From NCBI GenBank assembly GCA_964434115.1, contig CAYSSX010000004.1:175688-239687 (forward strand): a stretch of 64,000 nt of DNA. The letters are read 5' to 3'. The position numbers and the translations under genes are program-made. This DNA comes from an uncultured bacterium. Its GTDB lineage: Bacteria; Omnitrophota; Omnitrophia; Omnitrophales; Aquincolibacteriaceae. Under the pieces are notes generated by a model, which made no database searches, was not told where the DNA came from, and saw nothing but the letters and a program-made list of their open reading frames with translations. Below, in pieces: positions 1-64,000 of the stretch (positions within the stretch are counted from its first letter, which is position 1; each line of letters starts with the position of its first letter).

Positions 1-2048
1 GACGTGTTGAGCAGGATTTCCGTGCAGAGGTTTGAGCTGTGCACCACACCCTGGTGGTCCTGAGGAGAACGGACATTGGACGGATCCTTGAACGTAATCC
101 AGGGATGACCGGTTTCGAAAAGCATGGCCAGCGTCTTGCGCCAGAGCTGGACCGCGGGAATGGTGCGGTGCAGACGGATTTTTCCGTGCTTGGCCATTTC
201 TTCGTATTCCATGTAGCGTTTTTCGAAGGCAGAACCATAAATGTCGTGAAGGTCCGGCACTTCTTCAGGGCTGAAGAGCGTCCAATCCTGGTTGAGAAGC
301 ACGCGCTTCATAAAAAGGTCAGGAATCCACGCGGCCGTGTGCATGTCATGCGTACGGCGGCGGTCATCACCCGTGTTCTTGCGGAGTTCGAGGAATTCTT
401 CAATGTCCCAGTGCCAGACTTCAAGGTACGCGCAAACCGCGCCCTGGCGCTTGCCGCCCTGGTTCACGGCCACGGCCGTGTCATTGGCAACCTTCATAAA
501 GGGAATCAAGCCCTGGCTCTTGCCGTTCGTGCCCTTGATCTGGGCGCCCATACCGCGGACCGGCGTCCAGTCATTGCCAAGACCGCCCGACCACTTCGAG
601 AGCATGGCGTTGTCTTTCACGCACTTGAAGATGTTGTCGAGGTCATCTGAAATCGTGGTGAGGAAGCAGCTGGAAAGCTGGGAATGCAGCGTGCCGGCGT
701 TAAAGAGCGTCGGCGTGGAGCTGACAAACCGGAACGTGGACAGCACATTGTAGAACTCAATGGCGCGGTCGTTCTTCTGATCGCCTTCTTTAATGGCAAG
801 GCCCATGGCCACGCGCATCCAGAAAATCTGGGGCGATTCAAGACGGCGGCCCTTTTCATGGATGAAGTAGCGGTCATAGAGGGTCTGCAGGCCCATGTAG
901 CCGAACTGCAGATCCCGTTCAGGTTTCAGGGCAGCGCCGAGCTGTTCAATGTCGAATTCCAGAAGGGCCGGGCTCATGCGCTGGTAACGGACCCCCGCCT
1001 CAATCGAGGAACGAAGAGCGGCCGGGTACGCGGAACGCATTTCCTTGAGCGTAATCGGACGGCCCACGACCTGCGAATAGCAGGTGCGAAGAAGAAGCCG
1101 GGCCGCAACGTAAGTATAAGAAGGCTCCTTTTCGATCATGGGGCGGACCGAAAGAAGCATGGCTTCTTCGATCTGGGAGGCCTTCATCCCCTTAAAACAG
1201 TTCTTCAGGGTGTTTTCAAGGATGGCTTCCACGGAAACTTCGTCTTCAATACCATGGCAGCATTCCGCCAGCGTCATCTTCAGCTTCTCGATATCAAGCT
1301 TGGCAGGATGACCATCATCACCGACGATCTCCATACCTTCTTTCTCGGCAATGGAAATCTGGATGTCGGTCTGGGTCTTGGGCTTCTCTTCACGTTCCTT
1401 GCGGCGTTCCTCGCGGTAAACGATGTAGCGCTTCGCGATTTCAGGGTGGCCGGACTTCATGAGCGTGCGCTCGACGATATCCTGGATCTCTTCTATATCT
1501 ATTGTATAGATTCCTGAAGAGAGGGCCTTGATCTGGGTCGTGACCCGCTCGGTCATCTCAAGAACGAATTTGCGGGAAGCGCCGTCAAGCGGCTGATCGC
1601 CCCGGAGAGCGGCAAACGCCTTACCCACGGCAATGGAGATCTTCTCAGGCTTAAAGGAAACCACCTTGCCGTCGCGTTTCTTGACCGTGATACGTTCGTT
1701 TTCAAAGCGTTTCAGTTCATGAATGCGGCGGTAAGCGGCATAACGGCTCGAAATCTCGTCAAAGCCCTGTTCTTTCAATTCGCGGACAACGGTATTCTGA
1801 ATATCTTCAATAAAGACAATATGGTTCTTGGCAGCACCCTGGGTTTCACACCACTTCACGACGGCTTCAGTGACTTTGCGGACATTGGCCTTGGAAGAAG
1901 CATCAAGTTCGGATTCAAGCGGGACATTATAGAAGGCCTTAAATGCGCTTTCGATGGCGTTGAAGATGTGGACGTCATAAAAAGGAACTTGCTGGCCGTT
2001 TCTTTTTTTGACCGTCAGTGAAGACACTCCGGGGGTGGATTGAATCAT
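1..2048 (-). CDS. nrdA: Class I ribonucleoside-diphosphate reductase alpha subunit, N-terminal ~680 aa only (C-terminus beyond window start)
   Basis: Minus-strand ATG at 2048..2046 preceded by AGGAGG (revcomp of 2053..2058). Translation MIQSTPGVSSLTVKKRNGQQVPF... has two ATP-cone-like segments, ...VLSTFRFVSSTPTLFNAGT... and the ...SSNLCTEI... active-site loop, and is still open at position 1. Plus-strand ORFs 39..650, 292..753, 684..1517 and 1719..2021 are antisense artefacts. Confidence 0.9.
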   Translation of the reverse strand, partial: MIQSTPGVSSLTVKKRNGQQVPFYDVHIFNAIESAFKAFYNVPLESELDASSKANVRKVTEAVVKWCETQGAAKNHIVFIEDIQNTVVRELKEQGFDEISSRYAAYRRIHELKRFENERITVKKRDGKVVSFKPEKISIAVGKAFAALRGDQPLDGASRKFVLEMTERVTTQIKALSSGIYTIDIEEIQDIVERTLMKSGHPEIAKRYIVYREERRKEREEKPKTQTDIQISIAEKEGMEIVGDDGHPAKLDIEKLKMTLAECCHGIEDEVSVEAILENTLKNCFKGMKASQIEEAMLLSVRPMIEKEPSYTYVAARLLLRTCYSQVVGRPITLKEMRSAYPAALRSSIEAGVRYQRMSPALLEFDIEQLGAALKPERDLQFGYMGLQTLYDRYFIHEKGRRLESPQIFWMRVAMGLAIKEGDQKNDRAIEFYNVLSTFRFVSSTPTLFNAGTLHSQLSSCFLTTISDDLDNIFKCVKDNAMLSKWSGGLGNDWTPVRGMGAQIKGTNGKSQGLIPFMKVANDTAVAVNQGGKRQGAVCAYLEVWHWDIEEFLELRKNTGDDRRRTHDMHTAAWIPDLFMKRVLLNQDWTLFSPEEVPDLHDIYGSAFEKRYMEYEEMAKHGKIRLHRTIPAVQLWRKTLAMLFETGHPWITFKDPSNVRSPQDHQGVVHSSNLCTEILLNT

Positions 2049-2562
2049 ACTGCCTCCTCTAAAAGGGATTTGTATCAGAATAATTTATTAAAACTTTAGA
2101 AAAACCTACGAGAAGTTTCTGCTTTTGTTTCGAGGGTGTAAGTGGCAAAACGGATTGTTGTTTGATGGATGTCAAACCAACCATTTGCGGCTCCTCAAGG
2201 CCTCTCCCCTTTTCCGGGGGAAGCGACTCAAGTTTCGGTTTTGATCCTGGATTTGGGGTCCTCGGAAAATCCTCAAAAAAACGCTTGAAAAAACACCTGC
2301 TTTTTCAGGTCTCTTCAAAGATCGGCAGCTTTAGCCTAAAACCTAAGTCTTGTATCGCGCAGAGGAAAATACAACAAGATGTAGTGGAAGTCAACGGCCT
2401 TTTCAAAAAAAACTTACTTTCCAAATGCGTCAAAAAAGACTTGCTGAACTGTCATAAAAAACAGAATGATTTTAGTGCTTTTTTTTTGAAAAAAATAGTT
2501 GAAAGTTAAAAATTTTTTAATGAAAAAAATTTCGTATGAAGAGAAATTTTCAATTCGTTGAA

Positions 2563-2895
2563 TTATTTTTTAAAAATCAGCGAGTGAATCACAAAAGCAG
2601 CGTAAAGAAGTGCGAACGCACTCGTGTAAGTGAGAAAAAAATTCATCTTCATCCAGCGGTTCAAAAAAAACGGAAGGAAGAAGACAAGCGAGAGCGGAAC
2701 ACCGGCGAGAATCGACACCGCGAACGTGTTGACCTTGTCCATGTCGCGGAATTCGTAATAAGAAAACGCGAGCGAGAGAATCGACATGATCGGAAGCGCG
2801 ATGATGAAGCCCGCGAGCGCGGGATTGCGGCCCGAGAGGTGCGACGCGTAAGCAATCGTGAGACCTGAGAGAATAATTTTAAAAACAAAGAACAT
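2563..2895 (-). CDS. Small integral membrane protein (3 predicted TM helices), function unknown
   Basis: 110 aa hydrophobic ORF; minus-strand RBS AAGGAGG (revcomp of 2898..2904) 2 nt upstream of ATG 2895. Confidence 0.55.
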   Translation of the reverse strand: MFFVFKIILSGLTIAYASHLSGRNPALAGFIIALPIMSILSLAFSYYEFRDMDKVNTFAVSILAGVPLSLVFFLPFFLNRWMKMNFFLTYTSAFALLYAAFVIHSLIFKK

Positions 2896-2968
2896 GAATC
2901 CCTCCTTTTAGATTGGGCATGGTGACTAGCCCCATTCTGCATCATTCAGCGCGGAGGTCCAAGAATAT

Positions 2969-3036
2969 TTGCCGCCGCGAGTTCCGCAGGAACGAAGTGA
3001 CGAGGACTGTCTGAGCGCCGGAAAAGACTTTTGGGA
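2969..3036. repeat. Copy 1 of a ~57-60 bp conserved repeat (GCCGCCGCGAGTTCCGCAGGAACGAAGTGACGAGGACTGTCTGAGCGCCGGAAAA...); candidate structured RNA
   Basis: Near-identical to 5066..5131 (2 substitutions in the 57 bp core). Contains the perfect hairpin GTTCC-GCA-GGAAC. Lies 12 nt 3' of the stop of the minus-strand gene at 3052. Confidence 0.6.
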
Positions 3037-3051
3037 CTGGCAAAAAAAGTG

Positions 3052-3612
3052 CTAGTACAATTCGCGGCGTAAGGCGGGATTCATCTTCGCGGGCGACCAG
3101 GGCGGGTCAAAGGTCAAATCGATCTTGCATTCCTTCACACCCGGCACGGTCAGAATCTTGCGTTCAGCGTCTTTCTTGATCCAATCCCCCATGCCGCAGC
3201 CCGGCGCGGTCAAAGTCATCAGGATCTCTACCTTGTATTCCGCGGGGTTTTCAGGCAGTTCATTCACATCGCAGCGGTAAATCAGGCCCAGATCCACGAT
3301 GTTATGCGCGATTTCAGGGTCATAACAGGAGCGGAGCTTGAGCATGACCTGCTCATCCACGGGTTTGTCGGAGTGATTTGCGTGATATTCCTTGGGGATT
3401 TCGCGTCCCAAGGCGTCCGCATCGCGGCCGGAGAGGCTGGCCATGGTGGATTGATGCGTCAAAATCGTGAAAGTGCCGCCCAAAGCCTGGGTAATACGAA
3501 CCTCGGTGCCGGCATAAAGCGTGATGTCCTGACCGCCTGGAACCGTCACGCCAAGGCAATCGCGTTTAAGGGCAATCCATTCTTCGGGTTTAGCGGATGC
3601 AAAGGGATTCAT
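3052..3612 (-). CDS. DUF59 / MIP18-family Fe-S cluster assembly protein (SufT-like) with a ~70 aa N-terminal extension
   Basis: C-terminal half ...YDPEIAHNIVDLGLIY...VEILMTLTAPGCGMGDWI...DLTFDPPWSP matches the DUF59 architecture. Start ATG 3612 overlaps the stop of the upstream ABC ATPase (ATGA). Confidence 0.65.
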   Translation of the reverse strand: MNPFASAKPEEWIALKRDCLGVTVPGGQDITLYAGTEVRITQALGGTFTILTHQSTMASLSGRDADALGREIPKEYHANHSDKPVDEQVMLKLRSCYDPEIAHNIVDLGLIYRCDVNELPENPAEYKVEILMTLTAPGCGMGDWIKKDAERKILTVPGVKECKIDLTFDPPWSPAKMNPALRRELY

Positions 3613-4520
3613 GCGCGCATTTTAGAACGGTACCGGGTACCATTCAAGGCATTTGGTACCTGGTACCGTTCGGCGGGGACTGTTCCAAAAACTTTTTTCA
3701 GGACAGCGGGCGTAAGAACTTTCTTTTTCTCTCCGCAGGCCGCAAACTTTCCGGCTTTGAGGATCAGGCCATGGGTAAAGAAAGGGAGAATGTCTTCCAG
3801 GTGATGGGTCACAAGCAAAAGAGACGGGGCCTTGGGGCTTCGCGCGAGACGGGACAAAAACCCGTAGAGGGAAAACCGGGCGCCCATATCAAGGGCTGAA
3901 AAAGGTTCATCCAGGATCAAGACTTTGGGTTCTGCCATAAGTGCCCGGGCAATGCCTACTTTGAGCTGTTCCCCTGAAGAAAGATTCTCAAACGGCGTGA
4001 ACTCGAAACGGTACTGGGTACCTTTTGGGCCCTGGTACCCGGTACCGTTCAGGCAGCCGAGCTGGCGAAGTTTAGACCGAACCTTGGAACGCAGCGCGGG
4101 GGTAATTTTGTCATGATACGCGGTGCAGCCCTCGGTTCCGGCAGCCACGACCTCAATCACGGTTTCACCTCCCCGGACATGCTTTGGGACCCACGGCGCC
4201 ACATACCCGATCTTCTTACGGAGTTCCGGAAGGTTGGTCTTGCCATACGTCTCTCCCATGACCTGCACGGTTCCACGCGTGGCCCAGAGATAACCCATGA
4301 CCACTTCCAGAAGCGAAGTCTTGCCGGAACCATTGGGACCCAGGATAAACCAATGTTCCTTGGCCTTTACCGTCCAATTCACGCCCTGAAGGACCTTTCT
4401 TCCAGCTCTCGTTAAATAAATGTTTGAGAGGTGAAGGACAGGCAGATTTGTGGGGACAGGTTTAAAAACCTGTCCCCGATCTCCTCGCTCGGCGGTTCTT
4501 TTGCTTACGGATTTTTTCAC
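3609..4520 (-). CDS. ABC transporter ATP-binding protein (ModF-like, orphan ATPase) carrying two in-frame palindromic-repeat insertions
   Basis: Walker A GPNGSGKTS, signature FENLSSGEQ, Walker B VLILDEPFSALD, H-loop LVTHH. The annotated start GTG 4520 lies 58 nt inside the ArfB coding sequence and reads through palindrome 4452..4477, so the true start is probably downstream (~4443..4470). Residues LNGTGYQGPKGTQYRFEF (element 4010..4046) and the C-terminal GTVPAERYQVPNALNGTRY (element 3629..3667) are encoded by GGTACC repeat elements. Confidence 0.75.
   Translation of the reverse strand: MKKSVSKRTAERGDRGQVFKPVPTNLPVLHLSNIYLTRAGRKVLQGVNWTVKAKEHWFILGPNGSGKTSLLEVVMGYLWATRGTVQVMGETYGKTNLPELRKKIGYVAPWVPKHVRGGETVIEVVAAGTEGCTAYHDKITPALRSKVRSKLRQLGCLNGTGYQGPKGTQYRFEFTPFENLSSGEQLKVGIARALMAEPKVLILDEPFSALDMGARFSLYGFLSRLARSPKAPSLLLVTHHLEDILPFFTHGLILKAGKFAACGEKKKVLTPAVLKKVFGTVPAERYQVPNALNGTRYRSKMRA
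3629..3667. repeat. GGTACC-type palindromic repeat element copy (GGTACCGGGTACC-13 nt-GGTACCTGGTACC), inside the 3' end of the ABC ATPase CDS
   Basis: Two 13-mers, each made of two GGTACC hexamers 1 nt apart; same architecture as the other copies listed below. Confidence 0.8.
4010..4046. repeat. GGTACC-type palindromic repeat element copy (GGTACTGGGTACC-11 nt-GGTACCCGGTACC), in-frame inside the ABC ATPase CDS
   Basis: Imperfect 13 bp terminal inverted repeats. Located between the Q-loop region and the LSGGQ signature of the ABC domain and read through in frame. Confidence 0.8.
4452..4477. repeat. Palindrome GGGGACAGG-TTTAAAAA-CCTGTCCCC (core module shared with 10274..10299 and 55781..55809)
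   Basis: 9 bp arms identical to the arms of the 26 bp palindrome at 10274..10299. Sits in the ArfB/ABC ATPase overlap region. Confidence 0.6.
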
Positions 4521-4836
4521 GTTTTAGTTCCGATGCTGTTTTGAAAGGGGGCATACCTAAAGGCATGCCCCCATGATCCCTTTGCCAAATTTCAAATTTT
4601 TCAAGCATCACCCGGCGCGCAAAAAAGCGGTTCGCATGCTGGGAGCGTTCCTTCTGCATTTTCACTTCAAGACCCGAGGGACGGTGCTTTAGATAAACAC
4701 AGGTCGCGGTCTTGTTCACATTCTGACCTCCGCTGCCCCCGGAACGAATAAACTTCTCTTCAAGGTCGGCTTCCAAAAGCCCGGCCTTCTTCATCTGTTC
4801 CGCGAGTTCCTTCACCTTTTCCGGCCCAACACTCAT
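4462..4836 (-). CDS. arfB: Alternative ribosome-rescue factor ArfB (peptidyl-tRNA hydrolase, class I release-factor-like GGQ domain)
   Basis: 124 aa, ...IRSGGSGGQNVNKTATCVYLKH... GGQ motif plus a basic C-terminal tail KREKIRKQKNRRARR. RBS AGGA upstream of ATG 4836. Confidence 0.8.
   Translation of the reverse strand: MSVGPEKVKELAEQMKKAGLLEADLEEKFIRSGGSGGQNVNKTATCVYLKHRPSGLEVKMQKERSQHANRFFARRVMLEKFEIWQRDHGGMPLGMPPFKTASELKREKIRKQKNRRARRSGTGF
4539..4565. other. Hairpin GGGGGCAT-N10-ATGCCCCC inside the 3' end of arfB
   Basis: 8 bp G-rich stem seen directly. It is translated as ...HGGMPLGMPP... in ArfB, so it may be RNA structure within coding sequence rather than a terminator. Confidence 0.3.
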
Positions 4837-4847
4837 TTTTTCCTAAG

Positions 4848-4913
4848 GGTACCGGGTACCCATTGCTGCTTGCGCTGAAATGCTAACCGATACGTTGAAG
4901 GGTACCCAGTACC
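4848..4913. repeat. GGTACC-type palindromic repeat element copy (GGTACCGGGTACC-40 nt-GGTACCCAGTACC) plus a half-site GGGTACCC at 4934..4941
   Basis: Intergenic, immediately upstream of the arfB start. Same terminal 13-mers as the other copies. Confidence 0.75.
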
Positions 4914-5065
4914 CGTGGTGAACATTTCCTTACGGGTACCCATCAACCTGCTCTTTGCGGAGACGAAACCGTCAAGGTTTCGCGAGCACGATGAAGTCAT
5001 TGGGACTTCATCGCCAGCCTCTACCCCTTGTGGGTAAGGGATCTATAAAGTGCCGGGCCAAAAGT

Positions 5066-5131
5066 TTTCCGCCGCGAGTTCCGCAGGAGCGAAGCGACGA
5101 GGACTGTCTGAGCGCCGGAAAATTCTTTGGA
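5066..5131. repeat. Copy 2 of the ~57-60 bp conserved repeat (see 2969..3036)
   Basis: TCCGCCGCGAGTTCCGCAGGAGCGAAGCGACGAGGACTGTCTGAGCGCCGGAAAA. The internal hairpin is kept as GTTCC-GCA-GGAGC (a U-G wobble if read as plus-strand RNA). 82 nt 3' of the ABC-2 permease stop. Confidence 0.6.
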
Positions 5132-5216
5132 CCGGCACCGTTTCCTCCATTTTGTGAGCCGAACGCTCCAGGAAGACAACTATGCGTCTCAGCGATCCAG
5201 CCATTTCCGCCCCCGC

Positions 5217-6023
5217 CTATTCCATTCCGGCACGTACCAACCGCCCCGTCTCCATCGCCCGCCCATAAACCCAATGAAAGAAAACCACGGCCGCGAGAAA
5301 AAACAGCCCATTCAACCCCAGCCCTGTCCAAAAAGACGACGCGCTGAGCGTTTGCCCGGCCAGCACGGCCCGCATGCCTTCAAACACATACGTGCTCGGC
5401 AGACAAAGCGAAATGGCCTGCACCCACGCGGGCATGACAGAAAGCGGGTAAAAAATCGCGGACAACGGCTGCAGCAAAAATGGAATGCCCCAGATCAGGG
5501 CCTCGGCCGCGTAACCCCACCAAAGAAGCATGGACGAAGTGAAGATGCCGAGGATCCAGGCAAACAAAAGCAAATTAAACACCAAGGGAATCAAAGAAAA
5601 CCCAAGGTCTCCGGCGATATTGAATTGATAAAGGAAAAAACACAGCACGGCCAGCACCGCGGTGATGATCAGGGATTTCAGAAAACCGTAAAGAAAGGTC
5701 GCCATCAGCCATTCCCACAAACGGAGAGGTGAAATCAAAATATTCAGAAGGTTGTGATGCCAGATTTCTTCCATCACGGAAATCGTGACCGCCTGCTGAT
5801 TGCGGTAAAGAATGTCCCAGAAAATCATGCCGCCGAGAAACGCGAACACCAGCCCGCCCTTCAGGCCCGGCGCGAAACTGCGCAGATAAATGGTGAGAAA
5901 GCCCCAGACAAAAAGGTCCATCACGGGCCAGAACACCAGTTCCAAAGTGCGCGGCAGGCTGCGGCGGTGAAGATAAAGGTAGCGGGAAAGCATGGCGTGA
6001 ATGCGGGTCAGGGAACCTTTCAT
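5217..6023 (-). CDS. ABC-2 type exporter permease
   Basis: Start MKGSLTRIHAMLSRYLYLHRR... at ATG 6023 overlapping the ATPase stop (ATGA); 6 predicted TM helices typical of ABC-2 permeases. The ORF-track extension to 6170 is upstream read-through. Confidence 0.8.
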   Translation of the reverse strand: MKGSLTRIHAMLSRYLYLHRRSLPRTLELVFWPVMDLFVWGFLTIYLRSFAPGLKGGLVFAFLGGMIFWDILYRNQQAVTISVMEEIWHHNLLNILISPLRLWEWLMATFLYGFLKSLIITAVLAVLCFFLYQFNIAGDLGFSLIPLVFNLLLFAWILGIFTSSMLLWWGYAAEALIWGIPFLLQPLSAIFYPLSVMPAWVQAISLCLPSTYVFEGMRAVLAGQTLSASSFWTGLGLNGLFFLAAVVFFHWVYGRAMETGRLVRAGME

Positions 6024-6775
6024 GAGGATTCTCCCGAAAAAAGATCGCCGGAGCGGACCATTTTGATAAAGGCCTGTTCCAGCGTTTGGGTCGAGCACAA
6101 TTTCTGAACATCCGCGGGCGTGCCTTCCGCAATGCGCCGGCCTTTGTGAATAAAAATCACACGGTGGCAAAGCTCTTCCACTTCATGCATGTTATGCGAT
6201 GTGTAAATTATGCCCATACTGCGTTCGCGCTGGACACGCATAAGAAGCTGGCGGACTTTGTCAGCCATGTCAGGGTCAAGGCTGGCCGTGGGTTCATCCA
6301 GAATCAAAAGCACGGGGTCATTGAGCAGGCTTTTCGCGAGATTCAGCTTCGTTTTCTCGCCCGCGGAAAGCGCGCCGCACAAACGGTTTTTCAGGGCGCT
6401 CATTTCAAAAAGTTCCAGCAGGCCGTGGATTTTCACTTTCGCATTCTTCACCAGGTAAAGGCGCGAAATAATTTCCAGGTTTTCCATCACGGTCAGGTTG
6501 CCCGGAAGATTTCCGTAAGCGGAGGAAAAATTGAGTTTCATGGCCAGCTCGCAGCGCTCGCGAAAAGGGGAACGCCCCAGAAAGGAAACCGTGCCGGACG
6601 TGGGCTTTAAAAGGCCGAGCAGAATATGAAGGGTGGTGGTTTTGCCCGCGCCATTGGGGCCGAGAAGCCCCAGGATTTCCCCGGTGCGGACTTCAAAGGA
6701 GAGGTTCTCCAGCGCCAGGGTCTCGCCATAAAACTTGGTCAGGCCTTCGGCGCGGAGAAGAAGGTCGGAAGCCAT
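6020..6775 (-). CDS. ABC transporter ATP-binding protein (ABC-2/DrrA-like exporter ATPase)
   Basis: Walker A GPNGAGKTT, signature LSAGEKTKL, Walker B LLILDEPTASLD, H-loop IYTSHNM. Confidence 0.9.
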   Translation of the reverse strand: MASDLLLRAEGLTKFYGETLALENLSFEVRTGEILGLLGPNGAGKTTTLHILLGLLKPTSGTVSFLGRSPFRERCELAMKLNFSSAYGNLPGNLTVMENLEIISRLYLVKNAKVKIHGLLELFEMSALKNRLCGALSAGEKTKLNLAKSLLNDPVLLILDEPTASLDPDMADKVRQLLMRVQRERSMGIIYTSHNMHEVEELCHRVIFIHKGRRIAEGTPADVQKLCSTQTLEQAFIKMVRSGDLFSGESS

Positions 6776-6782
6776 GCGGCTC

Positions 6783-7217
6783 TTAGACCTTTTTCATGGT
6801 AACAATTTCTTTCACCGAGGAATACCAGCGGTCATTGTTCAGGCCATTGGCAAAATCATCCAGCTTGGAGCGGAGCTTATCGGAAACCTTGCCGGTGAGG
6901 ATGACAATAATAATTCCGGGCCACATTTTAAGGCCTTTCAAACGTTCAACCAAGGCCTTGAGCTCAGCGGGTGTGGAAAGGTTATGCTGAAATTCAATGG
7001 CCACTTCTTCAGACACCACGAGGTCCGCGAGCACGCCGCCCGCGTCCGCGCGTTTTTTCATGGGGTAGCCGCCCAATTCCTTCTGGAGATAATCAAAGAG
7101 ATGGTCAATGCGGGCGTCTTTGTCCGCTTTCTTCGGCATTTTCCAGGCCGGAAGCGCGCTGCGGATGCGTGATGCGATGTCATAAATTTCGTAACTGCGA
7201 ACCGGTGCAAGTCCCAT
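6783..7217 (-). CDS. Hypothetical protein (144 aa), first gene of the ABC-2 exporter operon
   Basis: ORF on the same strand 8 nt upstream of the ABC ATPase gene; no recognisable motif. Confidence 0.45.
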   Translation of the reverse strand: MGLAPVRSYEIYDIASRIRSALPAWKMPKKADKDARIDHLFDYLQKELGGYPMKKRADAGGVLADLVVSEEVAIEFQHNLSTPAELKALVERLKGLKMWPGIIIVILTGKVSDKLRSKLDDFANGLNNDRWYSSVKEIVTMKKV

Positions 7218-7298
7218 TTAAAGTCTCCTGAATGAGGCGCTCATCCTAGCCGAGAAGCGGATTGAAGTAAAGTGTGATGGCGGAAGCTGAAGGCTTTT

Positions 7299-7311
7299 GG
7301 TACCGGGTACC
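7299..7311. repeat. Solo GGTACCGGGTACC 13-mer (half element)
   Basis: Identical to the terminal repeat of the GGTACC element family. Intergenic between 7217 and 7314. Confidence 0.6.
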
Positions 7312-7313
7312 GT

Positions 7314-7838
7314 TTAAAGCGTTTCTCCGAGAACGGTTTCGCCGCAGGATTCCGAGGCCGTGGCACAGCTGTCCACACGGGGCGTGGCCAAAGTGGTTTT
7401 CACGGCTTCCAGGTTGGGCCTGTCCGCGGGAATAATGCGGGTCACAAAAAAGCTATCAGGATTATCCAGCGGCCGTTTCACCGCCACAAGGGCCGGAACT
7501 TCTTTATAAATCCGCAGGCTTTCCGGCGATTGCTTATAGGCAAAAGAGGTTTCAGGAGGAATAGAACTCTTCAAATATTCGGGTGTTTGAAAAGTCACGC
7601 GGGTCAAGGGAATGGTCACGCCCCGCTGGACCGTGCGCGCAAGAAAGGCGGTGTCCAGCTTCGCGGTAAAGACCGCGTCCGCGGCGCGGGCTTCGGCCAA
7701 AAAGTTTTCACGGTCTTCGGTGCTGGTGTAGGGCATCTCGGCCGCTGACGCGTCCGCCGGGGCCGGATCCGCGGCAAAGGCCGGGGCAAGGGCTGAGAAA
7801 AAGAGGATTGCGATTGAAGAAAATAAAAGGTTTTTCAT
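7314..7838 (-). CDS. Secreted hypothetical protein with signal peptide (MKNLLFSSIAILFFSALAPAFA)
   Basis: RBS GGAGAGG upstream of ATG 7838. The ORF-track extension to 7973 runs through the next gene. Confidence 0.55.
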   Translation of the reverse strand: MKNLLFSSIAILFFSALAPAFAADPAPADASAAEMPYTSTEDRENFLAEARAADAVFTAKLDTAFLARTVQRGVTIPLTRVTFQTPEYLKSSIPPETSFAYKQSPESLRIYKEVPALVAVKRPLDNPDSFFVTRIIPADRPNLEAVKTTLATPRVDSCATASESCGETVLGETL

Positions 7839-7857
7839 AGCCCCTCTCCGTGAATAG

Positions 7858-8076
7858 TTAAATCGACAAAAAATAAATTCCGGCCGCCACAAGACTGACG
7901 CCTCCCGCCACAAAAAAAACCGTTCCCATCTTCCGCGCGGAATCATCAAAAAAATCAGACGTTTCAAACTCACTGAAATGTTTGTGATAGTTCCTGTAAA
8001 AAAGCAGCGGGCCGATCACGAGCGCAGCGCCGATCAGAACCAGAATCCAGCCCAGTATTTTTGAGGATTGCAGCAT
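7858..8076 (-). CDS. Small membrane protein (72 aa, 2 TM)
   Basis: Hydrophobic ORF starting 7 nt downstream of the acetyl-CoA synthetase stop. Confidence 0.4.
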   Translation of the reverse strand: MLQSSKILGWILVLIGAALVIGPLLFYRNYHKHFSEFETSDFFDDSARKMGTVFFVAGGVSLVAAGIYFLSI

Positions 8077-8082
8077 GCGGCC

Positions 8083-10224
8083 TTAAGCCCCCGGGGGAAG
8101 GTCCACAAGGATGCGGTGATCAATCACCGCGCAGCCTTCACCCTTGTTGTAAACAAAAAGCGGATTGATATCGAGTTCCGCGATTTCAGGACATTCCATC
8201 GCGAGCTGGGAAAGCCGCTGAAGGCATTCGGCGATCTTTTCAAGGTCCGCGGGTTTTTCGCCGCGCACGCCTTCCAGAATTTTAAAACTCTTGATGTCAT
8301 GAATCATATGCTGGGCGCTGAGCTGGACAATCGGCGCAACCCGGAACGTCACGTCCTTCATGACTTCCACATACGTTCCGCCAAGCCCGAACATGAGCGT
8401 GGGGCCAAACAACGGGTCTTTGTTAAGGCCCAGAATCACTTCGCGGCCCTTGGGCGCCATTTTCTGGACCGTGACGCCAAGGATGTTCGCGTCCGGATGA
8501 GACTTGGCGATGCGCGTGATCATTTCTTCCGCTGCCTTTTCGACGTCTTCCGGAGTCTTAATATTCAGGGCCACGCCGCCCACATCAATTTTATGCAGGA
8601 TCTGCGGAGAACTGATCTTCACCACCACCGGACAGCCGATTTCACGGGCCGCTTCGCCCGCGGCCTTGGCGTTAGGCGCGAGTTTCATGGGCAGAAGCGG
8701 GAAACCGTAGGCCTCAAGGACTTCCCTGACTTCATAATCATAAAGGGCGCTGCGCTTTTCCTTCACCGCTTTCTCAACCACCTTCCTCGCGCGCGCTTTA
8801 TCCACGGTGTAGGTGATGACTTGGGTGCGCGGCCGGCTCATCCACTCGCCGTACTGAACCATATGCGACAGGGTACGCGCCGCGGATTCGGGGAAGCGGT
8901 AGGCGGGCATATTCCATTTTTCTTCCAGCACTTTCACGCCGCCGGAAACATCCACAATGCCCATAAAACACGCGAGCACGGGCTTCTCGGATTTACTGCT
9001 GATGCGCCCCACGACTTCGGCGATTTCTTCAATGTCGGTCATGGCCTGCGGTGTCAGAATCACAATGACCGCGTCCACCCCCTCTTCTTTCAAAACAATT
9101 TCAAGCGCGGCTTCATAGCGTTCATGCTGGGCGTCGCCGATCACATCAATCGGGTTATTAAAATTCGCGGTGGAGGGAAGGTGTTTGCGGAGTTCCTGCT
9201 TGGTCGGTTCTGAAATTTCGGCCATCTCAAGGCCGTAGCGCACGCAGGCGTCGGTCGTCATAATGCCCGGCCCGCCGGCGTTCGTGACAATGGCGACGCG
9301 GTTTCCCTTGGGAAGTTTGCGGAGCGCGAACGCCTGGGCGTAATCAAAAAGTTCCTGCACGGTTTCCACGCGGAGAATTCCGCCCTGCTCAAAAATCGCG
9401 TTGTAAATTTCATCCGAACCTGCGAGCGCGCCGGTGTGAGACGACGCGGCCTTGGCGCCCTGCAGCGTACGGCCCGCCTTGATCGCGAGAATGGGTTTGC
9501 AGATTTGGGCATCCCCCGTGATCTTGCGCGCGAGCTGGACCATCTCCCGGGGGTGTGAAAGATTTTCCAGGTACATGAGGATGACATCGGTCTCTTCATC
9601 GTTACCGAGGAATTCCAGAAGCTCCAGCTCCGTGACGTCCGCCTTGTTGCCCATGCTGATAAATTTGGAGAACCCGATGTTCGCGCCCTTCGCGTAATCC
9701 AGCACCGACGTGCAGAGCGCTCCGCTCTGAGAAATAAAGGCAATGCGCCCGCGCTTCGGCATGGCGCGCCCAAAAGAAGCGTTCATCGCGATCTTGGGGT
9801 CGGTGTTGATAAGCCCCAGGCAGTTCGGGCCCAGAAGCGGGATGCCGTTTTTCCGGGCAAGCCCGGTGATTTGTTTTTCAATAAGCGCGCCCGCCTCGCC
9901 CACTTCTTTAAAGCCCGCGGAAATAATCACCGCCGCTTTCACGCCCTTGGCGATACACGCGTTGAAAGTTTCAAGGCTCGCTTCCGCGTGAACAATCAAA
10001 ATCGCAAGATCCACGGGATCGGGAATTTCAGAAACCGATTTGTAACAGCGCACGCCCATGATGCTGAGCGCCTTGGGGTTCACAGGGTAAAGCACGCCCT
10101 GGTAACCGCCCGTGATCAGGTTTTTAAAGACCGCGTGCCCGACGGCCTCGGGCCTGCGGGACGCGCCGATCACGGCAATGCTTTGGGGATTGAAAATAAA
10201 ATGAAGCGGATGTTTCGAGGTCAT
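8083..10224 (-). CDS. Acetyl-CoA synthetase, ADP-forming (fused alpha-beta; CoA-binding + succinyl-CoA-synthetase-like + ATP-grasp domains)
   Basis: ...NPQSIAVIGASRRPEAVGHAVFKNL... CoA-binding N-terminus and a C-terminal ATP-grasp domain. Likely start MTSKHPLHF at ATG 10224. The ORF-track N-terminus MVPFTIGTGNMLPVPAVSGTF (to 10317) is encoded by the repeat element 10258..10315 and is probably not real. Confidence 0.85.
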   Translation of the reverse strand: MTSKHPLHFIFNPQSIAVIGASRRPEAVGHAVFKNLITGGYQGVLYPVNPKALSIMGVRCYKSVSEIPDPVDLAILIVHAEASLETFNACIAKGVKAAVIISAGFKEVGEAGALIEKQITGLARKNGIPLLGPNCLGLINTDPKIAMNASFGRAMPKRGRIAFISQSGALCTSVLDYAKGANIGFSKFISMGNKADVTELELLEFLGNDEETDVILMYLENLSHPREMVQLARKITGDAQICKPILAIKAGRTLQGAKAASSHTGALAGSDEIYNAIFEQGGILRVETVQELFDYAQAFALRKLPKGNRVAIVTNAGGPGIMTTDACVRYGLEMAEISEPTKQELRKHLPSTANFNNPIDVIGDAQHERYEAALEIVLKEEGVDAVIVILTPQAMTDIEEIAEVVGRISSKSEKPVLACFMGIVDVSGGVKVLEEKWNMPAYRFPESAARTLSHMVQYGEWMSRPRTQVITYTVDKARARKVVEKAVKEKRSALYDYEVREVLEAYGFPLLPMKLAPNAKAAGEAAREIGCPVVVKISSPQILHKIDVGGVALNIKTPEDVEKAAEEMITRIAKSHPDANILGVTVQKMAPKGREVILGLNKDPLFGPTLMFGLGGTYVEVMKDVTFRVAPIVQLSAQHMIHDIKSFKILEGVRGEKPADLEKIAECLQRLSQLAMECPEIAELDINPLFVYNKGEGCAVIDHRILVDLPPGA

Positions 10225-10257
10225 GTCAAACCGTGTCTTTCCGGGGGGTTCTAAAAA

Positions 10258-10315
10258 GGTACCGCTTACCGCGGGGACAGGTAACATGTTACCTGTCCCT
10301 ATGGTAAACGGTACC
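10258..10315. repeat. GGTACC-type palindromic repeat element, full copy (GGTACCGCTTACC - 26 bp perfect palindrome GGGACAGGTAACATGTTACCTGTCCC - GGTAAACGGTACC)
   Basis: Imperfect 13 bp terminal inverted repeats flank a perfect 26 bp palindrome at 10274..10299. Intergenic between the pirin stop and the Acd start. Confidence 0.8.
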
Positions 10316-10316
10316 A

Positions 10317-11018
10317 TTACGCGAGATCAAAAATTAAAACTTCAGCACCTGCCGCGCCTGCCTTGAAGGAAATTTCCAATTCGTTTTCAAAAGAGGCCCC
10401 GTCTCCCTGTTTCAGATTTTCCCGGGCCAGGTGAATCTCGCCCTTGGCCACCTGCAGCCACGCGTAACGGGAAGGGTTCATCGGGTAACGAAGTTCCACA
10501 TCGGAACCCGGACGGGCCAAAAGAAGCACGGCATCCTGATGGATTTTCATGGACCCTTCGCGCGCGTCCGGGGAAGCCACCACGCAAAACCCGTCTTTTC
10601 CCGCATCAGCGCCAAAGGCCTTTTGCTCATAGCCCGGTGTCAGCCCGCGTTTGTCCGGCATGATCCAGATTTGCAGGAGGTGAAGGGTCTCCGTGTCCGA
10701 AGGGTTGATTTCGCTGTGCGTGATTCCGGACCCGGCCGTCATGCGCTGGGCCTCGCCTTTTTCAATAATGCCTTTTTGGCCCGTACTGTCCTGATGCTGG
10801 ACCCGGCCTTCCAGAATATAAGTGATGATTTCCATGTCGCGGTGGGAATGCGGGTGAAAACCATTGGAGGGCAGGACCTTGTCATCATTGATCACACGCA
10901 GAGAACGGAACCCCATATACCGCGGGTCATGGTAATCCCCGAAGGAAAAGCTGTGATAACTCTCAAGCCAGTCGATCTTGGTGCGGCCCCGTTCATGGCC
11001 GCGGCGAAGATGAATCAT
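10317..11018 (-). CDS. Pirin-family cupin protein (quercetin 2,3-dioxygenase-like)
   Basis: ...FGDYHDPRYMGFRSLRVINDDKV...HPHSHRDMEIITYILEG... pirin N-terminal cupin His motif. Confidence 0.85.
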   Translation of the reverse strand: MIHLRRGHERGRTKIDWLESYHSFSFGDYHDPRYMGFRSLRVINDDKVLPSNGFHPHSHRDMEIITYILEGRVQHQDSTGQKGIIEKGEAQRMTAGSGITHSEINPSDTETLHLLQIWIMPDKRGLTPGYEQKAFGADAGKDGFCVVASPDAREGSMKIHQDAVLLLARPGSDVELRYPMNPSRYAWLQVAKGEIHLARENLKQGDGASFENELEISFKAGAAGAEVLIFDLA

Positions 11019-11067
11019 TTCGCCCTCTCTTTTTTGTCAGCCTTCAATTGCGTGTAACGCCTGTCCC

Positions 11068-11907
11068 TTAGTTGACGGGAGCATTCGCGTTGGAAAGAAT
11101 CCGGATTTCGCGCTGGGGGTACGGCATCACAATGCCGTTCGCGTTGAACGCTTTCAGAACCATCAAGTTAACGGCGTAAAGCGTTTCAAAATACTTCGTT
11201 GTCGGGACCCAGTAGCGGTATTCAATCGTGATCGCCGAATCCGCGAAATTAAGGATGCCGATCGTGGGTTTTTGAGACTTGTCCACGCAGTCAATAGAAT
11301 CGATAATGCCCCGGATCAAGTTGATGGCCTTTTCGGGGTCGCTTTCATAGCTGATGCCGACCGAACATTCGGCGGCACGGCACAATTTGGAGTTATGGAG
11401 GATCTCGCCGACAATGGATTTGTTCGGGATCACAATCCTGACGCCGTCTTCATTCACGAGAATGGTGCTGGCCAGCTTCACCTCTTCCACAACACCGCTG
11501 ACGCCCGCGACCGTGATGGCGTTACCGACCACAAAGGGCCGGGTCAGAATAATCGAGAGACCTGCCCCATAATTGGAGATCGGCCCCTGAATGGCGATCG
11601 TAGCACCGAAGGCAACCGCGCTCAACGCCGCGATAAAAGGCGCGACGGTAATGCCGAAATTCCCCAGCGCGATAATCACCGTGAAACCCAGCACAATGAT
11701 CCGTATCACGCTTGAAAGAAATTTGGAAAGAGTGACATCAAGGTTCTTTTTCTGGAAAAAGGCGAACAGGACGCGGCCCACCCAATTGGAAACCATGAAA
11801 CCCGCGATCAAAATGATGATGGCGCCGATAACCTGAAAACTGTAATTCACGAAAAATTCAATGAGGGTGTTGATAAGGTTCTGAAGCGTTGAAATGTTTT
11901 CCTTCAT
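11068..11907 (-). CDS. mscS: Small-conductance mechanosensitive channel (MscS family)
   Basis: ...APFIAALSAVAFGATIAIQGPISNYGAGLSIILTRPFVVGNAITVAGVSGVVEEVKLASTILVNEDG... Strong RBS GGAGGAG upstream of ATG 11907. Confidence 0.85.
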   Translation of the reverse strand: MKENISTLQNLINTLIEFFVNYSFQVIGAIIILIAGFMVSNWVGRVLFAFFQKKNLDVTLSKFLSSVIRIIVLGFTVIIALGNFGITVAPFIAALSAVAFGATIAIQGPISNYGAGLSIILTRPFVVGNAITVAGVSGVVEEVKLASTILVNEDGVRIVIPNKSIVGEILHNSKLCRAAECSVGISYESDPEKAINLIRGIIDSIDCVDKSQKPTIGILNFADSAITIEYRYWVPTTKYFETLYAVNLMVLKAFNANGIVMPYPQREIRILSNANAPVN

Positions 11908-12067
11908 ACTTCTCCTCCAGGGGGGGACGACGCCGTTTTTTAATCTGCCTTCACGCAAGACTATTCAAAAGATGGACCGTGGTGCTATGATACCAAAAAT
12001 AAATCCGGTTTTCATCCGTTAGCTTAAAATCCGATGAATTTCCGACATCAAAAAAAAGAGGACGCTC

Positions 12068-13348
12068 GTGAAACCTGCTAAAACACCTCTCTTTGCCCTG
12101 CTGACCGCCTTGCTGCTCCTGGTTATTCTGGAAGCCTTCTCGTATGCGGCTTTGGCCCTTCTCAAACAGCCCGCCAAAACCGAGGAGAGCCTGAAGGCCG
12201 CGGACCACGAATTTGAAGGCGTGGTTGACCAATCGGACCCGAACAAAAAAGACGCGGATTACCGTTCCAGCGAAGTCATTCATCCTTTTACGGGCTTTAT
12301 CAATTATCCCACCCCGGGCGTGGACCCCTACGGGTTCCGCAATGACGTTTACTCCCCGCTTCAGAAAAAGCAGCCCGGCCGTGTCATCATCGGAATTCAG
12401 GGCGGATCCGTGGCTTATTATTTCTGGCATACGGAACGGGAAAATCTGATCCGTATGCTGAAATCCCAGCCTTATTTTCAGGACAAGGAAATTGTCATCG
12501 TCAACCTGACGCTCGGCGGCGGCAAACAGCCCCAGCAATTGATGATTTTAAATTACCTGCTTTCTTTGGGGGCAGAGTTCGACATCATCATCAACATCGA
12601 CGGCTTTAACGATGTGGCGGTCACCGCTTACAATTATCTGAACTGGACACTCTTCCCTGCTTTTCCGAGAGACTGGCCGCTCCGGGTCAATGTCCTCTCC
12701 GCGCCGACTCTTCTTCAGGCCGCGGGAGAAGCCGCGTTCCTCAAGCATTTGAGAAAAGAACTCACCGCGCGCAGGGAAAAATCCGCTCTCGTCAAGGTCA
12801 GCGCCACCGCGCGACTGTTTTATCAGCTCGCCGGCCAATGGCTGGATGCGGCAGTGTACCGCGCGCAGCTCACGCTTTTGCAGCAGGACCTCAGCAAGGA
12901 ACAATCCGTCCTTCTCGGCCCGGAGGTTTCTTTTGAATCTCCGAACGCGGCCCTTGAGGAAGCGGCCCGGATCTGGGAGCGTTCTTCTTTGACCATGGCC
13001 CAGATCTGCAAAGCCAAAGGCATTGCTTATTTCCATTTCCTCCAGCCCAACCAGTATGTGCCGGACAGCAAAAAATTCACGGACGAAGAAAGGAATCTTT
13101 TTTATAAAGAAGACCATGTTTACCGCGACGGCGTGGTCATGGGCTATCCGCTTCTTTTAAAAGCCGGCCTGAATTTAAAAGCTCAGGGCGTTCTTTTCAC
13201 GGACCTCGTGTGGCTGTTCCTGGATGTTCAGGAAGCGGTTTATGGCGACGAGTGCTGCCACCTGAATCCAGCGGGAAACAACCGCATGGCCCTTGCCGTT
13301 GCCTACACCCTTCTTTCCCAAGCCGCGGCACTCCCTCCCTCGTCCTAG
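12068..13348 (+). CDS. Membrane-anchored SGNH / DltD-AlgX-like hydrolase or acyltransferase family protein
   Basis: GTG start with RBS AAGAGGA; N-terminal TM/signal; C-terminal ...YGDECCHLNPAGNNRMA... resembling the SGNH catalytic D-x-x-H block. The minus-strand ORF 11951..12538 is antisense. Confidence 0.5.
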   Translation: MKPAKTPLFALLTALLLLVILEAFSYAALALLKQPAKTEESLKAADHEFEGVVDQSDPNKKDADYRSSEVIHPFTGFINYPTPGVDPYGFRNDVYSPLQKKQPGRVIIGIQGGSVAYYFWHTERENLIRMLKSQPYFQDKEIVIVNLTLGGGKQPQQLMILNYLLSLGAEFDIIINIDGFNDVAVTAYNYLNWTLFPAFPRDWPLRVNVLSAPTLLQAAGEAAFLKHLRKELTARREKSALVKVSATARLFYQLAGQWLDAAVYRAQLTLLQQDLSKEQSVLLGPEVSFESPNAALEEAARIWERSSLTMAQICKAKGIAYFHFLQPNQYVPDSKKFTDEERNLFYKEDHVYRDGVVMGYPLLLKAGLNLKAQGVLFTDLVWLFLDVQEAVYGDECCHLNPAGNNRMALAVAYTLLSQAAALPPSS

Positions 13349-13574
13349 TTTTCGCAGACTCCCCTCGGGAGACGTTGACATTTTTGTCACAACGCTTCCC
13401 TCACCCACGACACTTCTGGCGCAAAGAATCCTTTTCCGGCGCAAACTTCCATTTTTGACTATTTTCATAACTCCTTATTTTACAGATATTTAAAAACATA
13501 TCATTAAGACTTAAATGTTGGCATGCCTTATGCAATCCCTAGGTCAAAACTGTTGGGCAAAGGAGAACGTCACT

Positions 13575-13781
13575 ATGAATGCAACGCGTGAACTTGTGAA
13601 AGTAACCGGGAGCGGAAAAATGAAAAAGTTTTCAACCCTGCTGGCTCTGCGTAAAGCGGTTTTAGATGAACGCTATGAAGATTGCGGGAAGCTTGTCGCC
13701 TCCGCGCTTCGCTTTCACGCTTCACAAGCCGAAGTGGCGAAGATTCTCCAGGACCCTTATTGCAATCTCGAAGGATTTTAA
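13575..13781 (+). CDS. Small hypothetical protein (68 aa)
   Basis: RBS AAGGAGA 5 nt upstream of ATG 13575; followed by a terminator. Confidence 0.4.
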   Translation: MNATRELVKVTGSGKMKKFSTLLALRKAVLDERYEDCGKLVASALRFHASQAEVAKILQDPYCNLEGF

Positions 13782-13788
13782 CCGCCCG

Positions 13789-13840
13789 GGCGCGGGACCG
13801 ATAAACCCCGGCAGAGACCGGAGTCGGTTCCGCGCCTTTT
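13789..13840 (+). terminator. Rho-independent terminator (13 bp imperfect stem GGCGCGGGACCGA...TCGGTTCCGCGCC followed by TTTT)
   Basis: Seen directly downstream of the 13575..13781 ORF. Confidence 0.5.
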
Positions 13841-13849
13841 AAAAAAACC

Positions 13850-15199
13850 GTGGCAGGCCCCACGCCTCTGGCGTATCATCCTTCCATGACCTGCCCCTTC
13901 GAAACTTTTTTTTCTTTCCTGAAACGCATCTCGAATTTTCTTTTTCAAAAGCCCCGCATTTTTCAGATCATCGTCTTCGCTTTTTTTGTAGGCCTGGGAA
14001 TTTCGACGGTCTACCGCGGCGGCATCAGCAAGCATCAGCGGACAGATTTCGCGGTGTTTGTACGCGCCGCCCAGGCCGTGGAGGCGAACCAGAATATCTA
14101 CGATGTCAAAACGGTCCGCCAGTGGAATTACGTGTACCTGCCGCTTTTGGCCATTCTGACCGTTCCCCTGACGTATATCCCTTTTCCGATGGCCGTATTT
14201 TTATGGTATGTCTTTTCCGCAGGCGCGTATGTGCTGGTGTTTAAGCTTGCCATCCGTCTCGGCCCTAATGCCCGGGACGGTTTTTTTGCGGCTTTGGCCG
14301 CGGCCCTGCTTTCTCTGCCCGCTTTCCTGAATACACTGTCGCGCGGGCAGCTGGGCGTGTTAAGCGTCCTCTTCGCGCTCGGCGTGTTCTGGCTTTATTT
14401 GCGCAAAAGAGATTTTCTCGCGGGGATTTTGCTGGCCTTTGGGATTGTCCTGAAAACAAGCCCGCTGGCGCCGCTGGTTTTCTTCTTTCTCTTTAAACGG
14501 AGCTGGCGGGTTTTGGCGGGATGCGCGCTCGGCGCTGTTCTTTTTGTACTTGTGATTCCTTCTCTGCCGCAGGGTTTTTCCAGAAACATGTTCTGGCTCT
14601 CGGAGTATTTCAGAATCACCACCTACGCGGTTTCTGACAAAGGTTATGACGGCCTGTTATGGCAGCAGCTGGTCACCCCTTTCGCGGAAGACAACCAATC
14701 CGCCTACGCGGTGCTGACCCGGCTCAAGTGGGGAACGGAAGCCGCTTTTATCGGGCACTCCAATGAGGCTGTGCGCTGGGTCATGCGGGTGCTGGGAGGC
14801 GTCCTGCTCTTCATCGCGGCCGCGGCGGGAATCAAGCACTCCAAGCGGGCGCCTGTGAAAAGACTTCTTCTGGAATATTCGCTGTTTCCCATGGTCATGC
14901 TTTGGGTCTCGCCCATCACGCAGACGCATCATTACACGGTGCTTTATCTTTTATTTCTCGCCGGGGCTTTTTATCTGATCGAAACTCCGCCCGAGGACAA
15001 ACGCGGCAGGCTCTTCATTCACGCGGGACTTTTGACCGGAGGTTTTAGTTTTCTGGCGGGGCTTGTTTCGGAACCGCTGGCATGGTGGGGTGTTCCGGTG
15101 TGGGGTTCCATGATTTCCCTGGCCTTGCTTTACCCGCCCGCCCTTAAGACTTCAAAAAAAGACGGTCACCGGGAACAGCCGCTTCAGCTTGAGGTTTAA
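13850..15199 (+). CDS. Polytopic membrane protein, DUF2029 / GT87-like (glycosyltransferase-like)
   Basis: About 11 predicted TM helices, 449 aa. GTG 13850 or ATG 13886 are both possible starts and neither has a good RBS. Confidence 0.5.
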   Translation: MAGPTPLAYHPSMTCPFETFFSFLKRISNFLFQKPRIFQIIVFAFFVGLGISTVYRGGISKHQRTDFAVFVRAAQAVEANQNIYDVKTVRQWNYVYLPLLAILTVPLTYIPFPMAVFLWYVFSAGAYVLVFKLAIRLGPNARDGFFAALAAALLSLPAFLNTLSRGQLGVLSVLFALGVFWLYLRKRDFLAGILLAFGIVLKTSPLAPLVFFFLFKRSWRVLAGCALGAVLFVLVIPSLPQGFSRNMFWLSEYFRITTYAVSDKGYDGLLWQQLVTPFAEDNQSAYAVLTRLKWGTEAAFIGHSNEAVRWVMRVLGGVLLFIAAAAGIKHSKRAPVKRLLLEYSLFPMVMLWVSPITQTHHYTVLYLLFLAGAFYLIETPPEDKRGRLFIHAGLLTGGFSFLAGLVSEPLAWWGVPVWGSMISLALLYPPALKTSKKDGHREQPLQLEV

Positions 15200-16629
15200 G
15201 ACGCGCTGATGCGGTGAATCTTGGTCATGTACCGCGCTCCGGGGAGCGCCTGCTTTCCGGAGAGAACCACGACCGGGTCGCCTTCTTCCAGCAAATCCGC
15301 TTTCAACACCGCTTCATCCCCTTGTTTCAGCATCTCATCGGTATTGCGCGCATAATTCACAATCACCGCGGTGACGCCCCGGAGAAGCGTCAGGTGGCGG
15401 GCAATGTGTCCCAGCGGGACCAGCGCAATAATCGGCGCCGAGGGTCTTAGTTTAGACATAAGCACCGCGGTTTTTCCGCTCAAAGTAAAAACCACAATCG
15501 CGCGGGCCTGCAAGGTTGCCGCCGCGTTCCGGGCCGCCAGCGTGATCGCGTTCACGGCCGCGTCCTCCGGTTTGGAATAAAAAGGAATGGTGCGTTCATC
15601 CGCGGGGCGTGAGGAGAGAATGTCGTTCTCCGCTTCCTGAATCACATTGGCCATGACGCGCACACATTCCAAGGGGTATTGCCCCACCGCGGTCTCACCG
15701 GAAAGCATCACCGCGTCTGTACCGTCATAAACGGCATTGGCAATATCGGAAGCCTCGGCACGGGTCGGGCGGAACTGCTTGATCATGGTTTCCAGCATCT
15801 GCGTGGCCGTAATCACGGGAATGCGCATCTGGTTGGCCGAATCGATCAATTGCTTTTGAATCACGGGGACTTTTTCCACACCCAGCTCAATGCCAAGGTC
15901 CCCGCGCGCGACCATGATTCCGTCCGCGACTTTGAGGATCGCGTTGATGTGTTTAAGCGCGCTTGGTTTCTCAATTTTAGCAATAATAGGGATCTGTTTG
16001 TTGCGGCGCTGCATCCATTTCTTGGCGGCAATAATGTCCTGTTCACTGCGGACAAAAGAAAGCGCGATAAAATCAACATCTTCATCAAGGGCCACGGCGA
16101 GGTCCGCCTTGTCTTTGGCCGTGAGCGCGGGAAGCGTAATGGGTGCGTTGGGAATGTTGATTCCTTTGTTTTCCCCAAGAAGTCCGCCGGCCACCACAAG
16201 CGCGCGGAAGCGGCCCTTTTCATGGGCCTGAATCTGGATCTCGATCACACCGTTGTCGAGCATGACATGGTCGCCCGTTTTTACCATCAGCGGAAACTCG
16301 CGGCAGGGCGTGGTCACGACCTTGCCTTCGCCCACAGCCCCGCCTGGAACCACATAAATGGTTTCTCCGGTTTTTAAATCGAGCGGCTTTTTATCTTTCA
16401 GTTTTCCGGTGCGGATACGCGGTCCTTGAAGGTCGACCAGGATCGCGGCTGATTTTCCGGCCCATTTGGAGGCCTGACGGATCAGCTGGATCCACTCGCG
16501 CAGGCCCTCCGGATTCGTGTGGGAGGCATTGATACGGACAACGTCCACGCCCTCCCGCAAAAGAGTGCCTAAACTTTCCTTTTTGTCGCAGGCAGGCCCC
16601 ACGGTTGCAATGATCTTTGTTTTTTTCAT
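15196..16629 (-). CDS. pyk: Pyruvate kinase
   Basis: MKKTKIIATVGPACD... N-terminus, RBS GGAGA upstream of ATG 16629. The ORF-track extension to 16692 is not supported. Confidence 0.9.
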   Translation of the reverse strand: MKKTKIIATVGPACDKKESLGTLLREGVDVVRINASHTNPEGLREWIQLIRQASKWAGKSAAILVDLQGPRIRTGKLKDKKPLDLKTGETIYVVPGGAVGEGKVVTTPCREFPLMVKTGDHVMLDNGVIEIQIQAHEKGRFRALVVAGGLLGENKGINIPNAPITLPALTAKDKADLAVALDEDVDFIALSFVRSEQDIIAAKKWMQRRNKQIPIIAKIEKPSALKHINAILKVADGIMVARGDLGIELGVEKVPVIQKQLIDSANQMRIPVITATQMLETMIKQFRPTRAEASDIANAVYDGTDAVMLSGETAVGQYPLECVRVMANVIQEAENDILSSRPADERTIPFYSKPEDAAVNAITLAARNAAATLQARAIVVFTLSGKTAVLMSKLRPSAPIIALVPLGHIARHLTLLRGVTAVIVNYARNTDEMLKQGDEAVLKADLLEEGDPVVVLSGKQALPGARYMTKIHRISAS

Positions 16630-16650
16630 GCCGCTTCTCCGGTTTTTGTC

Positions 16651-16690
16651 GGGGAGAAATAAAAAATGGCCCGGCATTTCCTGCCGGGCC
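16651..16690 (-). terminator. Rho-independent terminator downstream of cspA (hairpin GGCCCGGCA-TTTCC-TGCCGGGCC followed by TTTTTTATTT on the minus strand)
   Basis: Perfect 9 bp stem plus U-tract. Confidence 0.7.
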
Positions 16691-16711
16691 ATTCCGGGTA
16701 TCCGTGTTTCA

Positions 16712-16912
16712 CTACTTCTTCACAACGTTGACAGCCTGATCGCCCTTGGGACCCTTTTGGATCTCAAATTCGACATCCTGGCCTTCTTCCAGAGTCCTGT
16801 AACCATCGCCCTGGATAGCGGTGTGATGAACGAAAACATCGCTTCCGTTCTCAGGTGTAATGAACCCGTAACCTTTTTGATTGTTAAACCACTTCACTTT
16901 ACCTCGTGCCAT
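16712..16912 (-). CDS. cspA: Cold-shock protein (CspA family)
   Basis: [33 protein letters not shown]... RNP motifs; RBS AAGGAG 8 nt upstream of ATG 16912. Confidence 0.9.
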
Positions 16913-16950
16913 TCCCGCGGCTCCTTTCAACTCGCCGGTGATCCGGACAG

Positions 16951-16990
16951 AAATAAAAAAACCGCAAGGCGGTCGTAAACTGCCTGCGGT
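16951..16990 (-). terminator. Hairpin + U-tract (ACCGCAGGCAGTTTACGACCGCCTTGCGGT TTTTTTTATTT on the minus strand) between the response regulator gene and cspA
   Basis: Shares the GAAATAAAAAA motif with the terminator at 16651..16690. A TTGACA box on the minus strand at ~17055 suggests it may lie within a structured csp 5' leader. Confidence 0.5.
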
Positions 16991-17090
16991 TTAAATCTCG
17001 GGTCTCAGATAATCCGTGCGATACTGCTGTTTCATATTCAATAAAAGAATGCATGAATTCCACGCCTTTGTCAACTGGGTTCCCGGCTTT

Positions 17091-17474
17091 TTAGGGCTTG
17101 CGGACGTGCTTGCGGACGAGCGCCAACAGAGCCTCGGAAGCAATCGGTTTGGATTCGATTACAAGGTTCTTGATCCCGATCTTGTCGATCAGCGCTTTCC
17201 GCTCTTTCGTCGAGACAAAGGCCGTCAGGAAAACCACGGGAATCTGTTTCAGCTCAGGGTCGCGGTGAAGGGCTTCAAAAATGGCGACCCCGTCCATGTC
17301 CGGAAGAATCATATCCAGAATAATCAGGTCCGGGTTCAGGGCCCGGGCAGCGCTCTCAGCCTTGACGCCTTCCCGCTCAACGACAACATCATACTCTTCC
17401 GTGTACTCCAGGTTGAGCTTTACGATGTCGCCAAAGGATTCTTCGTCATCCACAACCAGAATTTTCTTTTTCAT
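17091..17474 (-). CDS. Single-domain response regulator (CheY-like receiver)
   Basis: MKKKILVVDDEESFGDIVKLNL...DLIILDMILPDMDG... Confidence 0.85.
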   Translation of the reverse strand: MKKKILVVDDEESFGDIVKLNLEYTEEYDVVVEREGVKAESAARALNPDLIILDMILPDMDGVAIFEALHRDPELKQIPVVFLTAFVSTKERKALIDKIGIKNLVIESKPIASEALLALVRKHVRKP

Positions 17475-17587
17475 CCGCTCCGGCTTTCCTGAAAAGATTT
17501 GTTCTTCTAATGTAGCGTCATCCCGCCGTGTTTTCTAAACCTGTTTCTTCGTTTGAATTCCTTAAAAGAGTGCCGTACAATGCGCCC

Positions 17588-17995
17588 ATGGTCAACATTG
17601 ATCTCGTTTATGAAGGCAGTCTCCGCTGCCGCCTGAAGCATGAACCTTCGGGAATGGAAATTTCAACCGATGCCCCCAAAGACAATATGGGCAAGGGCGA
17701 AGCTTTTTCTCCGACCGACCTTGTGGCCGCGGGGCTTGTCTCCTGCATGATGACGATTATGGGAATCTTTGCTTCCCGCCACAACATCGCGCTGGAAGGC
17801 GCCAGAGCGCGGGTCACCAAAGAAATGGTTCAGGACCCCCGCCGTATCGGCCGCCTGACCGTCACCTTTCACCTGCCCGGCGGAATTGAAGCCTCAAAAC
17901 GGGAAGCCTTGGAACGCGCGGCCCTCACCTGCCCCGCGCACAAAAGCCTTCGTCCTGACATTGAGGTACCCGTCAAGTTTGAATACGGCAGCTAA
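17588..17995 (+). CDS. OsmC/Ohr-family peroxiredoxin-like protein
   Basis: ...PTDLVAAGLVSCMMTIMGIFASRHNIALEGARARVTKEM...LTCPAHKSL. ATG 17588 gives the typical ~135 aa length. Confidence 0.7.
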   Translation: MVNIDLVYEGSLRCRLKHEPSGMEISTDAPKDNMGKGEAFSPTDLVAAGLVSCMMTIMGIFASRHNIALEGARARVTKEMVQDPRRIGRLTVTFHLPGGIEASKREALERAALTCPAHKSLRPDIEVPVKFEYGS

Positions 17996-18002
17996 CTCGC
18001 TT

Positions 18003-18578
18003 TTAAGCCCCGATTTTCTGCAGAAGTTTCGCGACCTGAGCGCCCACGTTTTCAACCATGCTCTGCATCTTCGCGTCTTTCAAGGACCCATCCGCCTGAA
18101 ACGCCTCATGCGCTGAAGAAACAGCCGCCTGATCGGGCACCACAAGGACTTGGATGTTTCCGAGCATGGCACGCACATGCACCAGCCCGCGAAGGCCGCC
18201 AAGTTTACCCGGAGAGGCGCTCACAAGCCCTGCTGTTTTTCCCGCAAAACAAGCCAGCGATTTTTCGCCCGGCAGAGGGCGCGAAACCCAATCGAGCGTG
18301 TTTTTGAGAAGCGGCGTGATGGAGCTGTTGTATTCGGGGCAGGAAAGAAGCAAGCCCTGATGGGACAGGAAAAGAGCTTTGAGCTTCTTTACATTTTCGG
18401 GAAACCCGCGGGCTTCAAGGTCTTCATCAAATACGGGCAGCGGAAAATCGCGAAGGTCAATCACCAGGACCTCCGCCCCGGCCTTCCGCGCTCCAGCCGC
18501 GGCAATTTGAATCAGTTTTTTGTTAAAAGAATCCTGCCGGGAACTACCGGCAAAAGCAAGGATACGCGGCTGGCTCAT
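18003..18578 (-). CDS. NAD(P)H-dependent FMN reductase (flavodoxin-like fold)
   Basis: MSQPRILAFAGSSRQDSFNKKL... ; RBS AAAAGGGG. Confidence 0.8.
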   Translation of the reverse strand: MSQPRILAFAGSSRQDSFNKKLIQIAAAGARKAGAEVLVIDLRDFPLPVFDEDLEARGFPENVKKLKALFLSHQGLLLSCPEYNSSITPLLKNTLDWVSRPLPGEKSLACFAGKTAGLVSASPGKLGGLRGLVHVRAMLGNIQVLVVPDQAAVSSAHEAFQADGSLKDAKMQSMVENVGAQVAKLLQKIGA

Positions 18579-18644
18579 AAAAACCCCTTTTATGGTTGAA
18601 TGCTGGCAGCGGGGACCTTCCGTGTCAGGCTGCGCCGCCTTGTT

Positions 18645-19370
18645 TTAGGCCGCGGCCGGGGGAACCGTGGAAGCGAATTTCTGCTGGGCCTGCTTGAGAA
18701 TGCCGGTTTCAGCAGCCGGGTATTGTTTAATCATTTTCGAAAGGCTTTCACGGGTTTGGGGAACCACTTTTTTCGTAAACTCCTGGATAAATTCTGCGAA
18801 TGCTTTTTTGAACGCATCGGAGTTCGGCCCGCTGAGGGATTTCACTTCCTCCCCGGCTTTGGCGGAGAGCTGACTGCCCAGATCCTGCTGAAATTTCTCC
18901 GTGAAAAGGCGGTCCAGATCCGCTTCCGCGGCTTTGACCCGAGCCAAGGTGGTGACCGCATTTTTTTCGGGAAATTCAAAAGAAACTCCTATATCCAGAG
19001 GAAGCAGGGCTCCCTGTTTTTCCCGTAAAGTGTAGAAAAAGGTGTACTTCCCAAGCTGAAGGCGGTCCTTTTCCTTCCCCTCTTCATCCGGTATGGAAAG
19101 GATTACTTTTAAACTGATCGTGTACCGGAGTTCCATCTTGTGCACGGCGCTTTGAAGGTCTCTTTTGATTTCCTGTTCGCTCGCAGTGGTCAGAATTTCC
19201 GATTTACGCTCCGCATCCTGCGCAAGAATCTTAAAATTCGGCCCATTCTTCAAGAGTTCTTCCGCACGAAGAAGCGTTGCCTGGCTCTGCGGCTCAGCAG
19301 CCTCAACGGCCGCCTGAGAAAAACTCACCCCTAAAAAAACAGCACTCATGACAACCCAAATCTTTTTCAT
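18645..19370 (-). CDS. Secreted hypothetical protein (signal peptide MKKIWVVMSAVFLGVSFSQA)
   Basis: Strong RBS AAGGAGG upstream of ATG 19370. Confidence 0.5.
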   Translation of the reverse strand: MKKIWVVMSAVFLGVSFSQAAVEAAEPQSQATLLRAEELLKNGPNFKILAQDAERKSEILTTASEQEIKRDLQSAVHKMELRYTISLKVILSIPDEEGKEKDRLQLGKYTFFYTLREKQGALLPLDIGVSFEFPEKNAVTTLARVKAAEADLDRLFTEKFQQDLGSQLSAKAGEEVKSLSGPNSDAFKKAFAEFIQEFTKKVVPQTRESLSKMIKQYPAAETGILKQAQQKFASTVPPAAA

Positions 19371-19384
19371 TATTTCCTCCTTGA

Positions 19385-20182
19385 TTAACGGAACCAGCTT
19401 TGGAGCGTCTGACGGGCCTGGTCCACCATGACCTTGGCCTGATTTTCAAGACTGTGCTGCAGATCATCGAGCTGGGCGTTTACAGCCATAAGGCCCAGCT
19501 TCTTCAGCACCATCACTACAATCTGCTCGGTCACGCTTGCCGGATCCGTGACATTCTGGAGCTGAAAGTTCTGAATGTTCACGTTCAAGCTTCTCTCCAC
19601 GAATTTATCCTTCGAAGTATCCACATACCTCGCGCGGCCGATACTCACCATCACCCGGTCCACCTGGGTTGTAATCCTGCGCCCGGGTTTCGGTTTTGCG
19701 GGCCCTTTGCTTTCCGGAGGCGGACCGCCCGGAGCGGGAGCCTTCCCCTGATTTTGCGCGTCTTTTTTGTTCTGATTCAGTTTTTGAATCAACTCGTTCA
19801 GATTGATTTTGCCCTGCGCATTTTTTTCAATCGTGATCTCTTCAATGTGGATCCTGATTTCCCGCACGTGAATGCGGCCTTTCAGAATGGCCAGCGGATT
19901 CATTTCAAAATAAATTTCGGGCAGCGACGCAAGGACGGGTTCACGGAACCCCTTCGGATTATGGATCTTGATCCCGTACAGGCCAAGCTTAACCGGATAA
20001 AGATTGACGTAAAAGCGGCTCACCGACACACGCGTGCCAATCGCCTGTTCCAGCATGCGGCCTGTAATTTCGCTCACCGCCGCCTGCGATGAAAAAATAG
20101 CGGCGAGTAAAAAGCCGCCCGTCAAAAACCAGCGCTTCCGCGGAAAAATCCAGTTAAAAAGAGAAAGCGTAAACGGTCCCAT
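19385..20182 (-). CDS. Membrane-anchored hypothetical protein (N-terminal TM, Pro/Lys-rich linker)
   Basis: RBS GAGGAG upstream of ATG 20182. Confidence 0.5.
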   Translation of the reverse strand: MGPFTLSLFNWIFPRKRWFLTGGFLLAAIFSSQAAVSEITGRMLEQAIGTRVSVSRFYVNLYPVKLGLYGIKIHNPKGFREPVLASLPEIYFEMNPLAILKGRIHVREIRIHIEEITIEKNAQGKINLNELIQKLNQNKKDAQNQGKAPAPGGPPPESKGPAKPKPGRRITTQVDRVMVSIGRARYVDTSKDKFVERSLNVNIQNFQLQNVTDPASVTEQIVVMVLKKLGLMAVNAQLDDLQHSLENQAKVMVDQARQTLQSWFR

Positions 20183-20191
20183 AAAAACTCC

Positions 20192-20746
20192 TCAAACCGG
20201 GGGCTTCTCCGGCAATGGATGAAGGTAGAACATAAGCCCGGCAAGGGCGAACCCGTCCACCACTCGCCGTTCCGCGAGAAGGGTCTGAACTTCCGAACGG
20301 GTGAACCACCGGGTTTGACGGACTTCATTGGCATCAAATTCAGCGGTTTTACGGCCCGCTTGTCCGCGCAGAATGTGAAACGTACAATTCGAAATCCCGA
20401 TAATCGGGTAATACGTATAAACCGGCTTCAGGGGGCCGGTCTCATAGCCGGTCTCTTCCAGGACTTCGCGCCGGGCCGCGGCTTCCACAGTTTCTTCGGA
20501 AGGCGTAAAACCTCCCGCGGGAATTTCCCAATCCACAAGATCATGCAGGTAGCGGTAAGACTCGATCAGGAGCACTTCATCGCGTTCATTGGTAATCACG
20601 GCAGCCACACCCTGGTGGGGAAAATCAAGAAAATGATGTTCTTCGGCAATGCGTCCCGCGGGATAAAGCACCCGGTCCACGTGAAGGCGTATCCAAGGGC
20701 TTTCATAAATCGTTTTTCTTGAAAGCGCTTTTGGCCTTGAACTCAT
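20192..20746 (-). CDS. NUDIX hydrolase
   Basis: Nudix box ...GGFTPSEETVEAAARREVLEETGYE... Confidence 0.8.
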   Translation of the reverse strand: MSSRPKALSRKTIYESPWIRLHVDRVLYPAGRIAEEHHFLDFPHQGVAAVITNERDEVLLIESYRYLHDLVDWEIPAGGFTPSEETVEAAARREVLEETGYETGPLKPVYTYYPIIGISNCTFHILRGQAGRKTAEFDANEVRQTRWFTRSEVQTLLAERRVVDGFALAGLMFYLHPLPEKPPV

Positions 20747-21258
20747 AGGGTCGTTGTGACCTCAGATTTTTCACCCGGAACCAGGATCTTCACAGACTCT
20801 GTTTCCGCTTTCCCGTCATCAACCGTACTTTCTTTTGCGGGAGCGGTTTCTTTTTTCTTTTCGCGGTCTTTCTTTTCTTCATGCGCCTTGCCGCGGAGTT
20901 TTTTGACTTCCTCCACCTTTTCGCGCTTTTGCTGCTTGAGTTCTTCCATACGGGCCTTGCGGACCGCTTTGTCTTTCTCTTCCCAGTCGCGCCGGCCTTT
21001 TTCAGTGGTCAGATCCGCCTTCGCCAGCTCCTTTTGCACATGCCCGCGGAGATCCTCCTGGGTTTCCCTCTTTTTCTTCACCGCGTCCGTGGGCTCAATC
21101 CGGGGCTTTCCCGCATACTCCGAATCAGGAGTGTCCTTTTCTTCTGTTTTGGCCCAAAAGCCCCAGGGACGGTCTTCCGCTGCGGCGGGATTGATCGGGG
21201 AAAATAAAAAACAGAGGCTCAAGAAGAAAAGTCCGGACCCGCGGCGGAGGGCATTCAT
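20743..21258 (-). CDS. Secreted Lys/Glu-rich coiled-coil protein
   Basis: Signal peptide MNALRRGSGLFFLSLCFLFSPINPAAA from ATG 21258 with RBS GGAAAGGG; 4 nt overlap with the downstream NUDIX start. Confidence 0.5.
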   Translation of the reverse strand: MNALRRGSGLFFLSLCFLFSPINPAAAEDRPWGFWAKTEEKDTPDSEYAGKPRIEPTDAVKKKRETQEDLRGHVQKELAKADLTTEKGRRDWEEKDKAVRKARMEELKQQKREKVEEVKKLRGKAHEEKKDREKKKETAPAKESTVDDGKAETESVKILVPGEKSEVTTTL

Positions 21259-21494
21259 TTTTCCGCACCCTTTCCAGCGTAGCGGAAACGAGGCACCTGT
21301 TTTCCCTCTACCGTCACTTCGCCGGAGAACATGGACTCGGGGCGGACCCAAAGGGAATCTTTTCCGAATTTCGTTTCATAAAGCGCGCGGTAAACCACCA
21401 AAGGCTCCAGGGTTTCACTGTGATGGGCAAGGCCGATCACTTCATAGGACTTTCCTTTGTAGTGATGATAAAGACCGGGCTTAAGCTCTGTCAC
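21255..21494 (-). CDS. DUF1653 domain protein
   Basis: ...YHHYKGKSYEVIGLAHHSETLEPLVVYRALY...; GTG start overlapping the upstream stop. Confidence 0.6.
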   Translation of the reverse strand: MTELKPGLYHHYKGKSYEVIGLAHHSETLEPLVVYRALYETKFGKDSLWVRPESMFSGEVTVEGKQVPRFRYAGKGAEK

Positions 21495-22015
21495 GGGTTG
21501 GCCGGTTCCACGGGTTCTGTGAGGGATTTTAAAGCTGTCTCAAGACGCGTGATTGCCGCGGCATCCGGCTGCGCCTGTTTTTTGCGGATAGCCAAGGCTT
21601 TTTCCAGTTTCACCCGGGCCTTGGAAGTCTCCTTGCGGTACAAGTCGAGCATGGCAAAATTATAAAGACTGTCGGCGACTTCAAGGCTTTCCAGCCCCAG
21701 GTTTTTTTCTTCAATGCGGATGGCGTCTTCATACATCCACTCGGCTTCATCGGAACGCCCGGCGCGGAAGTAGAGGTTGGCAAGATTGTTGAGGGCCTTC
21801 GCGGTGTTGATATGATCGGGGCCGAAATTGGCTTTGGCGTACCCCAGGGATTCCTCCGCAAGATGCACGGCGTTTTCGATATCCCCCTGCCGGTAGAGAT
21901 TAGCCACTTCTTCATTCAGATGATGCCAGGCTTCTTCATTAGCCTGAAGGGGCGGGAGAACGGAAAGCGTCAAAGACAAAAACAAGACAGCGGAAAACAC
22001 AAAAGGGGAATTCAT
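21491..22015 (-). CDS. Secreted tetratricopeptide-repeat protein
   Basis: Signal peptide + TPR-like ...AKALNNLANLYFRAGRSDEAEWMYEDAIRI...; RBS AGAGGAG. Confidence 0.7.
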   Translation of the reverse strand: MNSPFVFSAVLFLSLTLSVLPPLQANEEAWHHLNEEVANLYRQGDIENAVHLAEESLGYAKANFGPDHINTAKALNNLANLYFRAGRSDEAEWMYEDAIRIEEKNLGLESLEVADSLYNFAMLDLYRKETSKARVKLEKALAIRKKQAQPDAAAITRLETALKSLTEPVEPANP

Positions 22016-22120
22016 CGAAAGGGCTCCTCTTTTCCTGAAGTTGAAGAAAAAGCGGAGCCATTATACCGCCCGGAGGCCTAAAACAAAAACGCTTTTGAAA
22101 AAGAAAAGGCCTGTCCTGGG

Positions 22121-22140
22121 AAAACAGACGGGGCCGTCTG
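22121..22140 (-). terminator. Hairpin CAGACGG-CC-CCGTCTG followed by TTTTCC on the minus strand
   Basis: 7 bp stem with a short U-tract, downstream of the 22170..22394 ORF. Confidence 0.4.
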
Positions 22141-22169
22141 AAAAGATATTTAAGGGCGGGATTCTTCGT

Positions 22170-22394
22170 TTAATTCAGACTGGGGTCTTCGTGGGACCTG
22201 CTTTGCGGCTTGGCCCAGCGCACCCTGGGGCTGTAACCGGCCTTGCGATGCAAATGATCCCGGGTATTTTGAAACTCACTGACGGCCTCTTCGAGTCTTT
22301 CAAGAAGCGTTTCAACATCCACCAGTTTTTTTTCGATCGAGTGAATCTGCTTTTTCTTTTGTTCTTTCTGAGTAGCTTTCGGCCACCGATTCAT
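22170..22394 (-). CDS. Small coiled-coil hypothetical protein (74 aa)
   Basis: Strong RBS CAGGAGG 3 nt upstream of ATG 22394. Confidence 0.45.
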   Translation of the reverse strand: MNRWPKATQKEQKKKQIHSIEKKLVDVETLLERLEEAVSEFQNTRDHLHRKAGYSPRVRWAKPQSRSHEDPSLN

Positions 22395-22483
22395 GAGAAC
22401 CTCCTGAGTTGTCTGAAGATTACCCAGACGCGAGGAGGTTCAAATACCGGCGATGTAAAATCTGTGTAATCGCCGGGGAGGGG

Positions 22484-23155
22484 CTAAACAGCGGCCGCCT
22501 TTTCATACTTGGCGATGACTTCTTTTTCTTCGCGGGCCGCTCTCACCCATTCCTGCATGGCCGGAAGATTCATGACGGCCCGGACATACGCCACGGAAAT
22601 TTCATCCAGCCTCGGTTCATAGGCCGTGAAACGGACGCAGACAGGCGCGTACATCGCATCCGCGATACTGAAGCGGCCGAACAGAAAATCGCCGCCCCGC
22701 CCATGCGTTTTACGGCACTGATTCCAAATTTCACAGACGCGGGCAATATCCTCTGCCACTTCGGGGGTCATGCCTTGTCCGGGATACCTGCGGCTCGCAT
22801 TCATGGGCATGTTCTGCCGCAGCGCCTGAAAGCCCGCGTGCATCTCATGGGAAATGGAGCGTGCCAAGGCCCGTGCCCGGAGGTCTTCGGGCCAGAGTTT
22901 CTTTTCCGGATAACACTCCGCGGCATACTCACAAATCGCAAGCGATTCCCAAACCGTAAAATCCCCTTCCCGAAGGACCGGAACACGGCCTGACGGGGAA
23001 AGGCGCGCGACTTTTTCAGCCGTATCCGGAAGATGGAGAGGGATCCGGACTTCTTCGAAAGGAATGCCGGCTTGTTTAAAAAGAAGCCAGGGCCTCAGCG
23101 ACCAGGAGGAATAATTTTTATTGGCAATCACCAGGGTCCATGAATTTTTGTTCAT
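22484..23155 (-). CDS. Glutathione S-transferase family protein
   Basis: Thioredoxin-like GST N-domain ...SSWSLRPWLLFKQAGIPFEEV...RVPVL.. Confidence 0.8.
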   Translation of the reverse strand: MNKNSWTLVIANKNYSSWSLRPWLLFKQAGIPFEEVRIPLHLPDTAEKVARLSPSGRVPVLREGDFTVWESLAICEYAAECYPEKKLWPEDLRARALARSISHEMHAGFQALRQNMPMNASRRYPGQGMTPEVAEDIARVCEIWNQCRKTHGRGGDFLFGRFSIADAMYAPVCVRFTAYEPRLDEISVAYVRAVMNLPAMQEWVRAAREEKEVIAKYEKAAAV

Positions 23156-23532
23156 TTTAATTCTCCCTCTTCAGCGGATTTCGTAAACGGATAAACCCAA
23201 AGAATAAAAACAAGCTGCACCGGAAGTCTCATCCACAAAATGAAGGGAGGGACGCCCGGAAAAATTTCAGGATGAAGCGCGAGATGAATATTGGCAGGGA
23301 AAACCGCAAGAAGAAGAGCAATCAATCCCCAGGCGGAGAGACGGCGGGTTTTTTCCCATAGAACCAGGCCGCCCAAAAGAATCTCCGCGGCTCCGCTAAG
23401 ATAAACAAGGGCCAGCGGGGCTGGAAGGTAAGAAGGCATCATGCGCAGATAATAATCAGGATTCAGAAAGTGCAGGGTTCCGGCGGCCGCAAAAAAAAGG
23501 CTCAAAAAAATCTTGAGAAGACGTCTTTTCAT
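23152..23532 (-). CDS. DoxX-family membrane protein
   Basis: 4 TM, ...GAAEILLGGLVL...ALLLAVFPANI... Confidence 0.7.
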   Translation of the reverse strand: MKRRLLKIFLSLFFAAAGTLHFLNPDYYLRMMPSYLPAPLALVYLSGAAEILLGGLVLWEKTRRLSAWGLIALLLAVFPANIHLALHPEIFPGVPPFILWMRLPVQLVFILWVYPFTKSAEEGELK

Positions 23533-24008
23533 TCCTTTCCCAAAGCCTCCGTGACGGTCCGGAGAAAAAACTCCCCGAAATCTTCGGCAAGGATTTCAAT
23601 CTCCGCGCCGGGCTGGGAATAACCCGAGGGAAGCAGAAGCACCGGCCCCTCATCCCCTTTTTCTGCCGGGGAGGTATCAAGCGCAAGCAGCTCGCCGTCT
23701 CCTAAGGCGCCAATAATGACGTAAGGTTTTGGGAGGGCGCCGGATTTGCGTTCTTCAAGCGTAAACCAGACCGCGTCCGGGATCGCGGAGTTTTCAAAAT
23801 TTTCATCAATGATTCCGTAGAACTCTTCGCCCGCCACATCGCCGCAGCCCAGGTTCTTTAAAAAGGCGCGGTAGGTCGGCGGGAACTTGACCCCCAGCAG
23901 GCTTTCCGCCTTCTCGACAAGCGCCTCGGGTTTAGGGCCTTCAAAATCAGACTCGTCCCGGTGCTTGGCAATCAACGCCAGGGCATCACTCAAAGCCTCC
24001 ATGCTCAT
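23529..24008 (-). CDS. SMI1/KNR4 (SUKH-superfamily) protein
   Basis: ...LGVKFPPTYRAFLKNLGCGD... motif typical of SMI1/KNR4. Confidence 0.65.
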   Translation of the reverse strand: MSMEALSDALALIAKHRDESDFEGPKPEALVEKAESLLGVKFPPTYRAFLKNLGCGDVAGEEFYGIIDENFENSAIPDAVWFTLEERKSGALPKPYVIIGALGDGELLALDTSPAEKGDEGPVLLLPSGYSQPGAEIEILAEDFGEFFLRTVTEALGKE

Positions 24009-24415
24009 GACAGGTTTCTGGTGGCAAGGTCTTCAAAAACAGCATTCACCAGCTTCTGCGCAAGGTCCTGATGCGGAAAAAGGCCTTCCGCACGGCGCGC
24101 CTTGATACGGAAACGCACAGACACGGTTGTCGCCGGCTCAATGGACGCTTTCACTTCGGAGTCCTGAATCACGGCCTCCAGCGTGCGGGTGGTGCGGTTA
24201 CGGGAGGTAATCAGCCCCTTTTGCCCCAGCACATGTTCAACAGTCTCGTAAACGTCATCGATCGGCGCATCGGTAAGCCCTTCGATTTCATCGTCAGAAA
24301 CCGCGTACCCTCCGGCAGCCCCGCCACCGAGAAGGAAAAGGGCGCAGCCGGAATTTGCAAAACCCAAACCAAAAAGGAGGAGTAAAAGAGGCAGTGATTT
24401 TTTAAAAGCAATCAT
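24005..24415 (-). CDS. Lipoprotein (lipobox LGFANSGC)
   Basis: Signal peptide + Cys; RBS AAGGAAAA. Confidence 0.55.
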   Translation of the reverse strand: MIAFKKSLPLLLLLFGLGFANSGCALFLLGGGAAGGYAVSDDEIEGLTDAPIDDVYETVEHVLGQKGLITSRNRTTRTLEAVIQDSEVKASIEPATTVSVRFRIKARRAEGLFPHQDLAQKLVNAVFEDLATRNLS

Positions 24416-24509
24416 GGATTTTTCCTTATCTGGGGAAGGGAGAAAAACGATTAGAATTTAAGTCTTTGCCCTTTAGCATAATGATTTAGACGGAAAGCGC
24501 AAGCAGGGA

Positions 24510-24896
24510 TTAGGATTTGACGGCTTTCCGGATCTCCCGGACCAGCGGCAGGAAATAATTCTCGCTCGGCAGGTATTCGACGGCCGGGAGTTTGGGGGTT
24601 CCGGGAAGTTCCCCTCTCCGGAGCGCGTCAAAAACCTCGCTGATCACCAGCTGTTTCATTTTCTGAATGGAGGTTGCGGGAAAAAGGACCGATCCGTGGG
24701 CTGTCTTGAGCTTGACGCCTTCCCGCGACTCGGACTCAAATTCTCCGATCACGGCCGGGCCGGTTCTCATTTCAATACGGCGGTAATCCTTATGGATCAG
24801 GATCTCCGCGTAGTCTTTGAAAACCTCCGGGTAAACACGGATCCCCGCAGCCCAAACGCATCCTGCGGCAAGCAAAAGAAGCAAAATCTTTTTCAT
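24510..24896 (-). CDS. Putative lipoprotein (MKKILLLLLAAGC...)
   Basis: ATG 24896 with RBS GGAG. The ORF-track extension to 24941 is unsupported. Confidence 0.5.
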   Translation of the reverse strand: MKKILLLLLAAGCVWAAGIRVYPEVFKDYAEILIHKDYRRIEMRTGPAVIGEFESESREGVKLKTAHGSVLFPATSIQKMKQLVISEVFDALRRGELPGTPKLPAVEYLPSENYFLPLVREIRKAVKS

Positions 24897-24962
24897 CCAA
24901 ACTCCAGGTTTTTTAGGAAAGGGCCATGCCCAAACAGGCACAGCCCCAAGAACCGGCAGCGA

Positions 24963-25253
24963 TTAAGAAAAACTTTTAAGCACCGTAAACAGGCACCGCG
25001 GCGTGTCGACGATGCGGATGTACCCGTAAGACTCCCAGGTTTTCAAAATGTCCCGGAAACGCGCATCGCGGATATCCGCCGAGTAACCCATGACCACAAA
25101 AACATCCTGAGCATTCCAGTCTCTTTCCCCGCATTCAAAGTACCTTGCCATGACCGACTTCAAATCTCCGATGCCCTCATAAAACGGCTTTCTTTGAGAT
25201 CCCCTGCGTCTGATTTTATCCAGCCTTCTCATCACTCTCTGGTAGTCGTGCAT
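24963..25253 (-). CDS. Hypothetical protein (96 aa)
   Basis: RBS GGAGG 5 nt upstream of ATG 25253. Confidence 0.4.
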   Translation of the reverse strand: MHDYQRVMRRLDKIRRRGSQRKPFYEGIGDLKSVMARYFECGERDWNAQDVFVVMGYSADIRDARFRDILKTWESYGYIRIVDTPRCLFTVLKSFS

Positions 25254-25339
25254 GCGCACCTCCGTGAGATTCGAGATTAAGGTAGATCTTGTCTGCTTTT
25301 ATATCGTCACGGCAGAAATTTTCGGGAGGGTGTTTTTCA

Positions 25340-25371
25340 AAAAAAAAGGCAGGCTGTTTGGGCAGCCTGCC
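25340..25371 (-). terminator. Rho-independent terminator (GGCAGGCTG-N-CAGCCTGCC followed by T9 on the minus strand) closing the polyphosphate operon
   Basis: 9 bp stem plus a 9 nt U-tract. Confidence 0.7.
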
Positions 25372-25397
25372 GGAAACCTTAAAACCAGCCGATCGGA

Positions 25398-25535
25398 TCA
25401 GCCTTTTTTCTTGAGAAGCTCCTCGATAAGGACATTGGTTTTTTCCTGGGTCTTACGGCACTTCATCACTTCAATGGCCGTGACTGCCGTAGGGACAAAG
25501 ATAATCATAAACAAGGCTGCGATTAAGGGGGTCAT
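25398..25535 (-). CDS. Small single-TM peptide (45 aa, MTPLIAALFMIIFVPTAVTAIEVMKCRKTQEKTNVLIEELLKKKG)
   Basis: RBS AAGGAG 5 nt upstream of ATG 25535; last ORF before the terminator, directly after ppk. Confidence 0.4.
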   Translation of the reverse strand: MTPLIAALFMIIFVPTAVTAIEVMKCRKTQEKTNVLIEELLKKKG

Positions 25536-25613
25536 GACAGCTCCTTTGCTTCCCTTTCGGGAGGGTTTGATTTCTAGCCTACCTGCCTTCTTTGGAAAAA
25601 GCAAACCCTAGTC

Positions 25614-27758
25614 TCAGGACGGCGGAATAATCCGGATGTCCCGGGAAGAGTGCTGAGACTTTTTGGCCGGAGCAGGCACCGGGGCCTCAGGTTCGTCAGC
25701 CTTGGGTTTCTGCGGCTTTAACTCCCGGACCGTGACGGCTCTGGGGGCGCTTTCCGCGGCCTGCTGGGCCTTTTTGCAAAGGTAGTCCTGAATACGGAAG
25801 CGCTTTTCCTTATCGCCCTCATTCTTTTTCCATTCTCCGTCCGGCTGAAGGTGCCAGGCCTTGACGTTTTCCTTGAAGTAAAGACGGAGAAGGTCACTCA
25901 GGTTTTTTTTGATTTTTTTGTCTTCCACCGGAAACAGAAGCTCAAGACGGCGGTCAAAATTTCTTGGCATCCAGTCGGCGCTCGAAAGATAAACCTCTTC
26001 ATCGCCGTCATTGGAAAAATAAAAAATACGGCTGTGTTCCAAAAACATATCCACGATGCTGACCACTTCGATGTTTTCGCTCAGCCCTTTGACGCCGGGC
26101 TTGAGGCGGCAGATGCCGCGGACATTCAGCTTGATCTGAACACCGGCCTGGGACGCGTGGTAAAGCGCATCAATCACCTCCGGGTCCACAAGCGAATTCA
26201 TCTTGGCCATGATCAAACCGGGCCTTTCTTTCTGAGACCTCATCGATTCCCGGAGAATCAGCCGCTCGATTTTTTTCCGGAGCGTGTACGGGGCAATATC
26301 AATCTTGGAAAATCCCACGGGATGGGAAAAGCCGGTAATGACATTGAAAAACGCGGCAACGTCTCCGCTTAAGGCGTCGTTGCCCGTGAAAAGTCCGATG
26401 TCCGTGTAAAGGCGCGCGGTCTTTTCATTGTAATTACCCGTGGAAAGATGCAGGTAGCGCTTGATCCCCTCCACCTCGCGGCGGACCACGAGGCAGGCCT
26501 TGGCATGCGTCTTAAGTCCCGCGACGCCGTAAAGAACCGTGGCCCCGGCATTCACGAGCCTGCGCGCCCACTCAATGTTGCGCTGCTCATCAAAACGGGC
26601 CTTGAGTTCCACAAGGACCGTCACCTGTTTCCCGTTCTCAAGCGCGCGTTCAAGACAGCTGATCACCGCCGAAGGTTCCGCGGCGCGGTAAAGCGTCTGT
26701 TTGATGGCCAGCACATCGGGGTCTTTGGCCGCTTCATTTAAAAAATGGAGAAACGCATCAAAGGATTCATACGGGTGATGAACCATGACATCGCGCTCCT
26801 TGAGGAGGGCCCAAAGGTCAGGGTTTTCCAGAAAATCCTGGCAGGGTTTCGGCACCCACGCGGGTCTTTTGAGATTTTCAAATATCGGCTGGAACGAGAG
26901 CTGCGAGATGCTCTTCAGATCAATCCATGCTCCGGTTCGGTAAACCTTGTGGTCCGGGAGTTTCAGCTGTTCCTTCAAATACTCCGTCATGTCTTCCGGC
27001 GCGGAAACTTCAAGCCTGACAATATAACTGCGCCTCCTGCTGCGCAGCGCTTCGGTCATCACCTTGGCAAAATCCTCGTCTTTTTCCTCATTCAGGGAAA
27101 GTTCTGCGGCGCGCGTGAGGCGGATAAACCCGTGCTGGAGAATTTCGTAACCCGGAAAAAGTTCTTTGGCAAAAAGGGCCACCACATCTTCGAGAAGAAT
27201 AAACGCATACCCTGTTTCCGAGGCCAAAGCAATGACACGCGCATAATTTCTCGGCATTTCCACCACCGCGTAATGGCGGGAATCTTTCACCGCGGGATCC
27301 GTAAGCTGGAAAACGCAGTATATGCTCATATTCACAAGCGAGGGCAGCGTGTTTTCATCACGAATGGCAATCGGGGTAAGGAGCGGCATGAGCTCCTGGT
27401 GCAGAAGGGTTTTAAGATACTCCAGCTGGCGTTCCGTGAGCGCGTGAGGGCGAATCCGCACAAGCCCCGCCTTTTCCATATCCGGAGCAAGGCTCTTCCC
27501 AAAATCTTCCCGCTGCCGCTCCATCAAGGCAAAGGATTTGGCATAAACATCCTGGAGGACCGGACTGGTGTCCGGCAGGCTCGCGACACGCACCATGAAA
27601 AATTCGTCAAAATTAGCGCTGACAATCCCTGTAAATTTCAGGCGCTCCAGGAGGGGATTCGAGGTGTCCATGGCCTCGGCAAGAACGCGGGCATTGAAAT
27701 CAATCCATGAAAGCTCCCGGTCAAAATACTTTTCTTTTTTTGTTTCCGGCTGGCTCAC
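25614..27758 (-). CDS. ppk: Polyphosphate kinase 1
   Basis: MSQPETKKEKYFDRELSWIDFNARVLAEA... and PLD-like C-domains (...LKTHAKACLVVRRE...). Confidence 0.95.
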   Translation of the reverse strand: MSQPETKKEKYFDRELSWIDFNARVLAEAMDTSNPLLERLKFTGIVSANFDEFFMVRVASLPDTSPVLQDVYAKSFALMERQREDFGKSLAPDMEKAGLVRIRPHALTERQLEYLKTLLHQELMPLLTPIAIRDENTLPSLVNMSIYCVFQLTDPAVKDSRHYAVVEMPRNYARVIALASETGYAFILLEDVVALFAKELFPGYEILQHGFIRLTRAAELSLNEEKDEDFAKVMTEALRSRRRSYIVRLEVSAPEDMTEYLKEQLKLPDHKVYRTGAWIDLKSISQLSFQPIFENLKRPAWVPKPCQDFLENPDLWALLKERDVMVHHPYESFDAFLHFLNEAAKDPDVLAIKQTLYRAAEPSAVISCLERALENGKQVTVLVELKARFDEQRNIEWARRLVNAGATVLYGVAGLKTHAKACLVVRREVEGIKRYLHLSTGNYNEKTARLYTDIGLFTGNDALSGDVAAFFNVITGFSHPVGFSKIDIAPYTLRKKIERLILRESMRSQKERPGLIMAKMNSLVDPEVIDALYHASQAGVQIKLNVRGICRLKPGVKGLSENIEVVSIVDMFLEHSRIFYFSNDGDEEVYLSSADWMPRNFDRRLELLFPVEDKKIKKNLSDLLRLYFKENVKAWHLQPDGEWKKNEGDKEKRFRIQDYLCKKAQQAAESAPRAVTVRELKPQKPKADEPEAPVPAPAKKSQHSSRDIRIIPPS

Positions 27759-29317
27759 GACTTCGCCTCCTGAACCTGCTTAAGCTCGATCGGAGCCCCA
27801 AAAACATCCGCAAACATATCGCCTTTTTCACGGAGCGACGCGCGTTCCATGGAAATATCCCCAAGTTCCGCGGGAACCCAGAGCGTGTAGGATTCCTCCG
27901 AAAATTCCAGCGTGAGTGACCGCACGCGCTGCTGATGCCCAGGGTCCAGCGCATCGGCCACGCGCAGAATCGCGGCAAGCTTGGAGACCGTGGCCCGGTC
28001 AAGCTTCGGCAGGGACATATAAGGCTCGTGCGTGGGCCGCGGCGAGGAGCGGCGGTGGTAGCGGACGACGTTGGACACAATGTTTTTCTCGGCTTTCCGG
28101 AGTCCGAAGATTTCCGCGGCATCCACCAGGTAACTGGAATGCTTGTGGTGCTGGTTGGGTGAAATGTAGGTGCCGATGTCATGAAGGATCGCGGACACTT
28201 CCAGAAGCAGGCGCTCCTTGGATCCCATTCCGTGATCCTGCACCAGCGCATCAAAAATTTTCAGCGCGAGCGAGGAAACCGCCGCGACATGATTTTTATC
28301 GTACTTGTATTTTTCCGCAAGGTGGCGCGCGGAATTCAGTACCTGCTTGGAAAAATCCGTCCGCTTGTAGCGCGAAATCATCTGAGCGAATTCAAGCAGA
28401 AGTCCGTCACGGATGCTGTACATCGGGACGATCACCCGGTCAGCCTTGGTTTCACCAAGAAAGTTCGCGTAAACCAGGAGAGTCGGGTAAAGCGTTTCCG
28501 CCTGCGGGTAAGAAATGCTGTATTTGCTCACGAGTTCTTCCGGCGTGAGTTTGGACATTTTCTGTACAAAATCCAGAAAGGCCTTGGATTCCAGCGTCAG
28601 GAAAGGGTGCTCGCTTTTTTCGCAGAGCTGCTGCGCGACAAACCGCATGTCGCCGCCCAAAGCCACAAATGTGTCGATCTGATCAAGGTTGTATTCCCGC
28701 GCCGCATACACAGCCACTTCATGAATGTTGCGTTTAAGAACCCTCTGCATGACTGCCGGATCGGTTTTCCCGGGGATGGCCTGTTCGGGAAGGCGCATGG
28801 ACCCGAGAGAAAGCGTGCGCGTGATTTCAACCTGCCCTTGATTCAGGATAATCATTTCCGTACTGCCGGACCCAACCTCCACGATAAGGCAGTTTTTCGT
28901 GCTGAGGTCGACTTGGTCCCCCAGCGCATGCTCCACGGCGATCAATTCAAGACGGTTTTCTTCCGGACCCTCGAGGACTTCCACATCAATACCTGTCCGG
29001 ACATAAATGCGGTCAATGAAATTGTCCCTGTTCAAAGCCTCACGGACCGCGCTTGTGCCAATGGCCTGGATCCGGTCAACGCCGTAGCTTTCCGTCACGC
29101 TCTTATAATTCCTGAGAATCGCAATCGCTTCGCGCATGGCGGTGTTGCTGATGCGCCCTGTCGTAAAAACGTCTTTTCCGAACCGGACGGGCTTCTGAAG
29201 ATTTTCCAGATAACGGATATCCGTTTGCGGCGTAATTTCCGCAACGACCATGCGGATAGCGCTGGTCCCGATATCAATCACTGCGACGATTTGTTTTTGA
29301 GAGGTTCCGTCTTTCAT
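27755..29317 (-). CDS. ppx: Exopolyphosphatase / guanosine pentaphosphate phosphohydrolase (Ppx/GppA) with C-terminal HD domain
   Basis: ...IVAVIDIGTSAIRMVVAEI... actin-like ATPase fold; C-terminal ...ILHDIGTYISPNQHHKHSSYLV... Confidence 0.9.
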   Translation of the reverse strand: MKDGTSQKQIVAVIDIGTSAIRMVVAEITPQTDIRYLENLQKPVRFGKDVFTTGRISNTAMREAIAILRNYKSVTESYGVDRIQAIGTSAVREALNRDNFIDRIYVRTGIDVEVLEGPEENRLELIAVEHALGDQVDLSTKNCLIVEVGSGSTEMIILNQGQVEITRTLSLGSMRLPEQAIPGKTDPAVMQRVLKRNIHEVAVYAAREYNLDQIDTFVALGGDMRFVAQQLCEKSEHPFLTLESKAFLDFVQKMSKLTPEELVSKYSISYPQAETLYPTLLVYANFLGETKADRVIVPMYSIRDGLLLEFAQMISRYKRTDFSKQVLNSARHLAEKYKYDKNHVAAVSSLALKIFDALVQDHGMGSKERLLLEVSAILHDIGTYISPNQHHKHSSYLVDAAEIFGLRKAEKNIVSNVVRYHRRSSPRPTHEPYMSLPKLDRATVSKLAAILRVADALDPGHQQRVRSLTLEFSEESYTLWVPAELGDISMERASLREKGDMFADVFGAPIELKQVQEAKS

Positions 29318-30300
29318 GACTTTTTCCCCAGTGTATCCACCGCGAGTTTGGCGGCGCCTTTCACAATCGCATAATCGCCAAGCTTGGCCGCAGCCACCTT
29401 CACATGGGCCGCAAGCGGCTTCATGGCATAGTCGTGCATGGTCTGCCGGGCCACGGGAAGAAGAATGTCCCCCAGCGCCTCCACAAGACCGCCGCCCAGC
29501 ACAATGAGTTCCGGACTGAGAAGATTCACCACGTTGGCCATCCGGATTCCAAGGAGCACGGCCTTGTCCGTGATCAATTCCCGCACGGCTTCATCGCCGC
29601 CCTCGATAGAACGGGCGAGCGCCTTGCTCTTTACTTTGCGGATATCGTAGTCCGTAAGTTCCAAAAGTTTCGGGGCCTTCTGCTTCATCACAAGCAGCAT
29701 GGCTTCCGAGGCAATGCGGAGCCGCCCCATGAAATCTTCCACGGTTCCAGCCTTTTGGCCGCCGGGTAAAAAGGTGGGCAGTGTCAAAAACGTATGCCCG
29801 ATTTCCCCGGCCGCGCCGGTGGCCCCGCGGTAAAGCTTGCCGTCAAGAATCAAGGCGCCGCCCACGCCGGTTCCCAGAAAAATACCCGCAACGTGCTTGA
29901 ACCCTCGCGCGGCCCCGAATTGCTGCTCACCGTAAAGCCCTGCATTAACATCGTTTTCCACGGTTACGGGCACTTTAAAATGACGCGCCAGTTTTTCACG
30001 GAGCGGATAATTTTTAAGAAAGGAAATATTCGGGGAAATACGCACCACGCCTTCCGGAAGTTCAATGATTCCGGGGCAGCCGACCCCGATCGCGCGGATA
30101 TCCTTCACGGAAACCTTGCCGGAAAGAAGCGTTTCAATGCTGTCCACAAAGTTTTTGAAAAAATAGCGCTCTCCGCGGTTCGGTTCCACCGCGGTCTTGT
30201 AGAGCGCCTTTACTTGGAATTTTTCATCGAGGAGACCGGCCAGCATTTTCGTGCCGCCAAGATCCACTCCAAGAACATACTTTTTACGGGCATTTGCCAT
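29314..30300 (-). CDS. ROK-family sugar kinase (candidate polyphosphate/ATP glucokinase)
   Basis: ...VLGVDLGGTKMLAGLL... with no N-terminal HTH, embedded in the ppk/ppx operon. Confidence 0.8.
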   Translation of the reverse strand: MANARKKYVLGVDLGGTKMLAGLLDEKFQVKALYKTAVEPNRGERYFFKNFVDSIETLLSGKVSVKDIRAIGVGCPGIIELPEGVVRISPNISFLKNYPLREKLARHFKVPVTVENDVNAGLYGEQQFGAARGFKHVAGIFLGTGVGGALILDGKLYRGATGAAGEIGHTFLTLPTFLPGGQKAGTVEDFMGRLRIASEAMLLVMKQKAPKLLELTDYDIRKVKSKALARSIEGGDEAVRELITDKAVLLGIRMANVVNLLSPELIVLGGGLVEALGDILLPVARQTMHDYAMKPLAAHVKVAAAKLGDYAIVKGAAKLAVDTLGKKS

Positions 30301-30410
30301 GAGTCCCTTTCTTCCGCTCTCAAACGCTTCAAGCGGAGAAGATTAAAAACCCTTCATTCCGTTGACGGTTCCGTTGTGTAATGTTTAGGTAAAGCTTCTT
30401 CATTTTCCGC

Positions 30411-30908
30411 CTAAGCAGCGGCTTCAATTAATTTCGGCGATGTCAGCCAATGCAGGACCGCAGGGCCGCTTTGTCCCGCCCCCGGCACCGCCATTTTGCA
30501 AAGTCCCGCTTTTTTGAATTCAATGCCCGCAGAAATGTTTCCCGTCAGGAGATACGCGGCCAGTTTTCCCAGCAAAGGTTCATGCCCCGCGATCAAGATC
30601 CGTTTATGTTTTTTTCCGGAACGCGCCAAAGCTTGAGCTGCGGAACGGGGAGAACCTTCCGGCACCAGCCCTTTTGAAATCCGGACTGGAACATGCGGGT
30701 AAAATTCCTGGATGACTTCAAGGGTTTGACGGGCGCGGAGCAAGGGGCTGGTAAGAAACAGATCCAGCTCAATCCCCTGGGCTTTCATCCACCGGCCCAT
30801 GATCCGGACTTTCTTCGCGCCCTTTCGCGTCAAAGCCCGGTCTTCGTCGGCTTGTCCGTCCCGGCCTCTTTCCTCGGCCAGCCCATGTCTTAGCAAGTAA
30901 ACTTCCAT
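30411..30908 (-). CDS. sixA: Histidine phosphatase family protein (SixA-like phosphohistidine phosphatase)
   Basis: MEVYLLRHGLAEE...RALTRKG...IAGHEP... Confidence 0.75.
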   Translation of the reverse strand: MEVYLLRHGLAEERGRDGQADEDRALTRKGAKKVRIMGRWMKAQGIELDLFLTSPLLRARQTLEVIQEFYPHVPVRISKGLVPEGSPRSAAQALARSGKKHKRILIAGHEPLLGKLAAYLLTGNISAGIEFKKAGLCKMAVPGAGQSGPAVLHWLTSPKLIEAAA

Positions 30909-31191
30909 TATTCCGGTATCCCGAACACAAAAAAAAGCTGTTTTGAAATCCGTCCCCTGCGGCCCGGATTTCCCTAAAAACGTTTCCCAGGGCTCATTAA
31001 ATGCCTGTCAAAGCATAACTTAAGATAACGCATTCACCAAGGAAAAACCCTTCTAAAATAAGGATAAATCCCCTTCTATCAGGGACTCGCTCAAAATACT
31101 TTCTTAAGCTCTTGAAAAACTCGGATTGCCATGGAAAGCTTAAATTAAGCATACTTCTTAAAGTGCTTAAAAATCTCTCTCGGAGAAGGTT

Positions 31192-31431
31192 ATGAACCCT
31201 TCAAAAAGCAAAGGCTGTTTGGGACAGGCCATGGTGGAGTACGCGATGATTCTCGGCATGATCGCGATGGTAGGAATGGTTGCGCTCGAAGCCCTTGGCA
31301 CCAACATGCAAAACGCATTGCGCCAATACAGCATTGGCGGTGCTGCCCGCGACGGAGGCCCCGGCGACCACATCCCGCTTCAGGGTGACACCCTGGGAAC
31401 CCGTGCGAACCCGGAAAGCCTTAGCGTATAA
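31192..31431 (+). CDS. flp: Flp/Fap-family type IVb pilin precursor
   Basis: ...KGCLGQAMVEYAMILGMIAMVGMVALEALGT... class III signal + Flp motif; RBS GGAGAAGG. Confidence 0.65.
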   Translation: MNPSKSKGCLGQAMVEYAMILGMIAMVGMVALEALGTNMQNALRQYSIGGAARDGGPGDHIPLQGDTLGTRANPESLSV

Positions 31432-31540
31432 CCGGCATTCTCTTCACAAGGCTGGGAAATATCTTTCCAGATACTGACTTCGTGGAAAGCGGAGTCACCC
31501 TCCGGACAAATCCTTCATCCCTGTAAAATGAAACTTTTGA

Positions 31541-34033
31541 TTATTCCGCAGCAGATTTATCGAAGAGGTGCTTGAGGCCATGGGTCGAGAGACCAAAACG
31601 GGTCATGAGCTGGGCCATGTGCTTGGAGTACTCGGAAAAATTTACAGGGATGGACGCGGGGTCCTGCGTCCACTTCCGGATCAGGGAAAACAAATCATTC
31701 TGCGGCTGTAAGAGTTCCAGTTCGACCCCGAGTTTTTTGGAGAGTTTGTGCAGGTAGATGCATTCCGCGATCATTTTGTCTTCCTGATTCTGCACAAATC
31801 TTGCGACACGGCTGCTCAGTTCCTGACTGAGAAACTGCGCAACCGGCCCTTTCTGAATCTCCACGTTAAAGGCCTTTGCCGTGTCCATCATCCGGTAAGC
31901 GACCGTCGCTTTCTTCTGAAACCCTGAAGCGGCAAGTTTGTGAAGCTCTTCCAGGAGACGGCGGCTTAACACGTGCTGGGCCGCGTAGCGAAACTCCGCG
32001 GGAATGGGAAGATGGATGGACCCGTAAATTTCATTGATGCGGCGGCTCTCTTCGTACACGCGTTCATAAAACTTGCTGATGCTGTCGATCTGGCGCCTTG
32101 TCAGACGGGAAATAATATTCATGCGGTCTTCAAGCACCAGTTCCTTAAGGGTAAAATAACGCTCTCCAAACCGCATATCGATTTTCTTAAAAACTTCCAC
32201 AATGTGGGAATTGTACAAATCTTCAAAGGTGGCCTGTTCCAGCGCTTCAAAATCATCTCCGCTTTCAAAAGGTTTCACGGAGCACCGGAAATCGTAAAGC
32301 CCGGTCTGGAGCGCGAGAAAAATAATATCTTTTTCCTCCAGCGTGATTTTGGAAATAATTTTGACGCGGCCGAAATTCAGGGTCAGCCCGCCGAAACTCT
32401 CCTTGCGCTGATACATCACCTGAAGATTGAAACAGTAAATATCGAGGCTTTCCCTCTGCGGGTAATAGTCCTCAAAAATCGACCCCATGGCGTAGTAGCT
32501 CACAATGTGTTCCAGCGTCGCCACGGAGGATTTCACAAGCTTTTCATAAACACCCCGGCCGTCACGGTAGGTCTCGACATTGCTTTTTGCCTTTTCCAGG
32601 CGCTGAAGGAACTCTTCCTCGTAACTCGCGCCCGTGACTTCGCGCACCAGCTGAATGGCACGCGCGGCGTACTGCAAGATCTGCACGGTTTCAATGCCTG
32701 AAAGTTCGGTAAAAAACCAGCCGCAGCTCGTGTACATGAGCATGGCATGGCGCTGCATCTCCAAAAGTTTCAGGCAAAGGGTCATCTCCGCGCTCGTGAG
32801 GTCATGCTTGCGGTGGCAGTCAAAGAAACTCTGGATACTGGGCTCGCGGCGGTCCAGCACGACTTTGATGTAATCGTCGCGGGCATCCCAGGGATTTTTT
32901 AAATACGCTGAAATGCGGTCTTCATAAACCTTTGCCAGCTCGTCCCGCAGCCAGTCAAGCGAGTCCCGGAGAGGTTTGCGCCAATTCTGATTCCACTCCG
33001 CGGGGCCGCCGCCCCGGCATCCGCAATGGTCTTTCCAGCGGCGCACGCCATGAGCACAGCTCCACGCCGTGCCTTCGTTGTTTTCACCTTCGTGAAGCCG
33101 CGCCTCAAACTCCGGGGGGTATTCTTCCAGGAATTCCCCGTAGTTGACAATCCGGTAACCCCGCGCCGGCGCCTCAACATGAGTCAGATACGCAGCGGCC
33201 CTGTCTCCAAACGCCTTGTGGTGCCCGTAAGTTTCGCCGTCCGTCGCAATGTGAATCAGCTGAGGTTTGTTCCCGTAATCCACAACCGCCCCGTCAATGC
33301 GGGACATAAAAATTTTGGCGTCAAAAAGAAGGTTTTCGAAACCCGCGGCCTTTGAAATAGGGCCGTCATAGAAAAAAATATCAATGAACTTTTCGGGGTT
33401 TGACTTCAAGAAACAGCGGTAGGGACGGCGCGGATCGATCCGGCCCGGAGTCGCATCCAGCCATTCCCCTCCGAAAGGGCGGAAGGCCTGGGCCTGATGC
33501 GGCTCAAGAATAATGAATTTTATTTTCTCTTCCACCAGGACTTCCAGCGTGGCCTCATTGCAGGCCGTTTCAGGAAGCCAGATCGCTTCCGGCTCGCGGC
33601 TGAAACGGTGCCGGAACTCGGCCACTCCCCAGCGAACCTGGGTCACCTTGTCGCGCCGGTTGGCCAGCGGCATAATCATGTGATTATAAACCTGGGCAAT
33701 CGCGTTTCCGTGGCCGTGATGCCGTTTCCGGCTCTCGTGGTCGGCTTCAATGATGCGCAGGTAGGTATCAAAATGTTTTGCTTCAAGCCAGGACATCAAA
33801 GTCGGCCCGAAATTGAAACTCATCTTCTCGAAATTATTGACGATGTCGGCGATCTTGCCGTCCGGCCCGAGGACACGGGCGCGGGAATTGGGAAGGTAGC
33901 ACTCCGAATGAATGCGTTCATTCCAGTCATGGAAAGGCGCGGCGCTCTCCTGGGGCTCAATTTCTTCGATCCAGGGATTTTCGCGGGGAGGCTGGTAAAA
34001 ATGACTATGGATGCAGAGACAGGCTTTAGTCAC
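31541..34033 (-). CDS. GH57-family glycoside hydrolase (alpha-amylase / 4-alpha-glucanotransferase-like) with a large C-terminal domain
   Basis: N-terminus CLCIHSHFYQPPRENPW... (H-x-H-x-Y-Q-P GH57 motif), 830 aa. Confidence 0.75.
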   Translation of the reverse strand: MTKACLCIHSHFYQPPRENPWIEEIEPQESAAPFHDWNERIHSECYLPNSRARVLGPDGKIADIVNNFEKMSFNFGPTLMSWLEAKHFDTYLRIIEADHESRKRHHGHGNAIAQVYNHMIMPLANRRDKVTQVRWGVAEFRHRFSREPEAIWLPETACNEATLEVLVEEKIKFIILEPHQAQAFRPFGGEWLDATPGRIDPRRPYRCFLKSNPEKFIDIFFYDGPISKAAGFENLLFDAKIFMSRIDGAVVDYGNKPQLIHIATDGETYGHHKAFGDRAAAYLTHVEAPARGYRIVNYGEFLEEYPPEFEARLHEGENNEGTAWSCAHGVRRWKDHCGCRGGGPAEWNQNWRKPLRDSLDWLRDELAKVYEDRISAYLKNPWDARDDYIKVVLDRREPSIQSFFDCHRKHDLTSAEMTLCLKLLEMQRHAMLMYTSCGWFFTELSGIETVQILQYAARAIQLVREVTGASYEEEFLQRLEKAKSNVETYRDGRGVYEKLVKSSVATLEHIVSYYAMGSIFEDYYPQRESLDIYCFNLQVMYQRKESFGGLTLNFGRVKIISKITLEEKDIIFLALQTGLYDFRCSVKPFESGDDFEALEQATFEDLYNSHIVEVFKKIDMRFGERYFTLKELVLEDRMNIISRLTRRQIDSISKFYERVYEESRRINEIYGSIHLPIPAEFRYAAQHVLSRRLLEELHKLAASGFQKKATVAYRMMDTAKAFNVEIQKGPVAQFLSQELSSRVARFVQNQEDKMIAECIYLHKLSKKLGVELELLQPQNDLFSLIRKWTQDPASIPVNFSEYSKHMAQLMTRFGLSTHGLKHLFDKSAAE

Positions 34034-34037
34034 CGGC

Positions 34038-34259
34038 TCAATACTTGTCCGTGCTCAAGAGTGAAATTTTGACGGTTTTTCCCGACCACTTCATGCTGAT
34101 CTTGTCCTCACGGGCAAGCCAGCCAAGGGCCTGATGAAAAAGGTCGGCGTTCACCGGAACGGCCTTATGCAATTTGACCGCGGTGGTTTCTCCGCTTTCC
34201 TCAAGGGCCTTGTAGATTTTGCCTGCGGTTTCGCCAATCAAATAATATTCATCCTGCAT
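34038..34259 (-). CDS. Small winged-helix protein (DUF2582-like), paralog of 47260..47481
   Basis: MQDEYYLIGETAGKIYKALE...FHQALGWLAREDKI... ; RBS GAGGTG. About 55% identical to the paralog, which has the same RBS. Confidence 0.6.
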   Translation of the reverse strand: MQDEYYLIGETAGKIYKALEESGETTAVKLHKAVPVNADLFHQALGWLAREDKISMKWSGKTVKISLLSTDKY

Positions 34260-34293
34260 GGAGCACCTCGCTTAAGTCCGGATTTCCGGACAA

Positions 34294-35877
34294 TTAATTC
34301 TCCGAGTAAACGCGGTAATCAATTCCCGGGAAAATGTTGTTTCGGCTTTCAAGACCCGCCAGCCAGCCTTCATCGACCGTGCCGCGGCGAACATCCTCAT
34401 AAAGCTTCGTAAAGTTTAGCAGATGGTCCTTGGTCCGTTTTTCCGCGTAAGGGACCATGGTTCCCGTATGCATAATAAAAGCCCAGTCGCTTGACTGCGC
34501 GAGCAGAAGTTCGCGGGCCGCCTGATTGAGCGCGCGGTTCGTAAGCCCGTCCGAGTTCCGGTAGGAGGAAGCCAGCTCCCCCATTCTCAGCGCGGCCTTA
34601 TGCAGGTGCCGGTAAATCCAGTGATTCGACCCCGAGAGCCATGTCTCCGCGTACCCTTTCCAGCCCCAGCTTGAAAAAGACGGCGTTGAGACCTGGTTCA
34701 CCGGGTACTCCCGCAGATAATCCGACGGGGTCGCCAGACGGATGGTTTTCTGGTCAAACGCGGTTTTACGGATCAGGAAATTTAAAAAATCAGGGCCTTC
34801 ATACCACCAATGCCCGTAAAGCTCCGCATCGTACGGAGCTACAATGATCGGCTTTCTTCCCAGAAAATCGTAGAGGTATTCCGCCTGTTTTTCGCGGTTG
34901 AAAATAAAATTGGCGGCATGGCTTGCGGCTTTGGCCATGGCGTGTTCACGCACATAAGGCTGTTTGTCATTCGAGGGGCCTGTGATCCGGTGGTACTTGA
35001 TACCGGTCGAAACACGCAGGCCGTCCGGCGAAATGTAGGGCTTGATGTATTCAAAGTCGAGATCAAACCCGATGTCGCGGTAAAATTCGCGGTAATCAAA
35101 ATCTCCCGGATAGCCTTCCGCCGCAGACCAGACCTGCTTGGAAGATTCCGCGTCGCGGCCAAACGCGGCCACACCCGTCGGGCAGTAAACCGGGGCAAAC
35201 ACCCCGTACTTGGGCCGGGGTGAAGCATGAAGAATCCCGTGCGTATCGGTGAGAAAATAGCGGATGCCTGATTCTTTCAAAAAGCGGTCAGCCCCGGGGT
35301 AATAACCGCATTCCGGAAGCCAGATGCCGAGCGGCTTACGCCCGAACGTTTGTTCATACTGGCTGACGGCGGTGACCACCTGTGCGCGGATGGAACCTTC
35401 GGTGCGGTTGATCAGCGGGAAAAAGCCATGCGTGGCGCCGCAGGTAATGATTTCAAGACATCCCAGGTCCTGGTATTTCCGGAACGCCTGCGTGAGGTCT
35501 CTCGCGTAACGCAGAAAGGTTTCACGGGTTTGCGTGAACTGCCAGAAATAATGAAGGGCCGTGCCATGATATTCGGGAAGGAAACGCGTGCGGTCCACTT
35601 CCTTGTTCGCAAGCTCAATAAGTTTATCGAGATGCCGGATGTAACGCTCCTGAAGCAGCGGGTCGCGCAGCATGGAAATCAAAGGCGGCGTCATGGACAT
35701 CGTGATGCGGTAAGGAACCCGGTCGCGTTCCAGGCCTTCAAACATATGGATCAGCGGGACATAAGTTTCCGTGATCGCTTCGTAGAGCCAGTTTTCTTCG
35801 AGGAAATACTCGTGTTCAGGATGGCGGACAAAAGGCAGATGCGCGTGAAGAACAATCGAGAGCAGTCCCTTTTCCAT
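34294..35877 (-). CDS. GH57-family 1,4-alpha-glucan branching enzyme
   Basis: ...LSIVLHAHLPFVRHPEHEYFLEENWLYEAITETY... GH57 branching-enzyme signature, ~527 aa. Confidence 0.85.
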   Translation of the reverse strand: MEKGLLSIVLHAHLPFVRHPEHEYFLEENWLYEAITETYVPLIHMFEGLERDRVPYRITMSMTPPLISMLRDPLLQERYIRHLDKLIELANKEVDRTRFLPEYHGTALHYFWQFTQTRETFLRYARDLTQAFRKYQDLGCLEIITCGATHGFFPLINRTEGSIRAQVVTAVSQYEQTFGRKPLGIWLPECGYYPGADRFLKESGIRYFLTDTHGILHASPRPKYGVFAPVYCPTGVAAFGRDAESSKQVWSAAEGYPGDFDYREFYRDIGFDLDFEYIKPYISPDGLRVSTGIKYHRITGPSNDKQPYVREHAMAKAASHAANFIFNREKQAEYLYDFLGRKPIIVAPYDAELYGHWWYEGPDFLNFLIRKTAFDQKTIRLATPSDYLREYPVNQVSTPSFSSWGWKGYAETWLSGSNHWIYRHLHKAALRMGELASSYRNSDGLTNRALNQAARELLLAQSSDWAFIMHTGTMVPYAEKRTKDHLLNFTKLYEDVRRGTVDEGWLAGLESRNNIFPGIDYRVYSEN

Positions 35878-35879
35878 GC

Positions 35880-37187
35880 TCAGGAACCCTTGGCTGGGCG
35901 TATCACAGGTTCAGGGCGGTAGGTTTCGCGCTGAACAACCGGCGTGATCACGCGTTCCTCAATGCCGTCGGCAGATTCCGCCTTGGCGTCAAAAACAAAT
36001 TTTCCATCGGGTAAGGCAAACCGGAAAGAAAAAGTTCCGTCCGGACGCAGCTGGATGACTTTTCCCTGAAAGGTCACTTTGGCATCCGGCTCGGTACCCC
36101 CGTAGACAATGACTTCACAGTCCAGCCAGAACCAGAACTTGCGGTCCTTGCCGGGAGGTCCTTTCGCGCCCGGACTCGACATGCTGGAAAGAAGGCCTGC
36201 CCCGGACCCGGAAGAAATATTGCCCTGAATCTTATCTTCCATCAATTTCCGGACTTCCATGGAGCTTTTTCCCGGATCAAAGCCGCCTGAGAGTGCGTAA
36301 ACCTTGTCAAAATCAATATCCATCCACTGTTCATCCAGCACATCCGACATCTGGGAACGCGGCATCAGGACCTGATTGGATTTCGCAAGGGCCAAAAACC
36401 GTCCATCTTTGTGCAGAACGCCGATCTCGACAAAATAACGCCGGTTCGGCTGTGTGTTGACATACCAGTGGTTCGTAATCCCGCCCAGATAAAGGTCATG
36501 AAAAACGCCTTCTTTTTCAGTCGTATCATAAACGCGGAGGATAACGCACACGTCTTCCCAGGATCCGCCCAGGCGCGCACGCGCGTTTTCCACATAATCC
36601 CGCTGCAATTCCCAATAGGCATAAGCCCAGCAAGGGTCGCGGACCATAAAATAAATCATGTTGTCGCCGTAATTCTGGGGAAGCTCCGCGGGCCGGGCTT
36701 CATGCACCACCGGCGCGGGCGGAGATTTTGGCTTCTTGCGCAAAGACACCCGGACAGCGCCGAGAAGATCCAAAGCCTTCTGCCTTTTTAATCCGGCGGA
36801 TATCGCCGATGACTTGACGCGCATTTTTTGCGGTGCCGCAGGCTTAACAGCGGTCTTTTGCAGAGACTTTTTGGCCGCGGGCATAGATTTTTTCTTCGCG
36901 GTTTCCGGTTTCGTTTTCAGCTTGGGAGCGGACACCGCTTTTTTCACTTTCGGAGAAACCGCCGGCTTCAAAACCGTTTTACGGACTGAAGACGTTTTAA
37001 AACTGAGTTTCACCGGAGCTGCGGAACGGACTTTTGCTGGAGAGGCCTTTTTAAGAGGAGGCTTTTTGCGGACTTGCGGCTTGACTGCTTTTTTGCTCTT
37101 GGTAACAACCGCTCTTTTCACCTGCTTTTTAGCAGGCTTGCGAGTGACATTTTTGGCTTTCTTTTTTGTCTTTCCGGCACGCACCAT
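35880..37187 (-). CDS. DUF4912 domain protein with a ~170 aa Lys/Ala/Pro-rich (histone H1-like) N-terminal tail
   Basis: ...YFMVRDPCWAYAYWEL... DUF4912 core; RBS AGGAAA. Confidence 0.7.
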   Translation of the reverse strand: MVRAGKTKKKAKNVTRKPAKKQVKRAVVTKSKKAVKPQVRKKPPLKKASPAKVRSAAPVKLSFKTSSVRKTVLKPAVSPKVKKAVSAPKLKTKPETAKKKSMPAAKKSLQKTAVKPAAPQKMRVKSSAISAGLKRQKALDLLGAVRVSLRKKPKSPPAPVVHEARPAELPQNYGDNMIYFMVRDPCWAYAYWELQRDYVENARARLGGSWEDVCVILRVYDTTEKEGVFHDLYLGGITNHWYVNTQPNRRYFVEIGVLHKDGRFLALAKSNQVLMPRSQMSDVLDEQWMDIDFDKVYALSGGFDPGKSSMEVRKLMEDKIQGNISSGSGAGLLSSMSSPGAKGPPGKDRKFWFWLDCEVIVYGGTEPDAKVTFQGKVIQLRPDGTFSFRFALPDGKFVFDAKAESADGIEERVITPVVQRETYRPEPVIRPAKGS

Positions 37188-37334
37188 ACAACAATTTCCT
37201 AAGGGGGGTCATGAAAAGTTGGTCAGCCTTTCTTTGACTGTGCCTACTATACTGCAACGAACGTGCCTTTTAAATAAAAACTTTCCAAAACTCTTGCCGA
37301 CGGTCCCTCCCCTTCGAAAGGGCTCCCCAAGACC

Positions 37335-39821
37335 TTAACGGGCCTTTGGCTTGGAAAAAGGGATTTTCCAGATCTCCCGGGCGTATTCGGTAATCGTCCG
37401 GTCACTTGAAAATTTGCCGGAACGGGCCACGTTCAGAATGGCCTTTTTCGTCCATTCCTCGGGGTTGAGGTAAGCGGCGGAGATTTTCTGCTGAATGGCG
37501 CAATAGGCATCAAAATCCGCGCAAACCAGAAAAGGGTCGGAGTGCATGAGGTTATCGATAAGCGGCATGAACATCCCCGGATCCACGGGAGAAAAAAAGC
37601 CGCTTTTGAGCATTTTGAAGATCTCTGCCAATACCGGAGAGCGGGCAATAAAATCCTGCGGGACATACCCTTTTTCCTGAAGGGCCCGGACTTCATCCGC
37701 CTTAAGGCCAAAAGTGAAAATATTCTCCGCGCCTACGGCCTTGGCCATTTCGATGTTCGCACCATCCAGCGTTCCCACGGTCAAAGCGCCATTGACCATA
37801 AACTTCATGCATCCGGTTCCGGAAGCTTCCGTCCCCGCCGTGGAAATTTGCTCTGAAAGATCACTGGCCGGAAAAACGTTCTCCGCCAGGGAAACCCTGT
37901 AATTCTCCAGGAAAATAATTTTCATCTTATCGCCGATGGCTTTGTCGTGATTCACCACATCCGCAATATTGGAGATAAATTTGATTATGAGTTTCGCCAT
38001 GGCGTAACCCGGCGCCGACTTGCCCGCGAATAAAAAAGTCCTCGGCACGTGCGGCTTCTTGCTGTTTTCCTTGATCTTCAGATACTCGGAAATAATGTAG
38101 AACGCAAAAAGGGTCTGCCGCTTGTATTCGTGGATGCGTTTGATCTGAACGTCAAAAATAGATTCCGGGTTCACACGGACCCCGTTCAAATCAAGAATCG
38201 TCTTCGCGAAATCCGCCTTGTTGGCCTGTTTGATCTTTGCCCATTTTTCGCGGAACGCCGCGTCATCTTTATGCGGGGTAAGCTTTTCAAGCTCGTAAAG
38301 ATCCGTGACCCAGCTGCCGCCGATGGTTTCATCGATCAGGGAGGAAAGTCTCGTATTGGCGTTTTTCAGCCACCGCCGCTGCGTGATGCCGTTGGTTTTG
38401 TTGTTGAATTTCTCCGGATAAAATTCGTGGAAATCCCGGAAAAGGTCGGTTTTAAGAAGCGTGGAATGCAGTTCCGAAACGCCGTTGACGGAATGACTGC
38501 CAACGATCGCGAGGTAAGCCATCCGCACGCGCTTCTGATTCCCTTCTTCAATAATCGACATCCGCTTCAAGCGCGCCGTGTCGCCGGGATAATGGTTCGC
38601 GACCTCGCGCAAAAAACGGGCGTTGATTTCATAAATCAACTGCATGTGGCGGGGCAGGAGCTTTTCAAAAAGCGGCGCGGCCCAGCACTCCAAAGCTTCG
38701 GGCATCACCGTGTGGTTGGTATAGGCAAAGGTGCGCACGGTCGTGTCCCAGGCCGTTTCCCAGTCCAGACGCTCTTCATCCAGAAGAACGCGCATGAATT
38801 CCACCACCGCGAGCGCGGGATGCGTATCGTTAAGCTGAATGGCCGCCTTTTCGGGAATCTCGCGAAGGTCCGTGTTCTCCGCCTTGAAGCGGCGGATAAT
38901 ATCCGTGACCGCCGCGGCCGTAAAAAAGTACTCCTGTTTCAGACGGAGTTCACGCCCCATCGAATTGGCATCATTCGGATAAAGAACCTTGGAGATGTTT
39001 TCTGAAAACATCTTGTTGTAGACGGCCTTTTCATAGTCCCCGTGGTTGAAATACTCGAAATCAAATTCTTCGGAACCCCGGGCGGACCAAAGACGGAGCG
39101 TGTTAACCACATCGTTCTGGTATCCGGGCACCGGCGTGTCATAAGGCATGGCGACGACGTCCTGGGTGTTCCGCCACTCCACGCAAAGTTTTCCGTTCTT
39201 GTCGTGGTACATGTACGTGTCGCCGTAGAAACGGACGGTCACGGCATATTCCGGTCTCGGAAACTCCCAAGGGTTGCCGTGCTTGAGCCATTCATCGGGA
39301 AATTCCACCTGATGGCCTTCGACAATTTTCTGATTAAAAATGCCGTAGTCATACCGGATCCCGTAACCGTGCCCGGGAATCCCCAGCGTGGCCATGGAAT
39401 CGAGAAAACACGCGGCCAAACGGCCAAGCCCGCCGTTACCAAGACCCGCGTCCGGTTCTTCGTCGCGGATAAATTCAAAATCCAGATTCATTTCCTTCAG
39501 CGCTTCCTTGGCCGGCTGAAGCAGGTTGAGATTAAGCATGTTGTTGCTCAGAAGACGTCCGATCAAAAACTCCATCGAAAGATAATAAACTCGCTTCGCA
39601 TTTTTCTTGTGATATTCCTGCTGGGTTTTGATCCAGCGTTCCACGATGCGGTCGCGGACAGCAATGGAAAGCGCCATAAAATCATCATGCGTCGTGGTGG
39701 TGAATCGGTCTTTGGCGAGCTGGTAAAAAAGGCTGGAGCTGAAGGAGGTCCGCATGCCCTCTTTGGTCATGTCTTTGTAAACGACTTCCCAGGGTTCCTG
39801 AGCGGGCTTATGCTTTGACAT
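37335..39821 (-). CDS. glgP: Glycogen/maltodextrin phosphorylase (GT35)
   Basis: 828 aa; ...EFPDEWLKHGNPWEF..., ...TNHTVMPEALE..., PLP-site region ...EASGTGCMKFMVNGALTVGTLDGANIE... Confidence 0.95.
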   Translation of the reverse strand: MSKHKPAQEPWEVVYKDMTKEGMRTSFSSSLFYQLAKDRFTTTTHDDFMALSIAVRDRIVERWIKTQQEYHKKNAKRVYYLSMEFLIGRLLSNNMLNLNLLQPAKEALKEMNLDFEFIRDEEPDAGLGNGGLGRLAACFLDSMATLGIPGHGYGIRYDYGIFNQKIVEGHQVEFPDEWLKHGNPWEFPRPEYAVTVRFYGDTYMYHDKNGKLCVEWRNTQDVVAMPYDTPVPGYQNDVVNTLRLWSARGSEEFDFEYFNHGDYEKAVYNKMFSENISKVLYPNDANSMGRELRLKQEYFFTAAAVTDIIRRFKAENTDLREIPEKAAIQLNDTHPALAVVEFMRVLLDEERLDWETAWDTTVRTFAYTNHTVMPEALECWAAPLFEKLLPRHMQLIYEINARFLREVANHYPGDTARLKRMSIIEEGNQKRVRMAYLAIVGSHSVNGVSELHSTLLKTDLFRDFHEFYPEKFNNKTNGITQRRWLKNANTRLSSLIDETIGGSWVTDLYELEKLTPHKDDAAFREKWAKIKQANKADFAKTILDLNGVRVNPESIFDVQIKRIHEYKRQTLFAFYIISEYLKIKENSKKPHVPRTFLFAGKSAPGYAMAKLIIKFISNIADVVNHDKAIGDKMKIIFLENYRVSLAENVFPASDLSEQISTAGTEASGTGCMKFMVNGALTVGTLDGANIEMAKAVGAENIFTFGLKADEVRALQEKGYVPQDFIARSPVLAEIFKMLKSGFFSPVDPGMFMPLIDNLMHSDPFLVCADFDAYCAIQQKISAAYLNPEEWTKKAILNVARSGKFSSDRTITEYAREIWKIPFSKPKAR

Positions 39822-39912
39822 TGTTTACCTTTCTTCCTCGAAGGAAATTCACGGGGGAAGATTAACAGATTTAAAAGGAACCATTCAAGAATGAATTCTT
39901 AGCACCTGGAGT

Positions 39913-41889
39913 CTAACCCTCGTGCAAAAAGAAAACCGCCGAAAGCGGCGGAAGATCCAGATGCAAAGAATGCGGCTGATGATGCCACGGCACGGATTCC
40001 CCGGGGCGTCCGCCCTGGTTGCCGCTGCCGCTGCCTCCGTAATCATCCGCGTCGCTGTTGAAAATCTCCCGGTACCATCCGTCCCACGGAACCCCCACAC
40101 GGTACCCCAGCCGGGGAACGGGCGTCATGTTAAAAACACACACCACCGGTTTGCTGCGCCCTTTCGCCCAGCGCACAAAACTCACCACGCTGGAATCCCG
40201 GTCGGAAAAATCAATCCACTGAAATCCCTCCGGCGAAAAATCCAGCTCATGAAATGCGGCGAGATCGCGGTGGCAGCGGTTTAAATCGCGGACAAGACGG
40301 CCCCAGGCCTTAAAAATAGGCACGGGCGCAAGATGCCAATCCATGGAATGGCGGCAATTCCACTCCGCCGGCTGGCCGACATCCGCGGTCATAAATAAAA
40401 GCTTTTTTCCCGGGTGCGCGTACATATAAGAAAGGAAGAGCCTCGCGTTGGCCCAGCGCTGCCAGTCATCGCCCGGCATTTTTTCAAGAAGCGATTTTTT
40501 TCCATAAACCACTTCGTCATGCGAAACCGGAAGAATAAAGTTCTCGGTGAACGCGTAGAGCATGGAAAAGGTCAGCATGTCCTGATGAAACCGGCGGTGC
40601 ACGCATTCTTTGGAAAAATAATCCAGCGTGTCATGCATCCAGCCCATGTTCCATTTCATGCTGAAGCCGAGCCCACCCGCGTAGGTCGGCCTTGAAACAC
40701 CGGTCCAGGCGGTGGACTCCTCGGCAATCGTCAAGACTCCGGGATACCGCTCATGCACCACTTCATTGAACCGTTTGAGAAAACTGATCGCCTCAAGGTT
40801 CTCATTGCCGCCGTATTGATTCGGCTGCCACTCTCCCGGCGCGCGGGAATAATCCAGGTAAATCATGGAAGCCACCGCATCCACACGCAGTCCGTCGAGG
40901 TGATACTGATCCAGCCAGAACAGCGCGTTGGACATAAGAAAGTTCCGGACCTCGTTACGTCCGTAATCAAAAACCAGGGTTCCCCACTCCCGGTGCTCGC
41001 CCTTTTTCCAATTGTCATAGGCGTAAATCTGGCGGCCGTCAAAATCCGCGAGGCCGTGAGCGTCTTTTGGAAAATGCGCGGGAACCCAGTCCAGGATCAC
41101 GCCCAGCCCATGACTGTGGCAGGTGTCCACAAAAAACATAAAATCTTCCGGAGATCCAAAACGGCTGGTCGGCGCAAAGTAGCTGATGACCTGATAACCC
41201 CAGGATTCATCCAGCGGATGCTCGCTGATCGGCATCAATTCAAGGTGCGTATAACCCCGCTCAATCGCAAAAGGAATAAGTCTTTCGGCCAGTTCCCGGT
41301 AAGTCAGAAAGTCCTCTCCCTTTTCTCCGGTCCGCATCCAGGAACCCAAATGCACTTCATAAATGGAGACAGGCCCTTCCAAAGGGTTGCGCGCCGCGCG
41401 GGTTTTCATCCAGGCGTCATCGTTCCATTTGAACTTTTGAAGGGCTGCCACCACCGAAGCGGTCCGGGGACGGACTTCGGTCTGAAAGGCATAGGGATCG
41501 GATTTAAAAAAAACATGCCCTTCCGGCGTCTCGACCGCGAACTTATAAAAGGTTCCTTCCACGAGACCGGGAATAAAGCCGTCCCAAAAACCCGACCCGG
41601 GAAGGCGGCGAAGGGGGTTCGCTCCGGACTTCCACAGGTTAAAATCACCCACCACACTGACAGAACGGGCGTTCGGCGCCCAGAGCGAAAAATAAGTTCC
41701 CGGTTTTTTTTCCGTCACGCAGACATGCGCGCCCAGTTTCCGGTAACTATCGAAATGGTTTCCCTCGCCCAGCAAATGGAGGTCAAAACCCGTCAGCCTT
41801 GTTTCTTCCAAAAGAGGAAGGGTTTTGGAGACAGCCGCCGCTTTCGGGCGCCTTACGGCACGTGCTGGGGGACGCGTTTTTCTTTTCAC
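39913..41889 (-). CDS. glgB: 1,4-alpha-glucan branching enzyme (GH13_9)
   Basis: ...GFDLHLLGEGNHFDSYRKLGAH..., ...LGVILDWVPAHFPKD..., ...YDYGRNEVRNFL...; the GGTACC hexamers at 40069..40110 are coding coincidences (GY/WY codons). Confidence 0.9.
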   Translation of the reverse strand: MKRKTRPPARAVRRPKAAAVSKTLPLLEETRLTGFDLHLLGEGNHFDSYRKLGAHVCVTEKKPGTYFSLWAPNARSVSVVGDFNLWKSGANPLRRLPGSGFWDGFIPGLVEGTFYKFAVETPEGHVFFKSDPYAFQTEVRPRTASVVAALQKFKWNDDAWMKTRAARNPLEGPVSIYEVHLGSWMRTGEKGEDFLTYRELAERLIPFAIERGYTHLELMPISEHPLDESWGYQVISYFAPTSRFGSPEDFMFFVDTCHSHGLGVILDWVPAHFPKDAHGLADFDGRQIYAYDNWKKGEHREWGTLVFDYGRNEVRNFLMSNALFWLDQYHLDGLRVDAVASMIYLDYSRAPGEWQPNQYGGNENLEAISFLKRFNEVVHERYPGVLTIAEESTAWTGVSRPTYAGGLGFSMKWNMGWMHDTLDYFSKECVHRRFHQDMLTFSMLYAFTENFILPVSHDEVVYGKKSLLEKMPGDDWQRWANARLFLSYMYAHPGKKLLFMTADVGQPAEWNCRHSMDWHLAPVPIFKAWGRLVRDLNRCHRDLAAFHELDFSPEGFQWIDFSDRDSSVVSFVRWAKGRSKPVVCVFNMTPVPRLGYRVGVPWDGWYREIFNSDADDYGGSGSGNQGGRPGESVPWHHQPHSLHLDLPPLSAVFFLHEG

Positions 41890-41956
41890 AACAGAGCCCT
41901 CACAGGCTTCACTAGGTTTTAGGGGGGAATAGGATGAGAGCTTCGTAATTTTTGTA

Positions 41957-43054
41957 TTATGTTACAGGCATATGCACTTTCGGAAGAGAAAAAATAAATT
42001 TCGATCCCTTCCCCGCTTTGCTTTCAACACGAATACTGCCGCCATGAGCGGTCATAATGCCTTTACAAATGGCAAGGCCAAGCCCCGTTCCCTTTTCGCC
42101 TCCGGCCGGAGTATGCCCAAATTGCTCGAATTTATTGAAAAGCTTTTCAAGGCCTTCCTCGGGAATGCCCGCGCCCGTATCGGAAACACTGCACTCAATC
42201 GCGCCGCCCCGGTCCTCAATGCCGACACGGATTGTCCCCTGCGGGGTGAACTTCAGCGCGTTGCTCAGAAGATTGATAAAGACCTGCGAAATTTTTTCGC
42301 GGTCCGCTTCCACAAGAATGCCGGGATCCGGATAAACCTGCTGAAGTTCCAGACCGCGTGAAGCGATACTCTGCTTAAAACTCGCGCACACCTCCTGCGC
42401 CAGCGCCGCCATATTGAAGCTGGTTTTTTTAAGCTTCATTTTTCCGATTTCGATCTTGGTGAGGTCAAGCAGGTCATTGATCAAAAGGTTGAGGCGCTCC
42501 ATGTTTTTAAGCACCATGTCCAGAAAGAAGCGCTGATCTTCGGAAACCGTTCCAAGGATCCCCTCCAGGATCTGACGCAGCCCTTCGATCGAGACTGTAA
42601 GCGGCGAGCGCAGCTCATGCACCACCATGCCCATAAATTCCTCGCGGAGTTCCTGGATTTTTCTGCGTTCAAGGGCATAGCGCAGGACCCTTTCAAAAAG
42701 CTCCGGCGACATCTGGTCCTTCATCATGTAATCCTGCGCTCCTCCGGCCACCGCATCCGCGGCAATGTTTTCATCGGTAATGCCGGAACAAACAACGATG
42801 GGAACGCCTGCCGCCGACGGCTGAAGCCGGCGCAGGGTGTCCAGGCCCCGGCTGTCGGGAAGCTGAAGGTCCAGCAAAATCAGATCGAAGTGTTTCTGCG
42901 TGAGGAGTTCCAGCGATTTTTCCAGCGACGGGGCCCGCACAACGCGGTAATGGTTCACTGATTTACCAAGCCTTGACAGGAGTTTACCCATAATCAACGC
43001 ATCATCATCGTCATCTTCCACAAGCAGAACTTCAAAATCATGCTGATCCATCAT
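41957..43054 (-). CDS. Hybrid sensor histidine kinase (N-terminal receiver + HisKA + HATPase_c)
   Basis: ATG 43054 overlaps the stop of the upstream RR; ...VLLVEDDDDDALIMGKLLS...MVVHELRSPLT..., G-boxes. Confidence 0.85.
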   Translation of the reverse strand: MMDQHDFEVLLVEDDDDDALIMGKLLSRLGKSVNHYRVVRAPSLEKSLELLTQKHFDLILLDLQLPDSRGLDTLRRLQPSAAGVPIVVCSGITDENIAADAVAGGAQDYMMKDQMSPELFERVLRYALERRKIQELREEFMGMVVHELRSPLTVSIEGLRQILEGILGTVSEDQRFFLDMVLKNMERLNLLINDLLDLTKIEIGKMKLKKTSFNMAALAQEVCASFKQSIASRGLELQQVYPDPGILVEADREKISQVFINLLSNALKFTPQGTIRVGIEDRGGAIECSVSDTGAGIPEEGLEKLFNKFEQFGHTPAGGEKGTGLGLAICKGIMTAHGGSIRVESKAGKGSKFIFSLPKVHMPVT

Positions 43055-43509
43055 GGTCTCTCTTTGGGAAGTGAAACAATTCCAAACCAATAGGCATAAA
43101 TAATTTTGACGATTTCGACAAGCTCTTCAAACGTGACGGGTTTACGGATAAAGGAATTGCTGCCCAGCCCGTAAGTGTTGCCGATATCGTCTTCGGACTC
43201 GGAAGTCGTAAAAACCAGAACCGGGATTTTTTGAAACCTGGCATCGCGCTTGATTTCACGCAGCGCCTCACGGCCGTCTTTCCGGGGCATGTTTAGATCC
43301 AAGAGCATCAGGTCCGGCGCGGGAAACCTTTCAGCGCCGGAAAAAACACCGCGGTTTTCCAAATAATCCAGAAGCGCCTCGCCATCCACCGCGCGGAAAA
43401 GCCTCACGTCAAGGCGGGCCTTTTTGAAGGCCTTCTCGACCAGCATAAAATCATCGTCATCATCTTCCGCCATCAAAACAACAGGCAAAGCATGAGGTTC
43501 ATTCGGCAT
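43051..43509 (-). CDS. Single-domain response regulator
   Basis: ...VVLMAEDDDDDFMLVEKAFK...LLDLNMPRKDG...; RBS AAGGAG. Confidence 0.85.
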   Translation of the reverse strand: MPNEPHALPVVLMAEDDDDDFMLVEKAFKKARLDVRLFRAVDGEALLDYLENRGVFSGAERFPAPDLMLLDLNMPRKDGREALREIKRDARFQKIPVLVFTTSESEDDIGNTYGLGSNSFIRKPVTFEELVEIVKIIYAYWFGIVSLPKERP

Positions 43510-43518
43510 CGGTACTCC

Positions 43519-46500
43519 TTAGGGTGCCAGAGGAAGCGTAAAAATAAAAGCAGCGCCTTCTCCCGGTTTGCTTCGAGCGGTAATTTCACCGCCGTGGCGA
43601 TGGACGATTTTCTGGCATATGGAAAGGCCAATGCCTGTCCCTTCGTATTCCGATCGCGTGTGAAGTCTCTGAAAAGGAACAAAAATCCGGTCCAGGTATT
43701 TTTCATCAAACCCGATTCCGTTGTCCTTGATTCTAATTTCCTGGAAACCATTGTTCAAGGACACTCCTTCAATCTCCACGCACGGCACTTCTCCCGGCCG
43801 GCTGAATTTAAGCGCGTTTCCAAGCAGGTTCAGGAACAGCTGACTGACCTGCCCGGGATCGGCCATCACGGGAAGAAGTGTTTTCACGCTGATCCGGGCC
43901 TCGGTTTCAAGGATGCGGATTTCAAGGTCTGACAAGACTTCCGCCACCAGGGCGTTAAGGTCAACCTTCTCAAAGGGCTTGATCTTACGCATGACCCTGG
44001 AATAGGTCAGCAGGTCTTCGATGAGCTGGCGCATGCGCATCGCCCCTCCGACAATCCGGTTCAGATAGTCGTGCGCTTCATCATCCAGCCGGGATTTCTC
44101 TTTCTCTTCCAGCAGCTTGGAAAAAGAAATGATTTTTCTCAGCGGCTCCTGAAGGTCATGCGACGCCACACAGGCAAACTCTTCCAGTTCTTTATTGGAG
44201 CGCGCCAGTTCAAGGGATTTTTGCTGGAGCTGCTGCACGGCATTTCTTCTCTCGGTAATGTCTTTGACCTGCGCCACAAAAACAAGCGGCGCTCCCTGCT
44301 CATCGCGCACAAGAGATACGGCAAGGAGGCCCCAGACATAATGGCCCTTTTTATGGATATACCGTTTTTCCATGTGGTAAAAATCGATTTTCCCGGCAAG
44401 GAGCTGATTGACATTTTCCAGATCCGCATTCAAGTCGTCCGGATGAGTGATTTTTTGAAAAGTCGTTTTTAAAAGCTCTTCCTCCGAGTAGCCCAGAATC
44501 CCGCAAAGCGAACGGTTCACTTCCAGCCAGCGGCCGTCAATCCCCACAAGAGCCATGCCGATCGCGGAATGCGTAAAGGCCTCGCGGAAGCGTTCCTCAC
44601 TCTGCCGGAGTGCGATCTCGGTCTTTTTTCTTTCGGTAATGTCCTGGGAAATCCCGAGAAGGTAAAGCGGCTGGTTGTTGTCATCATAAACCGGGACTTT
44701 GATGGTATGAAGGTAACGCTCGCCCTGGTTATGGCTTTCGATTTTTTCGGAAGGAATATCCAGCGGCTTTCCGGAATCAAAAACTTCCTGGTCTTTGGCC
44801 CTGAAAAAATCCGCCTGTTCTTTGGGAAAAAAATCATAGTCCGTTTTTCCGATCACATCTTCCGCCTTCCAGCCCAGAATTTTTTCCGCGGTCGTATTCC
44901 AAAGTTCAAACATTCCAAAAAGTTCAGGTTTCGCGCTTTTGACAAACACCGAAACCGGCAGATTGTCGATCATGCTTTTCAGAAAAGTCCGGTTTTGACG
45001 AAGCGCTTGCTCCGTCTTCCGGAAATCAGAAATATCGGTGATCGTTCCCAAATACCCCTTGAGTTTGCCGCCCTTGTCTAAAACCGGAATAGCGGTTCCG
45101 AGCGCCCAGCGGACCTCTCCCTCCGAAGTTAGAACGCGCCCATCCATCACCAGGGGCCCGCCGCTTTTCAGCGCTTCTGCCCAGGCCCGAAGAACCTTTC
45201 CGCGGTCTTCCGGATGAACCGCCTGGATCCATCCATTGCCCATCATTTCCTGGTAAGAACGGCCCGCAATTTGAAGGTAGCGCTCATTGGCGAAAAAGCA
45301 GCGCCCCATGTCGTCGGTTTCAAAAATTCCAACAGGGGCATTCGTCACCAGGGTCCGGAAACGGTTTTCGCTCTCAAGAAGGGCTTCGGTCCGTTCCTGA
45401 ACGGTTTTGCGGATCACTCTTTCGCGGCTGGTCATAAGAGAAACATACTGCGAAATCATAAGGACAAAGAAAAGCACACTCCAGCAGGCCACCCAAGGCA
45501 TCCAGGAATTGATTGACCGCAAATAAGCGGCAGACGGCACACAGACAAACTCCAGGACCCGGTCGCCGATCCTCACCGTCTCTGAATAAAAAAACGGGCT
45601 ACGCGCAGCAGGCTGGCCCTGAGAAATCGGAGTCTGCCCCGCCAGCAGGGCTTCCGCATTGTAGTAATAAAGAAACTGTTTCTCCCGCGGATCCGTCTTA
45701 TCATAAATCAGCATGTTGATGGCCTTCCGCTCAGGCCGCACAAAAGTTTCTTCAAGGATGGCGCCGAGGTAGAAGGTACCCATCACAAACCCGCTAAGAC
45801 CGGCCTCTTTCTGATCCTCAGTGTCAAGCGGGACGCCCCCTTTATAAATGGGGTTTAAAATAACCAGTTTGAAATTATGCTCAGCATCATCAAAGCGCAA
45901 AAGGGGCGCCACGGTTCCCAGGCTTCCGCTTCGCGCAATTCGCCGCATGGCTTCATGACGGGTGGGATCGCTCGATACGTCAAACCCGAGGCGGTGTTTA
46001 TTGTCTTCAAAAGGAACCGTAAAAAAAATAGGGAAATAGCGGTCCTTGGCTGCGATTTCTTCGGGTTTGCCCTCCCGGTCTTTCTGATAGAAACGATAGC
46101 CTTCCAGTCCGCCGGCCCTTGCCTGCTGTTCGAAACTCTCCCTTTCCGCGCCGGAGACAAGCGGAAGCCAATCCATAGCTTTGACGCTTTTGTTCGCGGC
46201 AATACTTTCCCCGGCAAAGATGCGGAACTCATCCCTGTCGACCTGGCTGGAGCCTTTGTAAAAGGCTTTTAGGGCATTCATGACCTGAAGGTCTGCATCC
46301 ACATAGCGGCGGAAAAGAGTAATCCGGTCCTGGGCATCAGAACTGAACTGCATATAAAAACTCTTCTGCTGCTCCGCCAGAAGAATGTAATAAGTTTGCG
46401 CGGCCAGCGTCACGCCAAAAACAAAAACAAAAAACTGCGGCATCATACGGCTTCCTAAACACCAGGATTCGTACACGAGAAAAATACCCACGAGTACAAA

Positions 46501-47076
46501 ACCCAATGCCGTGTGGAAAGCCACGAGAGTAAAGAAGGCCCAGATAGAAGAACCATGCCCGCCGCTGAGGTAGCCGATCATGGAAGCACTGCCCAAGGCA
46601 AAAAGAGCGGTCCCAATGCCGCCGGTCAGAAAATGCCTGCGGGAGGCCTTGCTCCGGTCTGAAATTAAAAACGCCAGGCAAATAAGACAGAAGCAAAGCG
46701 CCGTTGTCGGCGCCATCCGCACCGGCTGAGGACTGCAGAGCGCGGCCCAAGCAGGAAGCAGCGCATCGTTGATCCCGGTTTTGGCATGAAAAAGATATTC
46801 CGCGAGCGTGAGAGCGCCCACAAAGCCCGGCACGCAGGAAAAGACCGTGTAAAAAATTCTTTTTTGCAAGGCGGCGGTAAGGACTGCGGCTCCCGTAAAA
46901 ACAAAGCAAAGCGCGGTATTGGGATGCATGTGGGCAAAAGCCGGGTTGATCTGAGTCAGCACCTCCAAATGGAAAATCCATCCGAACAGAGCCGTCAATC
47001 CAAGAAGAGTGCAAAAAGAACCGGCCGTAAGGCGCGCGCGGTTCAGACCTTTCACATCACGCATTGATTGCAGCAT
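43519..47076 (-). CDS. Large membrane sensor histidine kinase (multi-TM N-terminus, periplasmic sensor, 3-4 PAS domains, HisKA, HATPase_c)
   Basis: ~1185 aa; repeated PAS segments, ...VASHDLQEPLRKI... H-box; probable start ATG ~47076 (alternative 47064). Confidence 0.85.
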   Translation of the reverse strand: MLQSMRDVKGLNRARLTAGSFCTLLGLTALFGWIFHLEVLTQINPAFAHMHPNTALCFVFTGAAVLTAALQKRIFYTVFSCVPGFVGALTLAEYLFHAKTGINDALLPAWAALCSPQPVRMAPTTALCFCLICLAFLISDRSKASRRHFLTGGIGTALFALGSASMIGYLSGGHGSSIWAFFTLVAFHTALGFVLVGIFLVYESWCLGSRMMPQFFVFVFGVTLAAQTYYILLAEQQKSFYMQFSSDAQDRITLFRRYVDADLQVMNALKAFYKGSSQVDRDEFRIFAGESIAANKSVKAMDWLPLVSGAERESFEQQARAGGLEGYRFYQKDREGKPEEIAAKDRYFPIFFTVPFEDNKHRLGFDVSSDPTRHEAMRRIARSGSLGTVAPLLRFDDAEHNFKLVILNPIYKGGVPLDTEDQKEAGLSGFVMGTFYLGAILEETFVRPERKAINMLIYDKTDPREKQFLYYYNAEALLAGQTPISQGQPAARSPFFYSETVRIGDRVLEFVCVPSAAYLRSINSWMPWVACWSVLFFVLMISQYVSLMTSRERVIRKTVQERTEALLESENRFRTLVTNAPVGIFETDDMGRCFFANERYLQIAGRSYQEMMGNGWIQAVHPEDRGKVLRAWAEALKSGGPLVMDGRVLTSEGEVRWALGTAIPVLDKGGKLKGYLGTITDISDFRKTEQALRQNRTFLKSMIDNLPVSVFVKSAKPELFGMFELWNTTAEKILGWKAEDVIGKTDYDFFPKEQADFFRAKDQEVFDSGKPLDIPSEKIESHNQGERYLHTIKVPVYDDNNQPLYLLGISQDITERKKTEIALRQSEERFREAFTHSAIGMALVGIDGRWLEVNRSLCGILGYSEEELLKTTFQKITHPDDLNADLENVNQLLAGKIDFYHMEKRYIHKKGHYVWGLLAVSLVRDEQGAPLVFVAQVKDITERRNAVQQLQQKSLELARSNKELEEFACVASHDLQEPLRKIISFSKLLEEKEKSRLDDEAHDYLNRIVGGAMRMRQLIEDLLTYSRVMRKIKPFEKVDLNALVAEVLSDLEIRILETEARISVKTLLPVMADPGQVSQLFLNLLGNALKFSRPGEVPCVEIEGVSLNNGFQEIRIKDNGIGFDEKYLDRIFVPFQRLHTRSEYEGTGIGLSICQKIVHRHGGEITARSKPGEGAAFIFTLPLAP

Positions 47077-47194
47077 CCTGATTTTCCACTCTCTTTTAAA
47101 ACACTCATGACGCTTTGGGATACAGCTCCGCCGCGCGAGAAAACTCATTTTTTTATCGGCTTTATAAGGTTTGAACTAACGCTGCATTTAGAAG

Positions 47195-47232
47195 AAAAAA
47201 AAAGCCCCCTGCCGTTTAAAACGGCAGAGGGC
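47195..47232 (-). terminator. Rho-independent terminator (GCCCTCTGCCGT-TTTAA-ACGGCAGGGGGC followed by T9 on the minus strand)
   Basis: Downstream of the wHTH gene 47260..47481. Confidence 0.7.
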
Positions 47233-47259
47233 CGGATCCCCATCAAAAGCAGAAGGTTT

Positions 47260-47481
47260 TTAGACGCCTGAAGTCAGAAGTGAGACCTTGACGCCCTTGC
47301 CTTGCTTTGCGACATTGATTTTGTCTTCCCTCGCAAGCCAGCCAATGGCCTGGTTAAAGAGAGCCGTGTCTTCGACACCGACTTCTTTCTGAAGTTTCGA
47401 GGGCGTCAGAGCGCCTTGTTTTTCAAGGATCTGAAAAATTCTTCCCGCTGTTTCACCGATGAAATAATAATTTTCCTGCAT
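47260..47481 (-). CDS. Small winged-helix protein (DUF2582-like), paralog of 34038..34259
   Basis: MQENYYFIGETAGRIFQILEK...FNQAIGWLAREDKI...; RBS GAGGTGA. The ORF-track extension to 47736 is unsupported. Confidence 0.6.
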   Translation of the reverse strand: MQENYYFIGETAGRIFQILEKQGALTPSKLQKEVGVEDTALFNQAIGWLAREDKINVAKQGKGVKVSLLTSGV

Positions 47482-47542
47482 AAACTCACCTCGCGTTTGA
47501 AAGTTCAAACATAGGTTCATTATAGGCCTGTAAAGACGGCTG

Positions 47543-49030
47543 TCAAAAGGCATAATGCCGCAAAGGCTTAAAAAAATGGACTTCTCCGGGCCCCAGCTCC
47601 ACATACAGCCCATGCGCCTTAAGCTCGCTTTGACTTCTCTGATACACCACCCCTGAAAAAAGGTCTTCCAGATAAAGATTTTCCGATAAATCCGGGAAAA
47701 CCCAGGGAATGCGCGCAGAGCAGCGGCCCTCGGCAAGGTTCAGCACGCCAAGCCGCCAATCTTCCCCCAAGGTCCAGGCTGTGACCATAATATGATGGTA
47801 AGAGGGGTCCGCGTCCCAGGAGGGACGGGGTTGAAGAATTTGCCACAACCCTTTCTTTAACAAAGGCTTAGAACATTCATTCCAGAGTTTTTCATAAAAC
47901 CCTTTAAGAGCCTCATGCACAGGCTCTTCCGGCCCCCGGGCCAGCTGCACAGGGATGTGGCGGGCGGCCCCTTCCGCCTGCCCGTCATGAAAAAAGCGCA
48001 TTCCGGGCTGAAGCGCGCAGGCCAGCGCCGCGGCTTTGGAGCGCTCTCCGAGGAACACCTCCGCGGCCCGCATTTCATCATGATTTTCAATAAACCGGAC
48101 CATGCGCGTCTCCAGGCCCTCCTGAGAAAGCAGATGCCTTCTCGCTCCGTCCGCAGACCCTGCCCGCAATTGATCGTAAAATTTTTTGTCGTACACAAGG
48201 TCAAACCCAAGGTCCAAAAGTTTTTTTTCCAGGTCCCAGTAAACTTCCGCCATAAAAAGAAACTTCGGGTAGCGGGCTTTCACGGTCCGGATGGCTTCTT
48301 TCCAAAACTCTTCGGCAGGCGCCTTCAAACGCACGGTTTCTCCCCAGACGCGTGAAAAGACCTCGTTCAGCCCGAGCATCGCCATATCGCAGCGGACACC
48401 GTCAGCCACCGCGGCAATATGAAGAAGCTCCCCGGTCATTTTCTCCCGCATCTCGGCGGAAAAAAAATTCACCTGGACCGTATCAATCCAGGGTTCAAAA
48501 TAAGGGTCACGGCCGTGGGCCAGCCACGCGCCGCCCTCAGTTTTAAAAAACCAGCCCGGGTGATTCTTGAGATCGGTTTTGGAAGCGCGCACAAAAAGTT
48601 CGGGATGAGAAAGCGTCCAGGGGTGGTCAAAGGCAAGGTGGTTGGGAACAAAGTCCAGAATCACTTTCAGGCCTGCTGCGTTCAGTTTCTTTTTGATTTT
48701 CACCAAAACACTGGGCGGGCCCAAAAAGGGATCGCGCTCATAACCGTAAACCGCGTAGGGAGACCCTGTAATATCAGCCTCGGTCCAGCCGGGTAAAAGC
48801 GCGTCATAAATTTTGATTTGATTCGGGTGGGTCAGCGCGATTTTCCGCGCGCCGGGACTTCTTTTCCACACGCCCATGAGCCAGACATAATCAAACCCCT
48901 TTTGCTTCAGGCTTTCCCATTCGGCATCGGAAACTTCGTCAAGCGTGAGGGCTCGCCCCGCCTCACGGCGTTTCCGGTTCAGCCAGACAAAGGTATTGAG
49001 TTCCATCATCTGCGCGGATTCCAAAAGCAC
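47543..49030 (-). CDS. GH13-family alpha-amylase-like enzyme (cytoplasmic glycosidase / transglucosidase)
   Basis: GH13 regions: ...VILDFVPNHLAFDHPW..., ...GVRCDMA..., ...FIENHDE... . Start uncertain (GTG 49030, TTG ~49020 after AAGGAG, or ATG at MMELNTF). Confidence 0.7.
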   Translation of the reverse strand: MLLESAQMMELNTFVWLNRKRREAGRALTLDEVSDAEWESLKQKGFDYVWLMGVWKRSPGARKIALTHPNQIKIYDALLPGWTEADITGSPYAVYGYERDPFLGPPSVLVKIKKKLNAAGLKVILDFVPNHLAFDHPWTLSHPELFVRASKTDLKNHPGWFFKTEGGAWLAHGRDPYFEPWIDTVQVNFFSAEMREKMTGELLHIAAVADGVRCDMAMLGLNEVFSRVWGETVRLKAPAEEFWKEAIRTVKARYPKFLFMAEVYWDLEKKLLDLGFDLVYDKKFYDQLRAGSADGARRHLLSQEGLETRMVRFIENHDEMRAAEVFLGERSKAAALACALQPGMRFFHDGQAEGAARHIPVQLARGPEEPVHEALKGFYEKLWNECSKPLLKKGLWQILQPRPSWDADPSYHHIMVTAWTLGEDWRLGVLNLAEGRCSARIPWVFPDLSENLYLEDLFSGVVYQRSQSELKAHGLYVELGPGEVHFFKPLRHYAF

Positions 49031-49036
49031 TCCTTT

Positions 49037-50683
49037 TTATTTTTGCGGCTTACGGCCCTTGTCAGAAACCCAGAATTCCAGATACCGGCCCAGCATCAGC
49101 CGGGTCTGCGCATCCAAAGCCGGGAGAGCGCTGAAGAAAATAACAATCGGCGGGACGAGAAACCACTCAAAGGCATGAATGGCGCGGATAAAAAGAGACT
49201 GTTTGGTTTTGCTTTTGGGAAGAAGAAAAAGGCTCAGGATAATCGTTGCCAAAAGCGATACAAAGGCCAGGTTGAAAATCGTCGTGCTGATACGCGGCGC
49301 GCTGTAATACAAAACAGAGTTGGCGTATTCGCGGCTCGCAAAAAGCGCGGGCATCCACCCGATCACGGCCAGCAGAAAAGGCCACGTGGCCCAGGCCAGA
49401 TGCCCCTCAAAAAGCTTGAACCCGTAAAGAACTTTGGAGCGGAACGGAATGCCTTTGGAGCGCAGAAAACCGCGCATGACAATCGGAAAATTCTCAACCC
49501 CCCAGGCCCAGCGGCGTTTCTGTTTATACACATGCACCGCTGTTTTAAAAAGACTGCCCGCGTCAATCACATCCATTGAGACCGTGATGTACATGGGAAC
49601 GGCCCGGTAGTCGCCGTCATAGTGAAGAAGGGATTTCCAGAAAATCGCGGAGTCATCCGAGATCATGTCCACCGGCCAGTAATCCACTTCGACGAGCGCC
49701 TTGAAACTCATGCTGTGGCTTGAAAAAGTCACCAGCTTGTCGGGGTCTGTCGCTTCCGTAAGCTGGAAAAAAGAGGCCCCGGTTTCCAGCACCCGCGCGA
49801 ACCCCGGGACATCCCAGATGTTGTTGTGATACACCGGGACCGGCTGAAAGCTGGCGCGGAAACGGTTGGGACAAATCATAAAACTATACGTCAGGCACGC
49901 GAAGTAATTCATGCTGACCACGGTGTCCGCGTCGAAACAGGAAATGACAATATTTTCGAAGGCCACTTCTCTTTCCTTAAAATACTCCGCGGCCTGGCGC
50001 GCGGCATAAGTGATGTTCGCGCCTTTGACGCGCGCTTCCCCCGGAATGCCCGAGGGGTGATAGATCACGAGAAAATCCCGGAAGTCTTTCTTGTATTTTT
50101 TCTTCAGCTCTTCGGCGCCCTGCTTCACATCGTCCTTGGCCCTGTCCTCAAGCGCCAGCACCATCACGATACGCGAAGCGGGGTAACTTCCCCTCGCAAT
50201 GCTCTCAATACCCGGCTCCAGAACATCCCGGCTTTCCTTGATCGCGGGAATCACCACCAGATGCACGATTTCATCGGATTGGGGCGGAGGAAAAACGCTT
50301 TCTTTGATCCGCTCGATCTCCTGCCGGTAAATCCACGCTGAAATCTTGCGCTTGAGGTTCCAGCCTTTCACGCGCGGCGGATTTAATTCTCCTCCCGCGA
50401 GAAAAACATCCAAAGCCTTGACCCGGCCAAACCAATCTGTTTTTTCTTCAAGCGAAAGGCGGAAGTAGGAAAGACAAAGAAAAATCGTGATGTAAAACAT
50501 CCTCAGCAGCCAGTAGAAATTGAAAACAATCATCACAATCGCGGCCGCGACCGGTTTGGTAAAAGAAAGCGTGATCATTCCCAGAATCACAAACCAGCTG
50601 GCGGCCCCGGGAAGAATTTCAAAAAGCCTTTCCAGCCGGGCTTCGCGGGGCGAAAGGTTGTGCCGTGAAAAATGAAATTTCAT
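49037..50683 (-). CDS. Processive family-2 glycosyltransferase (cellulose-synthase-like membrane-embedded polysaccharide synthase)
   Basis: N- and C-terminal TM bundles, ...ISCFDADTV... (DxD), ...QKRRWAWG... (QxxRW). Confidence 0.8.
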   Translation of the reverse strand: MKFHFSRHNLSPREARLERLFEILPGAASWFVILGMITLSFTKPVAAAIVMIVFNFYWLLRMFYITIFLCLSYFRLSLEEKTDWFGRVKALDVFLAGGELNPPRVKGWNLKRKISAWIYRQEIERIKESVFPPPQSDEIVHLVVIPAIKESRDVLEPGIESIARGSYPASRIVMVLALEDRAKDDVKQGAEELKKKYKKDFRDFLVIYHPSGIPGEARVKGANITYAARQAAEYFKEREVAFENIVISCFDADTVVSMNYFACLTYSFMICPNRFRASFQPVPVYHNNIWDVPGFARVLETGASFFQLTEATDPDKLVTFSSHSMSFKALVEVDYWPVDMISDDSAIFWKSLLHYDGDYRAVPMYITVSMDVIDAGSLFKTAVHVYKQKRRWAWGVENFPIVMRGFLRSKGIPFRSKVLYGFKLFEGHLAWATWPFLLAVIGWMPALFASREYANSVLYYSAPRISTTIFNLAFVSLLATIILSLFLLPKSKTKQSLFIRAIHAFEWFLVPPIVIFFSALPALDAQTRLMLGRYLEFWVSDKGRKPQK

Positions 50684-52158
50684 ACTTCCCGGATCTCGCT
50701 TTCTTTGCGTTCTTCCAAAAGATTGGGCAGTGTTAAAAATTTGATTTTCCGTTTCGGCAGGATCTCAAGCGCTGAAAGCGCTCCGCCGGATTCGGCCAGG
50801 TAGTAAAGCTTACCGGTATCATCGGAATAATAGATCATGCTGTCTTTTTTAACGTCCACGATGGGGTTGACCTGGGATTGGCCAAAACCTTCCAGTTCCA
50901 GAAGCGAGACATGCTGCCCGTCCCGGAAAAGAATATGCGCGCCTTCAAAGACCCAAAAGGCCTGGCGGATATCCGAGCCGTCACGAAACACTGAAATCAA
51001 GCGGACCCCTTTTTCAAAAATTTCCTTTTCCGCCGGCATGCGCCTGAAATCCAGAACACTGATGCTGTCCGGCCCCCAGGCCAAAACCTTACGCGGGCCT
51101 ACCAAAAAAGTCCCGCCGTAAAACTCCATTCCGGAAACCCCTGTCTCCGTGTGCACATAAGGAAGGCGGTTGCTGACCAGCTTCCCGTCCCGGCCCAGGA
51201 AGAGAACAAGGTCACGGGAAAACACATGAAGGGAGTACTCGTCCGTCTCACCCAGCAGGGTTTTCACAAGGTCGGCATCGCGGGACAAAAGCTTCCGGCC
51301 TTCCCCGTCCATTTCCTGCATGAGGAGGGTGTTATCTTTTTTCAGGGCATACACCCCCTTTTCAAAAAGCCCGATGCCCCGCACGTCTTTGAGAAAACCC
51401 GGAGACACCGTATTTTTTCCGGCATCCACCCGGTTCACAGTCCCTTCCCGGACCGCGAAAAGAACATCCTCGGCGGCCCCGTTCCAGACCACGGTTTCCG
51501 GCGATTCTAAAAACAACGGCGTCAAGTCTTGGGGGACTTCGTCATCAGCCTTGAAAAGAAGGTAGCGGTGCTTATTCGAGGCTTCGTCGGTTTCAAAAAG
51601 AATCAGCGGGCTGTCTTCCCTGACAAAAAATCTTGAGAAGCGAACACCGGCCATCCCTGCTTTCGAAGACACCAGCGGACGGACTTCCTCGCTCCGGGTA
51701 TCAAACACCTGGACATCCGAAAGCTTTGAAGTGCGGGTGAGGAGAAGCCGGGTGCCGCGGGCAAACGGGACAAAGTCCCGGAAACTCTCTTCGGCCAAAA
51801 TTTCCGGCTTGAATTCCTCGGGAAGCAGAAGGATTTTGTCGATAACCGTAGCCTTGCCGGCTTCCACGGGAAGGTTTTGGTTCCACGGCTTATAACCTTT
51901 AAGGGAAAGGGTCAGAGGGTATTCGCCCGGCATCAGGTCAAGCATCAGGGAGGGGGTCGGCTGCTCCAGTAGTTTTCCGGACAAAGTGACCGAGGCCCCT
52001 GCCGGCACGGTCGCGGCATAGATCAAGCCTGTCTTCACAATCCCCTGTTCATGCCCTGGTTTAAACAAATACCCCAAGGCATAGAGTACAATTAAAGGAC
52101 AGAAGACAATAAAGATCAGGGAAAAAAAGTAGAAAACAATTTTTCGAAGCAGTCCCAT
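50680..52158 (-). CDS. Membrane-anchored PEGA-domain protein with a C-terminal beta-rich domain
   Basis: N-terminal TM, then PEGA-like ...ATVPAGASVTLSGKLLEQPTPSLMLDLMPGEYPLTLSLKGYKPW...; 4 nt overlap with the GT2 synthase start. Confidence 0.6.
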   Translation of the reverse strand: MGLLRKIVFYFFSLIFIVFCPLIVLYALGYLFKPGHEQGIVKTGLIYAATVPAGASVTLSGKLLEQPTPSLMLDLMPGEYPLTLSLKGYKPWNQNLPVEAGKATVIDKILLLPEEFKPEILAEESFRDFVPFARGTRLLLTRTSKLSDVQVFDTRSEEVRPLVSSKAGMAGVRFSRFFVREDSPLILFETDEASNKHRYLLFKADDEVPQDLTPLFLESPETVVWNGAAEDVLFAVREGTVNRVDAGKNTVSPGFLKDVRGIGLFEKGVYALKKDNTLLMQEMDGEGRKLLSRDADLVKTLLGETDEYSLHVFSRDLVLFLGRDGKLVSNRLPYVHTETGVSGMEFYGGTFLVGPRKVLAWGPDSISVLDFRRMPAEKEIFEKGVRLISVFRDGSDIRQAFWVFEGAHILFRDGQHVSLLELEGFGQSQVNPIVDVKKDSMIYYSDDTGKLYYLAESGGALSALEILPKRKIKFLTLPNLLEERKESEIREV

Positions 52159-52222
52159 GAATCCGCACTTTGTTTTTTAAGGAAAGAGCCGTAGTATAAC
52201 CAACTTCCTGGGCCCATACAAA

Positions 52223-53545
52223 ATGATTCAAAAATATAGTTCAACGCCTTACTATCGAAGCCTTGACGCCTCCTGGAAAGAAGGGGTCGCGGCCAGCGTC
52301 ATGCTGGCAGTGTCCGAATACTACCTTATTCCCTTCGGCCTGGTGCTTGGAGCATCGTCCCTTGAGATCGGCCTTTTGGTCGCGATTCCTCAGCTGCTCG
52401 GTTCCTTTGCCCAGCTTTTAGCCGTCCGCCTTGTCAAACTTTTGGGAAGCCGCCTTCTGTTTCTGGTTCAGGGAGTGTACCTGCAGGCCGCAATCCTGAT
52501 TCCCATGGCCATGGCGCCTCTTTTTCCCGATGAGTGGCGCGTGGGAATGTTCATTGCTTTGGCAACGGCCTTCCGTATTGTCGGCAATTTGATCGGTACG
52601 GTCTGGGGCAGTTTGGCCAGCGATTACCTTCCGGCCGAGGAGCGCGGGCAGTATTTCGGATGGCGCGCCCGGATCACCGGAATCGCCGGGGTTCTCAGCA
52701 CGCTGGGCGGCGGGATTCTCCTTTATTTTTCCAAGCAATGGACCCATGCCGCGGCAGGCTTCACGGTCCTTTTTCTAGTGATTTCCTTTGCCCGCTTTGT
52801 TTCAGGTTCCCTGATGGCCCGCATGCAGGACATTCCTTTTGAACATGAGCAGGGCGGCAGCTTTACTTTCATCCGCTTTCTGATCCGCTCCCGGGAAAGC
52901 AACTTTTTCAAATTCCTGATTTACGTGGCCAGCATTACTTTTGCCGTGCAGCTGGCCGGCCCTTATTTCAGCGTTTACCTTCTGCGGGATCTCAAATTCG
53001 ATTATCTTTCTTTCACCGGCGTTCAGCTGGCCTCCGTCATCGGCGGGCTCGTGGCCTTTCCCATCTGGGGCCGCCACGCGGACCATGTCGGAAACGCGAC
53101 GCTTTTAAAACTGGGAAGTTTTCTGATTCCTCTGATTCCGTTTCTCTGGCTGATTTCCCCGCACCCCTTCTACCTCATGGCGGTGGAAACTTTTTCAGGA
53201 TTCGTTTTCGGAGGGTTTGGTTTGTGCGCGGTGAATTTTATTTTTGATGCGGTCAGCCAGCCCAAACGCGTTCAATGCCTGAGTTATTTCGCGCTCTTCT
53301 GCGGCATCTCGATTTTTGCGGGCGCCGCGCTCGGCGGTATTTTGGCGGACCGTCTTCCCCTGTTCGGGGGTTCAAGCCTGGGTTCGCTGTTTATTATCTC
53401 AGGAGTTTTGAGAGGGCTTTCTCACTTCGCGCTCGCGGGAAAATTCACGGAAGTCCGGACCAACACGAAAAAAGTTTCCAGCAGCCAGCTCTTCTTCAGT
53501 GCCTTTGGCGTCAAATCCCTTTTCAGGAGATCCCGGGAGACCTGA
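52223..53545 (+). CDS. MFS transporter
   Basis: 12 predicted TM helices, 440 aa. Confidence 0.8.
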   Translation: MIQKYSSTPYYRSLDASWKEGVAASVMLAVSEYYLIPFGLVLGASSLEIGLLVAIPQLLGSFAQLLAVRLVKLLGSRLLFLVQGVYLQAAILIPMAMAPLFPDEWRVGMFIALATAFRIVGNLIGTVWGSLASDYLPAEERGQYFGWRARITGIAGVLSTLGGGILLYFSKQWTHAAAGFTVLFLVISFARFVSGSLMARMQDIPFEHEQGGSFTFIRFLIRSRESNFFKFLIYVASITFAVQLAGPYFSVYLLRDLKFDYLSFTGVQLASVIGGLVAFPIWGRHADHVGNATLLKLGSFLIPLIPFLWLISPHPFYLMAVETFSGFVFGGFGLCAVNFIFDAVSQPKRVQCLSYFALFCGISIFAGAALGGILADRLPLFGGSSLGSLFIISGVLRGLSHFALAGKFTEVRTNTKKVSSSQLFFSAFGVKSLFRRSRET

Positions 53546-53562
53546 CAGAGCAGACAGGCCCT

Positions 53563-53784
53563 TCAGAAATGAAAGGCCTGATCTTCCACCAGTTTATATT
53601 TGATCTTCACTTCGTTTAATTTCTTCTCAATGGCCAGGAACATGGCCTTGATCTCATCCGCGGTATATTCGTAGGTATGCCGGTTGGCGCAGTGGCCGAG
53701 AATATCCAGCTTCTTAAGAACTTCATTGGTGCGGCTTCCCGCAAGCCTCTTGAAACGCTCGCGCCTGACTTCAGGTGTTTCCAT
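53563..53784 (-). CDS. Small hypothetical protein (73 aa)
   Basis: RBS AAGGAGG 5 nt upstream of ATG 53784. Confidence 0.45.
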   Translation of the reverse strand: METPEVRRERFKRLAGSRTNEVLKKLDILGHCANRHTYEYTADEIKAMFLAIEKKLNEVKIKYKLVEDQAFHF

Positions 53785-53894
53785 AAATTCCTCCTTATAG
53801 AATAGGTTCCTAACGGGTTATGAATAGAACCTTACCCTATGGATTGGGTTCTTTCCAGTCACGCGCTGTTTCTTTTTTAAGGGGAATTCCGGGG

Positions 53895-54431
53895 TTAGCT
53901 GTGTTCAACTTTGACGAGGATATAACTGTCTTCCTGGCCGGGGATTTTTTTGAGGAACAATTTCATTTTATCTTTGCCCGGAGAGTCCCAGGACTTGATG
54001 CCGAAGGTTTCAATGGGGTTGCGAACCGCGACCTTGAGCCATTCTTTTTCTTCTTCCTGCTCAGGCTCTTCAAAATCCAGGGTCAGAAGTTTAAGCGCCT
54101 TACGGCCTTTGGCCGCTTCTTTCATTTGTTGAAACTTGGTGGGGCCTTGAAGTTTAATCTTTCCAAACTGCCCGCGGAAGGTTCTTTTAATCAGGAAAGA
54201 CACCACAGCCTGCGGATTGGCACGGTTCTCGGGATTATTTTCAACAGCATCGATCACTGTTTTCGGACTTAACGCTTTGACCCGCACGGGAACAGCCACA
54301 ACACCAATGTCATAATCCGAGGCGTCATAAACAGGCAAACCGTCAGGGGCGGTTTCCGCGGCTGCCGGTAAAACTTGAAAAATAAAGACCGCAAAAAAAA
54401 CAGCGGCAAAGCTCAAAAGGGTCTTTTTCAT
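53895..54431 (-). CDS. Secreted hypothetical protein (signal peptide)
   Basis: MKKTLLSFAAVFFAVFIFQVLPAAA... Confidence 0.5.
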   Translation of the reverse strand: MKKTLLSFAAVFFAVFIFQVLPAAAETAPDGLPVYDASDYDIGVVAVPVRVKALSPKTVIDAVENNPENRANPQAVVSFLIKRTFRGQFGKIKLQGPTKFQQMKEAAKGRKALKLLTLDFEEPEQEEEKEWLKVAVRNPIETFGIKSWDSPGKDKMKLFLKKIPGQEDSYILVKVEHS

Positions 54432-54495
54432 ATTTCTCGCTTTCGCAGGGAATCCGGAATTTTATCCTCAAAACCTTTTCATGCCAAGGAAAAGA

Positions 54496-55752
54496 CTAGG
54501 TATTTTTGACCCGCCGGGCGGCTCCGGCCGCGGCCGTGACACCGCTCGACCAGGCCCATTGAAAGTTAAACCCCCCGATACGGCCGTCCACATCCAGGAT
54601 CTCCCCGGCAAAGAAAAGGCCCGGCTGCAGGCGTGATTCCATGGTGGCGTCATCGACTTCTGTCAAATCCACGCCCCCGGCCGTCACTTCAGCCTTGGCA
54701 TAGCCGGCGGACCCGCTGACCGAAAGAGAAGCCCGGAGAATTCCCTTCACCAGCGCTTCGCGTTCCTCCCGGGACACCTGATTCATAATCCGGTTCTCCG
54801 GAAGCCCTGCCTTTTTAATCAGCATGACCGCCAGTTTTTCCGGAAGTTCCAGGGCCAGAAAATTTTTCACCATCATTTTCGGATTTTCTGAGAGGGCCCC
54901 GGCCAGCGCCTTGCGTAAATCATCTTCATGAAGCGCGGGCAGAAAATTCGCGGTCAGAACCGCGGACGCATCGTTAAGACGGATCCAATGCCTGCTGATA
55001 TTCAAAACCACAGGGCCGCTGTAGCCCGTATGTGTAAAAAGAAACGAGCCTTCATACTCGACGTTTTTTTCTTTTCCCGCGTAAAGCGTGAGGCGCACCG
55101 GTAAGGTCACGCCGGACAGGCTTTTCCAATCCGCATCAGCGGTCAAAAGCGGGGTCAGCGAAGGCGATGTCGGAATAAGCGAATGCCCAAAGGCCTGTGC
55201 CAGCGCGTAACCCGATCCATCAGAACCGCTGGTAGGAAAAGACAACCCTCCGGTGCAAAGCACCACGGTTTTCGCCTGACACACTGCCCCGGCCTGGGCT
55301 TTCACGTTAAAAACAGAACCTTCCCGCTGAACACTCTCCACTTTAAAACCGGTCACAAGATTGACACCTATACGGGCCGCTTCGCGCGTCAGTGCTTCAA
55401 GCACCGTACGGCCTGAATGCGTGGCCGGAAAATACTTTCCGCCCGGTTCCAGCACCAGCTCCACCCCCAATTTTTGGAAAAACTCCACGGCCTTAGGCGC
55501 GGGAAAAGCCCTCAGCACATTCCTCACCTGCCTGATCTGCATGCTTTGAAAATCCCGCTCGCTGACCTTTTCATTCGTCACATTACAGCGGGTGCCGCCG
55601 GACATGAGAATTTTGGCGCCGATCTTTTCCCTTCCATCCAGAAGGAGCACGCTCAACCCCTGGGTTCGGGCCGAAATCGCGGTCATAAGGCCGGCCGCGC
55701 CGGCGCCTACCACCGCCATATCCGCCACTTCAGCCAGATTGTCTTGCATCAT
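54496..55752 (-). CDS. NAD(P)/FAD-dependent oxidoreductase, HI0933/BaiN-like family
   Basis: ...VVGAGAAGLMTAISARTQGLSVLLLDGREKIGAKILMSGGTRCNVTN...; likely start ATG 55752 (RBS GAAAGG). The ORF-track N-terminus MSPRYPVPLRKA (to 55788) is encoded by the repeat element. Confidence 0.85.
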   Translation of the reverse strand: MMQDNLAEVADMAVVGAGAAGLMTAISARTQGLSVLLLDGREKIGAKILMSGGTRCNVTNEKVSERDFQSMQIRQVRNVLRAFPAPKAVEFFQKLGVELVLEPGGKYFPATHSGRTVLEALTREAARIGVNLVTGFKVESVQREGSVFNVKAQAGAVCQAKTVVLCTGGLSFPTSGSDGSGYALAQAFGHSLIPTSPSLTPLLTADADWKSLSGVTLPVRLTLYAGKEKNVEYEGSFLFTHTGYSGPVVLNISRHWIRLNDASAVLTANFLPALHEDDLRKALAGALSENPKMMVKNFLALELPEKLAVMLIKKAGLPENRIMNQVSREEREALVKGILRASLSVSGSAGYAKAEVTAGGVDLTEVDDATMESRLQPGLFFAGEILDVDGRIGGFNFQWAWSSGVTAAAGAARRVKNT

Positions 55753-55765
55753 TGCCTTTCTTAAA

Positions 55766-55827
55766 GGTACCGGGTACCTAGGGGACACGTAACTTTGTTA
55801 CATTTCCCCAAGCAGGTACCCGGTACC
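55766..55827. repeat. GGTACC-type palindromic repeat element, full copy (GGTACCGGGTACC - GGGGACACGTAAC..GTTACATTTCCCC - GGTACCCGGTACC)
   Basis: Perfect 13 bp terminal inverted repeats; the central degenerate palindrome 55781..55809 is related to 10274..10299. Confidence 0.8.
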
Positions 55828-56442
55828 ATTTTATTTTCATTTTTACACACTCTTTACTTCAGTCCCGGGCCGGACCGTGCCGAAACATTAGATGCAACAA
55901 AGGAGGACATTATCGTCGAATTCGATTGGATTCTCCATCTCATGACCTTTCTTAATTGCCCTGAGAAAAAACCGCATGACCCGCGCGCCGAAGAGCAAGA
56001 GCCTTTGGCAGCCTGAAGCGGGCCGGCCGGAGCAGTCCCGTCCGGCAGCCGGCAGCGGCAAATCCCCTCACGAATCCCCATACCCTTTTTTCGAACGAGC
56101 GTCTTTTAACAGCGGGGGAATTCCCTTGTCTCATAAAAGGAGTTTCTCTGTCAACCTCCGGAGGCATCTCTATGACGAGCCTTAAACGTTTTTTCATGAT
56201 GCGTTCCCTGCTCAAAGTCAAAGCCCCGTCGAATAAATACCGCCGGGACAAAAGCTGTTAAAACAGAAGTAACCGCTCTTTAATCACCCTGTCAGGTTAA
56301 ACCCGCAGCATTTATTTTAGGCTGTCCCGGGTGGTGAATTTTATACCCTTCCCCGCGTCTTAAAGCTGGAGCCTTCCCCAAGTTTCAATTATAATGCGCC
56401 TTCTTATAAATGATGATTCGTTTTTTACCTGGAGCGCTTCCG

Positions 56443-57186
56443 ATGAAAAATAAAAAAATCTCCTCTTTCCTTGTTTTCTCCTTCATGATTTTTGCCTTTG
56501 CCGCAGCTATTCCCTTCGCGCTCGCGCAGGCCCCGGAAACCGCAGGAACTTCACCCTCGCTTTCAACCGCCATCAAAGGCATGACGCTTTGGCAGGTCAT
56601 TCAGGCCGGCGGCATTGTCATGGCGGCGCTCGGAGTCCTCTCTCTTCTGATGACGGCCCTTGTTATTTTTATGTTCCTGCGGTTCAATCAGGAAAAACTT
56701 CTCCCAGTTGAAAGCACCCGCCGCCTTATCGCCCTTTTAAGACAAAAGCGTTTCGACGAAGCGGAAAAGGTCTGCGCCACGGATGATTCCCCGGTCTCCA
56801 ACATTGTCAAAGCCGGGTTGAGCACCAAGGGTGACCTCAGCCTGTCGCGTGAGTATGTTGAAATGGCGGCCCGTAAAGAAGTGACTTCGCTCTGGACCCT
56901 CATGAACTACCTTTCCGAAGTGGCCCAGATTTCTCCGATGATGGGACTTCTCGGAACCGTGCTCGGTATGATCCAGGCCTTCAACACCATTGCCTTTGAT
57001 TCCGGCGTGGTTAAACCGATCATGCTTGCGGGCGGTGTTGCCAAGGCCATGATCACAACGGCCGGCGGCCTCACCATCGCCATCGCGGCCATGATTTTCT
57101 ATTCCTTGTTAAGACCGCGGGTTCAGAACATCACGAACCTGCTTGAAACCATTACCACCCAGATCTCGGAGAGTTTTTCAAAATGA
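56443..57186 (+). CDS. exbB: MotA/TolQ/ExbB proton-channel family protein with an N-terminal signal/extension
   Basis: ...MTLWQVIQAGGIVMAALGVLSLLM...SPMMGLLGTVLGMIQAF...; ATG 56443 has RBS GGAG. Confidence 0.85.
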   Translation: MKNKKISSFLVFSFMIFAFAAAIPFALAQAPETAGTSPSLSTAIKGMTLWQVIQAGGIVMAALGVLSLLMTALVIFMFLRFNQEKLLPVESTRRLIALLRQKRFDEAEKVCATDDSPVSNIVKAGLSTKGDLSLSREYVEMAARKEVTSLWTLMNYLSEVAQISPMMGLLGTVLGMIQAFNTIAFDSGVVKPIMLAGGVAKAMITTAGGLTIAIAAMIFYSLLRPRVQNITNLLETITTQISESFSK

Positions 57187-57611
57187 TCCGCCTTGATCCG
57201 CCGGAGACACGCAAGGCTTTCCCCACCGTCCAGATCGCGCCTTTCATCGACATTGTTTTCATGACGCTCATCTTCTTCATGACGCTCTCGGTTTATTACC
57301 AGCTTGAAAACGAAGTTTCGATCAGCGTTCCGAAAGCCGAGGAATCCAAGGAAGTCACCCGCAGCCCGGGCGAAATTATAATCAACGTGGACAGCAAGGG
57401 CGCGATGATTGTCAACCAGCGGGTCCTTGATCAGGCGGGTCTGGCCGAAATGCTCAAACGTGTTTCCTCCCTCTACCCGAACCAGCCGGTCATTATCCGG
57501 GCGGACAGAAAAACCCATCATGAAAATGTGATGCGGGTCCTGGACGCCTGCGCCTCCGCGCATATCTGGAACATCGCTTTCGCCACTGTCAAAGAAGAAC
57601 CCAAGCATTAA
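57183..57611 (+). CDS. exbD: ExbD/TolR biopolymer transport protein
   Basis: ...APFIDIVFMTLIFFM... single TM plus periplasmic domain; overlaps the exbB stop. Confidence 0.85.
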   Translation: MIRLDPPETRKAFPTVQIAPFIDIVFMTLIFFMTLSVYYQLENEVSISVPKAEESKEVTRSPGEIIINVDSKGAMIVNQRVLDQAGLAEMLKRVSSLYPNQPVIIRADRKTHHENVMRVLDACASAHIWNIAFATVKEEPKH

Positions 57612-57631
57612 GCTCGATCTGAGGGCGTTCT

Positions 57632-60007
57632 ATGAGCCAAGAAAAATTCCGCTTTTTTTCAGCCATGCTTCTTTGCGCCTGTCTCCTGCCGCCGGCGGCC
57701 CGGGCCGAAGACCCGGCCCCTGTTCCTCCGGCCTCTCAGCCCGCGCCTCAACCGGAAGCCGGCTCTGACCGTTTTGATTTTGCCGACGGACTTTATGCTC
57801 GAAGCATGTACGACATGGCCGCGGCGGAATACGAGAAACTCATCGCCGAAATGCCCGCGCACAGCCGCGCCCCGGACGCATTGTTCCGCCTCGCGGAATG
57901 CTTCTTTTTCCTGGAACAAAATGATCAGGCCGCGGCCCTTTATGAAAAATTTATCGCCTCTTACGGTGACCGCCCGCAGGCTGAAACCGCGAAACTGAGA
58001 AGCGCGGAACTCTTTGAACGCGCGGGCAAAAATGAAGAGGCCTTGGCCGCCCTTGAACCTTTGACGCAAAGCGCCGCGGGCAGCATTAAAAACTCCGCGC
58101 TTTTCCGCAAAGGCAAAATTCTTTTCGGCCTGGGAAAATTCCCGGAAGCCGCCGCGGCTTTTGAACCTCTTGCCGCGGCCCCTTCCGCAGAGGACAACCC
58201 CTTCAACAGCATCGCGCACTACTACCTTGGAGAGATCGCTTCCAAGGGAAAAGATTTCGCGAAAGCCTCTGAACACTTTGAGGCCGCGCGGCAGACGGAT
58301 AAAAAAGACATGCAGCAGCTCGCGGGGTCCGGTCTCGGTCAAGCCCTTCTGCTGGCCGGCAATCTCGAAAAAGCCCGCGATGCTTTTTTTCAGGCCTATC
58401 AAATCAAGGCCGATCCGGCCGCGACCCAGGAAACCTTTTATTATTACGCAAAGACCTTGTATGACCTGAAGCAGTACGAAGAAGCCCTGAAAGCCATTCA
58501 AGCGGAGAGCGCTGCCACGCCGGCTTCTCCGCCCATCCGTTTCGTAGAGGCTGCCGCGCTCGAAGCCTTGAACCGTTCCCCTGAAGCACTCCAGGTTTTT
58601 GACGCGGTCCTGGCCATTCCGGATTTAAAGCCGGAAGAAAAAGAAACCGCGGAGCTTGGAAAAATCGAAACCTTTCTGCACATGAACCAGCCCGCCGAGG
58701 CCTTAAAAACCGCGCAGGCCGCCCCGCAGGAACGCGCCTTTTACAAAGACCGCTGGGCCTATCTCATGGCGGAAACCCTGCGCAGAAATAATCAGCCCAA
58801 AGAAGCCCTGACCTGGCTGGATAAAATGATGGCTGAATTTCCAGAATCCCCTTACACTTCGCAGGCCGCGCTGAACCGCGGTTACATTCTTTATGAAGCC
58901 GGTGACCCTCAAAACGCGCGCTCGGCTTTTGACAACTACCTTCTCGCCCATCCGGGTGACGCGGAAACGCTTCCCACTTTAAAGAACCGGATCACGCTGG
59001 ACATCAAACTCGAAGACTGGCAGGCCGCGATTCAGACCTCCACCACGTTTCTTGAATTGTTCGGCACCTCTCCCGAGGCCCAGGATGTTCAAGCCCAGCT
59101 CGCGTCCCTATACCTCCAGGTTGAAGATTATGAGTCCGCGGTTAAAACCTTTGAGGCGTTTTTAATGCAGTACCCGGAATCCCCGAAAAAAGGCGAGATC
59201 CGTTTTTTTCTCGCTTACGCGAATCAATTGGCCGGGCATCTTGAAAAGGCCGTGAGTATTTACCGCGAAGTGACCAAGGAAAGCGTGACGCCGGACCTTT
59301 ACAGCGCGGCCCTGAAAAACACGGGCTACTGCCTGGTCCGCCTTGAGAAAATCAAAGAAGCCGCGGCCGCTTACCGCCGCTGGATTTCTGAAATTCCCGA
59401 CGCGGACGCAAGCCCGGAAGTTTTTTTCTGGCTTGCGGAACAGGAACTTCGCGACGGCGACGGCGACAACCTTTTAAAAGTCATGGAGGCCTTTCAAAAA
59501 AGACCCGGCTCTGAAACCTCCAAAGGCGCGGTCGAGTATTACCTCGGCGAGGCCTACCGTTTTAAGAAAGACGCGGATCAGGCCGTGGCTCATTACGATG
59601 CATCGCTCGCGGAACCCAATGACTACCGGGCCAAAGCAGTCTTCGGCAAAGCCCTCGCGGACGCCGTGCGCGGTCATTTCGATGAAGCCGCCGCGGGATT
59701 TGAAAGCGCCATCCATGAAGGCAGCGGCGACAACAACCTGACCCTTGAGGCCCGTCTTGAACTTGGAAAATTACACGCGGCCCAAAACCATTACCTGGAC
59801 GCGGCCAAGGCTTTTTTCGCGGCAGGCATTTTGTACGAAGATCTTGAGCGCGTTCCTGAGGCCCTTTTCAAAGCGGGTGAAATGTTTGAAAAGGCGGGAA
59901 AACCGCAGGACGCGGTGAAGGCTTACGACGAACTCATCAAACGTTTTCCGAATCATCCTTTGGCCAAAGACGCGGGCGCAAAATCCGCCGCCGCTCAAAC
60001 AGCATGA
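57632..60007 (+). CDS. Secreted tetratricopeptide-repeat protein (791 aa)
   Basis: Signal peptide, many TPR-like repeats. Confidence 0.8.
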   Translation: MSQEKFRFFSAMLLCACLLPPAARAEDPAPVPPASQPAPQPEAGSDRFDFADGLYARSMYDMAAAEYEKLIAEMPAHSRAPDALFRLAECFFFLEQNDQAAALYEKFIASYGDRPQAETAKLRSAELFERAGKNEEALAALEPLTQSAAGSIKNSALFRKGKILFGLGKFPEAAAAFEPLAAAPSAEDNPFNSIAHYYLGEIASKGKDFAKASEHFEAARQTDKKDMQQLAGSGLGQALLLAGNLEKARDAFFQAYQIKADPAATQETFYYYAKTLYDLKQYEEALKAIQAESAATPASPPIRFVEAAALEALNRSPEALQVFDAVLAIPDLKPEEKETAELGKIETFLHMNQPAEALKTAQAAPQERAFYKDRWAYLMAETLRRNNQPKEALTWLDKMMAEFPESPYTSQAALNRGYILYEAGDPQNARSAFDNYLLAHPGDAETLPTLKNRITLDIKLEDWQAAIQTSTTFLELFGTSPEAQDVQAQLASLYLQVEDYESAVKTFEAFLMQYPESPKKGEIRFFLAYANQLAGHLEKAVSIYREVTKESVTPDLYSAALKNTGYCLVRLEKIKEAAAAYRRWISEIPDADASPEVFFWLAEQELRDGDGDNLLKVMEAFQKRPGSETSKGAVEYYLGEAYRFKKDADQAVAHYDASLAEPNDYRAKAVFGKALADAVRGHFDEAAAGFESAIHEGSGDNNLTLEARLELGKLHAAQNHYLDAAKAFFAAGILYEDLERVPEALFKAGEMFEKAGKPQDAVKAYDELIKRFPNHPLAKDAGAKSAAAQTA

Positions 60008-61689
60008 AAAAAAGAAATCTCTTTGCGGTCTCCGCATCCATTTCTGTTTTCGTTCACGCGCTTCTGCTGGCCGCGGTTTACTTTCTCCAGCTCCCCGGCC
60101 TCACGGCAAGCATCACGCCGCCTTTGCAGCCCGAGAAAATTTTTCAGGTCAAAACCGTGACCCTGCCGCCGGTTCCTCCGGCCGAAAACGCGTCCGCCGA
60201 GCGCCGCACAGAAACCTACGTCCAGAAAGTCCAGTTTGAAAAACCTGCCGCGGGCATGGCGCAAAAAATTAAAGGGGCTTTGACTGAAGGCCCGCAGTTA
60301 AAAGCGCCGGAGAACCTGGCTCCCGCGCCTCTGCAGAAATTGACGCTTGAAGATTTCGCGCCGCGCAAACTCCCGTCTTTTAATGAGACGGGGGAATCGT
60401 TGAAAGAATCCGTCCAGCTTCCCAAGCGCCTCACGCCGGCCCCGTCCGCAATTCATCAGCCCGTGCTTCCGGTCTCGCCTGAAAAAATCCTTCCGGAGGA
60501 TGACGTCTTGGAAGCGCCGCAGGATTTTCTCGAACACATGCCGGCCTTTACACCGGAAAGCATTTCACGTTCGCCGGGCTCCAAAAAACTGACCTCGGAC
60601 GCGTTGGGAATTTTTTCCGGCAGCAGCGTCTATCAATCCAACCCGAACTTTCAGCCGCTCGACCAATACCTGGGCGTCAAGATTCAGACCTACCGCGACC
60701 CGGGCGACGGCCAGGGTTATTACCGCATTTCTATTTATCCTTTTGCCGAGGCCAAGGTCCTGACCGTTTTACCCAAGGAAGTTCTTTTCCTGGTCGACGC
60801 CTCGCTCAGCATTCAGGCCCGGCGCTTGTATGCCTTTAAAGAGGGCATCAAGCACGCCCTGCAGAATCTGAACCCCGGCGACCTTTTCAATATTTACGTT
60901 TTCAAAAATGACATTGCGCCTTTTGCTCCAAAATCCCTTTCCGCCGGCCCCGCGGAAATTCAAAGCGCCATGGAATTTCTGGACGAATTAAAACCCAGCC
61001 AGACCACCGATATTTATCAGGCCTTTTTTGATACGCTCCAGCAGCCAGCGCCGGCCATGCCCTCTTACATGATGCTTCTCAGTGACGGCAAACCCACGGC
61101 CGGTGAAGGCTCCACAACAAAACTCATCGCGGAAATCACCAAGGCGAACAACCACATCCGCCCCATCTTTGCTTTCAGCGGCGGCGCGCGCGTCAACCGC
61201 TTCCTGCTTGATTTTCTGGCCTATCCCAACCGGGGCTGGTCGGAATACGCGTCCTCCAACGCCCAGATCAAACAGCGGCTGATGGAATTCACGGATAAAA
61301 TCCAGAACCCCGTGCTCACGCATGTCCGCTATCAATTGACTCCGCTCAGTGAAGATGAGGTTTATCCCAAACACCTGACCGACATTTATCAGGACACGTT
61401 TTTCACGATTTATGGGCGGTTCAAGGATGAGACACGGTTTTCCGTGCGCGTCACCGGAGAGGCTGGGGACGTGAACAAGGAATTTATTTTTTCAGGCGAT
61501 TTGACTCAGGCCCCGCAGGGCGACCGTGACATCGCGCGTTTCTGGGCCTTTAACAAGGTCTATCACTTGATCAGCAAGATGGTGCTCGAAGGTGCCACGG
61601 ATGGGGAGAAAAAAGAAATTCAGGACCTCATCACTCATTTCCAGCTGGAAATTCCCTACAACATTGAAGAGATCGAAAAGAAAAGCTAA
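60004..61689 (+). CDS. TonB-anchor-like N-terminus fused to a von Willebrand factor A (VWA) domain protein
   Basis: N-terminal TM SASISVFVHALLLAAVYF (S-x3-H as in TonB anchors); Pro-rich linker; VWA ...VLFLVDASLSIQA...MMLLSDGKPTAG...; overlaps the TPR gene stop. Confidence 0.65.
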   Translation: MKKRNLFAVSASISVFVHALLLAAVYFLQLPGLTASITPPLQPEKIFQVKTVTLPPVPPAENASAERRTETYVQKVQFEKPAAGMAQKIKGALTEGPQLKAPENLAPAPLQKLTLEDFAPRKLPSFNETGESLKESVQLPKRLTPAPSAIHQPVLPVSPEKILPEDDVLEAPQDFLEHMPAFTPESISRSPGSKKLTSDALGIFSGSSVYQSNPNFQPLDQYLGVKIQTYRDPGDGQGYYRISIYPFAEAKVLTVLPKEVLFLVDASLSIQARRLYAFKEGIKHALQNLNPGDLFNIYVFKNDIAPFAPKSLSAGPAEIQSAMEFLDELKPSQTTDIYQAFFDTLQQPAPAMPSYMMLLSDGKPTAGEGSTTKLIAEITKANNHIRPIFAFSGGARVNRFLLDFLAYPNRGWSEYASSNAQIKQRLMEFTDKIQNPVLTHVRYQLTPLSEDEVYPKHLTDIYQDTFFTIYGRFKDETRFSVRVTGEAGDVNKEFIFSGDLTQAPQGDRDIARFWAFNKVYHLISKMVLEGATDGEKKEIQDLITHFQLEIPYNIEEIEKKS

Positions 61690-61694
61690 AAGGC

Positions 61695-62279
61695 TTAATC
61701 GGTCGAAGGTTCCCGCACCGGAGGCTGAATCATCTTGTCGATTTTTTGCGCCTCCCGGATTTCATGAGACCCTGACTTCAAATCAAAATCATTCTGATGC
61801 GGATTGGGTCTCGACTTCAGCCACACACCGGAAGCTGTTCCCGTAATCACCCCAACACCGGCCGCGCCGTAAAGACCCGCTCCCCCCGCCGCCCCTGTCG
61901 AAGCCGTCGCCGCGGGAATCGCGGTTGAAGCCGCAAGACTCCCCGCAACACCTACGGTCGCAAGGGTTCCCGCGAGAATGTAAACTTTTTTACGGTCACT
62001 AACAGGCCCGTGATACGGAATCTGTCCGGATTTTACTTTCGGGTCCAGCATGCGGTAGTCAGGCCGCGCGATCTGCTCAATCTTTCCGGTCAGCGCGGGG
62101 CTGGTGCGCGTGCCGTCTTTTCCAATAATCGTGACATAGGGTTTTCCGGTTTTGGGATGCTCGCGCACCGCCACCTGGGTCCCGGTAGGACGAAAGACTT
62201 CAGAGCCTTCCTCGGCCCGAATCCCAGGCTGAAAAACCAGAGAACTTACGAGAAAAAAAACTGCCGCGCGATTTTTCAT
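61695..62279 (-). CDS. Secreted Gly/Ala-rich hypothetical protein
   Basis: Signal peptide MKNRAAVFFLVSSLVFQPGIRA. Confidence 0.45.
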   Translation of the reverse strand: MKNRAAVFFLVSSLVFQPGIRAEEGSEVFRPTGTQVAVREHPKTGKPYVTIIGKDGTRTSPALTGKIEQIARPDYRMLDPKVKSGQIPYHGPVSDRKKVYILAGTLATVGVAGSLAASTAIPAATASTGAAGGAGLYGAAGVGVITGTASGVWLKSRPNPHQNDFDLKSGSHEIREAQKIDKMIQPPVREPSTD

Positions 62280-62902
62280 GGCTGAGGCGCCTCGGGCGCG
62301 GGAAATTTCCCGGTCGTAATTCCATCCTGCACATACTGCAGAACCGCGATGATATTTCTTTCAAGGGCCGCGTTGAGGTTCACTTCCGGCCCGCCCTTTT
62401 TCGCGAAAACTTTCTGGGCGTCACTCACGCCGCTGGATTCAAAATAACTCAGCACGTTTAAATTTGTGTCATAAACCACGGCCTCTGTGGTCAACGCCAC
62501 GGCCTGGCCTTTCAGGGTCACCCGATTCCCCAGGTCCTTGATCCCCACCACCACCAAATACGGAATCCCGTATTGGCGAAGCACATCCGGCGTGGGCTCC
62601 ACTTCCACCAGTACGAATTCTTTAAACGCGGCCTGAAAACCTTCGATCAGCATGGGCGCGTACGCCTCGCCCACATAATACGTTTGAGGGTCCGCGAATT
62701 TCCCTCCCCGGTTTGTTGACTTGTAAGTAAGGAGCTGGGGCGGAAGGTAAAGGGCCACGCGCTGGTCAAGCTCAGGCACTTCCTGCGCGAATTGCGCGGA
62801 AAGAATTCCCGGCGCGTGAATGTTCCAGCCAAAAAGAGTGGCGCATCCCGCGAGCAGCGGCAGCAGCAAAATCAAAAACAGTTTTTTATCGTTAAGTCTC
62901 AT
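62276..62902 (-). CDS. Lipoprotein (lipobox LLAGC), function unknown
   Basis: MRLNDKKLFLILLLPLLAGC... Confidence 0.5.
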   Translation of the reverse strand: MRLNDKKLFLILLLPLLAGCATLFGWNIHAPGILSAQFAQEVPELDQRVALYLPPQLLTYKSTNRGGKFADPQTYYVGEAYAPMLIEGFQAAFKEFVLVEVEPTPDVLRQYGIPYLVVVGIKDLGNRVTLKGQAVALTTEAVVYDTNLNVLSYFESSGVSDAQKVFAKKGGPEVNLNAALERNIIAVLQYVQDGITTGKFPAPEAPQP

Positions 62903-62929
62903 AAAATTAGGCTTTTACGGAATTTCTGT

Positions 62930-62979
62930 TTGACGCTCCAAGACTTCGTCCGTATATTAGACCGACTGATAGGTCTAAT
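62930..62979 (+). promoter_or_regulatory. Sigma-70-like promoter (TTGACG-17 nt-TATATT) with an overlapping palindromic operator ATTAGACC-N8-GGTCTAAT
   Basis: -35 at 62930..62935, -10 at 62953..62958, 8 bp perfect inverted repeat at 62956..62979. Upstream of the TolC-like gene. Confidence 0.5.
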
Positions 62980-63059
62980 AATACACCTTCCGGCTGAGAT
63001 CTGAAACTCCCCGTTCTTCCTCTCCGGAAAAACAAGCACAAATCTTATACGGCTGGCCC

Positions 63060-64000
63060 ATGAAAAAATTCACTGCCTTGCTGGCTTTTCTTTTCTTACT
63101 GCCGGTTTGCGCCTGGTCCATGGCCCAGCGGCCTCCCTTGCCCGAAACAAAAACCCCGGCCGAGGAACCGCAGCTGCCCCCGCTTTCCCTTGAGGAATGC
63201 TACGAACTTGCCTTGAAACAAAGTGAAACCATTGCCATCAAAAATCTCGACATTGAAAAATCGTGGTCGGATTTCCTCAAAGCCACGGGGGAAGTGATCG
63301 GCGACGGCAAATTCGTGATGACCGATTACTTTATTGAACCTCAGGGAAACAACGGCAGTGCGGACTCCGGCGCCACGGGAAATGCCTTCCGCCCGGAAAG
63401 CCGCGCTAAAACCTTTGTGATTTCCCAGCCGCTTTTCCAGGGCCTCAAAGAAGTGGCCGCGGTCGCGGGCGCGGGCAATCTCCGCAAGCAGCGCGAAAAC
63501 GAAGCCAAACGCGCGCGGCAGCTTTTGTTCAACGATGTTTCAAGCGCCTTTTTTTCCGTGCTGAAATCCCAGCATGACCTGGCCATCAATCAGGAAATCC
63601 TCACGCTTTATCAAGACAGGATCAAAGACCTGGATGAACGCGAAAAAATCGGAAAGTCCCGTTCCAGCGAAGTGGCCACGGCAAAATCCCGTATGAAAGC
63701 CATTGAAGCCGATGTCTCGGGCATCCGCGGAACACTGGCTTTTCAAAAACGACTGCTCGAATTCCTCACCGGAACCCCCTTGAAAAACCGCGGTCTTGTC
63801 GATGATCAGCAGCAGCTTGACCGTCCCGGAGACCTGGACACCTACCTTGAAAGTGTGGATGAACGCGCGGATGTGCGGGCCGCCCATCACGCGGCCAAAG
63901 TCCGTTTTCAAAATATTGTCTCCACCCAAAGCGCGATCTGGCCCCAGCTTTCACTCGACGCCAATCTCTATGAACAGCGTGAAGGTTTTCAGTCCGGCAT
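63060..64000 (+). CDS. TolC-family outer-membrane efflux protein (N-terminal part; continues beyond window end)
   Basis: MKKFTALLAFLFLLPVCAWS signal peptide, ...LSLEECYELALKQSETIAIKNLDIEKS... TolC/OprM-type N-terminal repeat. Not in the ORF track because it is open at the window end. Confidence 0.7.
   Translation, partial: MKKFTALLAFLFLLPVCAWSMAQRPPLPETKTPAEEPQLPPLSLEECYELALKQSETIAIKNLDIEKSWSDFLKATGEVIGDGKFVMTDYFIEPQGNNGSADSGATGNAFRPESRAKTFVISQPLFQGLKEVAAVAGAGNLRKQRENEAKRARQLLFNDVSSAFFSVLKSQHDLAINQEILTLYQDRIKDLDEREKIGKSRSSEVATAKSRMKAIEADVSGIRGTLAFQKRLLEFLTGTPLKNRGLVDDQQQLDRPGDLDTYLESVDERADVRAAHHAAKVRFQNIVSTQSAIWPQLSLDANLYEQREGFQSG

Follow-up and report, generated by a model that had tools for sequence, protein, structure and literature searches.

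Introduction

To our knowledge, no understood route other than Ton and Tol delivers inner-membrane energy to the outer membrane in diderm bacteria. Their transducers, TonB and TolA, carry the SHLS motif (Ser-x3-His-x6-Leu-x3-Ser) in a single N-terminal transmembrane (TM) helix (PMC12905483). A D-box/R-box follows 10-15 residues past the TM segment, as a Pro-flanked strand with the pattern Phi-z-Phi-z-Phi-Phi-z (PMC10907165). For PVC bacteria, Williams-Jones et al. (2025, Mol Biol Evol 42:msaf138, PMC12204202) proposed 'vWA force transducers' encoded next to TPR genes and TolQR-like genes. This proposal is an in-silico prediction in which AF3 docks the TM His onto the motor; the seed organism, Tichowtungia aerotolerans, has no recognisable TolA or TonB, and the authors suggested a function in gliding (PMC12204202). 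Omnitrophota is not among the phyla given for these transducers and is absent from the main text, appearing in the supplement only within the Tol-Pal catalogue (PMC12204202).

Here we describe a four-gene cassette from an uncultured Omnitrophota bacterium, located in a 64,000-nt stretch of DNA (the window), whose last gene encodes a VWA protein with a TonB-like anchor. Its architecture is not new, having already been predicted in 2025 (PMC12204202). We interpret the cassette, with a probability of roughly 0.7, as a self-contained operon for a third type of Ton/Tol-like envelope machine driven by the proton motive force (PMF), and as a MIDAS-bearing, single-ExbD variant of the predicted 'vWA force transducer' class.

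Gene layout and conservation of the cassette

The cassette consists of the following genes:

56443..57186, + strand: gene 1, ExbB/TolQ-like, 247 aa from the 56443 start (Pfam MotA_ExbB)
57183..57611, + strand: gene 2, ExbD/TolR-like, 142 aa (Pfam ExbD)
57632..60007, + strand: gene 3, secreted TPR protein with CpoB/YbgF-like repeats, 791 aa (TPR families, TIGR02795)
60004..61689, + strand: gene 4, VWA 'force transducer', 561 aa, with N-in TM anchor, disordered linker and MIDAS VWA module

The first-pass annotation had described four overlapping plus-strand genes. All four reading frames stand at the coordinates it gave, but overlaps, in each case a 4-nt ATGA, occur at two of the three junctions only (ExbB/ExbD and TPR/VWA), whereas a 20-nt gap separates ExbD from TPR. 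The 4-nt overlap of TPR stop and VWA start recurs in 37 of 68 related loci. An alternative in-frame ATG for ExbB exists upstream, at 56410; the annotated start at 56443 is more plausible, since a GGAG is found about 10 nt before it, whereas none precedes 56410.

Co-occurrence analysis showed the cassette to be syntenic across Omnitrophota and Phycisphaerae, with VWA proteins down to ~24-30% identical and a transducer family of 845 clusters at 50% identity. Among related loci with 4.2 kb or more of upstream DNA, 56 of 57 show the order ExbB-ExbD-TPR-VWA with exactly one ExbD; because the same four-gene order recurs in this way, the arrangement is, judged from sequence comparison, far beyond chance. 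At one Omnitrophota locus (L044), a canonical TBDT-ExbB-ExbD-TonB cluster adjoins the cassette and the VWA gene retains an ExbB/ExbD pair of its own, so the VWA cassette is a separate system. The objection that a canonical TonB gene is simply found at another site, with the VWA protein being unrelated, is inapplicable here, as L044 has both.

Motors of 5:2 stoichiometry are used in Zorya defence, and an anti-phage or conflict system of this style, on a MotAB-like motor, could be imagined from such components. However, a PADLOC search returned no match for ExbB, ExbD or the VWA protein, and the cassette is surrounded in the window by housekeeping genes of uniform GC content. Its gene order is moreover conserved over two phyla, with housekeeping flanks in those loci that had their called genes listed, whereas defence islands are patchy. 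We therefore give a defence function next to no weight and consider the cassette as an envelope machine below.

The ExbB/ExbD motor

Gene 1 matches Pfam MotA_ExbB (PF01618) with E 7e-27 and 94 bits (cutoff 22.9 bits), and gene 2 matches Pfam ExbD (PF02472) with E 3e-24 and 86 bits (cutoff 25.4 bits). The ExbB-like protein has an N-terminal signal-peptide-like segment followed by three TM helices. Its key residues are TM1 Ser67, Pro165, Thr172 and Thr206. T172 and T206 align with T145 and T178 of E. coli TolQ and P165 with TolQ P138, and these are at least 95% conserved across 63 cassette ExbBs; the counterpart of Ser67 in E. coli TM1 is ambiguous, with the MAFFT and phmmer alignments differing by ~5 residues. 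In ExbD, the TM residue Asp23 (codon 57249-57251) aligns with E. coli ExbD D25, and F133 of the C-terminal β-strand aligns with L132; among 49 cassette ExbDs, these are conserved to at least 95% and at least 80%, respectively. The proton-binding TM Asp of ExbD and both pore-lining Thr of ExbB are thus present and conserved. Family membership and these catalytic residues suggest that the two proteins would form an inner-membrane proton channel and motor, for which 5:2 stoichiometry and rotation may be expected by analogy with E. coli ExbBD and TolQR.

The TPR protein and a possible Tol-Pal connection

Gene 3 was first annotated as a 791-aa secreted TPR protein, and the prediction agrees: a type-I signal peptide spans approximately residues 1-25, ending in ARA before ED, and TPR families run along the whole length (residues 48-779). 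The protein is not a lipoprotein; its homologues carry AxA-type signal peptides followed by a conserved (E)QLDFAxGL motif, and among these signal peptides a conserved lipobox Cys is absent. We envision a periplasmic, CpoB-like protein that would be co-translated with the transducer and that most likely serves the transducer, or the transducer's target, as scaffold or adaptor.

The CpoB resemblance, together with the motor genes, raises the alternative of a divergent Tol-Pal type, in which the transducer would be a TolA analogue with VWA for domain III, acting in outer-membrane constriction or tethering at division. TIGR02795 (tol_pal_ybgF) reaches 174 bits summed over 6 stretches of the TPR protein, which passes the CpoB score by virtue of six repeats; NCBIfam favours TolQ/TolR over ExbB/ExbD for the motor genes, the best matches of gene 1 being TolQ (66 bits) and ExbB (47 bits), both far below cutoffs; and at locus L090 the second gene upstream of the cassette encodes FtsZ. 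The lack of a recognisable TolA or TonB in the Tichowtungia seed organism (PMC12204202) points in the same direction. [quoted passage not shown] This alternative is a narrower functional version of our preferred explanation, not a different architecture, and in its narrow form we regard it as rather unlikely.

The transducer anchor and linker

The third type of envelope machine that we favour requires gene 4 to engage the motor, and its N-terminal part has the following features:

60010..60084, + strand: TM helix, residues 3-27 (AF2 helix, pLDDT 78-95)
60091..60645, + strand: disordered linker, residues 30-214 (~185), including the D-box-like motif (pLDDT mostly <50)
60139..60162, + strand: D-box-like β-strand I46-F47-Q-V49-K50-T-V52-T53, flanked by P43 and P55-P56 (published pattern)

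A TonB-type N-terminal anchor with S-x3-H in its TM helix had been claimed for this protein, and alignment of 80 homologues bears this out. In the anchor sequence MKKRNLFAVSASIS14VFVH18ALLLAAVYF, Ser14 (codon 60043-60045) and His18 (codon 60055-60057) match S and H in the SHLS motif of TonB and TolA. Of the 80 homologues, 75 keep the Ser and 79 the His, whereas the TM positions beside them vary freely. The SHLS motif as a whole is half present: neither the Leu position (V25 in this protein; the family has S, A, L or V) nor the last Ser position (Q29 in this protein; the family has K, P, W or R) is conserved.

Starting ~17 residues past the TM helix, P43-EKI-F47QVKTVT53-L-P55P56 fits the D-box pattern at 6/7 positions (compare QP-ISVTMVT-PAD in E. 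coli TonB). Across 80 sequences, position 47 is hydrophobic in 77 and position 49 in 78, and position 50 is K, Q or R in 63. The F47-QVKTVT strand resembles the TonB D-box, which makes it a putative ExbD-binding element. The Pro-rich spacer noted at first reading corresponds to the ~185-residue predicted disordered linker, which is moderately Pro-rich (14.5% Pro over the 186 residues counted, 30-215) and poorly conserved in sequence outside the D-box-like motif. Domain profile searches detected no TonB_C (PF03544), TonB_2 or TolA domain in gene 4, with the TonB of L044 scoring 81 bits as a positive control for TonB_C; a VWA_3 match is found instead, in agreement with the claim that a VWA domain replaces the TonB C-terminal domain.

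Three cassettes have a transducer without SxxxH, and these are exactly the ones with Ala or Gly in place of the ExbB TM1 Ser, which is present in all other cassettes (63/63). The two losses covary within one sub-branch; since all come from one clade, this amounts effectively to one evolutionary event. Since the sub-branch keeps the same cassette without SxxxH, Ser and His cannot be the sole coupling determinant. We infer a physical coupling between ExbB/ExbD and the transducer.

Could the genes merely be co-located by chance or loosely, with an ordinary Bat- or YfbK-like VWA protein carrying a plain signal anchor and no mechanical link to ExbBD? The sub-branch without SxxxH and the orphan homologues without an adjacent motor (L003, L078 and L086) would be accommodated by this reading, and VWA-TPR pairs are known from Bat operons. 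The first-pass annotation had likewise pointed to Bat VWA-TPR modules, a likeness that holds for the juxtaposition of VWA and TPR genes but goes little further: the BatC match reaches 52 bits, far under the cutoff of 175, BatB is 47th among fold matches, and MoxR ATPase, DUF58 and BatD are absent from the cassette neighbourhood. Moreover, the orphans retain SxxxH, the polar Ser and His are near-invariant inside a TM helix, the D-box-like strand is conserved, ExbB and the transducer covary, and the synteny across phyla comes with translational coupling. We consider mere co-location very improbable.

The VWA module

The C-terminal part of the transducer carries the proposed output of the machine:

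60778..61299, + strand: VWA domain, residues 259-432, with complete MIDAS (VWA_3 E 3.6e-16, match residues 259-412)
61309..61638, + strand: β-sandwich (436-499) plus helical hairpin (509-545), both packing against the VWA domain in the manner of ITIH heavy chains

AF2 predicts gene 4 to consist of the TM helix, the disordered linker and a confident globular module, with pLDDT >90 for the VWA domain and for the secondary structure of the β-sandwich and hairpin. The MIDAS is complete, comprising D265-x-S267-x-S269 (60796-60810), T335 and D361; none of these metal-site residues varies among the homologues aligned (29/29), and all family representatives (137/137) carry DxSxS. With this site intact, metal binding is predicted. 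A short C-terminal tail follows, with a conserved (I/T)-P-Y552 motif in which Y552 is at least 90% conserved. The best Foldseek match is ITIH1 (6fpy, E 7.7e-24, 350 columns), and the best PDB sequence matches are ITIH4 and ITIH1 (phmmer 8e-18 against ITIH4). In addition, TIGR03788 (sortase targets) scores 125 bits over residues 226-552, and E. coli YfbK is homologous to the VWA module (hhalign probability 94%).

MIDAS/VWA domains form force-resistant metal-mediated bonds in integrins, and VWA-domain pilus-tip adhesins of bacteria are among the fold matches. Both would suit a surface adhesion or gliding machine in which the motor drives a VWA adhesin in the manner of Myxococcus Agl-Glt/CglB, perhaps for small Omnitrophota cells attaching to hosts. 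Gliding was proposed for the related transducers (PMC12204202), and the VWA adhesin CglB, which couples to a TolQR-like motor (PMC9946355), provides a precedent. Nevertheless, its inner-membrane tether makes the VWA domain of our transducer periplasmic, so that this domain cannot reach a substratum without an outer-membrane conduit, and no Glt-like outer-membrane or periplasmic components or secretion genes are conserved around the cassette. Surface adhesion thus seems improbable to us.

Proposed machine

Taken together, the anchor, the D-box-like strand, the MIDAS, the fold and the synteny support the original suggestion of a Ton-like motor coupled to a VWA output. We envision that the 561-aa protein would stand in for TonB or TolA. 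Its N-in TM helix would dock on the ExbB periphery via Ser14 and His18, and the Pro-flanked F47-QVKTVT would be captured by the periplasmic ExbD dimer like the TonB D-box. The ~185-residue disordered linker would cross the periplasm, and the ITIH/integrin-like VWA domain may use its MIDAS to hold an acidic residue on a partner located at the outer membrane or beneath it, so that motor action would pull on the VWA-bound partner. A Tol-like role in envelope maintenance or in outer-membrane-linked remodelling is most likely, ahead of substrate import and surface adhesion.

A more far-reaching reading, which we offer tentatively and consider less likely than not, is that VWA outputs were recruited independently to Ton-like motors at least twice, giving a third class of PMF machine beside Ton and Tol. 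Here, the starting point would have been an ITIH/YfbK-type VIT-VWA protein that shed its VIT domain and acquired a TonB-like anchor. The result would be a metal-ion-dependent, 'integrin-like' force-bearing link from a proton motor to an outer-membrane or host-facing ligand, widespread in Omnitrophota and Phycisphaerae, with the SxxxH/ExbB TM1 Ser coupling interface rewired in one sub-branch.

If a third widespread output exists, the ExbBD-type motor would prove to be a general-purpose periplasmic winch. Because it comprises 845 clusters with one ExbD, one transducer and an invariant MIDAS, the present family offers a cleaner experimental entry than the MIDAS-less, duplicated seed locus. The cassette is also of interest for envelope biology in Omnitrophota and Phycisphaerae, a field barely explored so far.

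Comparison with known systems

In the Tichowtungia seed as in our protein, a TM helix with S and H is followed by a disordered linker that contains a motor-binding box, and the C-terminal part has a VWA fold; their loci share synteny with TolQ-like, TolR-like and uncharacterised TPR genes, and both belong to the PVC group. However, the seed locus carries a heterologous pair of TolR-like genes and a paralogous pair of ~475-aa transducers, whereas here there is one of each, the transducer measuring 561 aa. The seed transducer has no Pfam VWA match and no MIDAS/DxSxS (FILDANKLM), in contrast to the ITIH/YfbK-like module with invariant MIDAS described here, and the TPR gene, described upstream of the motor genes in the seed, lies here between the ExbD and VWA genes. 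By hhalign, the seed aligns only weakly to the present family (probability 31%, E 5e-4, just 74 VWA-core columns). The two proteins belong to one architectural class and not to one sequence family.

ITIH heavy chains and bacterial VIT-VWA proteins have in common with the transducer a VWA domain with MIDAS and the attached β-sandwich and helical elements, but they carry an N-terminal VIT domain where the transducer has its TonB-like TM anchor and linker. Among the transducer's homologues, VIT occurs only in the more distant P0050, P0052 and P0053. Unlike the transducer, ITIH, YfbK and TIGR03788 proteins have no motor linkage. Bat operons (BatA-E) place membrane-anchored VWA proteins next to TPR proteins, as the cassette does, but ExbB/ExbD are absent from them.

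With Tol-Pal, the cassette shares a motor that scores best against TolQ/TolR, CpoB/YbgF-type repeats in the TPR protein (about six CpoB-like units in 791 aa) and the S/H anchor common to TolA; TolA domain III is, like TolB and Pal, found in neither the cassette, the window nor the related loci with called genes listed. With Ton, it shares the same ExbB/ExbD-family motor with conserved Asp and Thr residues, and no TonB-dependent transporter is encoded in the cassette or the window. TonB and the VWA transducer are both N-in, single-pass proteins with Ser-x3-His, a Pro-flanked D-box-like strand 10-17 residues past the TM helix and a Pro-containing disordered linker; they part at the C-terminus, where the VWA transducer lacks TonB_C and its proposed output is metal coordination by a MIDAS, as opposed to the β-strand augmentation of the Ton box by TonB.

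Gene layout and surroundings of the cassette

Four plus-strand genes occupy positions 56443-61689 of the window, and we regard them as a motor-coupled VWA transducer system with a probability of roughly 0.72. This interpretation, a Ton-like motor coupled to a VWA protein, was already that of the first-pass annotation, and it is supported: the domain families and catalytic residues are shown, as are the conservation of the motifs, the fold and the synteny.

Genes of the cassette
56443-57186 (alternative start 56410), plus strand: gene 1, ExbB-like (Pfam MotA_ExbB, 7e-27)
57183-57611, plus strand: gene 2, ExbD-like (Pfam ExbD, 3e-24)
57632-60007, plus strand: gene 3, TPR protein of 791 aa (TPR families across its full length)
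60004-61689, plus strand: gene 4, VWA protein of 561 aa (VWA_3 at residues 259-412)

The genes had been described as overlapping throughout; four ORFs are indeed present and the ExbB/ExbD and TPR/VWA junctions overlap by 4 nt each, but ExbD and the TPR gene lie 20 nt apart. GGAG precedes the ATG at 56443 and is missing before that at 56410; therefore 56443 was taken as the start, giving an ExbB of 247 aa. A promoter and terminator scan of 55700-62400 returned a number of sites no higher than in shuffled sequence.

Two convergent genes (61695-62902, minus strand) lie 5 nt past the VWA stop. One codes for 194 aa, with a signal peptide and a hydrophobic C-terminal segment rich in Gly/Ala, and the other for 208 aa, with what looks like a lipobox (LLAGC); neither gene has a Pfam or NCBIfam match or is conserved beside the cassette in other loci. 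A TolC-like OEP gene starts near 63060 (plus strand), and next to it comes one whose product has at least 1014 aa; this stretch reaches the window end at 64000 and continues beyond it (L093:4489-8905). The two genes probably encode an efflux pump, with no evident link to the cassette. Upstream, at 49037-52158 (minus strand), genes for a 548-aa multi-TM GT2-like glycosyltransferase and a 492-aa PEGA-domain membrane protein overlap by 4 nt, possibly forming an exopolysaccharide module. Farther away lie a glycogen/alpha-glucan cluster (31541-43090, minus strand: GH57+DUF3536, GH57 branching enzyme, DUF4912 protein, glycogen phosphorylase, GlgB), followed by a hybrid histidine kinase and, further on, a 1209-aa CHASE-PASx3 sensor kinase (43519-47148), and an overlapping three-gene operon for a polyphosphate kinase, a Ppx/GppA-HD phosphatase and a ROK-family kinase (25614-30300, minus strand).

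Membrane anchor and linker of the proposed transducer

Gene 4 begins with MKKRNLFAVSASIS14VFVH18ALLLAAVYF, in which the S-x3-H motif proposed for its TM helix can be read directly as Ser14/His18. Ser14 is kept in 75 and His18 in 79 of 80 sequences, while neighbouring TM positions swap among hydrophobic residues. Compared with the complete SHLS motif of TonB/TolA helices, Ser-x3-His-x6-Leu-x3-Ser (PMC12905483), the family retains half: across the 80 sequences Ser and His are conserved, unlike the residues at the positions of Leu and the second Ser.

About 17 residues past the TM helix lies P43-EKI-F47-Q-V49-K50-T-V52-T53-L-P55-P56, which resembles the D-box, the TonB strand captured by ExbD. 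The D-box is defined as Phi-z-Phi-z-Phi-Phi-z between prolines, as in QP-ISVTMVT-PAD of E. coli TonB (PMC10907165); the F47-T53 strand matches this definition at 6 of 7 positions, with a hydrophobic residue at position 47 in 77/80 and at position 49 in 78/80 sequences. In an AF2 model of gene 4 (29-sequence alignment, mean pLDDT 76), the TM helix spans residues 3-27, whereas confidence is low for residues ~30-210, which appear disordered; Pro makes up 14.5% of residues 30-215.

The VWA module

The same model is confident for residues 215-555 (pLDDT mostly >90), a globular module in which the VWA domain (259-432) is joined by a beta-sandwich (436-499) and a helical hairpin (509-545). The top Foldseek match in the PDB is inter-alpha-inhibitor heavy chain 1 (6fpy; E 7.7e-24, 350 columns), followed by other VWA proteins, with BatB at rank 47. 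By sequence, the closest solved relatives are ITIH4 and ITIH1; TIGR03788 (NCBIfam, VIT-VWA sortase target) matches residues 226-552 at a score below its cutoff, and E. coli YfbK aligns with an hhalign probability of 94%. The VIT domain, N-terminal in ITIH/YfbK-type proteins, is confined to the most distant homologues, so gene 4 would encode a VWA module of the ITIH/YfbK type that has exchanged VIT for a membrane anchor and linker.

The residues of the VWA metal site (MIDAS) hold up on alignment, D265, S267, S269, T335 and D361 being invariant in 29 homologues of 23-72% identity, and DxSxS is found in all 137 full-length family representatives. Near the C-terminus, in an otherwise variable tail, lies a conserved (I/T)-P-Y motif (window 61657-61668, the region of residues 552-555); its Y552 is at least 90% conserved, and this short linear motif is a candidate binding site for the TPR partner.

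Predicted motor and TPR protein

In alignments, ExbD D23 matches E. coli ExbD D25, and ExbB T172/T206 and P165 match TolQ T145/T178 and P138; these four residues are at least 95% conserved (49-63 cassette homologues). ExbD F133, at least 80% conserved among cassette homologues, aligns with E. coli L132, mutation of which abolishes D-box binding. The motor pair falls outside both the ExbBD and TolQR equivalogs, with scores 3-4 times under cutoff, and its PDB matches to ExbBD and to TolQR are about equal. With the long Serratia ExbB (7ajq), the cassette ExbB shares a signal-peptide-like N-terminus. Gene 3 scores 174 bits against the CpoB/YbgF model TIGR02795, summed across six stretches. TPR proteins of related cassettes carry signal peptides of the AxA type and lack a conserved lipobox Cys, and so are soluble periplasmic proteins.

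Relation to canonical Ton, Tol, Bat and defence systems

Gene 4 yielded no TonB_C or TolA domain in Pfam and NCBIfam searches. Among all window ORFs there is no canonical TonB/TolA (phmmer and an HMM from six TonB/TolA sequences) and no second ExbB or ExbD, and Pfam found no TonB-dependent transporter (TBDT), TonB_C, TolB or Pal on ~36 further window ORFs. In the Omnitrophota MAG locus L044, the cassette is directly followed by a TBDT (Plug and barrel), ExbB, ExbD and TonB_C (9929-13527), so that two Ton-like motors stand side by side; four more ORFs (13502-17112) follow this canonical cluster. Because a canonical Ton cluster adjoins the cassette there, the cassette is a dedicated system that exists in addition to Ton, rather than a degenerate form of it.

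The suggested likeness to Bat/aerotolerance VWA-TPR modules is weak, and a Bat operon was rejected: scores for it are far under cutoff and its partner genes are absent. Likewise, PADLOC gave no match for the motor or VWA proteins, and a defence system was rejected.

Spread and synteny

Scanning GTDB species genomes revealed 396 stretches that code for relatives of the VWA protein. The top 80 of these are labelled Omnitrophota (41), Phycisphaerae/Planctomycetota (21) and Verrucomicrobia (1); 6 have no label, and 11 come from MAGs under the label "uncultured Planctomycetia/Planctomycetales", whose sequences fall with those of Omnitrophota by identity. The assignment to Omnitrophota is based on homologues of up to 60% identity. 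An exhaustive HMMER search through 1.84 billion cluster representatives returned 845 clusters at E <=1e-30, mostly of 540-610 aa.

Upstream DNA of at least 4.2 kb is available for 57 loci, and the order ExbB-ExbD-TPR (750-870 aa)-VWA on a single strand holds in 56 of them, each of the 56 having exactly one ExbD. The TPR stop and VWA start share 4 nt in 37/68 loci. Orphan homologues occur on a metagenome contig (L003:10001-11719), in a Verrucomicrobia MAG (L078:7314-9026) and in Kiritimatiellia (L086:1205-3019), with neither ExbB/ExbD nor a large TPR gene nearby. The orphan proteins of L003 (P0048) and L086 (P0049) retain SxxxH and MIDAS; orphans presumably use a motor encoded elsewhere.

A sub-branch lacking SxxxH

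The motif search found no S/A/T-x3-H in 25 of 137 family representatives, some of which are N-terminally truncated, which puts the motif out of reach of the search. At least eleven of the 25 form one sub-branch, with TM helices such as LFLSFVTALVLYAGLYAVAP and the pattern ...LxYAxL...AP. Its cassettes L087:161-5467, L090:2395-7764 and L091:1489-6737 retain the ExbB-ExbD-TPR-VWA order and MIDAS, and in exactly these three the ExbB TM1 Ser (Ser67) is Ala/Gly, being Ser in all 63 other cassettes. In E. coli structures, the S and H of TonB/TolA touch a TM1 Ser of ExbB/TolQ, whose equivalence to Ser67 is ambiguous (MAFFT and phmmer alignments differ by ~5 residues). Joint loss of SxxxH and change of Ser67 is what a direct TM-TM contact would predict; as the three loci form one clade, the covariation is effectively one evolutionary event.

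In this sub-branch, a ~550-aa GHMP-kinase gene (GalKase_gal_bdg) lies directly 3' of the VWA gene, with a partial overlap (L089:2600-4267, L090:7754-9355, L091:6734-8386), followed by DegT aminotransferase and glycosyltransferase genes. Through this neighbourhood, the cassette may be connected with envelope sugar metabolism.

Proposed mechanism and comparison with published vWA force transducers

We envision that ExbB and ExbD would assemble into an ExbB5:ExbD2 proton-driven motor, onto which the transducer helix would dock via S14/H18, with the ExbD dimer capturing the D-box-like strand and the flexible linker crossing the periplasm. The MIDAS would then grip an acidic residue of an outer-membrane-proximal partner, which would be pulled. 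The TPR protein could serve as a co-translated scaffold, and may bind the conserved (I/T)PY tail. As candidate roles, we would rank a Tol-like envelope function before import, and import before adhesion.

This architecture, and the idea of a motor acting on a VWA fold, have been in print since 2025. Williams-Jones et al. (PMC12204202) proposed transducers whose TM helix bears the SHLS His and whose disordered linker, containing a motor box, leads to a C-terminal vWA fold; AF3 docked the His onto the motor. Their main text does not mention Omnitrophota, which the supplement names only in a Tol-Pal catalogue, and our literature search found no other paper on such ExbB-ExbD-TPR-VWA cassettes. The Tichowtungia aerotolerans seed has two ~475-aa transducers and two TolR genes, whereas the window cassette has one ExbD and one transducer; the Tichowtungia transducers lack a Pfam VWA match and DxSxS, whereas the window protein has an intact MIDAS. 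Membership in the seed family by sequence was rejected, the two aligning only marginally (hhalign probability 31%, 74 columns), and we therefore file the cassette under the same class as the published transducers, as a different family. Within a class that is purely predicted, this family is distinct from the seed in being MIDAS-intact and ITIH/YfbK-like, with a single ExbD and transducer, and in its occurrence in Omnitrophota and Phycisphaerae, and it offers a good handle on the function of such systems.
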